From: a virus
Taxonomy: Duplodnaviria; Caudoviricetes
Length of the DNA: 43,462 nt
Direction: 5' to 3' (one strand)
Virus record (IMG/VR): IMGVR_UViG_3300037313_000819
Coordinates: 1 to 43,462 of that record
In this document: positions 1-43,462 of the stretch, piece after piece
Layout of the letters: each line of letters starts with the position of its first letter
How positions within the stretch are numbered: the stretch's first letter is position 1
The notes under the pieces: model-generated
What the model was told of the DNA's origin: nothing
Seen by the model: the letters and a program-made list of their open reading frames with translations, nothing else
Databases searched by the model: none
Position numbers and translations under genes: made by a program

Positions 1-127
1 CGCATCTCCAGCGTGTATTCGCTGATGAGATCGCGGGTCACGGCGTCACCGACGCGGCCCAGTTCCTGCGGCTCGAACATGCGCAGACCCGAGACGGCGA
101 CCTTCGTGGTGTCGACCACGAACGTGT
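1..127. repeat. Terminal direct repeat identical to 43336-43462 (circular-assembly overlap)
   Basis: Exact 127-nt match between both ends; it falls inside the capsid ORF, which reads through the join. Confidence 0.95.
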
Positions 128-905
128 CGCGACCACGCTGCGTGCGGTTCGGAACAACCTTGAGGTCGCCGAAGTCCGACACATAGATCGACGCCGCACC
201 GAGGACCGTCTTGTTGTCGACGATCTGCTGCGAAGTCGTACGGCCCGTGAAGGTCGAGAACTTCTGCTTGTTGAACGACCCGACCAGCACAAGGCTGGGC
301 TCGCCGCCATCGTCGAACGCGTCCTTGATCGCGTCCTTGAGCATGTCCTCGGTCAGCGTGCGGATATCGCCCGCCGTGCCGTCCGTGGCAGCAGCAGTCG
401 CCGCAGTCGAATCCGCACCGTTCGTGCCGCGCGAGCCGTTGCCCGAAATCCAGGCATTGAACGAGCGTAGCGTGCGCGCGGTGGTCGTATTGCCGGCGGT
501 TTGGCCGGTGTTGCCGAGCAGGATGCTCTCCATGTCCTTGCGGAGCTCGAGGCTCTTCTTGGACATCTGGTAGGCCATCATGTCATCGATGCCGGCCGGA
601 TTGACCGCGCGCTGAGTACCGGTGACCGTCGCGTCCTTCGAGCTGATCTGGCAGTAGTTCTGCTTGCGGCTCGGATTGGTCGACGATGCACGGCTCAGCG
701 CGTCGCCTTCGAGGCGGGCGTTCGACGTGTTGACAGCGGCGAGCGCATCGGTGCTCCATTCGTGGAGAACCGCGGTAGCCTTGGTGCGCGGGACCGCCGA
801 CATGAACGGCGTGTCGGCCGGCGAGATGCGGTAGACCTGGTCGGCCAGATCTTCGCGGTTGGTCGTCACGTCATAGGTGGCGACCGCATTGGTAACCTTG
901 GTCAT
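1..905 (-). CDS. Major capsid protein, 5' part (DUF5309/SU10-like); continues across the join to the stop at 43290; 316 aa in total
   Basis: Manual translation from ATG 905: MTKVTNAVATYDVTTNREDLADQVYRISPADTPFMS...HEWSTD...NYCQI...KKSLELRKDME; follows scaffold gene; missing from the ORF track because it is split. Confidence 0.9.
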   Translation of the reverse strand, partial: MTKVTNAVATYDVTTNREDLADQVYRISPADTPFMSAVPRTKATAVLHEWSTDALAAVNTSNARLEGDALSRASSTNPSRKQNYCQISSKDATVTGTQRAVNPAGIDDMMAYQMSKKSLELRKDMESILLGNTGQTAGNTTTARTLRSFNAWISGNGSRGTNGADSTAATAAATDGTAGDIRTLTEDMLKDAIKDAFDDGGEPSLVLVGSFNKQKFSTFTGRTTSQQIVDNKTVLGAASIYVSDFGDLKVVPNRTQRGRDTFVVDTTKVAVSGLRMFEPQELGRVGDAVTRDLISEYTLEM

Positions 906-914
906 GGCGTATTC

Positions 915-1976
915 CTATTTCAGAAAGTGGCGGAACACGGCCGCACCGTCCTCGATGCTGCCGCTCTTCGCCAATCGACCAGCGTCCTTCTGGAATGCGC
1001 TCGCTCTCTGCGCGGAACGGGAGGTGACTACCCCGGGTCGTACGGTAGGCGTGGCGGGCTTGGGCGCGGGGGCTTCCCGCACCTTGCCCTTGGCTGCCTG
1101 TAGCTGGTCGTAGCGCCGCGCCTTTTCGAGGATCAGCAACTCCGCCGACGTGATCGACGATGCTGCTTTCGGGTCCTCGAACAGCGACTGCTCGATGCCG
1201 TTGGCGACCGCATATTCAACGAGGTCCTGGATCGCCTTTCCACCCTTCGCAGGGTCGGTGACGTCAGGAACAAGCTCGATGAACTTCGGCTTCCATGCCT
1301 CCTCGATCGTCGCGCGTGCAGCCTGTGCCGCCTGTTCCATCTCTGCCGTCTGCTGGGCGGAAATCGCTTCCCGCTGCTGGCGAAGTTGGTCCAGGATCGT
1401 GCTCTGCTGCTCATATTCCACAAGAGCGAGGTCGTAAGCTTCCCGGTTATAGGCCCCCGTCCCTGCGCCATAAGCGCGCGGGTCCGGACGCTGCGGGGTG
1501 ATGAGCGAGGTGACCTCGTCCAACAGCGCCGCATACTGGTTGCGATTGGCATTTGCCTCGGTAAGCTGGCCTTCGACGGCCCGGCGCACGTTGGCGGCTT
1601 CCTGGAACTTCTGATTTACGGCCTTTTCCCGCTCTCCCTCGCGTGCGGCGATCTTCGCCTGCGCTTCGGGTGGGAGCGATTGCCAAAGGTCGGCATCTTC
1701 CTTGCTCCATGACGGCGGCAGGTCGGCGGCTTCGGGCTGGGCCTCTTCGGCTGCCTCCGGCTCGTCTTCCTGTTCGTCGTCATTCTCGGCGGGAGGCAAT
1801 TCTGCCTCCGCTTCGATCTCTTCTACCGACTCGGCATCGCTCGCGAACCGTCCGCGGTCATCGCGGGGGCGCTCGATAGGCTGTTCGGTCGTGAATGCTT
1901 TGAACGCGTCTGCCGCGGTCTGGAGTTGGACGTTAGGGTCCGTTTCCGCTGCCATAGGCTGGGCGGTGTCTACCAT
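915..1976 (-). CDS. Capsid scaffolding protein
   Basis: Acidic N-terminus, coiled-coil core, basic C-terminus; directly upstream of capsid gene. Confidence 0.8.
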   Translation of the reverse strand: MVDTAQPMAAETDPNVQLQTAADAFKAFTTEQPIERPRDDRGRFASDAESVEEIEAEAELPPAENDDEQEDEPEAAEEAQPEAADLPPSWSKEDADLWQSLPPEAQAKIAAREGEREKAVNQKFQEAANVRRAVEGQLTEANANRNQYAALLDEVTSLITPQRPDPRAYGAGTGAYNREAYDLALVEYEQQSTILDQLRQQREAISAQQTAEMEQAAQAARATIEEAWKPKFIELVPDVTDPAKGGKAIQDLVEYAVANGIEQSLFEDPKAASSITSAELLILEKARRYDQLQAAKGKVREAPAPKPATPTVRPGVVTSRSAQRASAFQKDAGRLAKSGSIEDGAAVFRHFLK

Positions 1977-2168
1977 TTGTCACCTGTCATTGATGCTCGT
2001 TGCCCACGAGCGGGGATTGCTCTAAACTGCTGAGATGCACATTCTTCAGAAGCCTGGCGCGAGATTGGTCGCGGTTCATGAGCATCGGAACGGTCGCTGG
2101 GTCAGGTTATGGCCAAAGCCAGGGAAGGCGCCTTCGTTCTTTAGCGCGATCATGAAACATCTCTTTCG

Positions 2169-2390
2169 CTAGTTGCGCGGCGCTTGACCAGCGGTGCTGG
2201 CGAGCTTAGACCGCACGCGGTTCAGTGCCCGAAGTTCAGCGTGAAGACGTTCGCGGGTGCGCGGCCAGCGGGCAGCGGCCCAAGCCGCATGAATGTCAGC
2301 TTCGCACGCCTCGAATGCTTCCTTGAGCGCGCCATCCTCCAGTGCGATACGAGCGCGGAAGCCGGCGTCGCGGCGTTGTTCGGGGCTCAT
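2169..2390 (-). CDS. Small conserved head-module protein
   Basis: 73 aa, coupled to portal stop; typical position between portal and scaffold. Confidence 0.7.
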   Translation of the reverse strand: MSPEQRRDAGFRARIALEDGALKEAFEACEADIHAAWAAARWPRTRERLHAELRALNRVRSKLASTAGQAPRN

Positions 2391-4513
2391 TTGTCTAAAT
2401 CCCCACCCGGCCGGTTCTTCGAAAGCGCCTGCGTCTCGGCGATCTTCGCCTTGCGCTCCGCCATGCTCTCTTCCATCGTCATGCGGCGCTCGGCGAGCTG
2501 CATTTCCATGTCCTGCTGCTGCTGGGCCAGCTCAAGCTCCACAGCGGCCTTCTCGCGGGCCAATTGTGCCTCGGCGGCGGCCTGTTCGCGCGCAAGCTGG
2601 ATCTTCGCCGCGCCTTCTTGCTGCATGAACTCAAGCTTGGCCGCCTGTGCCTGCTGCTCACCCTGGAGCTTGATCGCCGCGATCTGCTGTTCGCCCTTGA
2701 CCTTCTCCATGGCCGGATCGGGCTGCGGCTCCTGTGGCTCCTGCGCCTCGGGGCCGGTCACATAGTCGTCAACGTTCTTCACGCCCACGGCACGGACAAA
2801 CCGCTTGAACGCCTTGTAGGCATTGTCCGGCGTGATCATCGACCCGAACTGCGTCTCGGCAGCGTTCGCCATCGCCTCGAGCAATGCCTGCGCCTGCGCC
2901 AGATTCTCCGTCTTGTTGCCGAGCCCGAGCCCGACATTGACGGTCAGATCCAGGTTGGGATTCCAGCCCCGTGGATCAACTGGCACCCATTCATTCCGCA
3001 GCCGGATCATCCTCTCTTTCGGCTGATGCTTGACCAACAGCGAGAGGATGAGCTTCATCATGCGCTTGACGCCTGTCTCGGCGAAGATGCGCGCGATCAT
3101 CTCGGCCCGGGCGTTCTGCTTGTCCTCGATCTGCGCCGACTGCGTGGCGGTCATCACCTTGGACTTGTTGATCGCGTCCGGATCGAGACCATTGCCGAGC
3201 GACTGGAAGCCCGTGCGCGCCGAGCGCTTCTGCTCGACCAGCTGCATCATCGGGAACGACTTGTCCGCGACGAACGGGACAGCCTCGAACCTGATTTCGC
3301 TGCGCCCCTCATAGATCGCGGCACCGGGTGCGGAATCGGCAAGGCTGTCGATCGTCGAGCCGTCCGACCGCTCGGCACCTTCAGGGATCACAGGGCGGGG
3401 ATTGTTCGACTTGTAGAGATTGTCCAGCGTCTGGCGCCAAAGCACCGTCTCGATGCGTTGCAGATCCATGGCATCATCTGCGAGGCTGACCCCGATGACC
3501 TTGTGCGGCATCGGCTTGGGGCACAGCAGCGCGAACGGGTTGTCTTCGGTCTCCTCGTTCAGCAGGATCACGTCTTCAACGCGGTGGATCTTGCGCAGCT
3601 CGGCGATACCGTCGCCGTTATAGTCGACCCGCACATACTCTTCGCGGAACCCGACCACTTCCTGGCTCGGATGCGGCGCGCCTATCTGCTGCTCGGTGCC
3701 GCCGTAATTCTCGTCCTTGTAGCGGGCATTGCGCCGGCCTTCCTCGCCACCCGTCCCGCTCCAGGTCGGCAGCGCGTAGACGATCTCCGGATCATAGCCC
3801 ATCTCAACCAGATCGGAGCGCGTCGTATTCGTCGGTGCATGCGCCGAATAGGGCGCCTCCTCCACCGATCGAGCGAAGGGGCTGATCTTGAACTCTTCCG
3901 GCGGGATGACATCAATCACCACACGCCCATCAGGATCGTTCAGCGTGACGGTGTACGTGCCGTCGCCGTTATCCTCCTCGCCCTGATACTGCTCGTGCTG
4001 GCGAGCCTCGAGCAGCCCCATGTCGTCCACCAGCGCCTGCTTCGTGCCGGGCTTGTCACGCCAATAGGTCTTGGTGATGCCGATCTTGTTGAGGAAGGCA
4101 TCCTTGAACCAGTTGTGGAAGATGATGAAGCCGGGGTTGTCGCAGTGCAGGACGTAGTTGACATATTCCGTCGCTTGCTCGGCCTGCTCCTCATCCTCCG
4201 GACCGACCGGGCTGAACGATGCGAACTCTTCCGCTGATACGAACGGCTTGAGAACCTCAGCCATCGCATCGTCGACCGTGACCTGCACCGTGTCGGCGAC
4301 AACCGAACTCGTTCCCGCCTGCGCCGGCAGATCGGGCATGCGGCGGTAATAGTAATTGATCGCCTGCTCTTGCTGGGCAGCGATCTCCCCATATTCCTCG
4401 CCGACGGCCTGGCTGGCGAATTGGCCAAGCAGCGAAGCCAGCTCATCGTCGGTCATGCCTTCCCCGTCCGCCGACATGTCACCGGCGAAGTCAGAGAGCA
4501 GTTGGGTTGCCAT
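2387..4513 (-). CDS. Portal protein (P22-like, long C-terminal coiled-coil barrel)
   Basis: 708 aa after TerL; AEQATEYVNY, WFKDAF..KIG, DYNGDGIAELR motifs; Q/E/A-rich C-terminus. Confidence 0.9.
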   Translation of the reverse strand: MATQLLSDFAGDMSADGEGMTDDELASLLGQFASQAVGEEYGEIAAQQEQAINYYYRRMPDLPAQAGTSSVVADTVQVTVDDAMAEVLKPFVSAEEFASFSPVGPEDEEQAEQATEYVNYVLHCDNPGFIIFHNWFKDAFLNKIGITKTYWRDKPGTKQALVDDMGLLEARQHEQYQGEEDNGDGTYTVTLNDPDGRVVIDVIPPEEFKISPFARSVEEAPYSAHAPTNTTRSDLVEMGYDPEIVYALPTWSGTGGEEGRRNARYKDENYGGTEQQIGAPHPSQEVVGFREEYVRVDYNGDGIAELRKIHRVEDVILLNEETEDNPFALLCPKPMPHKVIGVSLADDAMDLQRIETVLWRQTLDNLYKSNNPRPVIPEGAERSDGSTIDSLADSAPGAAIYEGRSEIRFEAVPFVADKSFPMMQLVEQKRSARTGFQSLGNGLDPDAINKSKVMTATQSAQIEDKQNARAEMIARIFAETGVKRMMKLILSLLVKHQPKERMIRLRNEWVPVDPRGWNPNLDLTVNVGLGLGNKTENLAQAQALLEAMANAAETQFGSMITPDNAYKAFKRFVRAVGVKNVDDYVTGPEAQEPQEPQPDPAMEKVKGEQQIAAIKLQGEQQAQAAKLEFMQQEGAAKIQLAREQAAAEAQLAREKAAVELELAQQQQDMEMQLAERRMTMEESMAERKAKIAETQALSKNRPGGDLDK

Positions 4514-4710
4514 TACTTCGAGAGAACCTCGATCATGCGAAGGATGCCGCTCTCGGTCGGCCAGCGCGAAAGCTCACCCCATTCCTCGGGATGCTCGTCC
4601 TTAAAGCGTGCCATGATGACGGCAAGCGCCCCCTCTTCGGGAGTGGCTGTAGGCGTGGCCGACGCGACATGCGCGGCACCCTCCACACGGGCTTTGCGTC
4701 CTCGTGTCAT
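4513..4710 (-). CDS. Hypothetical protein
   Basis: 65 aa, start/stop overlaps with terL and portal. Confidence 0.6.
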   Translation of the reverse strand: MTRGRKARVEGAAHVASATPTATPEEGALAVIMARFKDEHPEEWGELSRWPTESGILRMIEVLSK

Positions 4711-5975
4711 ACGATACCGCTCCTCATTCCGATCTTGGGCCGACGGGTTGGCGATGATGGCGTGTGCCCGACCGCGAAATACCGCGCTGCGTCCGCATAA
4801 TGACTCGTCCAGTCGTGCAGCGGCGCCTGGCGGAACTCTTGCCGCTTCTCGTCATAGTCGCGGCGGTACATCCGCAACGCCTCGATCCCGTCCTTGCACT
4901 TGTCCTTGTCGAACCAGCATGTCGGCAGCAGCATGCGCACCGACTGGATGCCGTCCGCAATCGGCAGGTTAGGACACACCGTCACGTTGTTGACGCCCAG
5001 CCCGTTCAAAACCTCGAGCCTGGACTTGCCCGTCCCCAGCTCGCGCACCTCGATATCGTGCGGCAGATAGTGCGTGCCGTAGAGGTAATTGCGCTCCTGA
5101 AGCTTCCTGGCGTACCAGTCGAGCCCGACGCCCTCGCCCTTCAGCACGTCGATGAACCGCGTTTCCCGGCCCATCGTCTGGATGAACCAGATCACCGTCG
5201 AGTCAGCGACACCAAGATCCCATGCGGTGTGCACCAGCAACCGGGGATCATAGGGCACCGACGTAATCCGCGGCGTTTCCTCATTCTCCGCCGCGTTCAT
5301 TTCCTGCGCGTAATATGCGCCTCGTACCGCAGCATCGAAGCTGCATTCATATTCCTGAGCGTACTCATCGTCGCTCATCATCTTGCGGGCGTCGGCAAGC
5401 TCCTTGTCGTCGAGCAGGCCAGTTTCTGAGGCACGCAGCATAAGCCGCGTCCAGTCCGGATCGTCCTCAGCGGCAACCCAGAGCTTATGAAACGTGTTCT
5501 TGCCCTTTGGCGTGCCGATGAAGCACGCCCATCCCTTGCGATCCGATAGCGCCGGCCTGATCACCTGCGACCAGATTGTCGGGTCCATGTCGCCGAACTC
5601 GTCCAGCACCGCACCGTCGAGATAGATGCCCCGAAGCCGATCGGGATTGTCCGCGCCGTAGATCCGAATGCGAGCACCGCCCGGAAGCTCTACCCAAAGC
5701 TCGCTCTCGTTGATCTTCATGCCCGGGATGAAGGCCGTGTACTCCTTCAGGTAGACCCAGGCGATGTCCTTGGCCTGATTGAGCTGAGGTGCGATGTATG
5801 CGAACCGAGGGTTTGGCAGCGGGCACTTGGTTGCCCCGATCACCAACTCGTTAATATCAGCGACGGTCTTTCCTGCCCGCCTGTGCGCTACGCCAATGAA
5901 CCAGCGGGTATCTCGTGCATGAAGCGGTCGGAACTGATCACGCACCTCATAGGGCGATACCAGCTCAACCGTCAT
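4707..5975 (-). CDS. terL: Terminase large subunit
   Basis: Walker A HRRAGKT, LRGIYLDGAVLDE Walker B, IGTPKG, nuclease WDLG..DST and HDWTSHYADA. Confidence 0.95.
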   Translation of the reverse strand: MTVELVSPYEVRDQFRPLHARDTRWFIGVAHRRAGKTVADINELVIGATKCPLPNPRFAYIAPQLNQAKDIAWVYLKEYTAFIPGMKINESELWVELPGGARIRIYGADNPDRLRGIYLDGAVLDEFGDMDPTIWSQVIRPALSDRKGWACFIGTPKGKNTFHKLWVAAEDDPDWTRLMLRASETGLLDDKELADARKMMSDDEYAQEYECSFDAAVRGAYYAQEMNAAENEETPRITSVPYDPRLLVHTAWDLGVADSTVIWFIQTMGRETRFIDVLKGEGVGLDWYARKLQERNYLYGTHYLPHDIEVRELGTGKSRLEVLNGLGVNNVTVCPNLPIADGIQSVRMLLPTCWFDKDKCKDGIEALRMYRRDYDEKRQEFRQAPLHDWTSHYADAARYFAVGHTPSSPTRRPKIGMRSGIV

Positions 5976-6255
5976 TCAAGCCCTTGAAGACCACGCGGGC
6001 AACGATCTCGCCTTTGTGCTCAGCATCTACTTGCAGCGGTAGAACCTTGCCTACCAACGTGAGGAAGGCGGTGGGGTTGTCGTCCGCCTGCGTGACGAGG
6101 TAATCGATGCCGCCAGCGCGATCCAATGCGTTGAGGATCATATCCTTCAATGCGCCAGTGAGCTTATTCGGGGTGCCGGCCTTACGACCACCACGGCGCT
6201 CCCCGGGCTTTGAGCCTCGGTTGCTACGTTTCCCTACTTTAGCCGTCTCGGCCAT
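5965..6255 (-). CDS. terS: Terminase small subunit
   Basis: GGRKAGTPNK motif, FLTLVGKVLP; overlaps terL start. Confidence 0.8.
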   Translation of the reverse strand: MAETAKVGKRSNRGSKPGERRGGRKAGTPNKLTGALKDMILNALDRAGGIDYLVTQADDNPTAFLTLVGKVLPLQVDAEHKGEIVARVVFKGLNDG

Positions 6256-6511
6256 GTCGCCTCCCTCCGTTTCAGCTCCCTTGCAGGTGGGCTGTGTCCG
6301 GGTTGCTGAAGTGTCGCGTTCACATGCTTAGCGCTCAATGCCGCCGAAGCGGAGAGCCGCGCGGTTTACCCAATCGGGAGCATGAGCATTTCAGCCGCCG
6401 CGATGGTCGGCTGGTGGAGACTGCGGCTCTGTCGAACTTGCCCGCCCGGCGCGGCTTCGCATCGCTTGTGCTTCAATGCATCGATGGAGTGGGGTCCGGG
6501 CGGGATGCGCC

Positions 6512-6550
6512 AACAAGAAACGGCCCGGAAGCTTTCGCCTCGGGCCGTTC
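6512..6550 (-). terminator. tR'-like intrinsic terminator in late leader
   Basis: Stem AACGGCCCG...CGGGCCGTT with inner GAAA loop, followed by TCTTGTT on the minus strand. Confidence 0.65.
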
Positions 6551-6580
6551 TATGCGTTGGACGCAATTCCAAATATCGTC

Positions 6581-6612
6581 CTTTCGATACTCGAAAGTTC
6601 CCGAATCGTCAA
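6581..6612 (-). promoter_or_regulatory. pR'-like late promoter with palindrome over the -10 region
   Basis: TTGACG (6612-6607), 17-nt spacer, TATCGA; palindrome CTTTCGA-TAC-TCGAAAG at 6581-6597. Confidence 0.55.
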
Positions 6613-7136
6613 TAGCCTAGATACCGACATAACTCCTCTAGGGCGTTACGAATTTTCGTGACGCTGTGATGATGCGCCCGGCCACCATATCGTGGCAGCG
6701 TGTCGTGGATCAGCAGGCGGTCCATGTAGCCCTGAAGCTCTTGCGGCCACTGTGCGCGCATGTCCCGAAGATGCTGGCGAGCCGAAGCCGCTGCCTCCTG
6801 CCGCGGCAGCCCATAACCGAACGTGCCAGGCCCCTCCCCCGGATTGGAACGTTCGCCATAGCAGGCCACCACGGACAGCGAGAATTTCGCGCTGTGGTGC
6901 GTGTTGCGGTAGTGATCGCCGGCCAGCCACTGGCGATAGGTGACAATCCCGGATTTCTTCCAGCGATCGAGCTGCGACACCGTGAACTGCCGAGCCTTTC
7001 CGCGGCGCTCGGTAGCGCTCAGGATCGCGGCGGCTACAATCTCGCTGTCGTCGTTCTTCGCCAGTCGCTCTGGCGTAGCATCGAAGCCTGTCACGACATT
7101 CGCCGGCAGATCTCGTACTCGTGTTGCCTTGCCCAT
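6609..7136 (-). CDS. Putative late-gene regulator (Q-like antiterminator position)
   Basis: Last gene of the pR operon, directly followed by promoter plus terminator; function inferred from synteny. Confidence 0.55.
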   Translation of the reverse strand: MGKATRVRDLPANVVTGFDATPERLAKNDDSEIVAAAILSATERRGKARQFTVSQLDRWKKSGIVTYRQWLAGDHYRNTHHSAKFSLSVVACYGERSNPGEGPGTFGYGLPRQEAAASARQHLRDMRAQWPQELQGYMDRLLIHDTLPRYGGRAHHHSVTKIRNALEELCRYLGY

Positions 7137-7159
7137 GATAACCCCGCCCCAGTGTGTGC

Positions 7160-7324
7160 TCAGATTGCGATCGTCGGAAACTGCCGCAGGACCCAGATGA
7201 CCAGCGCAACGATGGCGACTACCTGGATGATCTTCTTCACAGTCGCGTCGATCGGCGCGTACTGAACGATCGCCAGCGCACCGCCGAAAAGGAGGAGCGC
7301 GATGAAGAGTGCCGTGAGGTTCAT
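7160..7324 (-). CDS. Small two-TM membrane protein (resembles Thivi_2564 family)
   Basis: Manual: MNLTALFIALLLFGGALAIVQYAPIDATVKKIIQVVAIVALVIWVLRQFPTIAI; strong SD AAGGAG. Confidence 0.75.
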   Translation of the reverse strand: MNLTALFIALLLFGGALAIVQYAPIDATVKKIIQVVAIVALVIWVLRQFPTIAI

Positions 7325-7364
7325 GTGTTCTCTCCTTGGGTGGTGTTGATATTGCTGGATATTT

Positions 7365-7922
7365 TCATGCTGCCAGCCCGAACTTCTTGCGGATCAGTTC
7401 CATCTCCGCTTGCTGTGCGGCGGTCATCGGCTCCTCCGCTTCCGATGCGCGGTATTCCGCATCATGCTTGGCGATGAGGTGCTTGATGCGAGCGAGGCGG
7501 AAAGCCCGAAGCGACATCTCCGTGCTGCGCTCGCGCAGATCCTTGACTGTCGGGAAGAACTGGCAGGTCCGGATTGCATCGCGGCAGGCGTTGGCCAGCA
7601 CATCGGGCGGAATGTCGGCCAGCCCGTCGCGGTACAGGCGATGGCGGGTTGTGGCCTCCTCGTCCGTGCTCTTGCCGCCTGGAAATGCCACGGCCAGCAT
7701 GGTGATCGACTTGCCGATGTAATCCGGTGTCGCCGGGGTCAGCGCAGCCTCGTATTGCGGGACCAGCTCAGCCAACGCGGCGCGCTCTGCCGGCGAGATC
7801 ACCCGCTGGTAGTGCGGATGGGTCTCATCGACCAGCTTAGCCAGTTCCGAACTCTGCGAGGCCAACGCGGAACATGGCGTTCTGCGGCTCATTTCGGTGG
7901 TCGTTTGCAGGTCGTTTGCCAT
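7365..7922 (-). CDS. Replication accessory protein (putative helicase loader)
   Basis: Follows initiator; L.DIP.DVL..AC..AIRTC.FFPTV.DL pattern. Confidence 0.55.
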   Translation of the reverse strand: MANDLQTTTEMSRRTPCSALASQSSELAKLVDETHPHYQRVISPAERAALAELVPQYEAALTPATPDYIGKSITMLAVAFPGGKSTDEEATTRHRLYRDGLADIPPDVLANACRDAIRTCQFFPTVKDLRERSTEMSLRAFRLARIKHLIAKHDAEYRASEAEEPMTAAQQAEMELIRKKFGLAA

Positions 7923-8502
7923 TGAAGCGTTTCCCTAATTTGACCCAGGTCCTCCATGAGGCTTGCCAGCAGGCGCTCGTGTCCTGCTTGGCGGTGTGGT
8001 GGTCGATGAAATGTTCGACCTGTTCCTCAAGCTCTCCGGGCGGCCAAGCGGCCATGGCCTTGCCAGTGCGACTGTCCGCCTCGACCAGCGGCCTGAAATC
8101 ATTGGGGATGATGGTCTTCGGCTTTGCGCGCGCTTTCGAAGAAGGCGTAGCCTTCTGAGAATTGGTGTTTCTTGATGGTTTGGGTGCCAAATTGGCAGGG
8201 GGTTTGGTCTGTTTTGGCACCTCTGCCGATTTGTCAGGGGTGCCATTTTGGCCGGGGTGGATATGGTATTGGGTGCTCGTCCCGTCCCGGAGATAGCGGG
8301 TCAGGTGGCCCTTCTCTTCGAGGTCCGCGAGCAGCCGGCGAACGGTGCGCTCGCCCTGCCCAGATTTCTTCCCAATGGAGGCGACGGACGGCCAGCACTG
8401 GCGACCTTCGTCATTCGCCTGATCAGCCAGCGCGAGCAGAACCAGCTTCTCGCCGGGGGCAAGGTCTAGTTCCCATACGGCTGACATCAGGCGAATGCTC
8501 AC
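7837..8502 (-). CDS. Replication initiator with N-terminal HTH (lambda O-like)
   Basis: KLVLLALADQAN.EG.CWPS...I....G..ERTVRR.L..LE motif; internal iterons. Confidence 0.85.
   Translation of the reverse strand: MSIRLMSAVWELDLAPGEKLVLLALADQANDEGRQCWPSVASIGKKSGQGERTVRRLLADLEEKGHLTRYLRDGTSTQYHIHPGQNGTPDKSAEVPKQTKPPANLAPKPSRNTNSQKATPSSKARAKPKTIIPNDFRPLVEADSRTGKAMAAWPPGELEEQVEHFIDHHTAKQDTSACWQASWRTWVKLGKRFNGKRPANDHRNEPQNAMFRVGLAEFGTG
8185..8257. promoter_or_regulatory. Replication origin iterons inside initiator gene
   Basis: TGCCAAATTGGCAGGGG (8185), TGCCGATTTGTCAGGGG (8224), TGCCATTTTGGCCGGGG (8241). Confidence 0.7.
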
Positions 8503-8900
8503 AGGGCGATAACCCGCACATGAAGGCCCGGGGTACCGCCATAGACCTTGAGGACGCGCATAGATGCGACCTGGCTGTCATCGGCCCAACAGACGCCGTT
8601 CAGGCCGTCGCCAAGGGCTTTGACGATGTTGTCGGCATCGGGGCGGCTGGTGTGCCAGTGGGCAGCGTTCTGACGCTTCTTCGACCAGCTTGGCGGGATA
8701 GCGAAGATCGCCGTGGCCTCGATAGCAACAGGGCCGTCATAAGGCGGCGCGCTGTCCATGGCCTGTTGCCCTGCCAGCGCGATCAGGCCCTCATAAGCCA
8801 CCGTCTTGGCCGGGGTGTAGGCGCGCGCGAAGCCGCCCCGCGTGGAAATGCGGGAGCGGCCCTTCGCTATGGGTTGTCCAGGCACGACGAAGCTGATCAT
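8499..8900 (-). CDS. rusA: RusA-family Holliday junction resolvase
   Basis: PG.P..KGR.R, PDADNIVK..GDGLNG.CWADDSQV. Confidence 0.9.
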   Translation of the reverse strand: MISFVVPGQPIAKGRSRISTRGGFARAYTPAKTVAYEGLIALAGQQAMDSAPPYDGPVAIEATAIFAIPPSWSKKRQNAAHWHTSRPDADNIVKALGDGLNGVCWADDSQVASMRVLKVYGGTPGLHVRVIAL

Positions 8901-9268
8901 GCGGCAAGACCAACCGAGCGACAGATGGTGACGAATTGATCAGGGCAGGTGATCCAGTGCTTGCCGGTCTCGAGGTGCCGGCGCAGAAGTTCACGCGAAG
9001 CGCGGCCTTCCGGAGTCTCGGTCGTTATGGGCTGCTCGGGCAGCTGCGCCGCGATCCCTTCCCATGTCACCGGCCGGACGACATACCCCTTCGCGCGTCC
9101 GGGCGGCTTGTAGATGCCGAGCGCCTTGCGACGCTGCGCCAGCTTGCTATGCACAGCGTCTTCTGTCCGGTCGGGGAACAGGTGCATGCATTCCGCCGCT
9201 GACAACCCAGCTCGGGCGCAGCCGTCGAGCATGCTGGTTTCAATTTCGGTCCAGGGATTGCCCTTCAT
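8897..9268 (-). CDS. Hypothetical protein (Myb/SANT-like N-terminus)
   Basis: WT..E...L...FP.RT..AV..K pattern; coupled to neighbours. Confidence 0.6.
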   Translation of the reverse strand: MKGNPWTEIETSMLDGCARAGLSAAECMHLFPDRTEDAVHSKLAQRRKALGIYKPPGRAKGYVVRPVTWEGIAAQLPEQPITTETPEGRASRELLRRHLETGKHWITCPDQFVTICRSVGLAA

Positions 9269-9423
9269 GCTCCAGCTCTCCGGGTCTTCCAGCCTTTGCG
9301 GGCTGCGGCGCGACGAGCGGCGTAGAGCTGGATATTGGGCCGCGCGCGAGTCTGCGCGACAATCTCGGCTAGGCGACGGCGTGCCTTGCGCTCACGAAAC
9401 TTGCGGAGGAACTTGGTCAGCAT
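9265..9423 (-). CDS. Small basic hypothetical protein (52 aa)
   Basis: Manual: MLTKFLRKFRERKARRRLAEIV...KGWKTRRAGA; fills the gap with overlapping start/stop. Confidence 0.55.
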   Translation of the reverse strand: MLTKFLRKFRERKARRRLAEIVAQTRARPNIQLYAARRAAARKGWKTRRAGA

Positions 9424-9749
9424 GCCTGCTCTCCCAGATCGTTCCGGATCTTCCGCCAGAGCTGCCAGACCCAGCCATCAGCAACCCCGTTCGATGCGCC
9501 CCAGCCGCTGATCGACCCGCCCTCTGCGACATGCTCGGCGAGCGAGGCCTTCTGCGCCTCCACCTTCGCGCGAGCGGCGACGGTGTTCGTGGGCGACGTA
9601 CGCTTGGTCGGGCGGTAAACACCGGCTCTGGTCAGTGCCATGCGAACGGCGGGGAGCTTCGCTCCGAAAGCCTGCGCGATCTGATCAACGGGAATGCCGC
9701 GACTGTACATTGCCACCATGCGCGAGTGGCGAGCGCCACTGGGATTCAT
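9417..9749 (-). CDS. Putative HTH DNA-binding protein
   Basis: MY..G....QIA..FG.....VR..L.RAGV pattern. Confidence 0.6.
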   Translation of the reverse strand: MNPSGARHSRMVAMYSRGIPVDQIAQAFGAKLPAVRMALTRAGVYRPTKRTSPTNTVAARAKVEAQKASLAEHVAEGGSISGWGASNGVADGWVWQLWRKIRNDLGEQAC

Positions 9750-9864
9750 TGGACCCTCGCTGGCAAGAGGATGTGGAAACCCCAGCCCAGGCCATTCCAG
9801 CTGTAGAGCATCGGAATGGACGAGATGCGCTCAGGGATCATGAAGAGGTCGAAGGCGGGCGCGT

Positions 9865-10314
9865 TCATGCCGCTTTCACCAGCTTGGCAAGCTGCGCTTC
9901 GATCGCGTCGCGAGCATTCTCCAGCGTGGCGCGGTTGGCGCGCACTTCCTCTGGATCGACCTTGCCGTCTTCCAGGGCGACAGACAGCGCCAGCGCGGCC
10001 TTCAGGATGGAATTGGTGGCAGCGTGGTCATTGATCTTGCCGGGGCGGGTATCGGCACACAGCCGATCCAGCGCGCCGGTAAAGCGCCCGTTCCACTCCC
10101 GCTTGGCGCGAGCGTAGGTCAGGATGCTCATCTTGGCGGTGCCGTCGACGTACTTGGCGGCCTGAACGTCGCTGACGCCCAGAACCGCGGCGACATCATC
10201 CCAACTCAGGCGGTCAGCGGCCTTGATGGCGAGCAGTTCGGAGCCAACAGCGTCGAGCACCGCGCTTTCGGAAAACACGGTGCGATTGCCAATGATTGTT
10301 GTGCGCTGCGTCAT
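9865..10314 (-). CDS. CII-like regulatory protein
   Basis: HTH-like N-terminus, ALEDGKVDPEE C-terminal motif, position downstream of cro. Confidence 0.6.
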   Translation of the reverse strand: MTQRTTIIGNRTVFSESAVLDAVGSELLAIKAADRLSWDDVAAVLGVSDVQAAKYVDGTAKMSILTYARAKREWNGRFTGALDRLCADTRPGKINDHAATNSILKAALALSVALEDGKVDPEEVRANRATLENARDAIEAQLAKLVKAA

Positions 10315-10505
10315 TTATTTACTCCGCTATGGATGGAATTGGAATCCCGATCGGCAAGGCTGTGAGACTGGCTTGGGCTAGGACGTGCCTGAGGATGGTG
10401 CAGGCGCGATTTGCGCTCAGCGATCAGCCATGCTGCGATGACGAACAGAACGTCGAACGCCACAATGGCTGCCAGGATCGTGAGTGCGATGTTGAGCGGG
10501 GTCAT
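10311..10505 (-). CDS. Small single-TM membrane protein
   Basis: Hydrophobic N-terminus; coupled to neighbours. Confidence 0.6.
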   Translation of the reverse strand: MTPLNIALTILAAIVAFDVLFVIAAWLIAERKSRLHHPQARPSPSQSHSLADRDSNSIHSGVNK

Positions 10506-11185
10506 GCCGCTGCACCGAACAAGGAGCCTTGGCGTTGAGCATCCTCAATCCGCTTGCAGGCGATGTCGAAGTAGCGTTCTTCGATCTCGATACCGATAAA
10601 CGAACGCTTGCAGCGGAACGCGGCGACGCCTGTCGATCCGGAGCCCATGAAGGGGTCCAAGACGACTTGGGCGCCGGGCACGAAGCAGAGGCACCACTCC
10701 ATGATCGCGACAGGCTTCTGTGTGGGATGGCCCGATTTGGCGTATGGGTCTCCGAACGCCTCTATCGCTCGGCGAGAACCGGCGAAGACGTGGCGCATCG
10801 CATAGACGCCCCGGCCTTTGGAGAACCACGCGACCTCGCCGTCGGAGAGGAAGCTGCCCAAGGCCTCGTCGTTGCGCTTGATCCAAACGAGCGAGGTCCC
10901 AGGATTCAAGTACTGAGGGAAATGATTGAACCCCCAAAATATCTGATGCTCGCCGAGCATAAACGGGCGCGGGTCAAACGGCGCGTCGTCGCCGACAATC
11001 GCACCATGATCCGAGCCGGGACCGCGCCGCGTGTTGCCGCCCGAAAAGCGGCTGCTATTGCCGCTGTGCCGCATCCCATACGGCGGGTCGGTCACGACAG
11101 CATCGACCTTGCCGAGCGTCGGCAGGATCTCGCGGCAGTCCCCCAGATACAGGGTCGCGTTGCCGATGATCTCGACGCGGCTCAT
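10502..11185 (-). CDS. DNA N6-adenine/N4-cytosine methyltransferase (beta class)
   Basis: TDPPYG, HPTQKP, VLDPFMGSGSTG, GIEIE motifs. Confidence 0.93.
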   Translation of the reverse strand: MSRVEIIGNATLYLGDCREILPTLGKVDAVVTDPPYGMRHSGNSSRFSGGNTRRGPGSDHGAIVGDDAPFDPRPFMLGEHQIFWGFNHFPQYLNPGTSLVWIKRNDEALGSFLSDGEVAWFSKGRGVYAMRHVFAGSRRAIEAFGDPYAKSGHPTQKPVAIMEWCLCFVPGAQVVLDPFMGSGSTGVAAFRCKRSFIGIEIEERYFDIACKRIEDAQRQGSLFGAAA

Positions 11186-11192
11186 CGCGGCG

Positions 11193-11263
11193 CCTCGGAA
11201 TTAAGCGGGCGCGCGGAATGGGAGGACGCGCGCCCGCCCTCGGTGACGAGGGGACGTCCCGAG
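11193..11263 (-). promoter_or_regulatory. Structured leader upstream of the methyltransferase
   Basis: 11-bp stem GCGGGCGCGCG/CGCGCGCCCGC, second hairpin CCCTCG/CGAGGG, outer CCTCGG/CCGAGG covering the SD. Confidence 0.5.
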
Positions 11264-11342
11264 GTATTGCTGTGATCGAGAGTATCTGCTTGGCACCAGA
11301 AGCAGTGCGGCTCGCTATGGGCGAAGCAGGGCTGCGGCGCGC

Positions 11343-11528
11343 TCAATGGGTGTACCTCAACTTGACGACGGCACAGCGGGAGCACACACCGTGCTGCCGA
11401 TAACCGCCGTTGGTCAGTTCGCCCCAAACCATATGATGCCAGCCAAAGCGGCACCCGAATGGTGTCCGAACAACCCGGTCAGGCCGAAGCGATTTCGGCA
11501 GCGCGCGCTGTTTTTCACCAACGCTCAC
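11343..11528 (-). CDS. Hypothetical protein
   Basis: GTG start overlapping upstream stop; C/H-rich (C..G.H...CxxC). Confidence 0.45.
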   Translation of the reverse strand: MSVGEKQRALPKSLRPDRVVRTPFGCRFGWHHMVWGELTNGGYRQHGVCSRCAVVKLRYTH

Positions 11529-11752
11529 TTGCCTGTCTCCGGTGCTTCGGGGAGTTGCATCCAATGCGAGTAATCATCGATCCGCGACCAACCCTGCTCA
11601 CAGTCGCTATGGACCTCGCCAGTCTCATCGTCCGGCCAGATGACATGCATTTCCCACCAGCTATTTCCGGCGTGGATGTTGGTGACGCAAAGGGCTGCGA
11701 GGAATTTCGTCCCATCCTTCGGCGCGGTCGCGATGGGTTGCCAGCCGGTCAT
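11525..11752 (-). CDS. DUF551-like protein
   Basis: MTGWQPIATAPKDG...SHWMQLPEAP. Confidence 0.8.
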   Translation of the reverse strand: MTGWQPIATAPKDGTKFLAALCVTNIHAGNSWWEMHVIWPDDETGEVHSDCEQGWSRIDDYSHWMQLPEAPETGK

Positions 11753-11991
11753 GCTGCGGCCTGTTCGCCGAGTGCTTCGGGACGACGCGCCTTCGATTTC
11801 AGGTACGCCAGCGCTTCCGGAGAGAGCGATTTGCCTTCGAGGGGCTCCAAGTTCAGCAACGCTTTGCGGCGCCACGGCGGGATGCGCTCGTTAGCCTTCC
11901 AGCTGTGGACCGTCTGGACGGGATCGCCGGTTGCCGTGGCGATGGCAGTGGCCTCGCCTAGCACCTCGAAGATGTGATCGATGACCTGCAT
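11749..11991 (-). CDS. cro: Cro-like repressor
   Basis: HTH ..TVHSWK...IP; divergent from cI. Confidence 0.75.
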   Translation of the reverse strand: MQVIDHIFEVLGEATAIATATGDPVQTVHSWKANERIPPWRRKALLNLEPLEGKSLSPEALAYLKSKARRPEALGEQAAA

Positions 11992-12001
11992 GCCCGCAAC
12001 A

Positions 12002-12020
12002 CTATCCGAAAACCGGATAG
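12002..12020. promoter_or_regulatory. OR operator
   Basis: Perfect palindrome CTATCCG-AAAAC-CGGATAG, same core as the OL sites. Confidence 0.8.
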
Positions 12021-12088
12021 TTTGGCAAGCCCCGCCGAATCCGATTTTAGCGGAGGCGGGAATTTACCCAGCCTGTCACTATGTGGGA

Positions 12089-12667
12089 ATGGATGAAGCC
12101 GCGTTTATCATATTGATGCAGGATCGGATGGCCGCCCACAAGGTGAGCCAGACCGAGCTGGCGAAGATCGCCGGCCTCCCTTCTCAGTCAGCGGTGTCCA
12201 ACCTGTTCAAGGGCAAGCGGCGCTTACGGATGGACGAGCGCGCGAAGATAGCTGCCTACCTGGGAATCGAAGAAGAGCCCAACATTCATTGGGTTCCGCT
12301 GATTGGCCTTGCATCTGCCGGCGCTTGGGCCGAAGCTACGCAAGTGTCAGGGAAATCAATTCCTATTATGCGCCGGGTCGCCGGACCCCGGGCATTTGCC
12401 GTTACCATCAAAGGCGACAGCATGAACTTGCTACTCCCCGAAGGTGGTTACGCAATCGTTGACCCTGACCAGACCAGTCTTTACGCGGGCAAGGTCTACG
12501 TGCTTGAGAACGCTGACTGCGACACCACGGTCAAGCGCTACAAGGGAGACCCTGCCAGGTTTGAGCCGGTCTCCAACAATCCCGACCACCAGCCTCTCGA
12601 TTTATCCGAAACCCAGTTCCGGGTGATCGGTCGCGTTGTCAGCTATGGAAGCGACGACGGTCTCTAA
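12089..12667 (+). CDS. cI: CI repressor (HTH plus S24 autopeptidase)
   Basis: SQTELA...SQSAVSN HTH, ASAG cleavage site, GDSM Ser and TVKR Lys; likely start ATG 12089. Confidence 0.93.
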   Translation: MDEAAFIILMQDRMAAHKVSQTELAKIAGLPSQSAVSNLFKGKRRLRMDERAKIAAYLGIEEEPNIHWVPLIGLASAGAWAEATQVSGKSIPIMRRVAGPRAFAVTIKGDSMNLLLPEGGYAIVDPDQTSLYAGKVYVLENADCDTTVKRYKGDPARFEPVSNNPDHQPLDLSETQFRVIGRVVSYGSDDGL

Positions 12668-12675
12668 ATGAAAAA

Positions 12676-12719
12676 TATCCGAAAACCGGATTGACAGACT
12701 AATCCGAATATCGGATAAC
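12676..12719 (+). promoter_or_regulatory. pL promoter with OL1/OL2 operators
   Basis: TATCCGAAAACCGGATT (12676) and AATCCGAATATCGGATA (12701) flanking TTGACA (12691). Confidence 0.8.
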
Positions 12720-12765
12720 CCCTCTCAGAAGCAAAGCCCTCTGGCTTGCCTCTGGGAGGTTCTGA

Positions 12766-13107
12766 ATGTCGGACAGCAAGACAGATTTGGGCGTTGAGCC
12801 TTCGGCTCCCGGGCTCTCGCCTTCGGTCGAGCCGGTTCCCGTCTCGCCGGCTGACGCCGCTTCGATCCCTAACGCTGGCGAGTTCATTCGCAAGGCGTCG
12901 AACCTTTACCATGCGTCACTCGCTATGGAGGACCCGGCGGATCGCGAAATCTTCGCAACCAAGATTGAGGTAACGCTTCGGGCTACCGCTGATTGGCTGA
13001 CCGCTATTGCGTCAGCGATGAGCGCGCGAAGCGGCGAGACCGAAGGGCTCGCTCCGAAGGACGCCAGCGCGGTGCCGCAGGCAGACGCCCCGGAGTTCCC
13101 GGCATGA
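12766..13107 (+). CDS. Hypothetical protein; both ends encoded by hairpin elements
   Basis: First pL gene, SD GGGAGG; bracketed by elements A-L and A-R. Confidence 0.7.
   Translation: MSDSKTDLGVEPSAPGLSPSVEPVPVSPADAASIPNAGEFIRKASNLYHASLAMEDPADREIFATKIEVTLRATADWLTAIASAMSARSGETEGLAPKDASAVPQADAPEFPA
12789..12875 (-). repeat. Multi-hairpin element copy A-L
   Basis: Minus strand GCGTT-A-GGGATC..CGGC(GTCA)GCCG..CGAG-A-CGG(GAA)CCG-G-CTCG..CC(GAA)GG..GAGCCC-GG-GAGCC(GAA)GGCTC-AACGCCC. Confidence 0.85.
13009..13090 (+). repeat. Multi-hairpin element copy A-R (inverted relative to A-L)
   Basis: GCGTC-A-GCGATG..GC(GAA)GC..CGAG-A-CC(GAA)GG-G-CTCG..TCC(GAA)GGA..CAGCGC-GG-TGCC(GCA)GGCA-GACGCCC. Confidence 0.85.
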
Positions 13108-13286
13108 CCCAGATATCCGAAGAGCTTGTAGAGCGCGCCTTTGCGTTGCTGAACGCGAAATACGTTCAACGCGCCGATGCTCGCCAGCAGTCGATGGGGC
13201 TCCAGTACACCGAGGCGGAAACGCACGATCTAGCGCGTTTGATGGCGCGCTTTGCTGATCAGGTCATTTCGGAGTTGGGCAAGTGA
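13104..13286 (+). CDS. Hypothetical protein
   Basis: MTQISEELVERA...; ATGA overlap. Confidence 0.65.
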   Translation: MTQISEELVERAFALLNAKYVQRADARQQSMGLQYTEAETHDLARLMARFADQVISELGK

Positions 13287-13453
13287 CCGGCGCTCCCGAA
13301 GAGCGGATTCCGCGGTTTGCTTGCGGGCATTATCGCACCGCCAGCAACAGCAAGCTGGTACGCAATAAGACTGGCATAACTTGCGCCACCTGCTTCCGGA
13401 AGCGTGACAAGCTCTATCGCCGCGCCAAGCGTGCTGCGGAGCGCGGGCAATGA
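13283..13453 (+). CDS. Small Zn-binding-type hypothetical protein (56 aa)
   Basis: Manual: MTGAPEERIPRFACGH...CATCFRKRDK...; GTGA/ATGA overlaps at both ends. Confidence 0.6.
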   Translation: MTGAPEERIPRFACGHYRTASNSKLVRNKTGITCATCFRKRDKLYRRAKRAAERGQ

Positions 13454-13641
13454 ACGCCTTCGCCCGCCCCCACCCTACCTCTGTACCCTCAGTAGAGGAA
13501 CTGGCGAAGATCATTGAGCGCCGGACGCCACGTGCGCGTGTGCATCTGCCTGACCCCTCTCCGGACTTCGGATGGCAGGCGGAGGGCGAAAGCCTGGACC
13601 CCTATTACACCAGCCCGTTTGGGCTGCGGAGGACCGTATGA
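13450..13641 (+). CDS. Hypothetical protein
   Basis: 63 aa, coupled to neighbours. Confidence 0.55.
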   Translation: MNAFARPHPTSVPSVEELAKIIERRTPRARVHLPDPSPDFGWQAEGESLDPYYTSPFGLRRTV

Positions 13642-14042
13642 ACAAGGATTCTGAGCGACCCTTCGGGCAACCTGCTGGCGGGGCTTCGCCCCCGAGCCCT
13701 TCGGTCTCGGCCCTGTCGGGCGCTCATCAGGCGCATACTCCGGGGCCTTGGATGCGTGACGGTATTTCCGTCACTGTCGAGAGACCGGCAGGCCGAAAGC
13801 GCACCGCTATCGCCACAGCTTACCCGGACACATCCATATCATCCAGCGCTAGTTACAGTAGGATGATCAGCAACGCCCGCCTGATAGCAGCGGCCCCTGA
13901 TCTTCTGGAGGCGCTGGAGGTCTTCGTCTCGCAATACGTCGAACTCGTAGAGAGTGGCGACGCTGGCAACTGGGATGCCGAGACAGAGCCGAAGGTAATC
14001 GCCGCTCGCACCGCCATCGCCAAAGCCCGAGGTCTCTCATGA
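13638..14042 (+). CDS. Hypothetical phage protein (HTPGPW...NARLIAAAPDLLEAL family) with N-terminal hairpin element
   Basis: Recurrent phage motif; start ATG 13638 with SD GGAGG. Confidence 0.8.
   Translation: MNKDSERPFGQPAGGASPPSPSVSALSGAHQAHTPGPWMRDGISVTVERPAGRKRTAIATAYPDTSISSSASYSRMISNARLIAAAPDLLEALEVFVSQYVELVESGDAGNWDAETEPKVIAARTAIAKARGLS
13653..13734 (-). repeat. Multi-hairpin element copy B-L (no partner seen)
   Basis: Minus strand GCG-CCTGATG..GCCC(GACA)GGGC-CGAG-A-CC(GAA)GG-G-CTCG-GGGGC(GAA)GCCCC..CAGCAGG-TTG-CCC(GAA)GGG-TCGCTC. Confidence 0.85.
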
Positions 14043-14242
14043 GCGCACCCGGAAATCCGGCAGCCTTCCCCTGCTCTCCGGGTGACGTGCCATTCTGGAA
14101 TGAGGGCATGACCCTGCGAGATTACTTCGCTGGGCAGGCGCTGGCAATGTCCATGCCTGACAGCCCGCAACACTTGGCTGATTGGGCATACCGAGTTGCC
14201 GACGCCATGCTCGCCGAGCGCGCAAAGGTAGGTCTCTCATGA
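14039..14242 (+). CDS. Hypothetical phage protein (PAFP...GMTLRDYFA...AY.VADAML family)
   Basis: Recurrent phage motif. Confidence 0.85.
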   Translation: MSAPGNPAAFPCSPGDVPFWNEGMTLRDYFAGQALAMSMPDSPQHLADWAYRVADAMLAERAKVGLS

Positions 14243-14397
14243 GCGCGGAAAATCCGAGCCGGGAAGAGCGGGCATGGATACTGCTGTGCCAGCGCCTCGA
14301 GCGCAATCCGGACACTTCCGAAGAATACGAGACGTGCACTCTGCGCTCGGCCTGGAAAGCCATGATCGCGTTCGAAGCGCAGGAGCGTCTCTCATGA
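14239..14397 (+). CDS. Hypothetical protein
   Basis: MSAENPSREERAW...; ATGA overlap. Confidence 0.6.
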   Translation: MSAENPSREERAWILLCQRLERNPDTSEEYETCTLRSAWKAMIAFEAQERLS

Positions 14398-14431
14398 TCT
14401 CCCACCATTCCGATACTAAAGGAGGAGGCCT

Positions 14432-14641
14432 GTGACCAACGCTGAACTCGCGAAAGAGCTTTCGGCGCGCGCGGTCATCGCCGCCGTGATTTTCGGGCTG
14501 ATTTATCTGCTCGGCGCATTTAACGCGGCTTCTTTCGACATAACGAAATGGGAAATCGGCCTTCGAGCTGGCGTGTCGTTCATCGGCGGGATCGTCGCGC
14601 TGCTGATCAGTGCATATCCGTTCGAACGGTTCACGTCATGA
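14432..14641 (+). CDS. Small two-TM membrane protein
   Basis: Strong SD AGGAGG; two hydrophobic segments. Confidence 0.7.
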   Translation: MTNAELAKELSARAVIAAVIFGLIYLLGAFNAASFDITKWEIGLRAGVSFIGGIVALLISAYPFERFTS

Positions 14642-14738
14642 TCTCCCCTCCCTCACAGGCTCAGGACCATAGCTGGAAGCTTGTTGCTGCTGGGTTGGTC
14701 GTTGGGGTGCTGATTACCTGGATCAGGAGCTTAATCTG

Positions 14739-14987
14739 ATGCCCACATTCGCACGCCGCATCGACGCGCTCGGTGGAACCGAGTCCGACCAGTCCGAGGA
14801 TTGGAACGACGGCTACAGCGCCGCTCTGCGTGAAGCAACGGATATCGCAGAAGAAGCCGATGATGTGATTTCCGAACTCGTCGGGAGCATCGAAGACTTC
14901 CTGAGCGGCAACTTCAGCCATCTCCCGCGCTTCGCGGAGGAGGCGGAAACGCTTTGCCGTCGCATCAACGAGAGGACTGCACGATGA
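14739..14987 (+). CDS. Hypothetical protein
   Basis: 82 aa, SD AGGAG, acidic. Confidence 0.65.
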   Translation: MPTFARRIDALGGTESDQSEDWNDGYSAALREATDIAEEADDVISELVGSIEDFLSGNFSHLPRFAEEAETLCRRINERTAR

Positions 14988-15358
14988 ACGCGAAGCATTG
15001 GTCCATTGCGACTGCGATTGAACAAATCGACAAGTGCGATTTCGAGTGTGAAGCTGGCCCCTTGTCGCTCAACCAAGGTTATATCTGGCTGAAAGCAGCG
15101 GCGAAAGTTGGTCCGCAATTCTGGCCCGGCCAAGGCGTGTGGTACAAAATAACCGGCGAAATCTCCGGCTTCCAAATGGAGCGCTGGGCGCATCTCTACA
15201 TCGTCGGATGCGCGATGTCGTCGGATACCGAGCAACGTCTATGGACGTACTCGCTCAGCAGCGATCCGCCGGCTCCGTGGCACTATGGGACTGTCGCGTT
15301 TACCGGCGTTACTGAAACCGCGCTCAGTTTGGTCGACCCCGCGAAGGAGGACGCCTGA
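14984..15358 (+). CDS. Hypothetical protein
   Basis: MNAKHW...CDFECEAGPL; ATGA overlap. Confidence 0.65.
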   Translation: MNAKHWSIATAIEQIDKCDFECEAGPLSLNQGYIWLKAAAKVGPQFWPGQGVWYKITGEISGFQMERWAHLYIVGCAMSSDTEQRLWTYSLSSDPPAPWHYGTVAFTGVTETALSLVDPAKEDA

Positions 15359-15359
15359 C

Positions 15360-15587
15360 ATGCGCACCCCCGCACACACCCTCCCCTTCCTAGGTCCCGA
15401 ACCTGAATACCAGCATGCAAATGGGTTCATGAGGGAAGAGCCGACGTTCGATACGATCCGGCGGTACTGGTTCGACCAGGACTTCGCCGACGAAATCGAC
15501 GCCGAGACCGCTGCCATGCGCGCGAAAGCCCATGCCGCGATCGATGCCTGCATTCAACGCAATCGGGAGAAAAACCGTGGCAACTAA
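15360..15587 (+). CDS. Hypothetical protein
   Basis: MRTPAH..., SD AGGAGG. Confidence 0.6.
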   Translation: MRTPAHTLPFLGPEPEYQHANGFMREEPTFDTIRRYWFDQDFADEIDAETAAMRAKAHAAIDACIQRNREKNRGN

Positions 15588-16326
15588 GGCCATCACCACC
15601 ACTGATACGTCCAGCGAAGTCGCTGATTATAGCGGCGGCTTGCTCGCTGTGATCGAGCGCGCGGCCCGCGATCCGAATGTCGACATTGAAAAGCTTGAGC
15701 GCCTCTTTTCCCTGAAAGAGCGGATGGATGCGCGGGAGGCTGAGACGGCGTTCAATGCAGCGATGAGTGCTGCCCAGGCCGAGATGCGGCCGATCGCTGC
15801 GGATGCCATGAACCCACAGACGCGCAGCAAGTATGCCAGCTTTGCTGCGCTCGATAAAGCCATTCGCCCGATCTACACGAAGCACGGCTTTTCACTGAGC
15901 TTTGATGAAGCTGACTGCCCAAAGCCCGATTACGTTCGGGTGGTCTGCTACGTTTCGTGCGCTGGCCACACCCGCATCTATCACCGCGATATGCCGGCGG
16001 ATGGCAAGGGCGCCAAGGGCAATGACGTGATGACCAAGACGCATGCGGCCGGCGCCGCCGGTTCCTACGGCGCACGCTATCTGCTCAGGGGCATTTTCAA
16101 CCTGGCCGTCGGTGAGGATGACCGCGACGGGAATGAAGACGATGATGTGATGATCGACGCCAAGCAGTGCGCCGAGCTTCGCAAGCTGATCGAGCAGGCT
16201 GGCGTCACTGAGGAATCGTTCTGCGATTACGTCAAGTGCGGGACGCTGCCCGAACTGGCGGCAAAGCACTTCGACCGCGCCAAGGGCGTGCTGACCCAGC
16301 GGATTAACGCGGGGGCGGGCAAATGA
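15577..16326 (+). CDS. erf: ERF-family single-strand annealing protein
   Basis: DIEKLERL, AFNAAM..AQ, KYA, GS..SYG.RY.L..IFN.A..EDDRDG; GTG start. Confidence 0.88.
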   Translation: MATKAITTTDTSSEVADYSGGLLAVIERAARDPNVDIEKLERLFSLKERMDAREAETAFNAAMSAAQAEMRPIAADAMNPQTRSKYASFAALDKAIRPIYTKHGFSLSFDEADCPKPDYVRVVCYVSCAGHTRIYHRDMPADGKGAKGNDVMTKTHAAGAAGSYGARYLLRGIFNLAVGEDDRDGNEDDDVMIDAKQCAELRKLIEQAGVTEESFCDYVKCGTLPELAAKHFDRAKGVLTQRINAGAGK

Positions 16327-16982
16327 TGGAAATCGTCAATTGCGAGCAGGGCACGCCGGAGTGGTTCGCAGCTCGCGCAGGCATCCCAACCGCAAGCATG
16401 TTCGCCACCGTCATGGCTTCAGGCCGTGGCGGCGGGGACAGCAAGACCCGCGCGAAATACCTCTACCAGCTTGCGGGCGAGATCATCACGGGCGAGCCCG
16501 TGGAGAGCTATTCCAACGCTCATATGGAGCGTGGCAAAGAGATGGAGGGTGAGGCCCGAGATACCTACGCCTTCATCCACGGCGTTACCCCCCAGCAGAT
16601 CGGCTTTATCCGCAGCGGCGCGAAGGGGTGCAGCCCGGATAGCCTGATTGGCGCGGATGGCATGTGCGAGATCAAGACCAAGCTCCCGCATCTGCAAATC
16701 GAGGTTCTGTTGCGCGGCGGCTGTCCGCCCGAGCACAAGGCGCAATGCCAGGGTGCGCTTTGGGTAGCGGAGCGCGAATGGATCGACTTCGTATCCTACT
16801 GGCCGAAGATGCCCCTGTTCGTTCACCGGGTGCACCGCGACGAGGACTATATCAAGGCGCTGTCGGAAGGCGTTGACGCCTTCAACGAAGAGCTTTCGGC
16901 GCTGGTGGAGCGCGTGCGCGCCATGGGCGGCGAGCCAGCGAATGATGATGGCTGGAAGACCAACGTCCTGAGGGCTGGATGA
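16323..16982 (+). CDS. YqaJ/lambda-exonuclease-family recombination nuclease
   Basis: QGTPEWF..R.G..TAS, SPD, EIK, QCQG.LWV. Confidence 0.92.
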   Translation: MMEIVNCEQGTPEWFAARAGIPTASMFATVMASGRGGGDSKTRAKYLYQLAGEIITGEPVESYSNAHMERGKEMEGEARDTYAFIHGVTPQQIGFIRSGAKGCSPDSLIGADGMCEIKTKLPHLQIEVLLRGGCPPEHKAQCQGALWVAEREWIDFVSYWPKMPLFVHRVHRDEDYIKALSEGVDAFNEELSALVERVRAMGGEPANDDGWKTNVLRAG

Positions 16983-17197
16983 TGCGTGCGCGCCGCCCCT
17001 CCCCCAGCGAAATCCGCATGGAAGAGCTTTGCGCCCTTCGTCGTGACCTGACGGAGGACGAGCAGGCCGAGATCATGGCACTGAAGCGCCGCATCACCAA
17101 CGCGCGCTGCGTCCGCCGTCGATATGCGCGAGACCCGCAATTCCGCCAGAGCGAGATTGAGCGCAACCTGCGGCGCTACCGGGAGCTCCGGGCATGA
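16979..17197 (+). CDS. Hypothetical basic protein
   Basis: 72 aa, coupled to neighbours. Confidence 0.55.
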   Translation: MMRARRPSPSEIRMEELCALRRDLTEDEQAEIMALKRRITNARCVRRRYARDPQFRQSEIERNLRRYRELRA

Positions 17198-17577
17198 CGT
17201 TCCTAGGCCCCGCAGCCTTGCGCAACCGCAAGAAGAACGCACCGCGCCCTGCGTGGAAAGTGGCCGATGCTTTCAGGCAATGGCTCAGAGGAAGGCCATG
17301 TGCGTGCCAGGGCAAGAACCCCGACTGCGGCGGCCCGATGCGATCTGCGCACGTCGATTACGCTGGTTCGAAGGGCATGGGAACGAAAGTCGCGGATTCC
17401 GACTGCATCCCACTCTCGGACAACTGCCACCGCCTCCAGCATACCATCGGCTGGCGCTCTTTCGAGGTGAAGTACCTCAAGGGCGAAGGCTCCGGGCAGG
17501 CAATGTCGAACGAATACTGGAGCGCGTGGCCCGGCCGCAAGGCGTGGGAACAGCAACTGGAGGCCCGCAATGGCTGA
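17194..17577 (+). CDS. Putative HNH-like nuclease (DUF968/HNHc-like)
   Basis: W.R..PC.C...AHV....GMG.K..D...IPL...CH..QH. Confidence 0.75.
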   Translation: MTFLGPAALRNRKKNAPRPAWKVADAFRQWLRGRPCACQGKNPDCGGPMRSAHVDYAGSKGMGTKVADSDCIPLSDNCHRLQHTIGWRSFEVKYLKGEGSGQAMSNEYWSAWPGRKAWEQQLEARNG

Positions 17578-17776
17578 TGTTCAACCCTGCGATTTCTGCG
17601 GCGCGCCAGTCGTTTGGACGGCCGAGCAGATCAACCTCGACTTGGCCCTCAAGCTGCGCGGATCGCCTCACTGCACCGGGCTCGGCGTGATGTGCGACGC
17701 CTGCGACGACAAGCAAATCACCCTCATGATCGCTGAAATGGAGCGCGATGCGCTGGAGGAGGAAGACGATGCGTGA
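17570..17776 (+). CDS. Small Zn-finger-type protein
   Basis: CDFC...CDAC. Confidence 0.55.
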   Translation: MADVQPCDFCGAPVVWTAEQINLDLALKLRGSPHCTGLGVMCDACDDKQITLMIAEMERDALEEEDDA

Positions 17777-18176
17777 CGCCGGCACCTTCGCCAAAGAAGG
17801 CTTTTCGCTGATCCCCAAGGACTTCGACGCGCGATCGATCATCGGGCGCCTGAAGGAAGGGGATCGCCTGTTCGTGGAAGTCTGGAAGCCGCGCAACATG
17901 GCGCAGCATCGGGCCTATTTCGCGATGCTCAACAATGTTGTCCAGGCGTCAGGGCAATGGCCTTCGAGGGAAGCGCTCGAGTTCGATATCGCGCTCGCCC
18001 TTCGCCGCGGGACCTTCGTCAAGGCGATGAACGGCAGCACCCATTTTCGGCCCGACAGTCGCGCCGTGGCGTCGATGCCCAAGGAGGACTTCGAGCGCCT
18101 CCACAACGACACCGTGGCGCTCCTGACCGATTGGCTGGGCTGCGATCCCGAGATGCTTCGCGAGGAAGCAGCGTGA
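17769..18176 (+). CDS. DUF1367/NinB-like protein
   Basis: KPRN...HR.YFAML, P.S....SM...DF..L. Confidence 0.7.
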   Translation: MRDAGTFAKEGFSLIPKDFDARSIIGRLKEGDRLFVEVWKPRNMAQHRAYFAMLNNVVQASGQWPSREALEFDIALALRRGTFVKAMNGSTHFRPDSRAVASMPKEDFERLHNDTVALLTDWLGCDPEMLREEAA

Positions 18177-18204
18177 CCCCTTCAAATCATTCAGGACCAT
18201 CCTC

Positions 18205-18600
18205 ATGACAAACGATATAGCCGAGACAGCGGCTGAACTTGAAGGCTACATCGCCCGTCGCCGCGATTGGTCGAGCAAAACATCTATGATGTCGATCCCT
18301 CAGCCAGTGATCGAGCGGACGATCGTCGTATTGAGAGGCCTCGCCACACAATCACCAGCATCGCTGGAGCGGGAGGCGCTGAAGCACCCCGGCACCGCTC
18401 GCTGCACTGATCCGCGCGGCCACGAGTTTATGACTTGGGACCTTCCTGCCGATGTCGGCGACGGTGCGACAGTAGCCATCGAGGTCGAGCGCATGCTGCT
18501 CAAATGCTTCGAGCACGGGCGGGCATACCAGATGGAAATCGTCAGCAATGCGATGGTCGACATCAGCAAGCAGCGCGATAGGGACAACGACCATGTCTGA
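18205..18600 (+). CDS. Hypothetical protein
   Basis: 131 aa ORF in operon orientation. Confidence 0.6.
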   Translation: MTNDIAETAAELEGYIARRRDWSSKTSMMSIPQPVIERTIVVLRGLATQSPASLEREALKHPGTARCTDPRGHEFMTWDLPADVGDGATVAIEVERMLLKCFEHGRAYQMEIVSNAMVDISKQRDRDNDHV

Positions 18601-19396
18601 CGCAGACACCACCCCGCCATCGGATCGCGCGGGGGAGGAGCTACCCGAGCCGTCCCAGTCGTGGGCGAGTGTCATGGCGAATATCCGCCAAGGGCGAAGC
18701 TCAACGCCGCGCTGCGAACCGCTGAGCGAACGCGATATCCAGTGGGCATATGACCGCATCTGCGAAGTGGTCGAGGCGTACCGGACGCTGGTCGCCTATT
18801 CACCGCGCACCGCCTCCCCGCCATCGGATCACATTGCCAGCCCCTCGGGGGAGGAAGTGCATCGGTTGCTTGAGCAAGTTCAGCGGCGAGGCACGTGGAT
18901 GCGGGAGGTTCACAAGCTCGATATTCGCCAGTTCGTGGACAGAGCTGGGCAGTGGGGCACATTCGATTTCGTAAACGATGCGCTGCACTTGATATCGCAT
19001 CTAACCGCCGCCCCCTCTCCAGCCCAGCAAAGCGGGGAACTGCGGGAGGCGTTCCTTCAGACGCAAATGATGCTTGAACAGATTGTGCATCTGAAATCGA
19101 CCGATTTTGCCGAAGTCCGTGCCCGCATCATGGCGAACCGCCAAGCCCTCGCATCCACCCCATCGTCTTCTCCATCAGAGATGGGACGGGAAGACATTGC
19201 GCGGATCATCGACCCCGGCCTTTGGGCGCAGCACGATGCGAAGCTCGCCGAACTGATCGATCTGGACGGCGATCCGCTGGGCGGGGTGATCGCGCACGAC
19301 AAGCGCGATGAAGCACGCCGACTTGTAGCCGGCACTCTGCGCAAGGCCGACGCCATCCTCGCCCTATCTCAACCCACAGAACTGGGAGAACGGTAA
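18593..19396 (+). CDS. Mosaic hypothetical protein
   Basis: Modules separated by P/S-rich linkers; RE.IARIIDP...KADAILAL module. Confidence 0.65.
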   Translation: MSDADTTPPSDRAGEELPEPSQSWASVMANIRQGRSSTPRCEPLSERDIQWAYDRICEVVEAYRTLVAYSPRTASPPSDHIASPSGEEVHRLLEQVQRRGTWMREVHKLDIRQFVDRAGQWGTFDFVNDALHLISHLTAAPSPAQQSGELREAFLQTQMMLEQIVHLKSTDFAEVRARIMANRQALASTPSSSPSEMGREDIARIIDPGLWAQHDAKLAELIDLDGDPLGGVIAHDKRDEARRLVAGTLRKADAILALSQPTELGER

Positions 19397-19638
19397 TGGG
19401 CGAGTATGCCGAATACGCGCTCGCTGCGGCGATGCGTCGAGGTTTCCCGGCAACTTGCGGCGGGGCTCCGCGAGCGCGGTCCAAAGCCCATCCATGCCGC
19501 CTGTGCAACCGGGGCATTCGCGGCGGCCACATGGGCATGGTCAGCCATCTCAAATCCAAGCACGGCATGAAAGATCGCGAGGCCCGCACATTCGTTTGCA
19601 CACCCCTCGCCCAAGCGCAGGGAGGATCGGCAGTATGA
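19396..19638 (+). CDS. C2H2 zinc-finger protein
   Basis: MGEYAE...CRLC...HLKSKH. Confidence 0.7.
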   Translation: MGEYAEYALAAAMRRGFPATCGGAPRARSKAHPCRLCNRGIRGGHMGMVSHLKSKHGMKDREARTFVCTPLAQAQGGSAV

Positions 19639-19645
19639 GCGAGGG

Positions 19646-19840
19646 CTACGGCTTTTCGCGACGTGCCAGCTCGCGCTCGACGGCTTGCCGGATGAACTCC
19701 GCCCGCTTGCCAGGTCCTGCGAACGCATCGATCCGCGCCAGCGTCTCCGCTGACAGCCGCACCGCTGTGAACTTTCCGATTGCTGGTCGCCCCATGCGCG
19801 GCGGACTAGCCGTTATCTCTTTCTGTGCCAAGTCGCTCAT
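19646..19840 (-). CDS. Ribbon-helix-helix DNA-binding protein
   Basis: MGRP....T.VRL....LARID......RAEFIRQAVE.EL; opposite to operon. Confidence 0.85.
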   Translation of the reverse strand: MSDLAQKEITASPPRMGRPAIGKFTAVRLSAETLARIDAFAGPGKRAEFIRQAVERELARREKP

Positions 19841-19896
19841 GTTTCCGTTATCGCCTATTGACAGTAACCGTTATCTTCTATTAGATAGCCGTTATC
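19810..19896. promoter_or_regulatory. Divergent promoter with four CCGTTATC operator repeats
   Basis: CCGTTATC at 19810, 19845, 19868, 19889; TTGACA at 19858; AT-rich. Confidence 0.75.
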
Positions 19897-19914
19897 GTTT
19901 ACGGAGGCAAGCAA

Positions 19915-20202
19915 ATGTATAAGCCCTACACCCCGAACCAGTTTCGTGTCCTAGCCGCTGCGTTCCGCGGTGACGCCAACGCGGCCAGCTTCGATAGCCG
20001 CCGAGCGAAGACGCGCGCGCTCAACGATATGGTTTCGGCCAAGCTCGTCTATGGCGGGCTTGAAGGCGGGGCGCTGACCCCGGATGGTCTCCGCGCCTAT
20101 ACCGACATGTGCATGCGCTATGATGCCGACAGCGGTTGCTTGGCGTATGCCGAACGGGCTCAAGAGGCGCGCGCTGCCCTCCGTGCGATGGAGGCGCAGT
20201 GA
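19915..20202 (+). CDS. Hypothetical protein (possible winged helix)
   Basis: SD GGAGG; L...GL......LT..G pattern. Confidence 0.7.
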   Translation: MYKPYTPNQFRVLAAAFRGDANAASFDSRRAKTRALNDMVSAKLVYGGLEGGALTPDGLRAYTDMCMRYDADSGCLAYAERAQEARAALRAMEAQ

Positions 20203-20411
20203 TGGACGCCGAAGCAATCGCGGACATCGTAGAGCAGTGCCTGAACGGCGATAGCGGGTACGTCATGAAGTCGGTCGGCTTCGCGATCACTTCGCTGAGC
20301 GATCTCGGCGAGGTCTACGTTCGCACTCCCAGTGGCGACCATTTCAGGCTGACCGTCGAGCCCGTCGCGGCAGACGATATCGAAGGATGGGGGATCGAGT
20401 TCGATGACTGA
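20202..20411 (+). CDS. Hypothetical protein
   Basis: MDAEAIADIV...; coupled. Confidence 0.6.
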   Translation: MDAEAIADIVEQCLNGDSGYVMKSVGFAITSLSDLGEVYVRTPSGDHFRLTVEPVAADDIEGWGIEFDD

Positions 20412-20838
20412 TCCCGCGACGCCGAACACCCCTCCCAAAGACGCAGCTTCACCCGTAGAAGCGGAGATCGACTACGAGGTCTGGCAATCCGATGCGTTCG
20501 GCGATGGCGTCGCGATGGTTGCGGGATCGACGAGCCTCGAGGAGGCCCAGCACTATTGCGCGGTCTATGGGCAGGACTGGCCGGTGTGGATTGTCGAGGT
20601 CACTCGGCGCCGCATCAGCGATCCGAACAGACCGGACATTGCTCCCGCCCCTACCGTTACGGTATCTGCGGAGGACTTCGTACTGGTGCCGCGCGCCGAG
20701 CTTGAGGATTTCTCGTATGTGATCAGCAATCTGATCGGCGAGCTTTCCGACCCAGGCAGCGGCGCGATGGCCGCGCAGTATCGCATCCGAGCCATGCTCT
20801 CCGCCACTCCCGCCGCTGTTAAGGGGGGTGAAGGATGA
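20404..20838 (+). CDS. Mosaic hypothetical protein
   Basis: FVLVPR...YRAMLSA.P-type module. Confidence 0.65.
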   Translation: MTDPATPNTPPKDAASPVEAEIDYEVWQSDAFGDGVAMVAGSTSLEEAQHYCAVYGQDWPVWIVEVTRRRISDPNRPDIAPAPTVTVSAEDFVLVPRAELEDFSYVISNLIGELSDPGSGAMAAQYRIRAMLSATPAAVKGGEG

Positions 20839-21344
20839 GTGATAACAACGAGTTAGAGCGCGTGCCGTTGGCACCGGGCTCTCATGAACCGAGCCCTGAC
20901 GGTCTCGGCCCTTCGGGTTTCGATCCCTCGCGCAGCCACTACCGGTCGCAGGCATACGCCATGTGCACAATCGAAACGGGTCGGGACAGCGACGGCGCTC
21001 CAACCAGCGACATGTGGACGTTCGCAAACGAGGATGACTGTGTCGAGGGCTATGGATGGCTGGAAGTTCACGTCCATGAAATCGTACAGACCGAGCGCTC
21101 GGGCGCGTTGGCCGTCTATTACCGGCAGTGGTTTGCACCTGATGGTGAGCCAGCTTGGGGCAAGAGGCCGCAACGTAAGGTCGGCGCGCTCGGTAGTCTG
21201 AAATCATTGATCCGTCGCCGCAAGATGACGCCATGCGATAGCGATGGAAGCCCGGAGGGCGAAAAGCCGCAGGCTTTGAGTGCGCAGCACGACAGCGCGG
21301 GCCCAACGGGCATCGCCCAACCCCCATCGGAGGAAGTCCAATGA
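20835..21344 (+). CDS. Hypothetical protein; both ends encoded by hairpin elements
   Basis: ATGA overlaps; bracketed by elements C-L and C-R. Confidence 0.7.
   Translation: MSDNNELERVPLAPGSHEPSPDGLGPSGFDPSRSHYRSQAYAMCTIETGRDSDGAPTSDMWTFANEDDCVEGYGWLEVHVHEIVQTERSGALAVYYRQWFAPDGEPAWGKRPQRKVGALGSLKSLIRRRKMTPCDSDGSPEGEKPQALSAQHDSAGPTGIAQPPSEEVQ
20856..20933 (-). repeat. Multi-hairpin element copy C-L
   Basis: Minus strand GCGCG-A-GGGATC..CCC(GAA)GGG-CCGAG-A-CC(GTCA)GG-G-CTCGG..GAGCCC-GG-TGCC(AAC)GGCA-CGCGCTC. Confidence 0.85.
21235..21318 (+). repeat. Multi-hairpin element copy C-R (inverted relative to C-L)
   Basis: GCGAT-A-GCGATG..GCCC(GGA)GGGC..AGCC(GCA)GGCT..GTGC(GCA)GCAC..CAGCGC-GG-GCCC(AAC)GGGC-ATCGCCC. 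Confidence 0.85.
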
Positions 21345-21532
21345 CCAAGTATTTCGCAGATATCAACGTGCAGCTTCGTGTCTATTTTGAAGATGATGGC
21401 GAGAACGACATCACCGACCAAGCGATGGAATTGGCCGAGCATTCATTCACTCTGAATGGCGATGACACCGATTATCTCGGCTTGGAGATGGTTGGCAAGC
21501 CTGAGCAAAGAAAGACAGAGGCACCCCGATGA
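21341..21532 (+). CDS. Hypothetical acidic protein
   Basis: 63 aa, SD GGAGG. Confidence 0.65.
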   Translation: MTKYFADINVQLRVYFEDDGENDITDQAMELAEHSFTLNGDDTDYLGLEMVGKPEQRKTEAPR

Positions 21533-21744
21533 CCTCTATCCAAAGAGCCCGTCGCATCCGCGCCATGAACGCAAGACTTGCGAGCATCGAAGCCGAACGC
21601 CGCCAGATCCTCGCCGACCTTCTCCCCCTGGAAACAGAGGAAAGCTGGTCCCTTGGATACCGCTGCGTAGTCCGTGGAGACAAGCTCATTGCTTCCATGG
21701 ATCACCGCGACGAAGCCGAACGTCGTGCGAGGGAAGCGGCATAA
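21529..21744 (+). CDS. Hypothetical protein
   Basis: 71 aa, coupled. Confidence 0.6.
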   Translation: MTSIQRARRIRAMNARLASIEAERRQILADLLPLETEESWSLGYRCVVRGDKLIASMDHRDEAERRAREAA

Positions 21745-21935
21745 TGGAGAATGCTCGCTTCTGGACATCTTTCGGTTTCGCGCTGCTAGCATATGCTATC
21801 GCACGCGCTGCTGACGTACCTATCTGGTATTGGGAACGAGGTGGTGACGCGATCGGTATCGCAGCTGCCGCCGCCTTTGCAACCTATGCGTTTCTCGGGT
21901 TCGTCGCCAAAATCCTTTCGAGGGAAGCGGCCTGA
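21744..21935 (+). CDS. Small two-TM membrane protein
   Basis: MENARFWTSFGFALLAY...; two hydrophobic segments. Confidence 0.6.
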   Translation: MENARFWTSFGFALLAYAIARAADVPIWYWERGGDAIGIAAAAAFATYAFLGFVAKILSREAA

Positions 21936-21936
21936 C

Positions 21937-22260
21937 ATGATTGCGCCCCGCCCCTTCAGTCCGGAGACGCTTTCTGAGCGCTGGGGTTGCAGCGCGGAGA
22001 AAGTCCGGCGCATGTACCACGATGGCGAGCTTTCCGGGTTCCGGCTCGGCAAGCTGATTCGCATCACCGCCAACGAGGTAGAGCGCTACGAGTGTCAGAA
22101 TACCGAATTGTCGAACACCGCGGAAGATTCTCCCTCGCCTATAACGATGACGAGCGAGGACGCGTTCGAATTGCGCTTGGCACGGATGACCGCGGGATCG
22201 CGGAGGCTCGCGCTCGCGACATCTGGCGCGCCCGCACTACGCCCCAAAGCGAGCGGGTAG
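21937..22260 (+). CDS. xis: Excisionase (HTH_17/MerR-like)
   Basis: FSPETLSERWGCS...VRRM...GEL..FRLGKLIRI; overlaps integrase start. Confidence 0.8.
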   Translation: MIAPRPFSPETLSERWGCSAEKVRRMYHDGELSGFRLGKLIRITANEVERYECQNTELSNTAEDSPSPITMTSEDAFELRLARMTAGSRRLALATSGAPALRPKASG

Positions 22261-23060
22261 CGGATCTATGGCCCGTCTATGTCGCCGATCGCCAACGGGA
22301 GGTCTCGCGCAAGGACAGGTTCGACAGCCTGTGGAAGGCCCTCGCCCCGCATTTCGGGCACCGCTTGGGCACCGCCATATCCCGAGACGATTGCCGGGAA
22401 TACCACAAGGCGCGCAAGCGGGCGGGCAAGAGCAACAGCACCGTCAAGACCGAGCTGGAGTTTCTCCGCGCGTGCCTGCGCTTCCACTACAAGGCCAACG
22501 CCCCGAGCATTTGGATGCCGCCGGACAGCAAGCCTCGAGAGCGCTATCTGAACGAAGCCGAGCGCGACAAGCTGCTGGCGTCGATCGACGCACCGCACGT
22601 CAAGCTGTTCGTCATCCTGGCACTGACCACCGGAGCGCGGATGAGCGCGTTGCTGGACCTGACATGGGATCGCGTCGACCTGAACGTTGGTACTGTGGAT
22701 CTGAACCCCGCCGGCCGGGAGATCACCAACAAGCGCCGCACCATCGTCAAGCTGAACGAAAGGGCGATCAACGCGCTGCGCGAGGCGCAGGAAGCGCGCC
22801 AGACAGATCATGTGATCGAATATGGCCGGGAGCCGGTCAAGAGCATCCGCAAGGCCATACGGGCAGCGGCGGCGCGCTCTGGGGTCCCATGTTCCCCGCA
22901 CGTCTTCCGGCATACGGCTGGCGTATGGATGGCGAATGCCAATGTCTCGATGGATCGGATCGCGCAGCGGCTAGGAACGACCGTCCGGATAGCCGAGAAG
23001 CACTATGCTAGGTTTAGCCCATCGTACCAGCAAGAGGCCGCCGACGCGCTCAACTGGTAG
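22092..23060 (+). CDS. int: Tyrosine integrase
   Basis: TGARMS..L.L.W (R), K, PHVFRHT (HxxR), C-terminal HYA (Y); likely GTG start at 22092. Confidence 0.93.
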   Translation: MSEYRIVEHRGRFSLAYNDDERGRVRIALGTDDRGIAEARARDIWRARTTPQSERVADLWPVYVADRQREVSRKDRFDSLWKALAPHFGHRLGTAISRDDCREYHKARKRAGKSNSTVKTELEFLRACLRFHYKANAPSIWMPPDSKPRERYLNEAERDKLLASIDAPHVKLFVILALTTGARMSALLDLTWDRVDLNVGTVDLNPAGREITNKRRTIVKLNERAINALREAQEARQTDHVIEYGREPVKSIRKAIRAAAARSGVPCSPHVFRHTAGVWMANANVSMDRIAQRLGTTVRIAEKHYARFSPSYQQEAADALNW

Positions 23061-23075
23061 CTCGGCCGGTTCCGC

Positions 23076-23296
23076 GGTACCACCCGAACCTCTCGGGCGG
23101 GCTAGGGAAACCCGCAGAAATGCGTGGTGGGCGCTGAGAGACTTGAACTCCCGACCCTCTCGGTGTAAACGGTGGGGACGCCAGCCAATCTGGGATTTTC
23201 TCGCCAACGAACGACGGGATTTAGCCACTTTAGGCCGGTTTCGTTCCGATTGCGTTCGCGTCAGTGGTACATCTGGTACCAGCCGAACCTCTCGGG
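23076..23296. repeat. 22-bp direct repeats flanking the attP core (putative arm sites)
   Basis: GGTACCACCCGAACCTCTCGGG (23076) vs GGTACCAGCCGAACCTCTCGGG (23275). Confidence 0.7.
23125..23171 (-). other. attP: attP core: 3' half of tRNA-Val(TAC)
   Basis: Minus strand CGTTTACACCGAGAGGGTCGGGAGTTCAAGTCTCTCAGCGCCCACCA: anticodon loop, T-arm, CCA; 5' half absent; next to integrase. Confidence 0.9.
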
Positions 23297-23353
23297 TTTT
23301 GCGCCCCGCCTCCTTGCAGGGAAACGGGGCGCACCAGAGGCATGGAGGTGCCA

Positions 23354-23743
23354 GTGGCTGACCGCTATCTAACCCAACGGGTCTATTTTATCCAAGCCGG
23401 ATCGCGAGGCCTGATTAAGATCGGGATCGCCGAAGATCCCGCGCGCCGGCTGCGCCAGATGCAGACTGGCAGCAGCGAGCCCCTTATTCTTCTGGGCCAT
23501 ATGCCCGGCGGTGCTGATCGGGAAGCAGAGCTCCAGCGCTTGCTGGCCGCACATCGCGCCCGTGGCGAATGGTTCCGGCCTGTCCCTGAGGTCTTAGCAT
23601 GGGCTCCAGGCATCGAGACCGAGCAGCTTTGCGAAGCCCTAGGCGGTGTCAGCCGCGATGAGGCTATGCGATATATGCTTCATACGATGATGGGGCTCAA
23701 TCCGTTCCCGAGGAACATACCGGCACATAGGTCGGCACAGTGA
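23354..23743 (+). CDS. GIY-YIG (T5orf172/MUG113-like) protein
   Basis: VYFIQ....IKIG...P..RL..MQTG...E..L......R.RGEWF. Confidence 0.85.
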   Translation: MADRYLTQRVYFIQAGSRGLIKIGIAEDPARRLRQMQTGSSEPLILLGHMPGGADREAELQRLLAAHRARGEWFRPVPEVLAWAPGIETEQLCEALGGVSRDEAMRYMLHTMMGLNPFPRNIPAHRSAQ

Positions 23744-24246
23744 GCGGAGCTTATGAACTCCGCCCGATAACGGTGAAATCCGGTATCGCATGGATAAGCG
23801 ACGTGCACCGTCACCTTCCTATCGTGCAAGGTGGGCTCTTCGCCGTGGCGGTCTATCAGGGCCCGCAGCTCGTTGGCGTCGGGCTGACCGGCAATCCTGC
23901 CCGCGTGTGGCAAGGGACTGGCCGTGTCATTATCTCCCGCGTCGCCGTGCTGGCAGGCCTCGATCACGTTGGCAGCCACGCCGCACCTGTCTGCTCGATG
24001 ATTTATGGCGCCCTCACCCGCGCTTCTCGAGCACTCGGCTACCGAGAGGTTTGGACTTATACGCTGCCAGAGGAATCGGGCGCCTCTCTGCGAGCCGCTG
24101 GCTTTATCGACATGGGGCTTACGCGGGCTGAGGAATGGGATCGCCCCTCGCGCCGTCGCAATGCCGCGGTACGGCCAGATGCAAAACGCCGCTGGGTGCG
24201 TCACTTTGGCGACCCGGTAACCGAGAAACTGAGGATCGCAGCATGA
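23740..24246 (+). CDS. XF1762/Mom-like GNAT-fold protein
   Basis: PI......I...HRH, LVGV...G.P, CS..YGA..RA..ALGY....TYTL..E.GASLRAAGF. Confidence 0.8.
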   Translation: MSGAYELRPITVKSGIAWISDVHRHLPIVQGGLFAVAVYQGPQLVGVGLTGNPARVWQGTGRVIISRVAVLAGLDHVGSHAAPVCSMIYGALTRASRALGYREVWTYTLPEESGASLRAAGFIDMGLTRAEEWDRPSRRRNAAVRPDAKRRWVRHFGDPVTEKLRIAA

Positions 24247-24458
24247 CCGAACCACTCGACATCTCCAGCGAGGCAAACCGCACCTATCATTATGCGGACG
24301 GCGTCACCTTCACGATCGATGCGCCGTACAAGCTCCATGTGACCGACACCGGTTCGCATCGGGTCGTTGCGCAGGACGGGCGGACCTATCGGCCAGAGCG
24401 CGGATGGCTGGCGATATCCTGGCAACCTCGCGAAGGTGCGCCGGAGTTTGTCGCATGA
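24243..24458 (+). CDS. Hypothetical protein
   Basis: DISSE..RTY.Y......I..P..L.V...GSHRV recurrent phage motif. Confidence 0.7.
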   Translation: MTEPLDISSEANRTYHYADGVTFTIDAPYKLHVTDTGSHRVVAQDGRTYRPERGWLAISWQPREGAPEFVA

Positions 24459-24488
24459 TATCCCGCCTCAACGAGCATGGAGGGTTTG

Positions 24489-24827
24489 ATGGATAACAAT
24501 GGCTTAGGACCCGAAGTTGGGCGACGGCTAGCGCCGCAACCTGCTCTCGCCGTTCCGGCCGAGCCCGCAAGCGGGCTCGTCGCTTCGCGCTTCGATCAGG
24601 CGCAGGCCAGTTCGTTTAGGCCGTTGAGCGGGTTCATTGCCGAGGTAGAAGATAAACTCGGCCGGCGTCCATGGCCAATAAGGGCTTGGAGCTTCTTCAG
24701 CCGCCGTATTTTGCGCTTCCGATTGCGGAGGTATGCTGCCCGCAATCCTAAGGCGAAAGTTAGCCAGGAAGCGTTCGATATTGTCTCGCGGGAATATGGC
24801 TTGGGCCCTGATATAAAGGAATCTTGA
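24489..24827 (+). CDS. Hypothetical protein with N-terminal hairpin element
   Basis: SD GGAGGG; contains element D-L in frame. Confidence 0.6.
   Translation: MDNNGLGPEVGRRLAPQPALAVPAEPASGLVASRFDQAQASSFRPLSGFIAEVEDKLGRRPWPIRAWSFFSRRILRFRLRRYAARNPKAKVSQEAFDIVSREYGLGPDIKES
24519..24603 (-). repeat. Multi-hairpin element copy D-L (no partner seen)
   Basis: Minus strand GCG-CCTGATC..GC(GAA)GC..CGAGCCCGC/GCGGGCTCG-GCCG(GAA)CGGC-GAGAGCAGG-TTG-CGGC(GCTA)GCCG-TCGCCC. Confidence 0.85.
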
Positions 24828-24941
24828 TGTGGCTATGGAAGCTGCGCGCATGGTGGATCTATATGACTTGGCATCCGGTGCGAGACCGCTCTCCCGAGTA
24901 TGCCGATTTGATCCGCTTGTCGGTCGAAAAGGCTAGAGCCA

Positions 24942-25175
24942 ATGTCGCCCGTTCACAGGATGCTGGTCGACGCGATCCGAGCCATCGCAGAGCCCCTAGG
25001 CGCGTCTGTGGAGTATAAGACTGGCGCTAAGCATGCGTTCGCGATCATCCGGCACAATGGCAGCTTTCGTAAGGTCGCGATGTCGAATGGCACAAAATGT
25101 ATCAAGCATCAGATCGATTGGGCGGAACAGGGTGCCAGGAAGGCGCTCAAAAGCATGGACCAACCCCCTGCTTGA
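24942..25175 (+). CDS. Small protein, possibly HicA-like fold
   Basis: G..V....G.KH......G pattern. Confidence 0.5.
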   Translation: MSPVHRMLVDAIRAIAEPLGASVEYKTGAKHAFAIIRHNGSFRKVAMSNGTKCIKHQIDWAEQGARKALKSMDQPPA

Positions 25176-25323
25176 CCACCATTTGGGATAGCATCGGATG
25201 GCCACCGATGAGCCGGATAGCCTTTGTCGGGCGAGGAGGTCCGCGACGCCTGCGTTAGCCACGCAGCCGCCTCGCGTTCAAGGGTAAGGCCGGCACTTGA
25301 CCACCCTCTATAGCATGGAAGGA

Positions 25324-25575
25324 ATGTCAATGAGCGAAGACATTATCGACTTGGCGGCCGAGCGTAACCGCCGGATCGCGCCTGATGCCGAGCACGTGAT
25401 GCATGACGACTTCGGGCGCGAGATGTACAGATTCCTGCTGACCTACGATTTTTCTGGTGGCCAGTGGGGAACCGAGATGTGGGCATATTCCGCAGAGGAT
25501 GCCGAAGCGAAGGTCGCGGCCATGCGGGAATCGCTGCGCGTGGACGGGCAAGTATTTACTCAAATTCTTGCGTAG
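25324..25575 (+). CDS. Hypothetical protein
   Basis: IIDLAAER...FLLTY...G..W...WA.S.EDAE. Confidence 0.7.
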   Translation: MSMSEDIIDLAAERNRRIAPDAEHVMHDDFGREMYRFLLTYDFSGGQWGTEMWAYSAEDAEAKVAAMRESLRVDGQVFTQILA

Positions 25576-25691
25576 CCCCGCCCTCCATCCAAGGACTGAT
25601 ACATGCCAGAATGGATCCAGCTTTTGCTAGTGCTGCTCGGTGCCATTGCGCTTCACTTTGTCTTCGGTGATGCAGCTCTAGGAGATCAACC

Positions 25692-25901
25692 ATGACGGAT
25701 ACGGTAGAGCGCGACGCTGACTTTCTCGAAGGCTATTTGGACGGTCGCGACCCGAACGCGCCAGAGCCAAGTGCCAACCGATCGCATTCTTATCGGCACT
25801 CATTCGCCGTGGGCCGTGCCGAATTGGCAAACGATCCAATCCCGGCCTGCGTTTCGCGACTTGCCGCGATCGATGCGGCGACCAAGGGTCATGCGGCATG
25901 A
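25692..25901 (+). CDS. Hypothetical protein
   Basis: EGYLDG....PEPS.NRSHSYRHSF..GR; SD AGGAG. Confidence 0.7.
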   Translation: MTDTVERDADFLEGYLDGRDPNAPEPSANRSHSYRHSFAVGRAELANDPIPACVSRLAAIDAATKGHAA

Positions 25902-25941
25902 TCCTCTCCCCTACCCCGTCGCCGATAGGAGATAGATACCC

Positions 25942-26235
25942 TCATTCCCCAAGCATCGCCTTCACCCACCCCGGCAACGGAGGTGGGTTCTTACGACGAT
26001 CGCGCGTACCGCCCACGCCCCACTCCAAGCCGAGCTTGATCCGCGGCCGCTTACCACACTTCCGGCAAATCATCCGCCGCTCGGCATCCGCTATGGTCGC
26101 TTCGGTTCCGAGCAGCTCGAGCAGATAGCCAGGCTTGGCCACCTTCAGCGACGTGCAGCCGCAATGGAGCTGGAGCTCCACGCGGTGCTCGACAAGGTCG
26201 GCTATTCGGCCAGGGTGTTCTTCAGGCGTAGGCAA
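25942..26235 (-). CDS. Small Zn-ribbon protein
   Basis: HCGC...CRKCG; last gene of the minus-strand arm. Confidence 0.6.
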   Translation of the reverse strand: MPTPEEHPGRIADLVEHRVELQLHCGCTSLKVAKPGYLLELLGTEATIADAERRMICRKCGKRPRIKLGLEWGVGGTRDRRKNPPPLPGWVKAMLGE

Positions 26236-26920
26236 CCCTCACCCGGCGCCTGCGCATCATCCCGCCGGCTAGTCCAAAGCCTCCCAGCATCATCGCCCAG
26301 GCAGCGGGCTCGGGGACAGGGGCGTTCGGGTCAACCGGGTCAATCGGCTCGACATAGACCGTGATCGGAGGCTCGGTGCCGGTGACGGAGAAGCCGGTCA
26401 GGCTGAACGAGTAAAGAGCCGTGCCTTCCGTCGCACCCACAGTGACATAGTAAAACGGCGGCCTTGGCGTCGCGGAAAGCAAATCAGGGATGGCATTCCC
26501 GTTCAGGCTGGTGGGAATGAATTGAAGCGACGCCGAGACGACGCCAGCATCATCAGTCGTGCCGACAGAGGCGTTGATCAAGGAAATGCCGACGAACGGA
26601 TTCCCACCGGTATCGGACAGAAACAGGTTGCTCTGTTGGTCGGCGCCCAGCAGCGGCATGTTGATCCCGTTGACCGAGGTGCTGAGCATGTGCCCGAAAT
26701 ACTGGAGTGCGAAGCCGGTCGCCTCAAGATGCCGCTCGCCGCGGTCTAGCATGAAGGATACGGAATAGGTTATGTTGGTGCCGTAGGTTGCGAGGACGCC
26801 GCTGACATCCCCGCTGTCGCCGGCCGGATTATAGACCCCGGTACCGGAGATCGAGACGGTGTATTGCGCCTGTGCGGGCACGGCCAAAGTCAGGGCAAAA
26901 GCCCCAATAATCCAACGCAT
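26222..26920 (-). CDS. PEPxxWA-CTERM exosortase-target surface protein
   Basis: Signal peptide (..AVPAQA) and C-terminal VPEPAAWAMMLGGFGLAGGMMRRRR. Confidence 0.92.
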   Translation of the reverse strand: MRWIIGAFALTLAVPAQAQYTVSISGTGVYNPAGDSGDVSGVLATYGTNITYSVSFMLDRGERHLEATGFALQYFGHMLSTSVNGINMPLLGADQQSNLFLSDTGGNPFVGISLINASVGTTDDAGVVSASLQFIPTSLNGNAIPDLLSATPRPPFYYVTVGATEGTALYSFSLTGFSVTGTEPPITVYVEPIDPVDPNAPVPEPAAWAMMLGGFGLAGGMMRRRRVRVAYA

Positions 26921-27006
26921 TTGAAATCCCCTCTTCTGATTCGCAGAGGGGAATATCTGCCTAACCGCGCATTAAGTCGAATCGCGATCCAGCGGCTTTG
27001 GTCCGA

Positions 27007-29619
27007 TTACTGGACAACCCCGCCGACTGGGGACGAAGCGGTGACCGGGTTGCCGTTCAAATCATAGGGAACTAGCGGCTGAACACCAACCGTCAACGCG
27101 CCGCCGCTGAGCACATTCGTAACCGGGTCCATGGTGGCGCTTCCGACTTGACCGGCGCCATGCGGGTCGGTGCCGGTCATGAACTGGACTCGCTGGATAT
27201 AGAGGCCCTCCGACCGCGCGGGAAAAGTCGTGTCGGAATAGATCTGGCCCATGGCCGAGAAAACCATCTTGAAGTTCCGATATCCCGTCGCGTTGCTGCC
27301 GGAAGTTGGCGGCGTCACCAGGGCATTTCTGAACCCCAACGTGCTGAGGGCGGCCGTTTGGCGCCCAGTCACGGTGATGTGCGCGATGACCATGTTCTTG
27401 CAGCCCGACGAGAACTGCCCGAACTCGTCGCCACCGAAGCCGGGCGACGCCGGATCGTTGGTGAAGCTGGTCTTCCTGAAGCGCGAAGAATAGACAGCCA
27501 GTCCATCCCAGGTCTTGGTCCGCATGCACGCGCGTGGGGTGGCCTGAGGGGCGCTATAGGCTTCTTTCAGGCGTCCGAACTGCGTAGCTGTACCGTCGCC
27601 GTCCATCAGGCGAGCCTCGCCGATCTGCGGCCCGGCGAGCAGACGGACAGAATCGCCGTCGCGCCACGTCTGGGATGTGCCAAGCGTTACATCCTTGTCA
27701 TCGGCGCCGCCTGTGGAAATCGTCGTGAATGCTGGCGAGAAATCGGTGCCCGGCGCCTGGATAAGGAACGCCTGGGTGTACGGCCCGATCGGGTCATAGC
27801 GGGTGGCGACCATGTTACGCGGTCCGCGCGTTCCAACCCCGATCACGCCCTGAAGCTGGAACGCGTCGGAGTGCCAGATGACATAGGAGCGCACCTTGTC
27901 GCCGGCCGTGAGGAGCGCGCTCCAGTCCCCAGTGATGGTGCTGGTCTTGGCGGTGTTATCCTGCCCGACGCAGGCGGCCACCAGGCCCTTGTTCGTGCCG
28001 GCGACGATCTGGCAGGCGGTATCCGGGCGCGGTGTGCTGGGCAGGCCGTGTGCAGTCAGCGTCGGCGAGCCGCTATAGGTGATGACGGTGCGATTCGTGC
28101 CGGAATTGTAGACCGCCGTGGCGACGGTCAACTCCGTCTCCAGGTGATAGCGCTGCTGGAACGATCGGGTCGACGTCGGGTAATAGCCGTCGATCACCAC
28201 ATTATCGTAGAAATCGGTCTCGGCCGATCCGCCGCCGGTCGCCATCGCGTCGGTGGAGTAGAGCCCGGTGACGTTGCGATAGAGGTAGGCGCCGAGGATA
28301 TGGTAGTTCTCGAAATAGCATTCCTCGAGATAGGTCCGCGCTCCGTTGGCCGCCGGAAAGAGGACGCCAACGCCATCGACCGCGCCGGCAGTGACGTTGT
28401 AGCCGATATCGTAGCCGTTCGCGTCGACCGGGCCATTCGGACCGTTCGGGTCGACCAGCCGACAGCCGACGAATCTCGTCGAGCACGGGTTGCCCGACCC
28501 GTTGATGGTCATGATCTTGCTGAGATCGATCGTCATCCCGAAGAAGTGGCCGCGGGTCATGCGGATGTTCCAGAGACCGCCGTTCAGCGTCTGCCTGGCG
28601 CTGCGCGTGACAACGATCTGGCTTGGAAGGACGCCAGCGGCTGGCCGGAACTCGACGGCGCGCGTCTGGGTGGTGAGCGCGCCGGAATTGCTGTCCTCGA
28701 CATAGGTGCCTGCGGCCACTTCGATGAGCGCGCCATCGAGCGTCGATATCTCCGCCTTGAGCAGGGATTTCCATGCATTGCCGGTACCCGGCAGATTGCC
28801 AATGTTGCTGTCGCTGCCGTTGGTGTAATCGACAAAGAATTTCGCCCGCTTCAGCCAGATGCGCGTGCTCGAGCTTGCCGGCGGCGCACTGCTATAGGTG
28901 ACCGCAGTCGACGCGTTGGTGAGCGTGACGGTGCGCGATACGCGCGAGGCCGCCGCCGAGAAGAAGCCGGTATAAGTCCCGCTGGCACCGGTCCAAGGCG
29001 CGGTCAACGTGCCAGTGGTGCCCGATGGGGTGGCGGTGACATCGATGCCGACCGGATCGAGCGAGCGATCGACATTGTTGACCAGCGGAATGGAGATGCG
29101 CCGTTCCAGGCCATGGTCGCCGCGCAGGTAGCAATACAGGACCATGTCGCCGGCAGTCGCGTTGCCGGGCGCCAGGCCGGTGCCCGGGATGATCTCGGCG
29201 GCGAAACCGATCGAGCCCTGCGGAGCGACGGTGCCATCGTGCAATGTGACCGGGGTATTGTTCACTGACCAGTCGGTGACGGTGACGGTATTGCCCTCGC
29301 AATAGAACACCGCCTCCTTGAAATAGTTGATCGTGTCCGTCGCCGGATCCTGCGGGGGCAAGCCCACCGCCGAGACCTTGATGCCGGTGCCGTGGATCCA
29401 CGCGCCCGGCGCCAACGCGAAACCGCCGATAAACTTCTCGTCCTGCACCAGCGTGCCGAGCGGCGTCGCACTTTCGGCGGGGGCAGTGCCGCCGCTGCCC
29501 GCTGCGCCGGTCCAGGCGTCGCCAGGGCCGATTTGCGCGAAGGTCGGCGTGGGCGTAGGAGTGCCGCCCCCGCCGCACTGGGTCCAGAGGCCTAGACCGA
29601 GACCAAGGGGGCCGCTCAT
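27007..29619 (-). CDS. Large fibre/depolymerase-like protein (beta-helix-like)
   Basis: 870 aa G/T-rich; GLGLGL N-terminus; FVD...GSDSN.G......AWKSL..A and HSDAFQ motifs. Confidence 0.65.
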   Translation of the reverse strand: MSGPLGLGLGLWTQCGGGGTPTPTPTFAQIGPGDAWTGAAGSGGTAPAESATPLGTLVQDEKFIGGFALAPGAWIHGTGIKVSAVGLPPQDPATDTINYFKEAVFYCEGNTVTVTDWSVNNTPVTLHDGTVAPQGSIGFAAEIIPGTGLAPGNATAGDMVLYCYLRGDHGLERRISIPLVNNVDRSLDPVGIDVTATPSGTTGTLTAPWTGASGTYTGFFSAAASRVSRTVTLTNASTAVTYSSAPPASSSTRIWLKRAKFFVDYTNGSDSNIGNLPGTGNAWKSLLKAEISTLDGALIEVAAGTYVEDSNSGALTTQTRAVEFRPAAGVLPSQIVVTRSARQTLNGGLWNIRMTRGHFFGMTIDLSKIMTINGSGNPCSTRFVGCRLVDPNGPNGPVDANGYDIGYNVTAGAVDGVGVLFPAANGARTYLEECYFENYHILGAYLYRNVTGLYSTDAMATGGGSAETDFYDNVVIDGYYPTSTRSFQQRYHLETELTVATAVYNSGTNRTVITYSGSPTLTAHGLPSTPRPDTACQIVAGTNKGLVAACVGQDNTAKTSTITGDWSALLTAGDKVRSYVIWHSDAFQLQGVIGVGTRGPRNMVATRYDPIGPYTQAFLIQAPGTDFSPAFTTISTGGADDKDVTLGTSQTWRDGDSVRLLAGPQIGEARLMDGDGTATQFGRLKEAYSAPQATPRACMRTKTWDGLAVYSSRFRKTSFTNDPASPGFGGDEFGQFSSGCKNMVIAHITVTGRQTAALSTLGFRNALVTPPTSGSNATGYRNFKMVFSAMGQIYSDTTFPARSEGLYIQRVQFMTGTDPHGAGQVGSATMDPVTNVLSGGALTVGVQPLVPYDLNGNPVTASSPVGGVVQ

Positions 29620-30140
29620 TTCATGTTCCCATTCACTTCGATCTTGGCTTGGCGCTCAACCCATGTGATCAGCTCATCGAGTTGGATGCCCTGCTCCGTC
29701 GCCTTCAGTCTTTCGGCGATAGAAAATCCGTCTGCGGGCGCTTGAGCAGATCCGCTGGGGGCAATGGGTACGGCGGGCAGTTGCGCTGCTCCGGAAGGAC
29801 GGGGATTGGCTTGGGCATCGAGGCGCAGCTTGAGAGCATCAGCACGGCGCCGAGCATCGGCCAGACGAGCTTCGTAGTCATTGGACACCTCTTGTGTGAT
29901 TTGCTGCTGTTCGGATTTCACCCTCTGAGCGTTCGCCAGATCGTCGGCATGAGCCTTCGCGGCGGCTGCGCGGTAGTCGGCGACCGTCTTGTCAAATGCC
30001 GCCTGTGTGGCTTCCTGGCGCTTCTGCCAGTGCCTTGCGTCGGACTTTGCAATGAGCAGCGCCACGGTGAGCGCGAGGATGACCGCGCCGCCGAGAAGGG
30101 CTTTCCAGTGCTTGAGGGCGAAGGTGAGCGCTTCAGCCAT
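29616..30140 (-). CDS. Inner-membrane spanin (Rz-like)
   Basis: N-terminal TM plus coiled coil; contains an embedded lipoprotein gene. Confidence 0.8.
   Translation of the reverse strand: MAEALTFALKHWKALLGGAVILALTVALLIAKSDARHWQKRQEATQAAFDKTVADYRAAAAKAHADDLANAQRVKSEQQQITQEVSNDYEARLADARRRADALKLRLDAQANPRPSGAAQLPAVPIAPSGSAQAPADGFSIAERLKATEQGIQLDELITWVERQAKIEVNGNMK
29705..29881 (-). CDS. Outer-membrane spanin (Rz1-like lipoprotein), embedded in Rz
   Basis: Manual: MTTKLVWPMLGAVLMLSSC-ASMPKPIPVLPEQRNCPPYPLPPADLLKRP...; lipobox LSSC, Pro-rich, SD GAGGTG. Confidence 0.8.
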   Translation of the reverse strand: MTTKLVWPMLGAVLMLSSCASMPKPIPVLPEQRNCPPYPLPPADLLKRPQTDFLSPKD

Positions 30141-30339
30141 TCCGGCTCCCCTGATTTACGGTGTCGGCGTTCTCGACGTTCGAAGCCGGGTTCTTCGGGC
30201 GGAAGGTGCCCAACACGCCGATGAGGCCGGTCATGATTGCGAGGTCAGCGGGCTTGCCGGTGAAGGCGCCGAGCGCGGACAGGACCACCAGCGCAATGAT
30301 GATAGCGAGGAAGGCGACGAGATTTTCGCGCTCGGTCAT
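30133..30339 (-). CDS. Putative holin
   Basis: 68 aa, two TM segments, between endolysin and spanin. Confidence 0.65.
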   Translation of the reverse strand: MTERENLVAFLAIIIALVVLSALGAFTGKPADLAIMTGLIGVLGTFRPKNPASNVENADTVNQGSRNG

Positions 30340-30911
30340 GCCCAGCCCCCGTCACGCAAAGCTCGCTCGAATGCCTGCGCATAGTCCTCAACCAGATCGG
30401 CCTTGTCGCGCCCATTGATGATCGTCCGCGCGTTCATGTACTGCGTGCGAGTGGCGACGCCTTGAGCGGGCAGAACCGCAGCAAACGAGACGCCGGTGAA
30501 CCAGCCCTCCACCATGCCACGGCGCATGATGAAGGCGGCAATATCGGCGCGCATCGCCAGTTCGGGATTGGCGACCAGTTCGCCGGCCGTGATCAGGCCA
30601 GCTTTGGCAAGCTCTTCGTCGGCCTTGGCGTAGTTGTAGTCCCAGGTGATCTGGACATAGCCCCGGCCATAATGCGGGTAATAGCGCAGGTGGGTCTTGC
30701 GCCAATCCTCGCTCAGCCAATAGGCCTCGCGCACCGGCTGCATGGTCTTGTTCGTCTCGTGCCATGCAGTCGCCAGCATGTAGGACGCCCACGCCAGCGG
30801 GAGGCCATTGGCGGCGGCGAGGACGGTTTCGATGCCCGACACTTGCGCGGTCTTGAGCGGCCCGAGCTTGTTGCGCACGGTGGCGAAGAACAGGGATTTG
30901 TCGAGGGTCAT
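30336..30911 (-). CDS. Endolysin (GH19/lysozyme-like)
   Basis: YMLATAWHET..MQPVRE, YGRGYVQITWDYNY, ARTIING.D.A. Confidence 0.88.
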   Translation of the reverse strand: MTLDKSLFFATVRNKLGPLKTAQVSGIETVLAAANGLPLAWASYMLATAWHETNKTMQPVREAYWLSEDWRKTHLRYYPHYGRGYVQITWDYNYAKADEELAKAGLITAGELVANPELAMRADIAAFIMRRGMVEGWFTGVSFAAVLPAQGVATRTQYMNARTIINGRDKADLVEDYAQAFERALRDGGWA

Positions 30912-31315
30912 TGACTGCCTCCGGAAGCTTGGGGGAGCGAGCGGATCGCATCGGCGATGACGCGCTGGCCGCTGATGTGAGACGCCTGATTCTCCCGGCG
31001 CATGCCGTCGATGATCCCGTGCAGTTCGGTGATTTCGGCGCGCAGCAGGTCTATCTTTTCGTCGCGCTTGGCCGTCTCGATGCGCAGCGCGTCGATCTTG
31101 TCATCTCGCGCCCGGACTTCGCCGCGAAGGTCCTTCACCTCGTGGCGCAGCGCCGCCATTTCTTCGATGAATTCCTTGCGCAGCCCAGCGTTCTCTTCGA
31201 TCGTGAGGCGTCGGTTTGCGAGGCGATTCCGCAGAATGAGACCGATCAGGACCGTCAGCGCACCAGCGTTGAGGATCGGAAACATCTTTAGGAGAAGGGC
31301 GTAACTAGTCTCCAC
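30908..31315 (-). CDS. TM plus coiled-coil protein (lysis-associated)
   Basis: One TM then heptad repeats; GTG start. Confidence 0.65.
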   Translation of the reverse strand: METSYALLLKMFPILNAGALTVLIGLILRNRLANRRLTIEENAGLRKEFIEEMAALRHEVKDLRGEVRARDDKIDALRIETAKRDEKIDLLRAEITELHGIIDGMRRENQASHISGQRVIADAIRSLPQASGGSQ

Positions 31316-31788
31316 TAGCCGCGTCCTCCCTTGCCTGAGCCCATAAGGCGAGGCAGCGCAGCAGCAAAGCGTGCGCGCCGATCAGCGCCAAGGCGGCGCC
31401 ACAACCTTCCAGCGCCGTCATAGCCGAGCCAAATAGCCACAACCCAGAGCTGCGCCCACGCCCCATAGTGCAACGCATACCAGTAATAGTAATCGCTCCA
31501 CGGAGATGCTCCCACCCAAGCTCGGGCCGCGTGCGCGATCAGTTCGTAGGCGTAGAGGCACGCCACTATGATCTGCCAGCGAGTTAGCGGAATGCAGAGA
31601 ATTAGGGCGGCGGCAACGTAATCAACGAGCGCCATCGCCGCCCAATTGAATTGGGTGTGCGAGACCTGAGCGACCCACGTGTTCAGCCCCCAATTCGCCA
31701 GGAGCAAAGCAGCCGTCCACGTCAGGCGCCATTCCCGAATGAGAATGGACCCGAGGACTATGATGCTCAGGGCGAGCCACAGCGTCAT
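31315..31788 (-). CDS. Polytopic membrane protein
   Basis: About five hydrophobic, W/Y-rich segments. Confidence 0.7.
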   Translation of the reverse strand: MTLWLALSIIVLGSILIREWRLTWTAALLLANWGLNTWVAQVSHTQFNWAAMALVDYVAAALILCIPLTRWQIIVACLYAYELIAHAARAWVGASPWSDYYYWYALHYGAWAQLWVVAIWLGYDGAGRLWRRLGADRRARFAAALPRLMGSGKGGRG

Positions 31789-31916
31789 CAGTCGACCGGC
31801 GGCGGAGGGGGAGGTCCGTTATCGCCGCTCAGCGTGCTGGCGTACCAAGGCTCGTACACCTCCTTGACCCAGCAGCGATAGTGATCGTGTTTCTTCTCTT
31901 CAGGCTCGGTAGCCAT
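31788..31916 (-). CDS. 42-aa peptide with poly-Pro tail
   Basis: Manual: MATEPEEKKHDHYRCWVKEVYEPWYASTLSGDNGPPPPPPVD; SD AAGGAG; stop overlaps next ATG. Confidence 0.65.
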   Translation of the reverse strand: MATEPEEKKHDHYRCWVKEVYEPWYASTLSGDNGPPPPPPVD

Positions 31917-31931
31917 GGTCATTCTCCTTGG

Positions 31932-34157
31932 TTAGGCAGTAAGCGGGAATTGGATCGCGCTGAGATCCACATATGTCGACGTGGGAAAGCCGTAGATCGA
32001 CATCTCTCCAGTGGAGAGATCGAGGTTGATGAAGCCGTTTTCAGCAGCGTTCTGCGACACCACGCGGAAGCGCAGCACCCGGCTGCGGCGGACATAAGCC
32101 GGCAAGGTCGCAATCACCGTGCCATCGGTGTGCGTCGCGCCGCCCGTGTCGTTGATCACGCCGGAAAGCCACACGGTCCCGTTCGCAGAAATCTGAAGCG
32201 TTGGCTGTTCGATTGTGGCAGTCCAGCCGTTCTGCGGCGTCAGGCCCTGCGAAGCCAGCTCGAGCGTGCGCTTGGGGAACCGGGTCCCCAATATCGCATA
32301 AGCGATGGCCTGCCCGCGGATGCGGTTTGCCAGCGATGTCTGGTGGATGTTGTCGAACTGCCAGGGATCGCCCTGCCCAACGAGATTAGGCGACAGCGAG
32401 GCATTGACGTAGTTCGCGACCACGGGGCCAGACAGCAGCGTTTCGTCGAGAAGCTTGATCCCGTTATCGGCACAGTAGCGGCGGATGACTTCGCGATAGG
32501 GCGCGGCAAGCTGGTAGTTCGCCGATGCCTGCCCCTCCCCCGCACCGGCCTGTCCCTGAGTATACCAGAGGTCAAAGATGCTGAACGAGACGCTGCATCC
32601 GTTGCCGACAACATATGCCTTCATCGCAGTGATGTTGCTCAGGAACGTTGGAAGCGAGCCCAACCCCTGCGCATCGTTGGTGCCGATGTTGATATGGACG
32701 TGATTGTAGGAGCCAAGGCTCGTCGCGGTCAGCGCCGCAAGCTGCGCCGTGGAATCATCGCCGCCCACCGCGATGTTGTCCCACTTGTAACAGCGGACTC
32801 CCAAGCTTAGATCCAACGCCTGCCGAGCATAATCTACCCAGCAGCCGTCCCGCGGCATGCCCCGGCTATCACCAGAAGACAGGACTGAAAGGAACTGCCC
32901 CGAACTGCGCGGAAGGTCTTTGCCCAGGACATGCTGCCCCCAGGTGATGCTATCGGCATTGGCATTGGCATACATCCCGAAGCCCGCATCGGAGATGATC
33001 CCAGGCACCGTGACACGGTCCACCAGCACGCCATTGTAATAGATCGAATAGGTGTTCCACGTCTCGATTTCGATCGCCCAGCCCGAGTATTGAGGCTGAT
33101 AACTCGCATGCGTCCCTGCGGGAAAACCGGTGAAGCCGAGCGCGTCGCTGGTTCCCGCAACACCGGTCAGCTTGGTAATGCGATTGATCGCGGGGCTGCT
33201 GTCCGTTTCCGCGGAAACTCCTGAAAAGCCGCCTTCGTGGCGCACTATGGCGGCGATCAATGGAGTCCCTGTATTGACCTGCGGAATAGCGAAATAGCGC
33301 TGCCCCGGAAGGACGCGCGTAAAGCCCATGTGATAGAAGCCGTCAGTCAAAGCGACGGCGCGGGTGAAGCTATCGGGTGTTGAGGAGGTGAAGGTGTCCG
33401 CCACCCAGCTATCGGAACCATTCCATGCGACATAAAGCGGCTGGACTATCGCACTGTCGTTCGCCGTCACGCTCTGCCAGGCCGAATGGTCCAGGTCGTT
33501 TCCGGCAAGGAACAGGTATTTCGCATTCCCAACCGGATTGCTCTCGGGGTAGCTCCAATATTCGGAGTTGATGTCCCGGAGCAGATGCCTAGTAGGCCGT
33601 TCGTAACGGACCATGCCGCCGGCAAGGGACTGGACATCGCTGGAGGCCGCATGCGAGATCGTGGTGGCTGGATCAACGTCTATCGTCACGTCATCCATAC
33701 TGCCATCGGCCTGCCATGCGCTGGCGAGTTTATAGGTACCGTCCTCGCCAAGCCGGTATGGAAACCGAATGCGTACGGCTCCGTCATTGATCGCTGAGGC
33801 AAGCGCTACCGTGGTGTCGGTGGCATTGTTGGGGATCGCGCCGTAGTCTGTCACCGATACGGTATCGAGCAACTCGCTCTCACCCATTCCAACGTACTGA
33901 TAACGAAACAGAAAGGTGATTGAGTCGGTTGAGTAAATATCAAAATGATAGCGGCCAGGCTCTACATAGAAGGACGCATTGCCGCTAACGTCGGTTTTCA
34001 CCATATCGGCGACACCAGAAATCGTGGAAATGGGCGTGCCGCTATCGTCGGAATAGATGCTGACCACAGCCTGCGTCGCCGGATCGATCACGCGACCATA
34101 GAACCCTGCGAATGTGCCCCCCTTCGGGTTAATAAGGGCCTCATAGTAGTGGTACAT
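31932..34157 (-). CDS. Tailspike/receptor-binding protein with SGNH hydrolase domain
   Basis: Start MYHYYEAL; VSVTDYGA; GDS, G, IGTND, DNIH blocks. Confidence 0.85.
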   Translation of the reverse strand: MYHYYEALINPKGGTFAGFYGRVIDPATQAVVSIYSDDSGTPISTISGVADMVKTDVSGNASFYVEPGRYHFDIYSTDSITFLFRYQYVGMGESELLDTVSVTDYGAIPNNATDTTVALASAINDGAVRIRFPYRLGEDGTYKLASAWQADGSMDDVTIDVDPATTISHAASSDVQSLAGGMVRYERPTRHLLRDINSEYWSYPESNPVGNAKYLFLAGNDLDHSAWQSVTANDSAIVQPLYVAWNGSDSWVADTFTSSTPDSFTRAVALTDGFYHMGFTRVLPGQRYFAIPQVNTGTPLIAAIVRHEGGFSGVSAETDSSPAINRITKLTGVAGTSDALGFTGFPAGTHASYQPQYSGWAIEIETWNTYSIYYNGVLVDRVTVPGIISDAGFGMYANANADSITWGQHVLGKDLPRSSGQFLSVLSSGDSRGMPRDGCWVDYARQALDLSLGVRCYKWDNIAVGGDDSTAQLAALTATSLGSYNHVHINIGTNDAQGLGSLPTFLSNITAMKAYVVGNGCSVSFSIFDLWYTQGQAGAGEGQASANYQLAAPYREVIRRYCADNGIKLLDETLLSGPVVANYVNASLSPNLVGQGDPWQFDNIHQTSLANRIRGQAIAYAILGTRFPKRTLELASQGLTPQNGWTATIEQPTLQISANGTVWLSGVINDTGGATHTDGTVIATLPAYVRRSRVLRFRVVSQNAAENGFINLDLSTGEMSIYGFPTSTYVDLSAIQFPLTA

Positions 34158-34159
34158 GC

Positions 34160-34603
34160 TTAGCCCTCGTTCGTGAATGTGCAGGGACAAGAGGCGTTGG
34201 CGGTCTGGCCGAGACTGTCGGTGACGGTGACCTGCAACGTGGATTCGTATTGCGTGCCCGGCGGGATGCTCTGAAAGACTGCGGTGCTCGCGCTGGCAGG
34301 CGTTCCGATCGATGGCGCGGGGCCGAAGTCGGGATTTGCAACCCAAGCATAGGTATAGGGAGCCAAGCCACCCGCTGGGGTAGCCGACAGGTAAACGGTC
34401 CCCACAGTCGGAATGTGGCTGAAGACGATAGCGGATGCCGAGACCGGCGAGACTGTAACCGTCAACGGATCAAGGAACCGCGCCGCGGTTTCCCACGCGC
34501 CGTCGATATAGACCATCCGGTGGGTAACACGGCGCCAAGCGCTTCCTATGAAGACGTAGCGCCGCGAGACCTCGTGCCACGCACCGCCGAGGAAAATCTT
34601 CAT
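34160..34603 (-). CDS. Tail-associated protein (Ig-like C-terminus)
   Basis: G.W repeats, GG.APYTYAW, VTVTDS.G. Confidence 0.7.
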   Translation of the reverse strand: MKIFLGGAWHEVSRRYVFIGSAWRRVTHRMVYIDGAWETAARFLDPLTVTVSPVSASAIVFSHIPTVGTVYLSATPAGGLAPYTYAWVANPDFGPAPSIGTPASASTAVFQSIPPGTQYESTLQVTVTDSLGQTANASCPCTFTNEG

Positions 34604-34929
34604 GTGTAGAAATTCACCACACGGCCTTCTGCCCCGGTGGGCAGAGACGAGCCTTCGGGCAGAAAATACTCCTGCCCATCGGTCAACGCCGTGCTGACAT
34701 TGTGCCGATAAGCACCCCGGGTCGATCTCGTGATATCGCCCGTGAAGATGCCGCCGGTAAGAGGCATGCCAGCGGGGATCGCGGCGACGGTATTGGACAT
34801 CGCCTTGCCGTCCGCCATGAGCTGGCGGAAAGCGCCGTTGATGTTTCCGGCCGGACAGTTCTCTGCAACGTTTATCCCGGCGATTGTGACGTTCAGCCCC
34901 GGTGTAAGGGAGTAATCGGAGAAGGCCAT
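34600..34929 (-). CDS. Tail protein
   Basis: YS.TP..N..IAGIN.AENC...NIN.AFRQLMAD. Confidence 0.75.
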   Translation of the reverse strand: MAFSDYSLTPGLNVTIAGINVAENCPAGNINGAFRQLMADGKAMSNTVAAIPAGMPLTGGIFTGDITRSTRGAYRHNVSTALTDGQEYFLPEGSSLPTGAEGRVVNFYT

Positions 34930-34973
34930 GCGGGGTCCTTTCCCAAGAGCAGTGCTCGTGGTATTTCGGTTGA

Positions 34974-35150
34974 ATGCGAACTTTGATCTTGGGGCTGCTG
35001 GCCCTTACCGTGGCTGGCTGCGACACGGCGACCTATGAGGGCAGCGCCGGAGGCAACGAGACGTACTACGTTCTCAACAAGAAGACGGGCGAAGTGCGGA
35101 AGTGCGACAAATCAGGTTGCGGAGTTGCCCAAGCTCCAGTGACTAAATAG
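34974..35150 (+). CDS. Small lipoprotein moron (58 aa)
   Basis: Manual: MRTLILGLLALTVAGC-DTATYEGSAGGNETYYVLNKKTGEVRKC...; lipobox VAGC; opposite strand. Confidence 0.75.
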   Translation: MRTLILGLLALTVAGCDTATYEGSAGGNETYYVLNKKTGEVRKCDKSGCGVAQAPVTK

Positions 35151-35224
35151 TGCTGACCGTCCTCCTCGCTTGCATCGGCAAGGGCATCGGCGCGGAACTG
35201 ATGTTCCAATGGCAGGAGCGTCGT

Positions 35225-37768
35225 CTACGGCGCTTGCGTATTGCCCGAGAGGAGAAGTGGCGTCCCGAACAATCCGCCTACGCGGGACCGACGCTGAATC
35301 TGGTCCCCGATCGCTCGCGCAAGTTCTGGTCGGTCAAGCAATAGCGACGCAATGTAGGGCTGGAGCGCTTCGCTGTAGAGCGGCGCATTGACTGCGGAAC
35401 GCACGCCGTTCTGCATCGCCCCGAAGATACCCTTCCCGGCCTGGATACGCCCCGCCGTGCCGCTATCCGGCACCTTGGAGGGCAATACGTTCTGACCCGC
35501 GCGCTGGAGATCGAAGAACGGGCGATCGGTGCTCGCGGCGCTCATCTTGCCGGTGTATTTGGTGGCATTCTCTCGCGCGGCCATACCAAGCTGCGCTGGG
35601 GTGAACAGCCCTTCGGTGTTCATGCCCTTCCCGACAGCATTGGCGAGAATAGACGTATTCCTGTACGCTTTGTTCGCAGCATTGAGCTGCGGCATGACAT
35701 CAGGTGCTTGTCGCGAGACGAGGTCGGTGATCGCGTCCCCTACTCCGCCTAGCGCCTGTGAGGCGTCCTGACCCATCGCATCCGTACCGAAGTCCGCTCC
35801 CTTTATGCCTTGGAGCATATCCTGGATCTGCGAACCGTTGATTTCCGGCTGCTGCACGAACGGAGCCACACGCGTGTCCACGACGTGCTGAAATTCGGGG
35901 CCAGTGCGAGGTATCGCGGCGCCCGCCGTGCGCGCTGCCCCATAATCCGCCGCGAATGGTGCATCTGGAGTGACGCGCACACCCCCTAGAGCATTATCGT
36001 AAGACCCAGAGACCGCCTTGCGCGCTTCATCGATGCCTTGCTCCGCGACATTGCCGACACCGACTTGCCCGATCGGCTCGAGCCCTTGCTTGAATGCCTC
36101 CTGATTGAAGCCGACCACACCTTTGCGGCGAAGGTCGTTGATCGAATCGCCAACCCCGGCGTAGCCGGCAAGGCGGTCCTCACGCTTGGCGAGGCTGTCC
36201 CCAAGGCGGCCGGAGCCGCGCGTCATCTGCCCGGGGGTCATCGGCACGCCCGCTTGCCGTAGATACTGGACATCGGGATTGGTCACGCCCTTGAGCGTTG
36301 AGCCGAGCCCACGGACAGCGCCACGGCCAAGAACGCCCCCGCCAGCGCCCATTGCAGCGCCACCAAGGATCGAGCCTATCGAGCCGTCACCGGTGCCATA
36401 GCCTGCTGCTGCCCCATAGAGCGCGTCACTCGCGAGTAGGCGAGGTGCAAGCAGCCCTGCCCCACCCATTGTCGCCTTGAACGGAAGTGCTGCCTCCAAA
36501 GCGGCACCGGCCAGGGCTCCGCCGCCCAAGGTACCCGCCATCGATGAAGCCGGATTGTCAGCGGCAACCTGGCCCATCGCGGCCCGGGTAACCTCGGGAT
36601 TTGGGAAGAAGTTGGGGAGGTTGAATGCTGTCGCGGCATCGCCCGCAGACATCGCCGCCGCACCCACGGGGCTTTGCGCCAGCGTGTTGCCCAGCACGCG
36701 TGAACTGGACATAGGGATGTCCTGATTTTCGAGCTGAATCACATAACGGGTCAGCGGCACGCGCGGGTTCTGCGCTCGGAACTTCACCGCCTCGTTGACC
36801 GAGGGCGCAACACCGTCACCCAAACCGGGCTTGATGCGGTTGAGATAGCCAATGATCTCATCGGGCTTCTTACCTGCCCCAACCATGGCGCGGACATGTG
36901 CATTGACGCCACGCAGCGCCGGGTCGGCCTTGGTCTGCACCTGCGAGCCTGCCGGGGCAAGGCTAAGGTTCATCTGGCTATCGTCGCCGCCCGTCTGCCC
37001 GGGAGTATCACCCTTGGCGCTTGGCATGGGGACGATACCGTATTTCTCGGCAACCTTCGGATCGCGGTAATCCTCGCCCTGCGAAAGCGCAATGACATTG
37101 CGGTAGTGGCGCTCCACGGCGGCCAGGTTCTCGCGCAGCACATCGGGGCTCTGCGTCTGCCCCAGCGCCGCCACGCTATCCCGGAGAAGCGCACCTTCGC
37201 GCTCGGTCAGGCTGCCAAGGCCCGAGGCGCCCGTAGGCGATGCCTGCTTGAGCGCAGCCAGCTTATCCAGGGTCAGCCGAGCAGTGATCGTATTGAGGGC
37301 GCCCCCCAGATCGATCGCCGATTGCGGCTGAAGGCGCTCGGGAAGCCGAGCGGCATAGCCGGCCGCCCAACCGCCGCCGGCGTCGAGCTTTCCGCGTGCG
37401 TTCTGGATAGCAGTCAACACCTCGTCATTGGCGAGATTGAGCTGCGCTTTCTGCTGGGCCGGGTTCGCCGTCGCCTGCGCAGCGGCGAGATCGCGCTGCG
37501 CCTTGACCGCCTCCGATTCCGCCTTCGCGGCATCCGCGGCGGCCTTGCGCGCATCGTAGGGCGCAGTGGCACCTCGGGTCGCCAGATCCTGCTGGGTCCT
37601 GTTCAGGGTAGCGCGGCGCTGCGCGTCCTCCACCGGGTCTTGGGGAAGCGTGAATACCTGCCCGGCCTGCTGAGGCTGATCGGCATAGCCGACCACCTTC
37701 ACCTTCCCGTTGCCGAGATCCTGATAGACTACGCCGTCCTGGACGAAGGTGCGATCCTGCATCGTCAT
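35225..37768 (-). CDS. Large DNA ejection (internal virion) protein
   Basis: 847 aa A/G/Q-rich; [13 protein letters not shown] motif; position. Confidence 0.75.
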
Positions 37769-38016
37769 TTCCTCAATCCAGTAATACCGCGGCGGCCATA
37801 ATATGGTGCGTTCAAGCCCGTGCCCTGTACGTGGTTATGGTCGCCCTCGGGGATGATCTTCACACCGGGCCCGAAATATCCGCGGAGTTGCTCAACCGTT
37901 GCCCCGACATAATCTGCCGCGTCACCGGTCAGATGGCGGCTGTTCGGCATCCCGCCCACGATCTGATTACCCGCGGGGGTGCGGCGCCCGCTTGTGATCC
38001 TGCCTGGTGCCCTCAT
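37765..38016 (-). CDS. Peptidase M15 (D-Ala-D-Ala/Hedgehog-like) domain
   Basis: ITSG.R....N..VGG..NSRHLTG.AAD...HNH; possibly expressed by +1 frameshift. Confidence 0.8.
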
Positions 38017-38020
38017 TGGG

Positions 38021-38605
38021 TCAGGGAAAGGTGCGCGGACCAGCAGGGCCCGCACCTCCTTGCAAACGGGGGTCGGGAAGCTCTGCACCGATCGCCGGGC
38101 GCTGCGCAGCCGGTGCGCCGCCGCCACCCCCAAGAGCAGCCGCCAAGCCGGAACGGGGGCCGCTATAGACCCGATTGCCGGGGAGCGTCACGGTCACGAT
38201 CGGATCGCTAGCGCTCTTCAGCCATTCGTCGGCGCCCTGCTGGCCCAGGATCTGCTTGCGGAAGTTGTAATCGTTCACCGTATCGTTGTTGATCGGCTCC
38301 GGATGATCGATCTTCCACTGCTGCTCCGCCTGCCACTGCGCCGCAGCATCAGCCGTGCGTTGCCGCTGCTGCCGCTCCGCCTGCTGCATCTGGGCCTGCA
38401 GTTGCTGGCGCTGCATGAGCTGCGGGATGAACGTCGCCTGCCCGCCGCCCCAAGTGCTGAGCGCGTCTCCGAGGCCACCGATGATGCGGTGGAGCGCGTT
38501 GGGAGGCTGATACTCGGGCGTATCCTGCGGAACTTCCTGCCCCGGATACGGTGGTGCGTTGGTCTTGCGGTTGAATGGACCGCCCATGCCGCCGAAAAGC
38601 CCCAT
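38021..38605 (-). CDS. Ejection/internal virion protein
   Basis: G/Q-rich; ends TTT-CCC-TGA. Confidence 0.7.
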
Positions 38606-38608
38606 GGC

Positions 38609-39268
38609 TCAGCCCCCCATCGCGAACGAGGACGCGGCGTTGCCGGCCATCTGCGCCAGAAGCGCGCCGAGCGACGGGCTCTGCTTGGTGTTCGTATACT
38701 GCCCGAGCAAGCCGCCGATAGTCTGCGCGTAGTTGTTCGTCGCCGAGAAGGGCAGTTCCGTGCCCGCCTGCGCCGCTGCCAGCACCGGCGAGATGCCCGC
38801 ATAGTCCGCGGCGGCCAAGCCAGGCGCCAGCGATGCCGCCGAACCCATACGGTCGCGTTCGGCACTGTAATCGCCGTAGCGCAGACCCGTCTCGTTCTTC
38901 GCCAGCTCGCGGGCAAGAAGCGAGGTCTGGATGTCCCCGCCCGTCCGACCACGGGTGCCTAGCGAGCCGTTGACCTTGTTGGCAACATCCGAATTGGTGT
39001 TGTCGATCATGCCCTGGAGATAGGGGTTGCCCTGATCCAGATACTTCCCGCCCAGAACGTCGGTCGCATAGCCGGTCGCGGCCTTCACGGCGGGATTGCC
39101 CGCCTGATACTTCTCGATCAGCCCCGGAATGAGCCCTTGGACGCTGTTGGCGATGCCCTGCACCGCACCCGCGTTCTGGTTGTAATTCTGCGTGACCGTA
39201 TTGGCCGCGCCCTCGATCTGCTTCGAGTACACCGGCTTGGTCGAGCTTTTCGAGCTGGAAAGGCCCAT
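38609..39268 (-). CDS. Ejection/internal virion protein
   Basis: MG.SSSKS, G.YL..GNPYL, G/A-rich. Confidence 0.75.
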   Translation of the reverse strand: MGLSSSKSSTKPVYSKQIEGAANTVTQNYNQNAGAVQGIANSVQGLIPGLIEKYQAGNPAVKAATGYATDVLGGKYLDQGNPYLQGMIDNTNSDVANKVNGSLGTRGRTGGDIQTSLLARELAKNETGLRYGDYSAERDRMGSAASLAPGLAAADYAGISPVLAAAQAGTELPFSATNNYAQTIGGLLGQYTNTKQSPSLGALLAQMAGNAASSFAMGG

Positions 39269-39622
39269 CTACAGTTCCTTCCGAATGGTCGTCTGGTAAA
39301 GTTCGTATCCGTGGGGCTTCATGACGCGCGCCCAGCCTTCCCGGCTTTCGATCGTCGCGGTGATGCAACCGGCTTCCCGACCCCATTTCTCGGCCGCCGG
39401 GATGAGCGAATGGACGATCGCCGCCATGTTTCCCGCAGCCGCCAGCCCGTGCACTTCCATCGCGCCTGTGGGATAGGTCTTCAGCATCACCAGCACCGCC
39501 GCATCATCGGTGGCGAGCAGGTGCACCCGCCCAGCCTCAATCTCGCCGTCCAGCCATTCGATCGTGTAGAAGCGCTGGTCCAGAAGCCATTCGAATGCCG
39601 GGCGCCACTGGTCCCAGCTCAT
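39269..39622 (-). CDS. GNAT-like tail-module protein
   Basis: E.WGREAGC.....SR.GW.RV....GY. Confidence 0.7.
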   Translation of the reverse strand: MSWDQWRPAFEWLLDQRFYTIEWLDGEIEAGRVHLLATDDAAVLVMLKTYPTGAMEVHGLAAAGNMAAIVHSLIPAAEKWGREAGCITATIESREGWARVMKPHGYELYQTTIRKEL

Positions 39623-39828
39623 TTCAGGCGATCCGACACGACTTCGAGGGCATCAGCGATCGCCTGGACTTCAGCCTGTGTCGGCGGATTGCTGATCGTG
39701 GGCGCCGTATAGATCGTGGCCCCGTCCTTCTCGACGGTGCTGCCAAGCAGGAACTTGACGGCGTTTGCGACCTTGCGGGGCCAGTCCATGCTTTTCCCAT
39801 CGACCGGGACGAGCAGATCCTTTCTCAT
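39619..39828 (-). CDS. Small tail-module protein
   Basis: MRKDLLVP...PTQAEVQAI; coupled. Confidence 0.65.
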   Translation of the reverse strand: MRKDLLVPVDGKSMDWPRKVANAVKFLLGSTVEKDGATIYTAPTISNPPTQAEVQAIADALEVVSDRLK

Positions 39829-41240
39829 CGCTCGCCGCCCGGCGCGAAGGTCGGATACCGGCCCTGGAAATAGCTCCACGGCGTGCCGGCGGCGATATCC
39901 CAAGTCTCCGAGATGTACCGCCCGGAGCACCGGATAGGCACCCGCCCTGAAGGACGGATCGTCCCGGAAGAGGTCGTGCTTGCGTCGTCTCCCAGCCGCG
40001 CTCTAGCGTCTAGCGTGAGCGTCACGCCGCTGATCATGTCGCCTACCGGAGTGATGTCCTGCATCCGCGAGCGGTTGGCCGCGAAGAGCTCAGAAAAACC
40101 AACCTTCAGCCTGGCCGCCATCGGTTCCCCGGTAAAGGTACCGAGCACCCGGTCATTATCGACGATGAACAGTCGCGGCGCGCCGCCAGTGAAGCGAGGA
40201 TCGTCCAGTGAGTAGGGAATGTGATCAAGGTCGGCGTACAGCGCCCCGACTTCCTCGAGCGACAGGGAGGGCGTGAAGCCGGGGAAAATGCCCTGCATGC
40301 CGGTCTTTGCCGTGCTCCAGCGGTCGAGCACCCAATTATAGATCCATGCCTTGCCGGGTTGTCCGGGAACGACCCACCACACCAGCGTATTCTGAGGGTC
40401 TACCGCAGAAAACAGGCGTTCGTAATCGTCCCGGCTGACTTCGGCCTGAAAGCTGCGGTCGACCTTCTCGTTGCCGATCGGACGCACCCCGGAACCATCC
40501 TCCAGCGCCATGAAGCCGCGATCCGAGAGGAAGAAGACCGATCTACCAGCCTGAGCCACCGAGCCCTTGGATGCGCAGCCCACATTCGGCGTGATCTCCA
40601 CGAACGAAAAGGCGTCCGTACCGTCCCCGGTGCGTTCCATGCGGACCATGCGCTGGCGCTGGAGGATCACCCCATATTCGCCACCACCGATCCCCATCAC
40701 CTCGCCGCCGGTCAACATGGGCTGGAAGCCGGATTGATCCACCCCCGGCGTCCAGCCCGTATGGTCGTTGAACGCCGACCATTGAACCTTCAGCAAATCC
40801 CCATCGGCCTGTCCGATGACGACGAAATCCCCGACAACGGCGATGCTCGTACCGGTTGGCGCCCCGGCAAGCGCCGAATCCGTGCCGGCGTTCAAATCCA
40901 CTACGCGGGTAGCCGTGCCGTTGACTGCGAGCAGGTAATCGCCAAACTGCGCGAAGTGCCAGCGCCCGGCGGTGAGGCCGGTAACGAGGCTGGTCCATTC
41001 GCCCGCCGCAAGCCGGTACAGGTCTGTCGCAGTGCCCGCCACGAGATAGGACGTGCCATCGGTTGCAATGACCGCGGTACCGCCCTGAAAGTCCTCATCC
41101 AGCGCGTCCGCAGCGCTGATCAATGCCCCGATCGGGCGGTATCCATCCGCGGCGGGGTAGACGTTCTCCGCGACCTGCATGGTTCCGCTGATCAGCGATT
41201 GATCGGGAAGGAATGGCGGGAGCGGGAGGAACTTCTTCAC
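39825..41240 (-). CDS. Tail nozzle/tubular protein (P22 gp10-like)
   Basis: 471 aa, beta-propeller-like, W.FAQFG, VQWS, GC.S..SV, FFLS.RGF. Confidence 0.75.
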   Translation of the reverse strand: MKKFLPLPPFLPDQSLISGTMQVAENVYPAADGYRPIGALISAADALDEDFQGGTAVIATDGTSYLVAGTATDLYRLAAGEWTSLVTGLTAGRWHFAQFGDYLLAVNGTATRVVDLNAGTDSALAGAPTGTSIAVVGDFVVIGQADGDLLKVQWSAFNDHTGWTPGVDQSGFQPMLTGGEVMGIGGGEYGVILQRQRMVRMERTGDGTDAFSFVEITPNVGCASKGSVAQAGRSVFFLSDRGFMALEDGSGVRPIGNEKVDRSFQAEVSRDDYERLFSAVDPQNTLVWWVVPGQPGKAWIYNWVLDRWSTAKTGMQGIFPGFTPSLSLEEVGALYADLDHIPYSLDDPRFTGGAPRLFIVDNDRVLGTFTGEPMAARLKVGFSELFAANRSRMQDITPVGDMISGVTLTLDARARLGDDASTTSSGTIRPSGRVPIRCSGRYISETWDIAAGTPWSYFQGRYPTFAPGGER

Positions 41241-41887
41241 ACGCAGACCGGGTTGCGCAGGCGCAGCGGAGAAGCAGAGGCGCGGTACCGGTTGCCGGCC
41301 GCGTTGAACATGGCCACCGCTTCATCCAGTGCAGTCTTCCACACCGGCAAGCGCTGGTCGTTGACGATATGAGCCTCCGCCTGGAGCAGCGAGGCGTAGA
41401 CATAGATGTCGGCCCTGCGGGTCAGCAGCCAGTTGGTCTGGTTCACGTCCGACAGGGGCACAAGGTCCGACAGATAGGTGAGCGAGATCGAATAGGCGGC
41501 GTCAGGGACAGGGCCGATCAGCATCAATCCATTGAGGATCGCGAAGGATTGCGGCTGACCAGAGCCCGTCGTCCAGCGCTCGCGCATGGTCGCAGGAGAA
41601 ACCGGCTCGAGGATGCACAGCGGGTCAGCCACAAGATGGGCGGAGCGAAGCTGGCTGAATCCATTGGGAAGCGCGACACTCTCCACGGCCGCCGTCGTGG
41701 TCACCAATGAGGTCACCTCGCCGAACGGGTGCGTGATGGCGTCGCCAAGCCAGAACTCGGCCATGCGGATGAAATTGGGGATCTGCAGGGTCAGATCGTC
41801 GCGATCCATCTTCTCGGCGATATGCTCTTTCAGCTGCGCGTAGGTGCTGATGGAGCCGGCGGGATCGATGGACAGGGCAAGGCTCAT
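41237..41887 (-). CDS. Head-tail adaptor protein
   Basis: TY..LK..IA....RDDLT..IP.FI..AE, P.PDAAY, TNWLL....D.Y.Y..L. Confidence 0.8.
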   Translation of the reverse strand: MSLALSIDPAGSISTYAQLKEHIAEKMDRDDLTLQIPNFIRMAEFWLGDAITHPFGEVTSLVTTTAAVESVALPNGFSQLRSAHLVADPLCILEPVSPATMRERWTTGSGQPQSFAILNGLMLIGPVPDAAYSISLTYLSDLVPLSDVNQTNWLLTRRADIYVYASLLQAEAHIVNDQRLPVWKTALDEAVAMFNAAGNRYRASASPLRLRNPVCV

Positions 41888-42669
41888 GCTGCTTCTGCCT
41901 CTAGTTCATCGATCCGCTTCTGGTATTTCATCGCCATACCGACGCGCTTGACCTCCCACTTTTCCCGGTGGGCCACGGCATGGGCGTTGGTCAGGATCTG
42001 CTTGGAGACGTGCCCGACCATCCAGCTAAGCTTGTGGTCGCACCAGACGGTAAGCCCGGCGGCGCGGCACTTGCCGAAGAAATAGACATCCTCGCCTATC
42101 ATCGTACGATAATCTTCGGTGGGCTCGAACATGAAGAGCGGCAGGAAGGTGCTTTTGCCTTCCTTCTCCGCCTGGACCTGCAAGGCGTCGAGCACGCTCA
42201 TCTTCATGAGGCACAGCCCGAAGCCCAGATGCTCGACTTCCTCCAGCACATGCGCGTCGGCCTTCTCCTCGGTGGTGTAGAGGAGGCCCTTGACGCCATC
42301 CACCACTTCCTTGGTGCAGGCCGTCGGGGCGGTCGGCGTCGTGCGACGCGCATAGTTACAGCCGACGATATCCTTCCCGTGCGCCCACAGCCGGCAAAGC
42401 GCATCCGCCGGGAACACATGGTCGGCGTCTGCCCACAGCATGTAGTCCGCGCCGGAATTGAGCGCTTCGGCGCAAAGGCGATGGCGGCCCTCGGTCAGCA
42501 TGGACGAGGACACCACGAAGGTATCGATCTGCTTCTCGTAGGGATCGCCATGCTCGTCGGCGATGTGGGCCTCGTAGAAGCATGAAATCATCGACGCGAG
42601 GCTCTGGAGGAAAAGCGCCTCCGGATTGCCATAGACCGGGACGCATATCGCGATCTTCAACTTTGCCAT
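41884..42669 (-). CDS. GT-A (family 2-like) glycosyltransferase
   Basis: IAICVP.Y, YMLWADAD (DxD), GFG.CLM, GEDVYFF, GH. Confidence 0.8.
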   Translation of the reverse strand: MAKLKIAICVPVYGNPEALFLQSLASMISCFYEAHIADEHGDPYEKQIDTFVVSSSMLTEGRHRLCAEALNSGADYMLWADADHVFPADALCRLWAHGKDIVGCNYARRTTPTAPTACTKEVVDGVKGLLYTTEEKADAHVLEEVEHLGFGLCLMKMSVLDALQVQAEKEGKSTFLPLFMFEPTEDYRTMIGEDVYFFGKCRAAGLTVWCDHKLSWMVGHVSKQILTNAHAVAHREKWEVKRVGMAMKYQKRIDELEAEAA

Positions 42670-42962
42670 CAGGCGCGGCCCTTCCATGTGCGGTAGCAGG
42701 CGTTTTCCGGATCGTTCATCCACCGCTTCCACGCCGCCTTGTCGTGGAACCAGCCTTCGTTGAACGCTTGGTCCAGCACGGTCTTGGGCACGAACGCGGC
42801 GTGCCTGAAGTCCTTGTGCGGGGCCTGCTCGCCGACGATCTTGGCAGCCTCGATGATGTGCGACACGTCCTGGCGCGTCTCGACCCGGGTAATCCCGTCC
42901 TGCGTGTGCCGGATGACCTTGCGCATCTCATCGGGCACGAGGTCGAGAAGGTCGCTGATCAT
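42669..42962 (-). CDS. Conserved head-module hypothetical protein
   Basis: QDVS.II, RH.A.VP, W.NDPEN...RT..G. Confidence 0.75.
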   Translation of the reverse strand: MISDLLDLVPDEMRKVIRHTQDGITRVETRQDVSHIIEAAKIVGEQAPHKDFRHAAFVPKTVLDQAFNEGWFHDKAAWKRWMNDPENACYRTWKGRA

Positions 42963-43237
42963 GCGGTGATCGCGCCGATCTTGTAGCCGCGGTTCAGGCG
43001 GAGCCACAGCACCTCGTTGGCAGCGAGATAGGTGTTGGTGTTGGCGGCGGCAGTTGGGTTCGCAGAGGTGGCGATCCAATGCGCCGTATCAGACTGGATC
43101 TTGGCAACGCAGCCCATTTTGGGGTTGGCTGTCGACTGCGCATTACTAGCAGAGGTCGTTACCGTCTCTGCGCCTAGATCGTCATAGGCGCATTCCTTGT
43201 CCGACCCGCCGAAATAGGAGATGAAGAGACTTGCCAT
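42959..43237 (-). CDS. Small virion-module protein
   Basis: 92 aa directly after capsid; SD GGGAG. Confidence 0.7.
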   Translation of the reverse strand: MASLFISYFGGSDKECAYDDLGAETVTTSASNAQSTANPKMGCVAKIQSDTAHWIATSANPTAAANTNTYLAANEVLWLRLNRGYKIGAITA

Positions 43238-43251
43238 TCAGAGCACTCCCG

Positions 43252-43284
43252 AAAGGAGGCGGGCCGGCCGAAGCCAGCCCGCCC
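43252..43284 (-). terminator. Hairpin/terminator after capsid gene
   Basis: GGGCGGGCTGGC-TTCG-GCCGGCCCGCCT followed by CCTTT. Confidence 0.55.
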
Positions 43285-43289
43285 ATGGG

Positions 43290-43462
43290 TTACGAGGTGG
43301 CGAGGTCGAAAATGCCCGCATGCGCGTCCGGATGGCGCATCTCCAGCGTGTATTCGCTGATGAGATCGCGGGTCACGGCGTCACCGACGCGGCCCAGTTC
43401 CTGCGGCTCGAACATGCGCAGACCCGAGACGGCGACCTTCGTGGTGTCGACCACGAACGTGT
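43290..43462 (-). CDS. Major capsid protein, 3' part
   Basis: ...EYTLEMRHPDAHAGIFDLATS*; in frame with 1-905 across the overlap. Confidence 0.9.
   Translation of the reverse strand, partial: TFVVDTTKVAVSGLRMFEPQELGRVGDAVTRDLISEYTLEMRHPDAHAGIFDLATS

Follow-up and report, generated by a model that had tools for sequence, protein, structure and literature searches.

Six copies of a branched-hairpin element in early phage genes

The window, by which we mean the whole stretch of DNA analysed (43,462 nucleotides, IMG/VR tailed-phage record IMGVR_UViG_3300037313_000819), contains six copies of a branched-hairpin element, all inside open reading frames (ORFs) of the early operon of a temperate phage. 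Re-inspection of the sequence placed the copies and their stems where the first-pass annotation had reported them. That annotation had also described one fold kept on one strand; the fold is indeed shared, but copies 1, 3, 4 and 6 fold on the minus strand and copies 2 and 5 on the plus strand.

Copies 1 and 2 and copies 4 and 5 form outward pairs, each bracketing one gene back to back. A 113-codon ORF (12766..13107, plus strand), the first gene past the repressor-side promoter, reads through copy 1 (12789..12875, minus strand; antisense, left member, 65.7 bits), 129 bp of cargo and copy 2 (13009..13090, plus strand; sense, right member, 82.5 bits). The 3' end of copy 1 lies 22 nt from the start codon at 12766, and the next start, in an ATGA overlap, is 15 nt past copy 2. 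This ORF had no match in PHROGs or Pfam, and a close relative, G011, has an element-free gene in its place. In the second pair, a 169-codon ORF (20835..21344, plus strand) reads through copy 4 (20856..20933, minus strand; antisense, left member, 77.9 bits), 297 bp of cargo and copy 5 (21235..21318, plus strand; sense, right member, 59.7 bits), and the next start follows 24 nt past copy 5. The 297-bp cargo recurs in locus L203 with both elements and other flanks, and in L205 with the left element only.

The remaining two copies are unpaired and antisense. Copy 3 (13653..13734, minus strand; 53.8 bits) lies 14 nt past the ATG at 13638 and is N-terminal to a phrog_1273 domain; the gene after copy 3 yielded no relatives when searched. 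Copy 6 (24519..24603, minus strand; 54.4 bits) lies in an ORF that starts at 24477 or 24489 and ends at 24827. The window also encodes an Erf-like single-strand annealing protein and an exonuclease (15532..16982, plus strand; phrog_155, E = 2e-39, and phrog_149, E = 7e-37), which are candidate machinery for the insertion of short fragments.

The fold is maintained by compensatory change

The element is 80 to 100 nt long, and its base pairs covary on one strand as a four-way junction joined to a three-way junction. This topology replaces the multi-hairpin arrangement proposed at first while keeping its stems, and the CGC(C/T)C end described then consists of a closing CGC and an unpaired CC. Covariation of the stems was borne out in a MAFFT alignment of 54 copies, in which 91.6% of cells were paired, with 225 two-sided against 13 one-sided changes; none of 500 shuffles scored as high, and slid controls were 26% to 46% paired. 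Among 56 further distinct copies, aligned to the covariance model (a fitted alignment, with a few copies overlapping training loci), 96.1% of cells were paired, with 332 two-sided against 10 one-sided changes, and G·T cells were rare (13 among approximately 1280 pairs, or about 1%).

By reading of the folds, GNA triloops account for 16 of the approximately 24 loops in the six copies, the predominance already noticed, and the others are mostly GTCA, GACA, GCTA, CTTG or AAC. Across 178 copies, the folding strand has 345 GNA triloops and the opposite strand 9, and cUNCGg occurred once, in agreement with the earlier statement that these are not RNA UUCG tetraloops. Triloops, GNYA and CNNG loops dominated the 324 loop positions parsed (in 81 of 291 copies), with GNRA at seven. 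Plain MFE folding recovered the structure in some copies only, and a comparison of folding energies gave modest z-scores (-1.5 with DNA parameters, -1.1 with RNA parameters). Together, the loops, the rarity of G·T, the occurrence in both orientations and the strand bias give good support to a structure-selected single-stranded DNA element.

C occupies the first position past the fold in 92% and the second in 80% of the 3' feet of 270 tailed-phage copies, and both positions in all of 20 inovirus copies. CTG, the E. coli DnaG triplet, directly follows the fold in 11 of the 20 inovirus copies, and is not enriched in the tails of tailed-phage copies (81, vs 100 in 5' flanks) or of plasmid copies (2 of 7). 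Folding is less extensive in the 3' tail than in the 5' flank.

Relatives of the element and rejected identities

A covariance model built from the six copies and 48 relatives found hundreds of relatives. It scored the six copies at E = 8e-16 to 1e-9, values that are not independent because these copies belong to the training set, and the next match in the window at E = 0.5. A simple structural descriptor matched eight times in the window, against a mean of 1.9 and a maximum of 5 in 30 Markov controls; matches with at least two C-GNA-G loops numbered three, against 0.23 in Markov controls. The family was not recovered by an exact-repeat finder, and a plus-strand alignment of all six copies fails because four of them fold on the minus strand. 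The suggested Rfam search matched no described family: there were no matches at gathering score in the whole window or in 20 relative loci, and chance matches only at E up to 10 for positions 12500-14000.

A 17-nt pattern gave strong matches in 65 of 81 viral loci; its hits in bacterial genomes were mostly chance, with 6 strong matches among 100 scored from the 120 loci listed. Besides the centre genome, 7 of 120 sampled genomes matched, with one to three scored copies each (36 candidates scored per genome), and GenBank phages held almost no blastn relatives of the window copies. The model had no match in phiX174, ColE1, M13, Pf3, RSM1, RSS1, Cf1c, Pf1 (NC_001331) or positions 10-55 kb of ColIb-P9, so the element can be dispensed with or replaced, and does not resemble classical PriA sites. 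We found no description of it in the portions of the literature searched, which include parts of two Weinberg motif surveys; the plasmid segment may be described in Masai and Arai 1997, Delver and Belogurov 1997 or Nomura 1991.

Several identities were rejected. REP/REPIN elements with a RAYT do not agree with one to three scored copies per matching genome, and no RAYT was found among 98 neighbouring ORFs. MITE or transposon ends were set aside since paired copies are different variants and their flanks are not duplicated, and a reading as Streptomyces telomeres or transposon ends was dropped because the inovirus and plasmid copies are internal and single. The first-pass annotation had proposed looking for a co-occurring enzyme family; none is common to all 17 genomes, and the window's integrase cluster is present in 6 of 17. 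A DUF968 HNH-like gene (17194..17577, plus strand), found by blastp in 15 of 17 element-bearing genomes, was the candidate for a dedicated partner but fails the control. It occurs in 17 of 21 terminase-picked relatives, only 7 of those 17 with the element, and in 10 of 14 relatives without it, and is missing from 7 of 15 element-bearing records. The element itself is absent from 14 of the 21 terminase-picked relatives, some of these being fragments.

Strand-specific placement in filamentous phages and conjugative plasmids

A 20-nt motif from a Pf1-type record retrieved 54 IMG/VR loci (38 distinct stretches) with exactly one model match in each. The element is on the gene-sense strand in all 40 loci with Zot, g5p or coat matches, of which 29 are close Pf relatives, and in all 12 further loci with an inovirus-type Rep match only; two of the 54 lack an inovirus gene. 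In these inovirus loci, which extend at most 4 kb on each side, the element precedes gene 5 or is found upstream of rep; the corresponding intergenic sequence of Pf1 (NC_001331) is a different one, rich in AT. Inoviruses package the gene-sense strand, and the virion DNA of filamentous phages is circular. A packaged single strand requires a priming site and profits little from a roadblock, which counts for priming. The parts of the literature examined give no minus-strand origin for Pf.

Six conjugative plasmids carry 17 copies (F, 2; R46, 3; R388, 2; NZ_CP019200, 4; NZ_CP029997, 5; pTer331, 1), all opposite the relaxase or tra gene strand and 16 in the leading region. This puts the element on the predicted transferred strand, the identity of that strand resting on established knowledge. 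The strand rule also holds for seven genomic copies beside VirD2-like relaxase genes. In the ICE-like loci no oriT could be located, nor was a consistent MOBP nick motif found beside the copies. Searches of PLSDB by blastn with single copies returned 1575 plasmids (1386 conjugative) and 4265 plasmids (3265 conjugative). Plasmid copies are mostly intergenic, lie 450-580 nt upstream of leading genes, fold on the template strand of those genes, and, in the Frpo, CUP-region and R388 leading-region repeats, constitute the distal end.

A probable single-strand initiation signal

On the basis of placement and covariation, we propose that the element is probably a single-strand initiation signal, defined by its structure and recognized by a primase or primosome of the host. 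Its placement on filamentous phages, on plasmids and in tailed-phage pairs suggests that it tells host enzymes where to start copying. Among the recombination, priming and processing roles first suggested, priming fits best, and attC- or HUH-type recombination found no support. The folded single-stranded DNA would be read as a start for complementary-strand synthesis, as at ssi sites or minus-strand origins, by a conserved host protein binding the fold; we infer a host protein because no element-encoded protein is common to the carriers. Synthesis would start from a primer placed at the 3' foot or past it and proceed in the direction of the element's 5' side.

Known sites of this kind include the PriA-type n'-pas of phiX174 and ColE1, the DnaG-type G4 origin, and ssiA and ssiB of RSF1010; part of PMC7690428 lists ssi sequences. 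Two features of ssi sites are seen here, conserved secondary structure and a position on the strand that exists single-stranded (40/40 inovirus loci, 17/17 plasmid copies). As with those sites, the element is single-stranded DNA folded on the strand to be copied, is present in both single-stranded DNA phages and conjugative plasmids, and has no element-specific enzyme nearby. It differs from them in its covarying four-way and three-way junction, in its outward pairs inside tailed-phage coding sequence and in that its priming role is a predicted one, and from n'-pas in that the model, with filters off, matches neither phiX174 nor ColE1.

Frpo/ssiD and the ssp single-strand promoters of F and ColIb-P9, as described in parts of PMC9849209, PMC12672017 and PMC11541004, share with the element the strand and the same 559-bp F repeat. 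However, ssiD, the priming site mapped in F, stops about 90 nt short of the element in its deposited sequence (D90178.1), and unlike Frpo/ssp the element alignment has no conserved -35/-10 boxes, with no copy in ColIb-P9 10-55 kb. Two element 15-mers were absent from the 10 supplementary files searched, which include the Frpo/ssi table. The element ends 650-bp leading-region repeats both in CUP of IncN plasmids (R46/pKM101) and in IncW R388, where we take the repeat to be the IncW long direct repeats. In parts of PMC5027574 and PMC6289460, a promoter and an ArdK site serve to define CUP, and a folded end module and phage presence go unmentioned.

Conversion of incoming F is not abolished by rifampicin and seems to be repeatedly primed by host factors, for which the preprint names no priming sites (10.64898/2026.01.09.698686). 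RNA-polymerase-independent priming is therefore needed. Counting against priming, a start at the plasmid position would tend to shut off a single-strand promoter.

Instead of priming, the fold might protect, by blocking a 3'-to-5' exonuclease or stalling a polymerase arriving from the 3' side; we consider this unlikely. On plasmids such a fold would safeguard the promoter and gene that lie 5' of it; in resected phage DNA it would guard the enclosed gene from both ends. The served gene does lie on the element's 5' side in plasmids and paired phage copies, its distal position in the Frpo, CUP-region and R388 repeats agrees with such a role, and GNA mini-hairpins resist nucleases. Against this, a single gene-sense copy on circular virion DNA has no 3' end, and a stall there would be useless. 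A structural roadblock that prolongs early expression does exist in F, but the mapped one is ssp2, upstream of yfgB, and not the branched-hairpin element (10.64898/2026.01.09.698686).

Paired copies and gene exchange in tailed phages

Neighbouring copies within 1 kb in tailed phages comprise 46 outward, 20 inward and 2 direct arrangements, and 92 of 151 copies belong to outward pairs. Relative to transcription, 151 copies are antisense and 130 sense, with the 3' end within 40 nt of a ribosome-binding site and start in 85/151 and 85/130, respectively, against 120/742 control positions. The left and right subtypes that the window suggests were rejected, as both inner-stem variants occur on both sides in 44 pairs.

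Among relatives, constant flanks with differing cargo and constant cargo with differing flanks are both seen. Gene swaps break within elements or up to approximately 50 nt outside, at the 3' end, the 5' end or the gene junction. Homology begins or ends at the terminal CGCCC in L049/L055 and L203/window, the interior is replaced between approximately 96% identical flanks in L058/L081, and the element and its tail are common as one block in L017/L321. Short homologies with G011 (all plus strand) lie at the gene junction directly outside copy 2 (13100..13135), directly outside copy 4, ending at the ribosome-binding site (20784..20833), and directly outside copy 6, ending at the start codon (24453..24492; 40 bp, identical). 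G011 swaps element-free genes at the copy 1/2 and copy 6 junctions, so swapping does not depend on the presence of elements. Neither a target duplication nor a clean empty site was found; G011 has different genes at three sites.

In tailed phages, exonuclease resection or strand displacement would expose single strands, and an outward pair would then prime towards itself across the enclosed gene. Short copies ending in start-codon and ATGA junction sequences would arise, and these could be taken into the genomes of other phages by an annealing protein of the Erf type. That paired copies prime towards each other across one gene, and so could feed gene swapping, is a tentative suggestion and the weakest step. 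Also to be read with reserve, and rather doubtful, is a single priming signal for one conserved proteobacterial host enzyme that would account for the minus-strand origin of Pf-type and related filamentous phages, RNA-polymerase-independent priming on incoming F, IncN and IncW DNA and convergent recombineering cassettes in tailed phages.

An attC-like or HUH-like recombination or cleavage site, ending a mobile single-gene cassette and acted on in trans, appears improbable. The homology edges at CGCCC and the replaced interior of L058/L081 would suit it, and the conserved A·G mismatches resemble extrahelical determinants. Like integron attC and the DUF1874 motif (in part of PMC5737381), the element is folded single-stranded DNA with conserved mismatches beside single swappable genes. 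However, breakpoints do not fall at one fixed base, no recombinase or HUH gene co-occurs, and the single, intergenic, strand-fixed inovirus copies are not cassette ends. Integron attC sites, as far as the sources consulted describe them, are simple hairpins in direct arrays served by an integron integrase; here neighbours are inverted in 66 of 68 cases, and no integrase of that kind co-occurs.

The tailed-phage copies may alternatively be hitch-hiking ssi sites, whose sole service would be to supply shared homology when Erf shuffles genes or to aid re-priming, their pairing owed to recombination and not to convergent priming. This is compatible with an initiation signal as such, and we give it little credence. 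In its favour, genes without the element are also shuffled in these phages, at junction homologies of 35-50 bp, and L017/L321 hold element and tail as one block; yet compensatory change keeps the structure while the sequence diverges, which lowers homology, and direct neighbours are nearly absent (2/68). P22-like linkers, T4-type PeSL elements and mycobacteriophage MPME are gene-boundary homologies of phages. Like them, the element is a short conserved sequence edging exchanged accessory genes; unlike them, it is conserved as structure, translated in frame, and common to plasmids and filamentous phages.

An RNA element (antiterminator, translation-coupling structure or antisense RNA) is very improbable: all window copies lie near starts in a transcribed early operon and the folding strand is the more stable one under RNA parameters too in 40 of 60 copies, but both transcription orientations are equally common, GNRA loops and G·U pairs are scarce, Rfam gave no match and plasmid copies fold on the template strand of leading genes. 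Hardly credible, too, are a peptide tag, the peptide-level conservation raised in the first-pass annotation, and a filamentous-phage packaging signal. In favour of a tag, ORFs often cross elements and yield recurring peptides; against it, three frames (45, 25 and 22 antisense copies) and two strands are used, stem lengths change and most plasmid copies are intergenic. In favour of packaging, such signals in inoviruses are hairpins on the virion strand, but the placement is compatible in inoviruses only, and the F, IncN, IncW and tailed-phage copies are left unexplained.

Implications

Supported by hundreds of compensatory changes, the element is a rare natural multi-junction DNA structure. For the priming of a single strand that enters the recipient of a conjugative plasmid, the single-strand initiation signal proposed here offers a precise 90-nt candidate that occurs in Pf-type phages, in F, R46 and R388, and in sequenced plasmids by the thousand. 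Where tailed phages use it in pairs inside their genes, it would offer a concrete way for small accessory genes to be exchanged singly; if this is true, tailed phages would have co-opted it as a convergent primer pair, with each enclosed gene copied out as a natural recombineering cassette for shuffling by Erf.

Six copies in the early region of a temperate phage

The window is a full virus record of 43.5 kb with PHROGs matches to portal, terminase, RusA, NinB, excisionase, integrase, an Erf-like annealing protein, an exonuclease and a CI-like repressor (11981-12667), a gene set that identifies it as a temperate tailed phage. The branched-hairpin element occurs six times, always downstream of the repressor in the plus-strand early region, at 12789-12875, 13009-13090, 13653-13734, 20856-20933, 21235-21318 and 24519-24603 (copies 1 to 6). 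The first-pass annotation had placed six diverged copies of one fold on one strand; the copies were found as described, but copies 1, 3, 4 and 6 have to be taken from the minus strand for the six to align.

Other repeats were seen in the window. A palindromic operator-like repeat (12690-12720) overlaps the CI-adjacent promoter and occurs again near 12000 (12000-12020); this region beside the CI gene is 97% identical to that of G011, a close relative of the window. Midway through the early region, short repeats at 19807-19832 and 19886-19911 flank a promoter-like site. Downstream of the integrase, a 22-nt direct repeat (23076-23097 and 23275-23296, 95%) flanks a tRNA-like stretch near 23125-23170, and this zone is likely the attP region.

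A covarying fold with DNA loops

From the outside, the element consists of an outer stem (GCG...CGC) and an inner stem interrupted by an A·G mismatch, which opens into a three-hairpin junction whose middle hairpin contains a second A·G; a fourth hairpin precedes closure of the outer stem. A 17-nt pattern taken from the middle hairpin retrieved 82 viral loci, and a covariance model was trained on the six window copies and 48 relatives from these loci. The model recovers the window copies with E-values of 8e-16 to 1e-9, with no other window match below 0.5, and scored strongly at 65 of 81 viral loci compared with 6 of 100 bacterial pattern loci (100 scored of 120). The proposed covariation was borne out. 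A MAFFT alignment, biased by a search pattern that lies in the middle hairpin, contains 225 two-sided versus 13 one-sided changes, and 56 further copies, a few of which overlap the training loci, contain 332 versus 10 in an alignment fitted to the model. MFE structures frequently disagree with the covariation fold. At two relative loci (L058:575-667 and L081:272-346) compensatory changes distinguish the element interiors and both flanks are ~96% identical, which suggests conversion between copies.

Across 178 copies there are 345 GNA triloops on the folding strand and 9 on the opposite one. Loops of the form cGTCAg and gCTTGc, which match stable DNA loop classes, recur in these copies, and cUNCGg occurs once. 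A stricter loop parse (81 of 291 copies, 324 positions) yielded 161 GNA, 26 GNYA, 12 CNNG and 7 GNRA, and G·T pairs account for ~1% in copies aligned to the model. Folding energies discriminate only mildly between DNA and RNA, the folding strand being lower in 53/60 comparisons with DNA parameters and 40/60 with RNA parameters. A codon model could orient 281 of the 291 distinct copies, 151 antisense and 130 sense to genes, and all three reading frames run through antisense copies (45/25/22). There were zero matches to the element in Rfam.

Outward pairs bracket exchangeable genes in tailed phages

Tailed-phage records found via the element hold 1-15 copies, and the element is present in 7 of 21 relatives chosen by terminase alone. 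Across 41 long loci (151 copies), neighbours at most 1 kb apart are arranged outward 46 times, inward 20 times and directly twice. Outward pairs, such as copies 1/2 and 4/5, take in 92 of the 151 copies and enclose 129-907 bp, usually one small gene (the cargo) that often starts 10-25 nt ahead of the left copy and stops just past the right copy. An RBS and start codon lie within 40 nt of the 3' end in 85/151 antisense and 85/130 sense copies, versus 120/742 control positions scored by a slightly simpler test. Homologous enzyme-like cargo genes (~180-195 aa) sit within different element variants in L009 and L055, and the cargo of L079 is a 330-aa radical-SAM-like gene, so tiny ORFs are not the only genes enclosed. 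Unpaired copies at L318, L343 and L347 have CT-rich low-complexity sequence before them and a sigma-70-like promoter after them.

Two pairs of loci (L049/L055 and L017/L321) have common flanks and different cargo. The cargo of copies 4/5 recurs in L203 with both elements and other flanks, and in L205 with the left element only. In G011, which has 97% identity to the window across the repressor region, one element-free gene occupies the copy 1/2 site and another that of copy 6; the breaks fall at the RBS or start codon and at the ATGA overlap. These comparisons place breakpoints in the element or up to ~50 nt outside it, at no single fixed base, and indicate that element-free genes exchange at the same junctions. 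Element-bracketed modules are exchanged, as these comparisons show. Three successive small genes in the window share a short terminal junction (14031-14042, 14230-14242 and 14388-14399) that overlaps the next start (ATGA), and similar junctions recur in L020, L049 and L055.

A single strand-fixed copy in filamentous phages

Filamentous phages are the most telling context of the element. In a Pf1-type record, the single copy sits between PA0719 and gene 5 and is on the gene-sense strand. A 20-nt motif from this copy matched 54 IMG/VR loci, almost all on inovirus-sized contigs, and the model found exactly one match in the DNA examined at each. The copy is on the gene-sense strand in all 40 loci that show similarity to Zot, g5p or coat (29 are Pf-like and 11 are not) and in 12/12 with Rep similarity only; an inovirus gene was absent at 2/54. 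A replaceable module that occurs once per ssDNA genome, on a fixed strand, resembles a minus-strand origin, and the portions of the Pf literature consulted (PMC4863604, PMC7549136) name none for these phages. The model detected no element in Pf1 NC_001331, Pf3, M13, RSM1, RSS1, Cf1c or phiX174. Where other Pf phages hold the element, Pf1 NC_001331 has a different, AT-rich intergenic sequence (L468:7148-7349), a candidate alternative minus-strand origin.

The element in conjugative plasmids

Three element queries matched 277, 1575 and 4265 plasmids by blastn, conjugative for the most part. The model located two copies in F (58089-58174 and 63477-63562), three in R46, two in R388, four in an IncN plasmid, five within 33 kb of a MOBF plasmid and one scored copy in pTer331, where blastn indicated a second place outside the count. 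All 17 oriented plasmid copies, a count that leaves out one pIPO2 copy, lie opposite the strand of the relaxase or tra genes and so on the strand predicted to be transferred. The 560-660 bp leading-region repeats of F, R46 and R388 have the element as their distal end; ColIb-P9 gave no model match at 10-55 kb. On the strand that carries the element, more GC-rich GNA-loop hairpins lie to its 5' side in R46 (L280:23700-23790) and R388 (L282:19700-20075), suggesting a larger folded domain in these repeats.

Two Hyphomonadaceae genomes contain 17 and 8 copies, mostly single. Seven of these adjoin relaxase genes of VirD2-like type (scoring close to the Pfam cut-off), on the opposite strand every time; further copies are near trbI, and a copy in another genome is near ardA. 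At eight ICE-like loci (L206, L207, L211, L212, L215, L216, L225 and L230), the element is preceded directly on its 5' side by a G-tract motif that could form a G-quadruplex; traF or relaxase genes are close to most of these loci.

A probable priming signal

The first-pass annotation had proposed a recombination, priming or processing site in ssDNA, and of these we favour a priming-type signal. The element is probably a single-strand initiation signal (ssi) read by the host. In most copies from tailed phages, inoviruses and plasmids the outer stem is followed by an unpaired CC, and folding of the 3' tail is weak, which is compatible with primer synthesis at the 3' foot. A protective fold would account for the plasmid and paired-phage geometry as well as an ssi does, but leaves the inovirus copies unexplained. 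A recombination site would account for some sharp ends, but it lacks both an enzyme and a fixed crossover. No dedicated co-occurring enzyme family was found in 17 genomes and a terminase-picked control; the sole family common to most of the 17, a DUF968 HNH-like gene, was present in 10/14 terminase-picked relatives without the element and missing from 7/15 element-bearing records.

The tests run on the element set it apart from Frpo, from the phiX174 and ColE1 primosome sites, from attC and REP, and from Rfam families. The deposited F ssiD sequence, as given in the supplement of PMC11541004, stops ~90 nt short of the element. A preprint on F (10.64898/2026.01.09.698686) maps the roadblock to ssp2, a different site from the element, and reports that F conversion persists in the presence of rifampicin. 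We found no description of the element in literature searches that reached passages of PMC2864571, PMC5737381, PMC4290620, PMC12672017, PMC5027574, PMC6289460, PMC7690428, PMC9849209, PMC11541004, PMC7549136 and PMC4863604, a scope that does not extend to older primary papers.

The element is a real, widespread family. If it acts as an ssi, priming from the two copies of an outward pair would converge across the gene between them and yield products with ends at the observed swap breakpoints, ready for Erf annealing. It is conceivable, though we hold it doubtful, that such convergent priming feeds the Erf-annealed swaps of cargo genes between phages.

Follow-up and report, generated by a model that had tools for sequence, protein, structure and literature searches.

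Cassette A is a small phage gene that is read in frame through two inverted copies of a structured element, and the question raised by this locus is how such a gene is assembled and whether the elements move it. The ORF lies in a viral genome of 43,462 nt, all of which was analysed and is called the window below. The window looks like a complete 43.5-kb temperate phage with a 127-nt terminal repeat and genes for cI, Erf, exonuclease, integrase, terminase and portal; we infer an alphaproteobacterial host. A preliminary description of the locus had proposed a mobile or exchangeable mini-cassette that is the first gene behind pL and has its start and stop signals outside the element pair.

Cassette A and other arms of the window

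The ORF is intact, heads a run of small genes after cI and consists of a left arm (A-L, 87 nt), a cargo (133 nt) and a right arm (A-R, 82 nt). A covariance model built from six right arms, all of other phages, detected both A-L (E 1.4e-12) and A-R (E 3.5e-11) at the positions given in Table 1. The geometry of the preliminary description was reproduced by these matches: A-L starts 23 nt after the A of the ATG, A-R ends 17 nt before the end of the ORF, the arms are inverted with CGCCC ends facing outward and the elements encode about half of the protein (169 of 342 nt). A-L and A-R have 62 identical positions in 89 aligned columns, a score higher than in all 2000 shuffles. The pair is not an exact inverted repeat and is absent from the 25 longest inverted repeats of the window; single arms folded as RNA no better than shuffles (z from -0.4 to +1.1). 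Neither exact repeat search nor RNA folding of single arms revealed the arm family.

The cargo, first described as unique, is so within the window, but one other phage carries the same cargo. Likewise, the gene is the first ORF after cI, with operator-like palindromes (at 12004, 12677 and 12702) and -35/-10-like boxes (TTGACA-17-GATAAC, 12691-12719) visible, but a consensus promoter scan called no promoter upstream of cassette A. Structure prediction from two sequences (pTM 0.37; pLDDT 86-88 at residues 41-80 and ~45-52 in the tails) suggests that the cargo forms two helices between disordered tails. Searches with the cargo returned a single homolog and no Pfam or PHROG family; Atlas matches stayed < 0.9, with no structural match. 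Among GenBank phages we found four weak matches to the ORF and none to a right arm.

The covariance model located four further arms in the window, one inward pair (cassette B) and two solo left arms. A scan for relatives of the phrog_1273 gene that carries one of the latter found none.

Table 1. Positions of features of the window
Feature	Position	Strand	Remarks
cI-like repressor	12089..12667	+	phrog_4
Operator-like palindromes, putative pL, ribosome-binding site	12677..12763	+	Common to G002; upstream breakpoint of slot swap
Cassette A ORF	12766..13107	+	113 aa; arm-encoded tails (predicted disordered) around predicted two-helix core
Left arm A-L	12789..12875	-	GGG subtype; bottom strand folds; inner pentamer GCGTT pairs with distal AACGC
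Cargo A	12876..13008	+	133 nt, ~44 codons; purifying selection; without family
Right arm A-R	13009..13090	+	GCG subtype; top strand folds; inner pentamer GCGTC pairs with distal GACGC
Gene-boundary linker, 36 bp	13100..13135	+	Stop of A overlaps next start; 97% identical in G002; downstream slot-swap breakpoint
Solo, diverged left arm	13653..13734	-	N-terminus of a phrog_1273 gene; other phages have this gene without an arm
Erf-like single-strand annealing protein and exonuclease	15532..16982	+	phrog_155 and phrog_149; candidates for short-homology shuffling
Cassette B ORF	20835..21344	+	169 aa; inward arm pair, 301-nt cargo; arms read in another frame
Cassette B left arm	20856..20933	-	Covariance model
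Cassette B right arm	21235..21318	+	Covariance model
Solo left arm	24519..24603	-	Within ORF 24477-24827
Boundary stretches shared with G002	13100-13135, 13270-13303, 18813-18855, 20784-20833, 21518-21556		90-100% identical
Boundary stretches shared with G002, continued	24453-24492, 25296-25333, 25669-25711, 25899-25937		90-100% identical

Elsewhere in the window, a GIY-YIG-looking protein (identified by eye; PHROG of unknown function) is encoded at 23264-24246, after the integrase and next to a Mom-like DNA modification gene. A secreted-looking protein at 26222-26920 (minus strand), placed as a phage moron, ends in VPEPAAWAMM, a tail of PEP-CTERM type.

Predicted fold of the arm

The arm fold has two junctions, one three-way and one four-way, along with an outer stem of 5 bp, a GAAG loop and a stem that contains an A-G mismatch. 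In 65 arms aligned to the model, both partners vary in 23 of the 27 pairs, and 96.6% of the 1667 cells are paired (34-47% in slid-partner controls); these covariation counts overstate independence because the alignment was fitted to the proposed structure and the arms are related. G-T pairs occupy 22 of 1667 paired cells. Triloops of the GNA type closed by C-G are very stable in DNA; among the 510 triloops of 157 arms, 326 are GNA, 280 of them closed by C-G. The GNA strand is the more stable one in 150 of 153 arms with DNA energies and in 119 of 153 with RNA energies. Triloops, rarity of G-T pairs and strand asymmetry indicate that the arms are likely to fold as single-stranded DNA.

Conservation of the arm stops sharply at the inner GCG: information is 1.8-2.0 bits at positions +1 to +3 and falls to 0.0-0.3 at -2 to -12. 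A G directly 5′ of the arm is seen in 1 of 150 cases (background 29%). The distal pentamer perfectly complements the inner one in 134 of 150 arms; the inner pentamer, GCGNN, has nine forms (GCGTT in 20 of 150 arms). The outer ends are conserved too (CGCCC, then A-rich).

Arm cassettes in other phages

Three pattern scans of IMG/VR gave 205 loci; ~125 of these and five fetched records were analysed with the model. Counting distinct neighbouring pairs less than 1300 nt apart, we obtained 74 pairs, 47 facing inward like cassette A, 15 outward and 12 in tandem; these counts describe arm-bearing loci only, because the loci were found by arm patterns. Inward pairs enclose 133-664 nt of cargo. A single ORF, with start no more than 75 nt upstream and stop no more than 75 nt downstream of the pair, crosses 30 of the 47 inward pairs (5.5% for random spans) and fails to cross 17. 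The 5′ arm is of GGG subtype and the 3′ arm of GCG subtype in 28 of the 30 read-through pairs. For one locus (L193), the pair analysis probably took the ORF from the wrong strand, an open frame being present on the opposite strand as well.

Ten further proteins, not counting close cases or those with a shared cargo, have one or both arm peptides around unrelated middles, and genes with a left arm only or a right arm only occur as well. The cargoes are mostly without family, Pfam matches being seen in 3 of 38 proteins [DUF1643 (full), dCMP deaminase and Fic]. A brief search of representatives with arm peptides gave at least six matches, a lower bound on the size of the family. In a literature search (largely without subscription journals), we found no account of such cassettes, nor one that treats the arm as a DNA element. 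The arm cassettes are a real, recurrent and apparently undescribed architecture that is built from a widespread structured element.

Homologous cargoes were seen between different arm subtypes at two pairs of loci (L332 and P0013; L027 and L219); the arms of L332 and P0013 are read in different frames, which implies separate joining events. A 69-kb viral contig has three tandem arms (L207-L209); each lies upstream of genes that are antisense to it, and 960 nt separate two of the arms.

Exchange of cargoes and slots

Two relatives allowed the history of cassette A to be followed. In the first (G001), the 133-nt cargo of cassette A is enclosed by other arm variants and occupies another slot; of 45 codons compared, 26 differ synonymously and 3 non-synonymously, hence the cargo is a working domain. 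The second (G002), whose cI protein is 100% identical to that of the window, has arms identical to those of cassette A over 67 nt (left) and 25 nt (right), exactly up to the inner edges, and these near-identical arms enclose an unrelated 172-nt cargo in another slot. At that slot the window shares with G002 only the outer end GACGCCT and what follows. A third sequence, P0006, has the N-terminus of cassette A and another cargo; start and stop travel with the arm or the slot and not with the cargo, in agreement with the proposal that both lie outside the element pair.

The pL slot of G002, the nearest relative, is occupied by an arm-less gene, with breakpoints relative to the window at 12763 and 13100, and a soil run has the same joints. 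Both breakpoints lie outside the arms. Exchange is real, but whole-gene swaps here use the linkers. Stretches of 34-50 bp at gene boundaries are 90-100% identical between the window and G002, while the gene bodies between them differ (Table 1), a pattern that bears the marks of slot-wise gene exchange at linkers. At 15330-15352 of the window, the end of an arm-less gene resembles the last hairpin of a right arm together with its GACGCC end; a full right arm ends here in G002.

Arms and cargo therefore reassort among the window, G001 and G002 rather than being always co-inherited with their flanks, and the exchangeable part of the mini-cassette proposal stands. The mobile part, by which the cassette would be moved, excised or inverted through its outer ends, is not supported: no fused empty arm pair was present in 456 sequences (1.93 Mb), and contigs of four runs listed no inversion and no strand-change joint, contigs being compatible with rare inversion or excision since they drop rare variants. 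Among seven short-cargo candidates for an empty pair, the two that were opened were not empty pairs and five were judged chance matches from the sequence string. No target duplication was found, and arm polarity is fixed.

Probable joining of arms to intact genes

Unarmed relatives suggest how a cargo is armed. The armed DUF1643 gene has CCT AGC GCG ATC at the position of ATG AGC GCG ATC in an unarmed relative of 69% identity; none of 11 relatives examined had an arm, by a descriptor that also missed the right arm of the armed gene itself. Arm peptides were found in 0 of the 120 closest homologs of the armed dCMP deaminase, and most of the closest homologs start with MSxRW, whereas the armed protein has PSARW. 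In both cargo families the left arm replaces the start Met. The TPGPW gene family has members with and without a left arm.

Sequence upstream of the left arm goes with the arm and not with the cargo (P0006 versus the window; L245 versus L201), and the joint is therefore one-ended and not an insertion. A pentamer shared at the junction is seen at the DNA level in one cargo family (DUF1643) and loosely in a second. This pentamer is not simply derived from the cargo, because cargo A has AACGC in the window and AGCGC in G001. These comparisons point to arming by one-ended joining to intact genes at their start; the joint lies at a pentamer with which the far end of the arm can pair. Such joining could be guided by an enzyme, in the way that the guide of IS608 reads its target (PMC5027513, available text), or could result from microhomology annealing and selection.

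The explanation that we favour, to which we give an even chance, is that arms serve as folded-DNA joints, with guided one-ended joining to gene ends followed by shuffling through short homology. Under this explanation, cassette A is a small conserved phage gene fused in frame at both ends to inverted 80-90-nt copies of an element that is predicted to be branched single-stranded DNA and is likely a one-ended joining site. The distal pentamer of the arm, which pairs with the inner GCGNN, may pair equally well with foreign single-stranded DNA that has a matching pentamer, and a putative enzyme supplied in trans would link the arm with the foreign DNA. A whole domain that acquired a left arm at codons 2-3 and a right arm near its last codons would gain the start and stop of the slot; joints breaking the frame or the domain would be lost. 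From then on, Erf-type annealing within arms and at gene-boundary linkers would probably carry armed cargoes from slot to slot and from phage to phage.

Several results count against guided joining. Five armed phages have no recombinase or nuclease in common, and no enzyme gene accompanies the arms in phages. The swaps among the window, G001 and G002 would need no special enzyme if crossovers fell anywhere in the 11-13 conserved inner bases; later cargo swaps need only Erf and these bases. The 17 inward pairs without read-through and the swap outside the arms in the nearest relative also weigh on this side.

Arms in bacterial chromosomes, conjugative plasmids and phiX174

A narrow arm pattern gave 120 loci in GTDB genomes (an estimated ~1400 stretches). 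The orphan Rfam motif Flavo-1 passed its gathering score at 5 of 10 bacterial loci tested, and one of our models, R2, scores Flavo-1-type elements at 30-40 bits. Copies in Bacteroidota correspond to Flavo-1 and are intergenic and in both orientations, with 13-150 pattern matches per genome in four genomes (none or one in the reversed control). The chromosomes of G011, G012 and G013 have 68-150 Flavo-1-like copies each, with no partner enzyme found, and look like an unrecognised dispersed repeat. In the four arm-bearing Bacteroidota genomes, 0 of 18 Y1-transposase or GIY-YIG loci had an arm nearby (Y1, 0 of 3, two of the four genomes, which may be incomplete, giving no Y1 match; GIY-YIG, 0 of 15). 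An inward arm pair 470 nt apart was seen in a Mucilaginibacter chromosome (L440:1585-2052), and two tandem arms lie upstream of ardC in an alphaproteobacterial genome (L442:1186-1566).

Among conjugative plasmids, a 24-kb stretch of F gave two matches to the model, which lie ~470 nt upstream of ssb and of the gene in the ygeA position. Relative to the ssiD fragment as published, the arm is ~95 nt further out, on the folding strand. R46 has three arms, and its conserved upstream regions, shared with pKM101, are known as CUP; R388 has two. At least 5000 PLSDB records match one plasmid arm copy with its flanks. In F, the CGCCC end of the arm is ~10 nt or less from the outer edge of the duplicated Frpo1/Frpo2 block (L183:14092-14173 and 19480-19561).

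These copies bring in an alternative that we consider possible though doubtful, namely that the arm is a host-protein signal on single-stranded DNA (a primosome assembly or priming site, a replication roadblock or a 3′-end cap) and that cassettes arise only through Erf/Rad52-type microhomology annealing and selection. Single arms are antisense, 470-600 nt upstream of leading-region operons, in F (two), R46 (two of three) and R388 (two), plasmids that share only host factors with the armed phages. Similarly, at 9 of 46 bacterial loci scanned the arm adjoins ArdC, ArdA, DUF932, DUF2958, DUF4942 or ParB, with the folded strand always antisense. A core descriptor of Flavo-1-type arms matches the F-G intergenic hairpin of phiX174 (1 in 100 shuffles matched), which we take to be the primosome assembly site; at 2308-2351 (L182) this hairpin shares with such arms the stem, the purine mismatch, a GAA/NGA loop and the following GACC. 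The descriptor, however, was written after seeing phiX174 and misses ColE1, F, R46, R388 and the window's own arms; the arm model itself has no match in ColE1 or phiX174, and the arms of R46 and R388 lack the GAAG loop. Strand bias is weak in the one chromosome analysed (G011, 56 of 89 arms on the C-rich strand, with replichores judged from 20 sampled stretches). A host signal leaves unexplained the exclusion of G 5′ of the arm and the 13-150 places per genome. In phage cassettes, priming would run inward across the cargo, because both folded strands lie 3′ of it. A single-strand promoter is reported to stall complementary-strand synthesis (bioRxiv 10.64898/2026.01.09.698686, accessible part).

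A broader version of guided joining would cover these copies as well: the arms may be recombination sites of an undescribed, cross-phylum system of single-stranded-DNA gene capture. Their fold would contain a 5-nt guide that can be reprogrammed and would attach itself to the ends of foreign genes; it would assemble in-frame expression cassettes in phages and, in conjugative plasmids, flag the anti-defence modules that are shuffled. We advance this version tentatively, as a claim well short of an even chance.

Other explanations

A solo MITE- or REP-like element that inserts independently, with only gene-end insertions surviving and pairs being coincidental, is unlikely. It would account for the intergenic solo copies in both orientations in Bacteroidota and for left-only and right-only genes in phages. 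It would also fit the patchy occurrence at one syntenic site in relatives of Flavobacterium, where the arm is present in 2 of 18 loci and absent in 16 (~7 of these with the same upstream gene), a pattern that counts for the favoured explanation as well; spacers there are too diverged to fix the element ends, and a search for empty sites among relatives of G011 was unsuccessful. The one-ended joint, at which upstream sequence follows the arm, speaks against independent insertion, as do the GGG-cargo-GCG order of 28 of the 30 read-through pairs and the failure to see target duplications.

Still less probable is movement, excision or inversion of arm-cargo-arm as one composite unit by its outer CGCCC ends, as in IMU- or MITE-composites. 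The conservation of the outer ends and the restriction of window-G002 similarity to GACGCCT and beyond at the cassette slot of G002 are what such a unit would leave, but the pL-slot breakpoints lie outside the arms, arms and cargo reassort, and no target duplication, fused empty pair or inverted cargo was found.

Action of the arms as RNA, e.g. by pairing of left with right in the transcript or by translation coupling, is very improbable: both arms lie in one transcript and Flavo-1, described as a candidate non-coding RNA, matches half of the bacterial loci tested, but the folded strand of the left arm is antisense, loops and G-T scarcity are DNA-like, and Flavo-1 matches are reported, in the accessible part of PMC9723704, on either strand with many outside transcribed regions.

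One structure links three things without an assigned function: the odd low-complexity tails on small phage proteins, the orphan motif Flavo-1 and a previously unremarked module that adjoins the single-strand promoters of F, IncN and IncW plasmids. Arms that serve as joining sites, as we favour, would offer temperate phages a concrete route to gain further accessory genes and express them; arms that serve as host-protein signals could be tested at once in E. coli K-12, through the copy in F.

Comparison with known systems

Flavo-1 (RF01705; PMC2864571, as far as available) has in common with the arms an outer scaffold, GCGTTAGGGAT-NGAAGC...AGCCCG-hairpin-AACGCCC, and RF01705 hits the same bacterial elements as the arm pattern or model. 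The inner part of Flavo-1 is a single long hairpin, and the motif lies between genes and is classed as an RNA of unknown role, whereas the arms of the window have a four-way junction, are translated and are paired; RF01705 has no match in 11500-26000 of the window at E up to 1. Flavo-1 is also said, in the part of PMC9723704 that could be accessed, to match ‘indistinctly’ sense or antisense, often outside transcribed regions.

Leading-region blocks of plasmids, in the available parts of their descriptions (Frpo/ssiD of F: PMC9849209, PMC11541004; conserved upstream regions of pKM101/R46: PMC6294495), contain an arm on the folding strand. By eye, two of the Frpo* candidates of Samuel et al. contain one too. 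Plasmid arms are single, untranslated and in direct repeats, and cassette A, unlike the Frpo blocks, has no -35/-10 hairpin. The literature searched on these blocks does not describe the arm as a separate element.

Integron attC is a folded single-strand site with covarying arms and unpaired bases that bounds exchangeable genes, and its joining to short secondary sites is the model that we borrowed for the arms. The arms differ in being inverted, branched and translated, and they have no fixed GTT/AAC triplet. As to an integrase, the window has a phage tyrosine integrase, which three other armed phages do not share. The RYYYAAC...GTTRRRY boxes of attC are not seen, given the nine forms of the inner pentamer and GCGTT in 20 of 150 arms, and in place of direct orientation 47 of the 74 pairs face inward, with 15 outward and 12 tandem.

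IS200/IS605, REP and PATE elements (PMC5027513, accessible text) resemble the arms in having single-strand hairpin ends and no target duplication; their 4-5-nt target, read by an internal guide, has a possible counterpart in the complementary pentamers of the arms (134 of 150) and in the junction pentamer of DUF1643. Arms have no Y1 transposase beside them, their ends are inverted and not on one strand, and the lagging-strand-template preference of IS200/IS605 is missing (56 of 89 on the C-rich strand in G011). PeSL cassettes of T4-type phages are likewise repeated structured elements around small accessory genes and drive modular shuffling, as stated in the portion of PMC2839356 at hand; there, PeSLs are intergenic promoter-terminators in direct orientation, whereas arms lie inside an ORF, are inverted, GC-rich and free of promoter boxes, and no promoter or terminator was called within them.

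Ssn nucleases act on SRM/NTS hairpins, dispersed repeats that, like the arms, are hairpins and are cut as single-stranded DNA, and some right arms start with CGTCA, a likeness to SRM/NTS. SRMs are single hairpins of 20-50 nt that flank the nuclease gene (PMC11893778, for both statements on Ssn as far as its text was available); arms are branched, vary in the pentamer and flank no GIY-YIG gene. An IMU-like MITE composite is contradicted by the lack of target-site duplications and of breakpoints at the outer ends. The arms thus fail the defining tests of attC, IS200/REP, Ssn, PeSL and MITE-composite systems, yet work like a blend of them.
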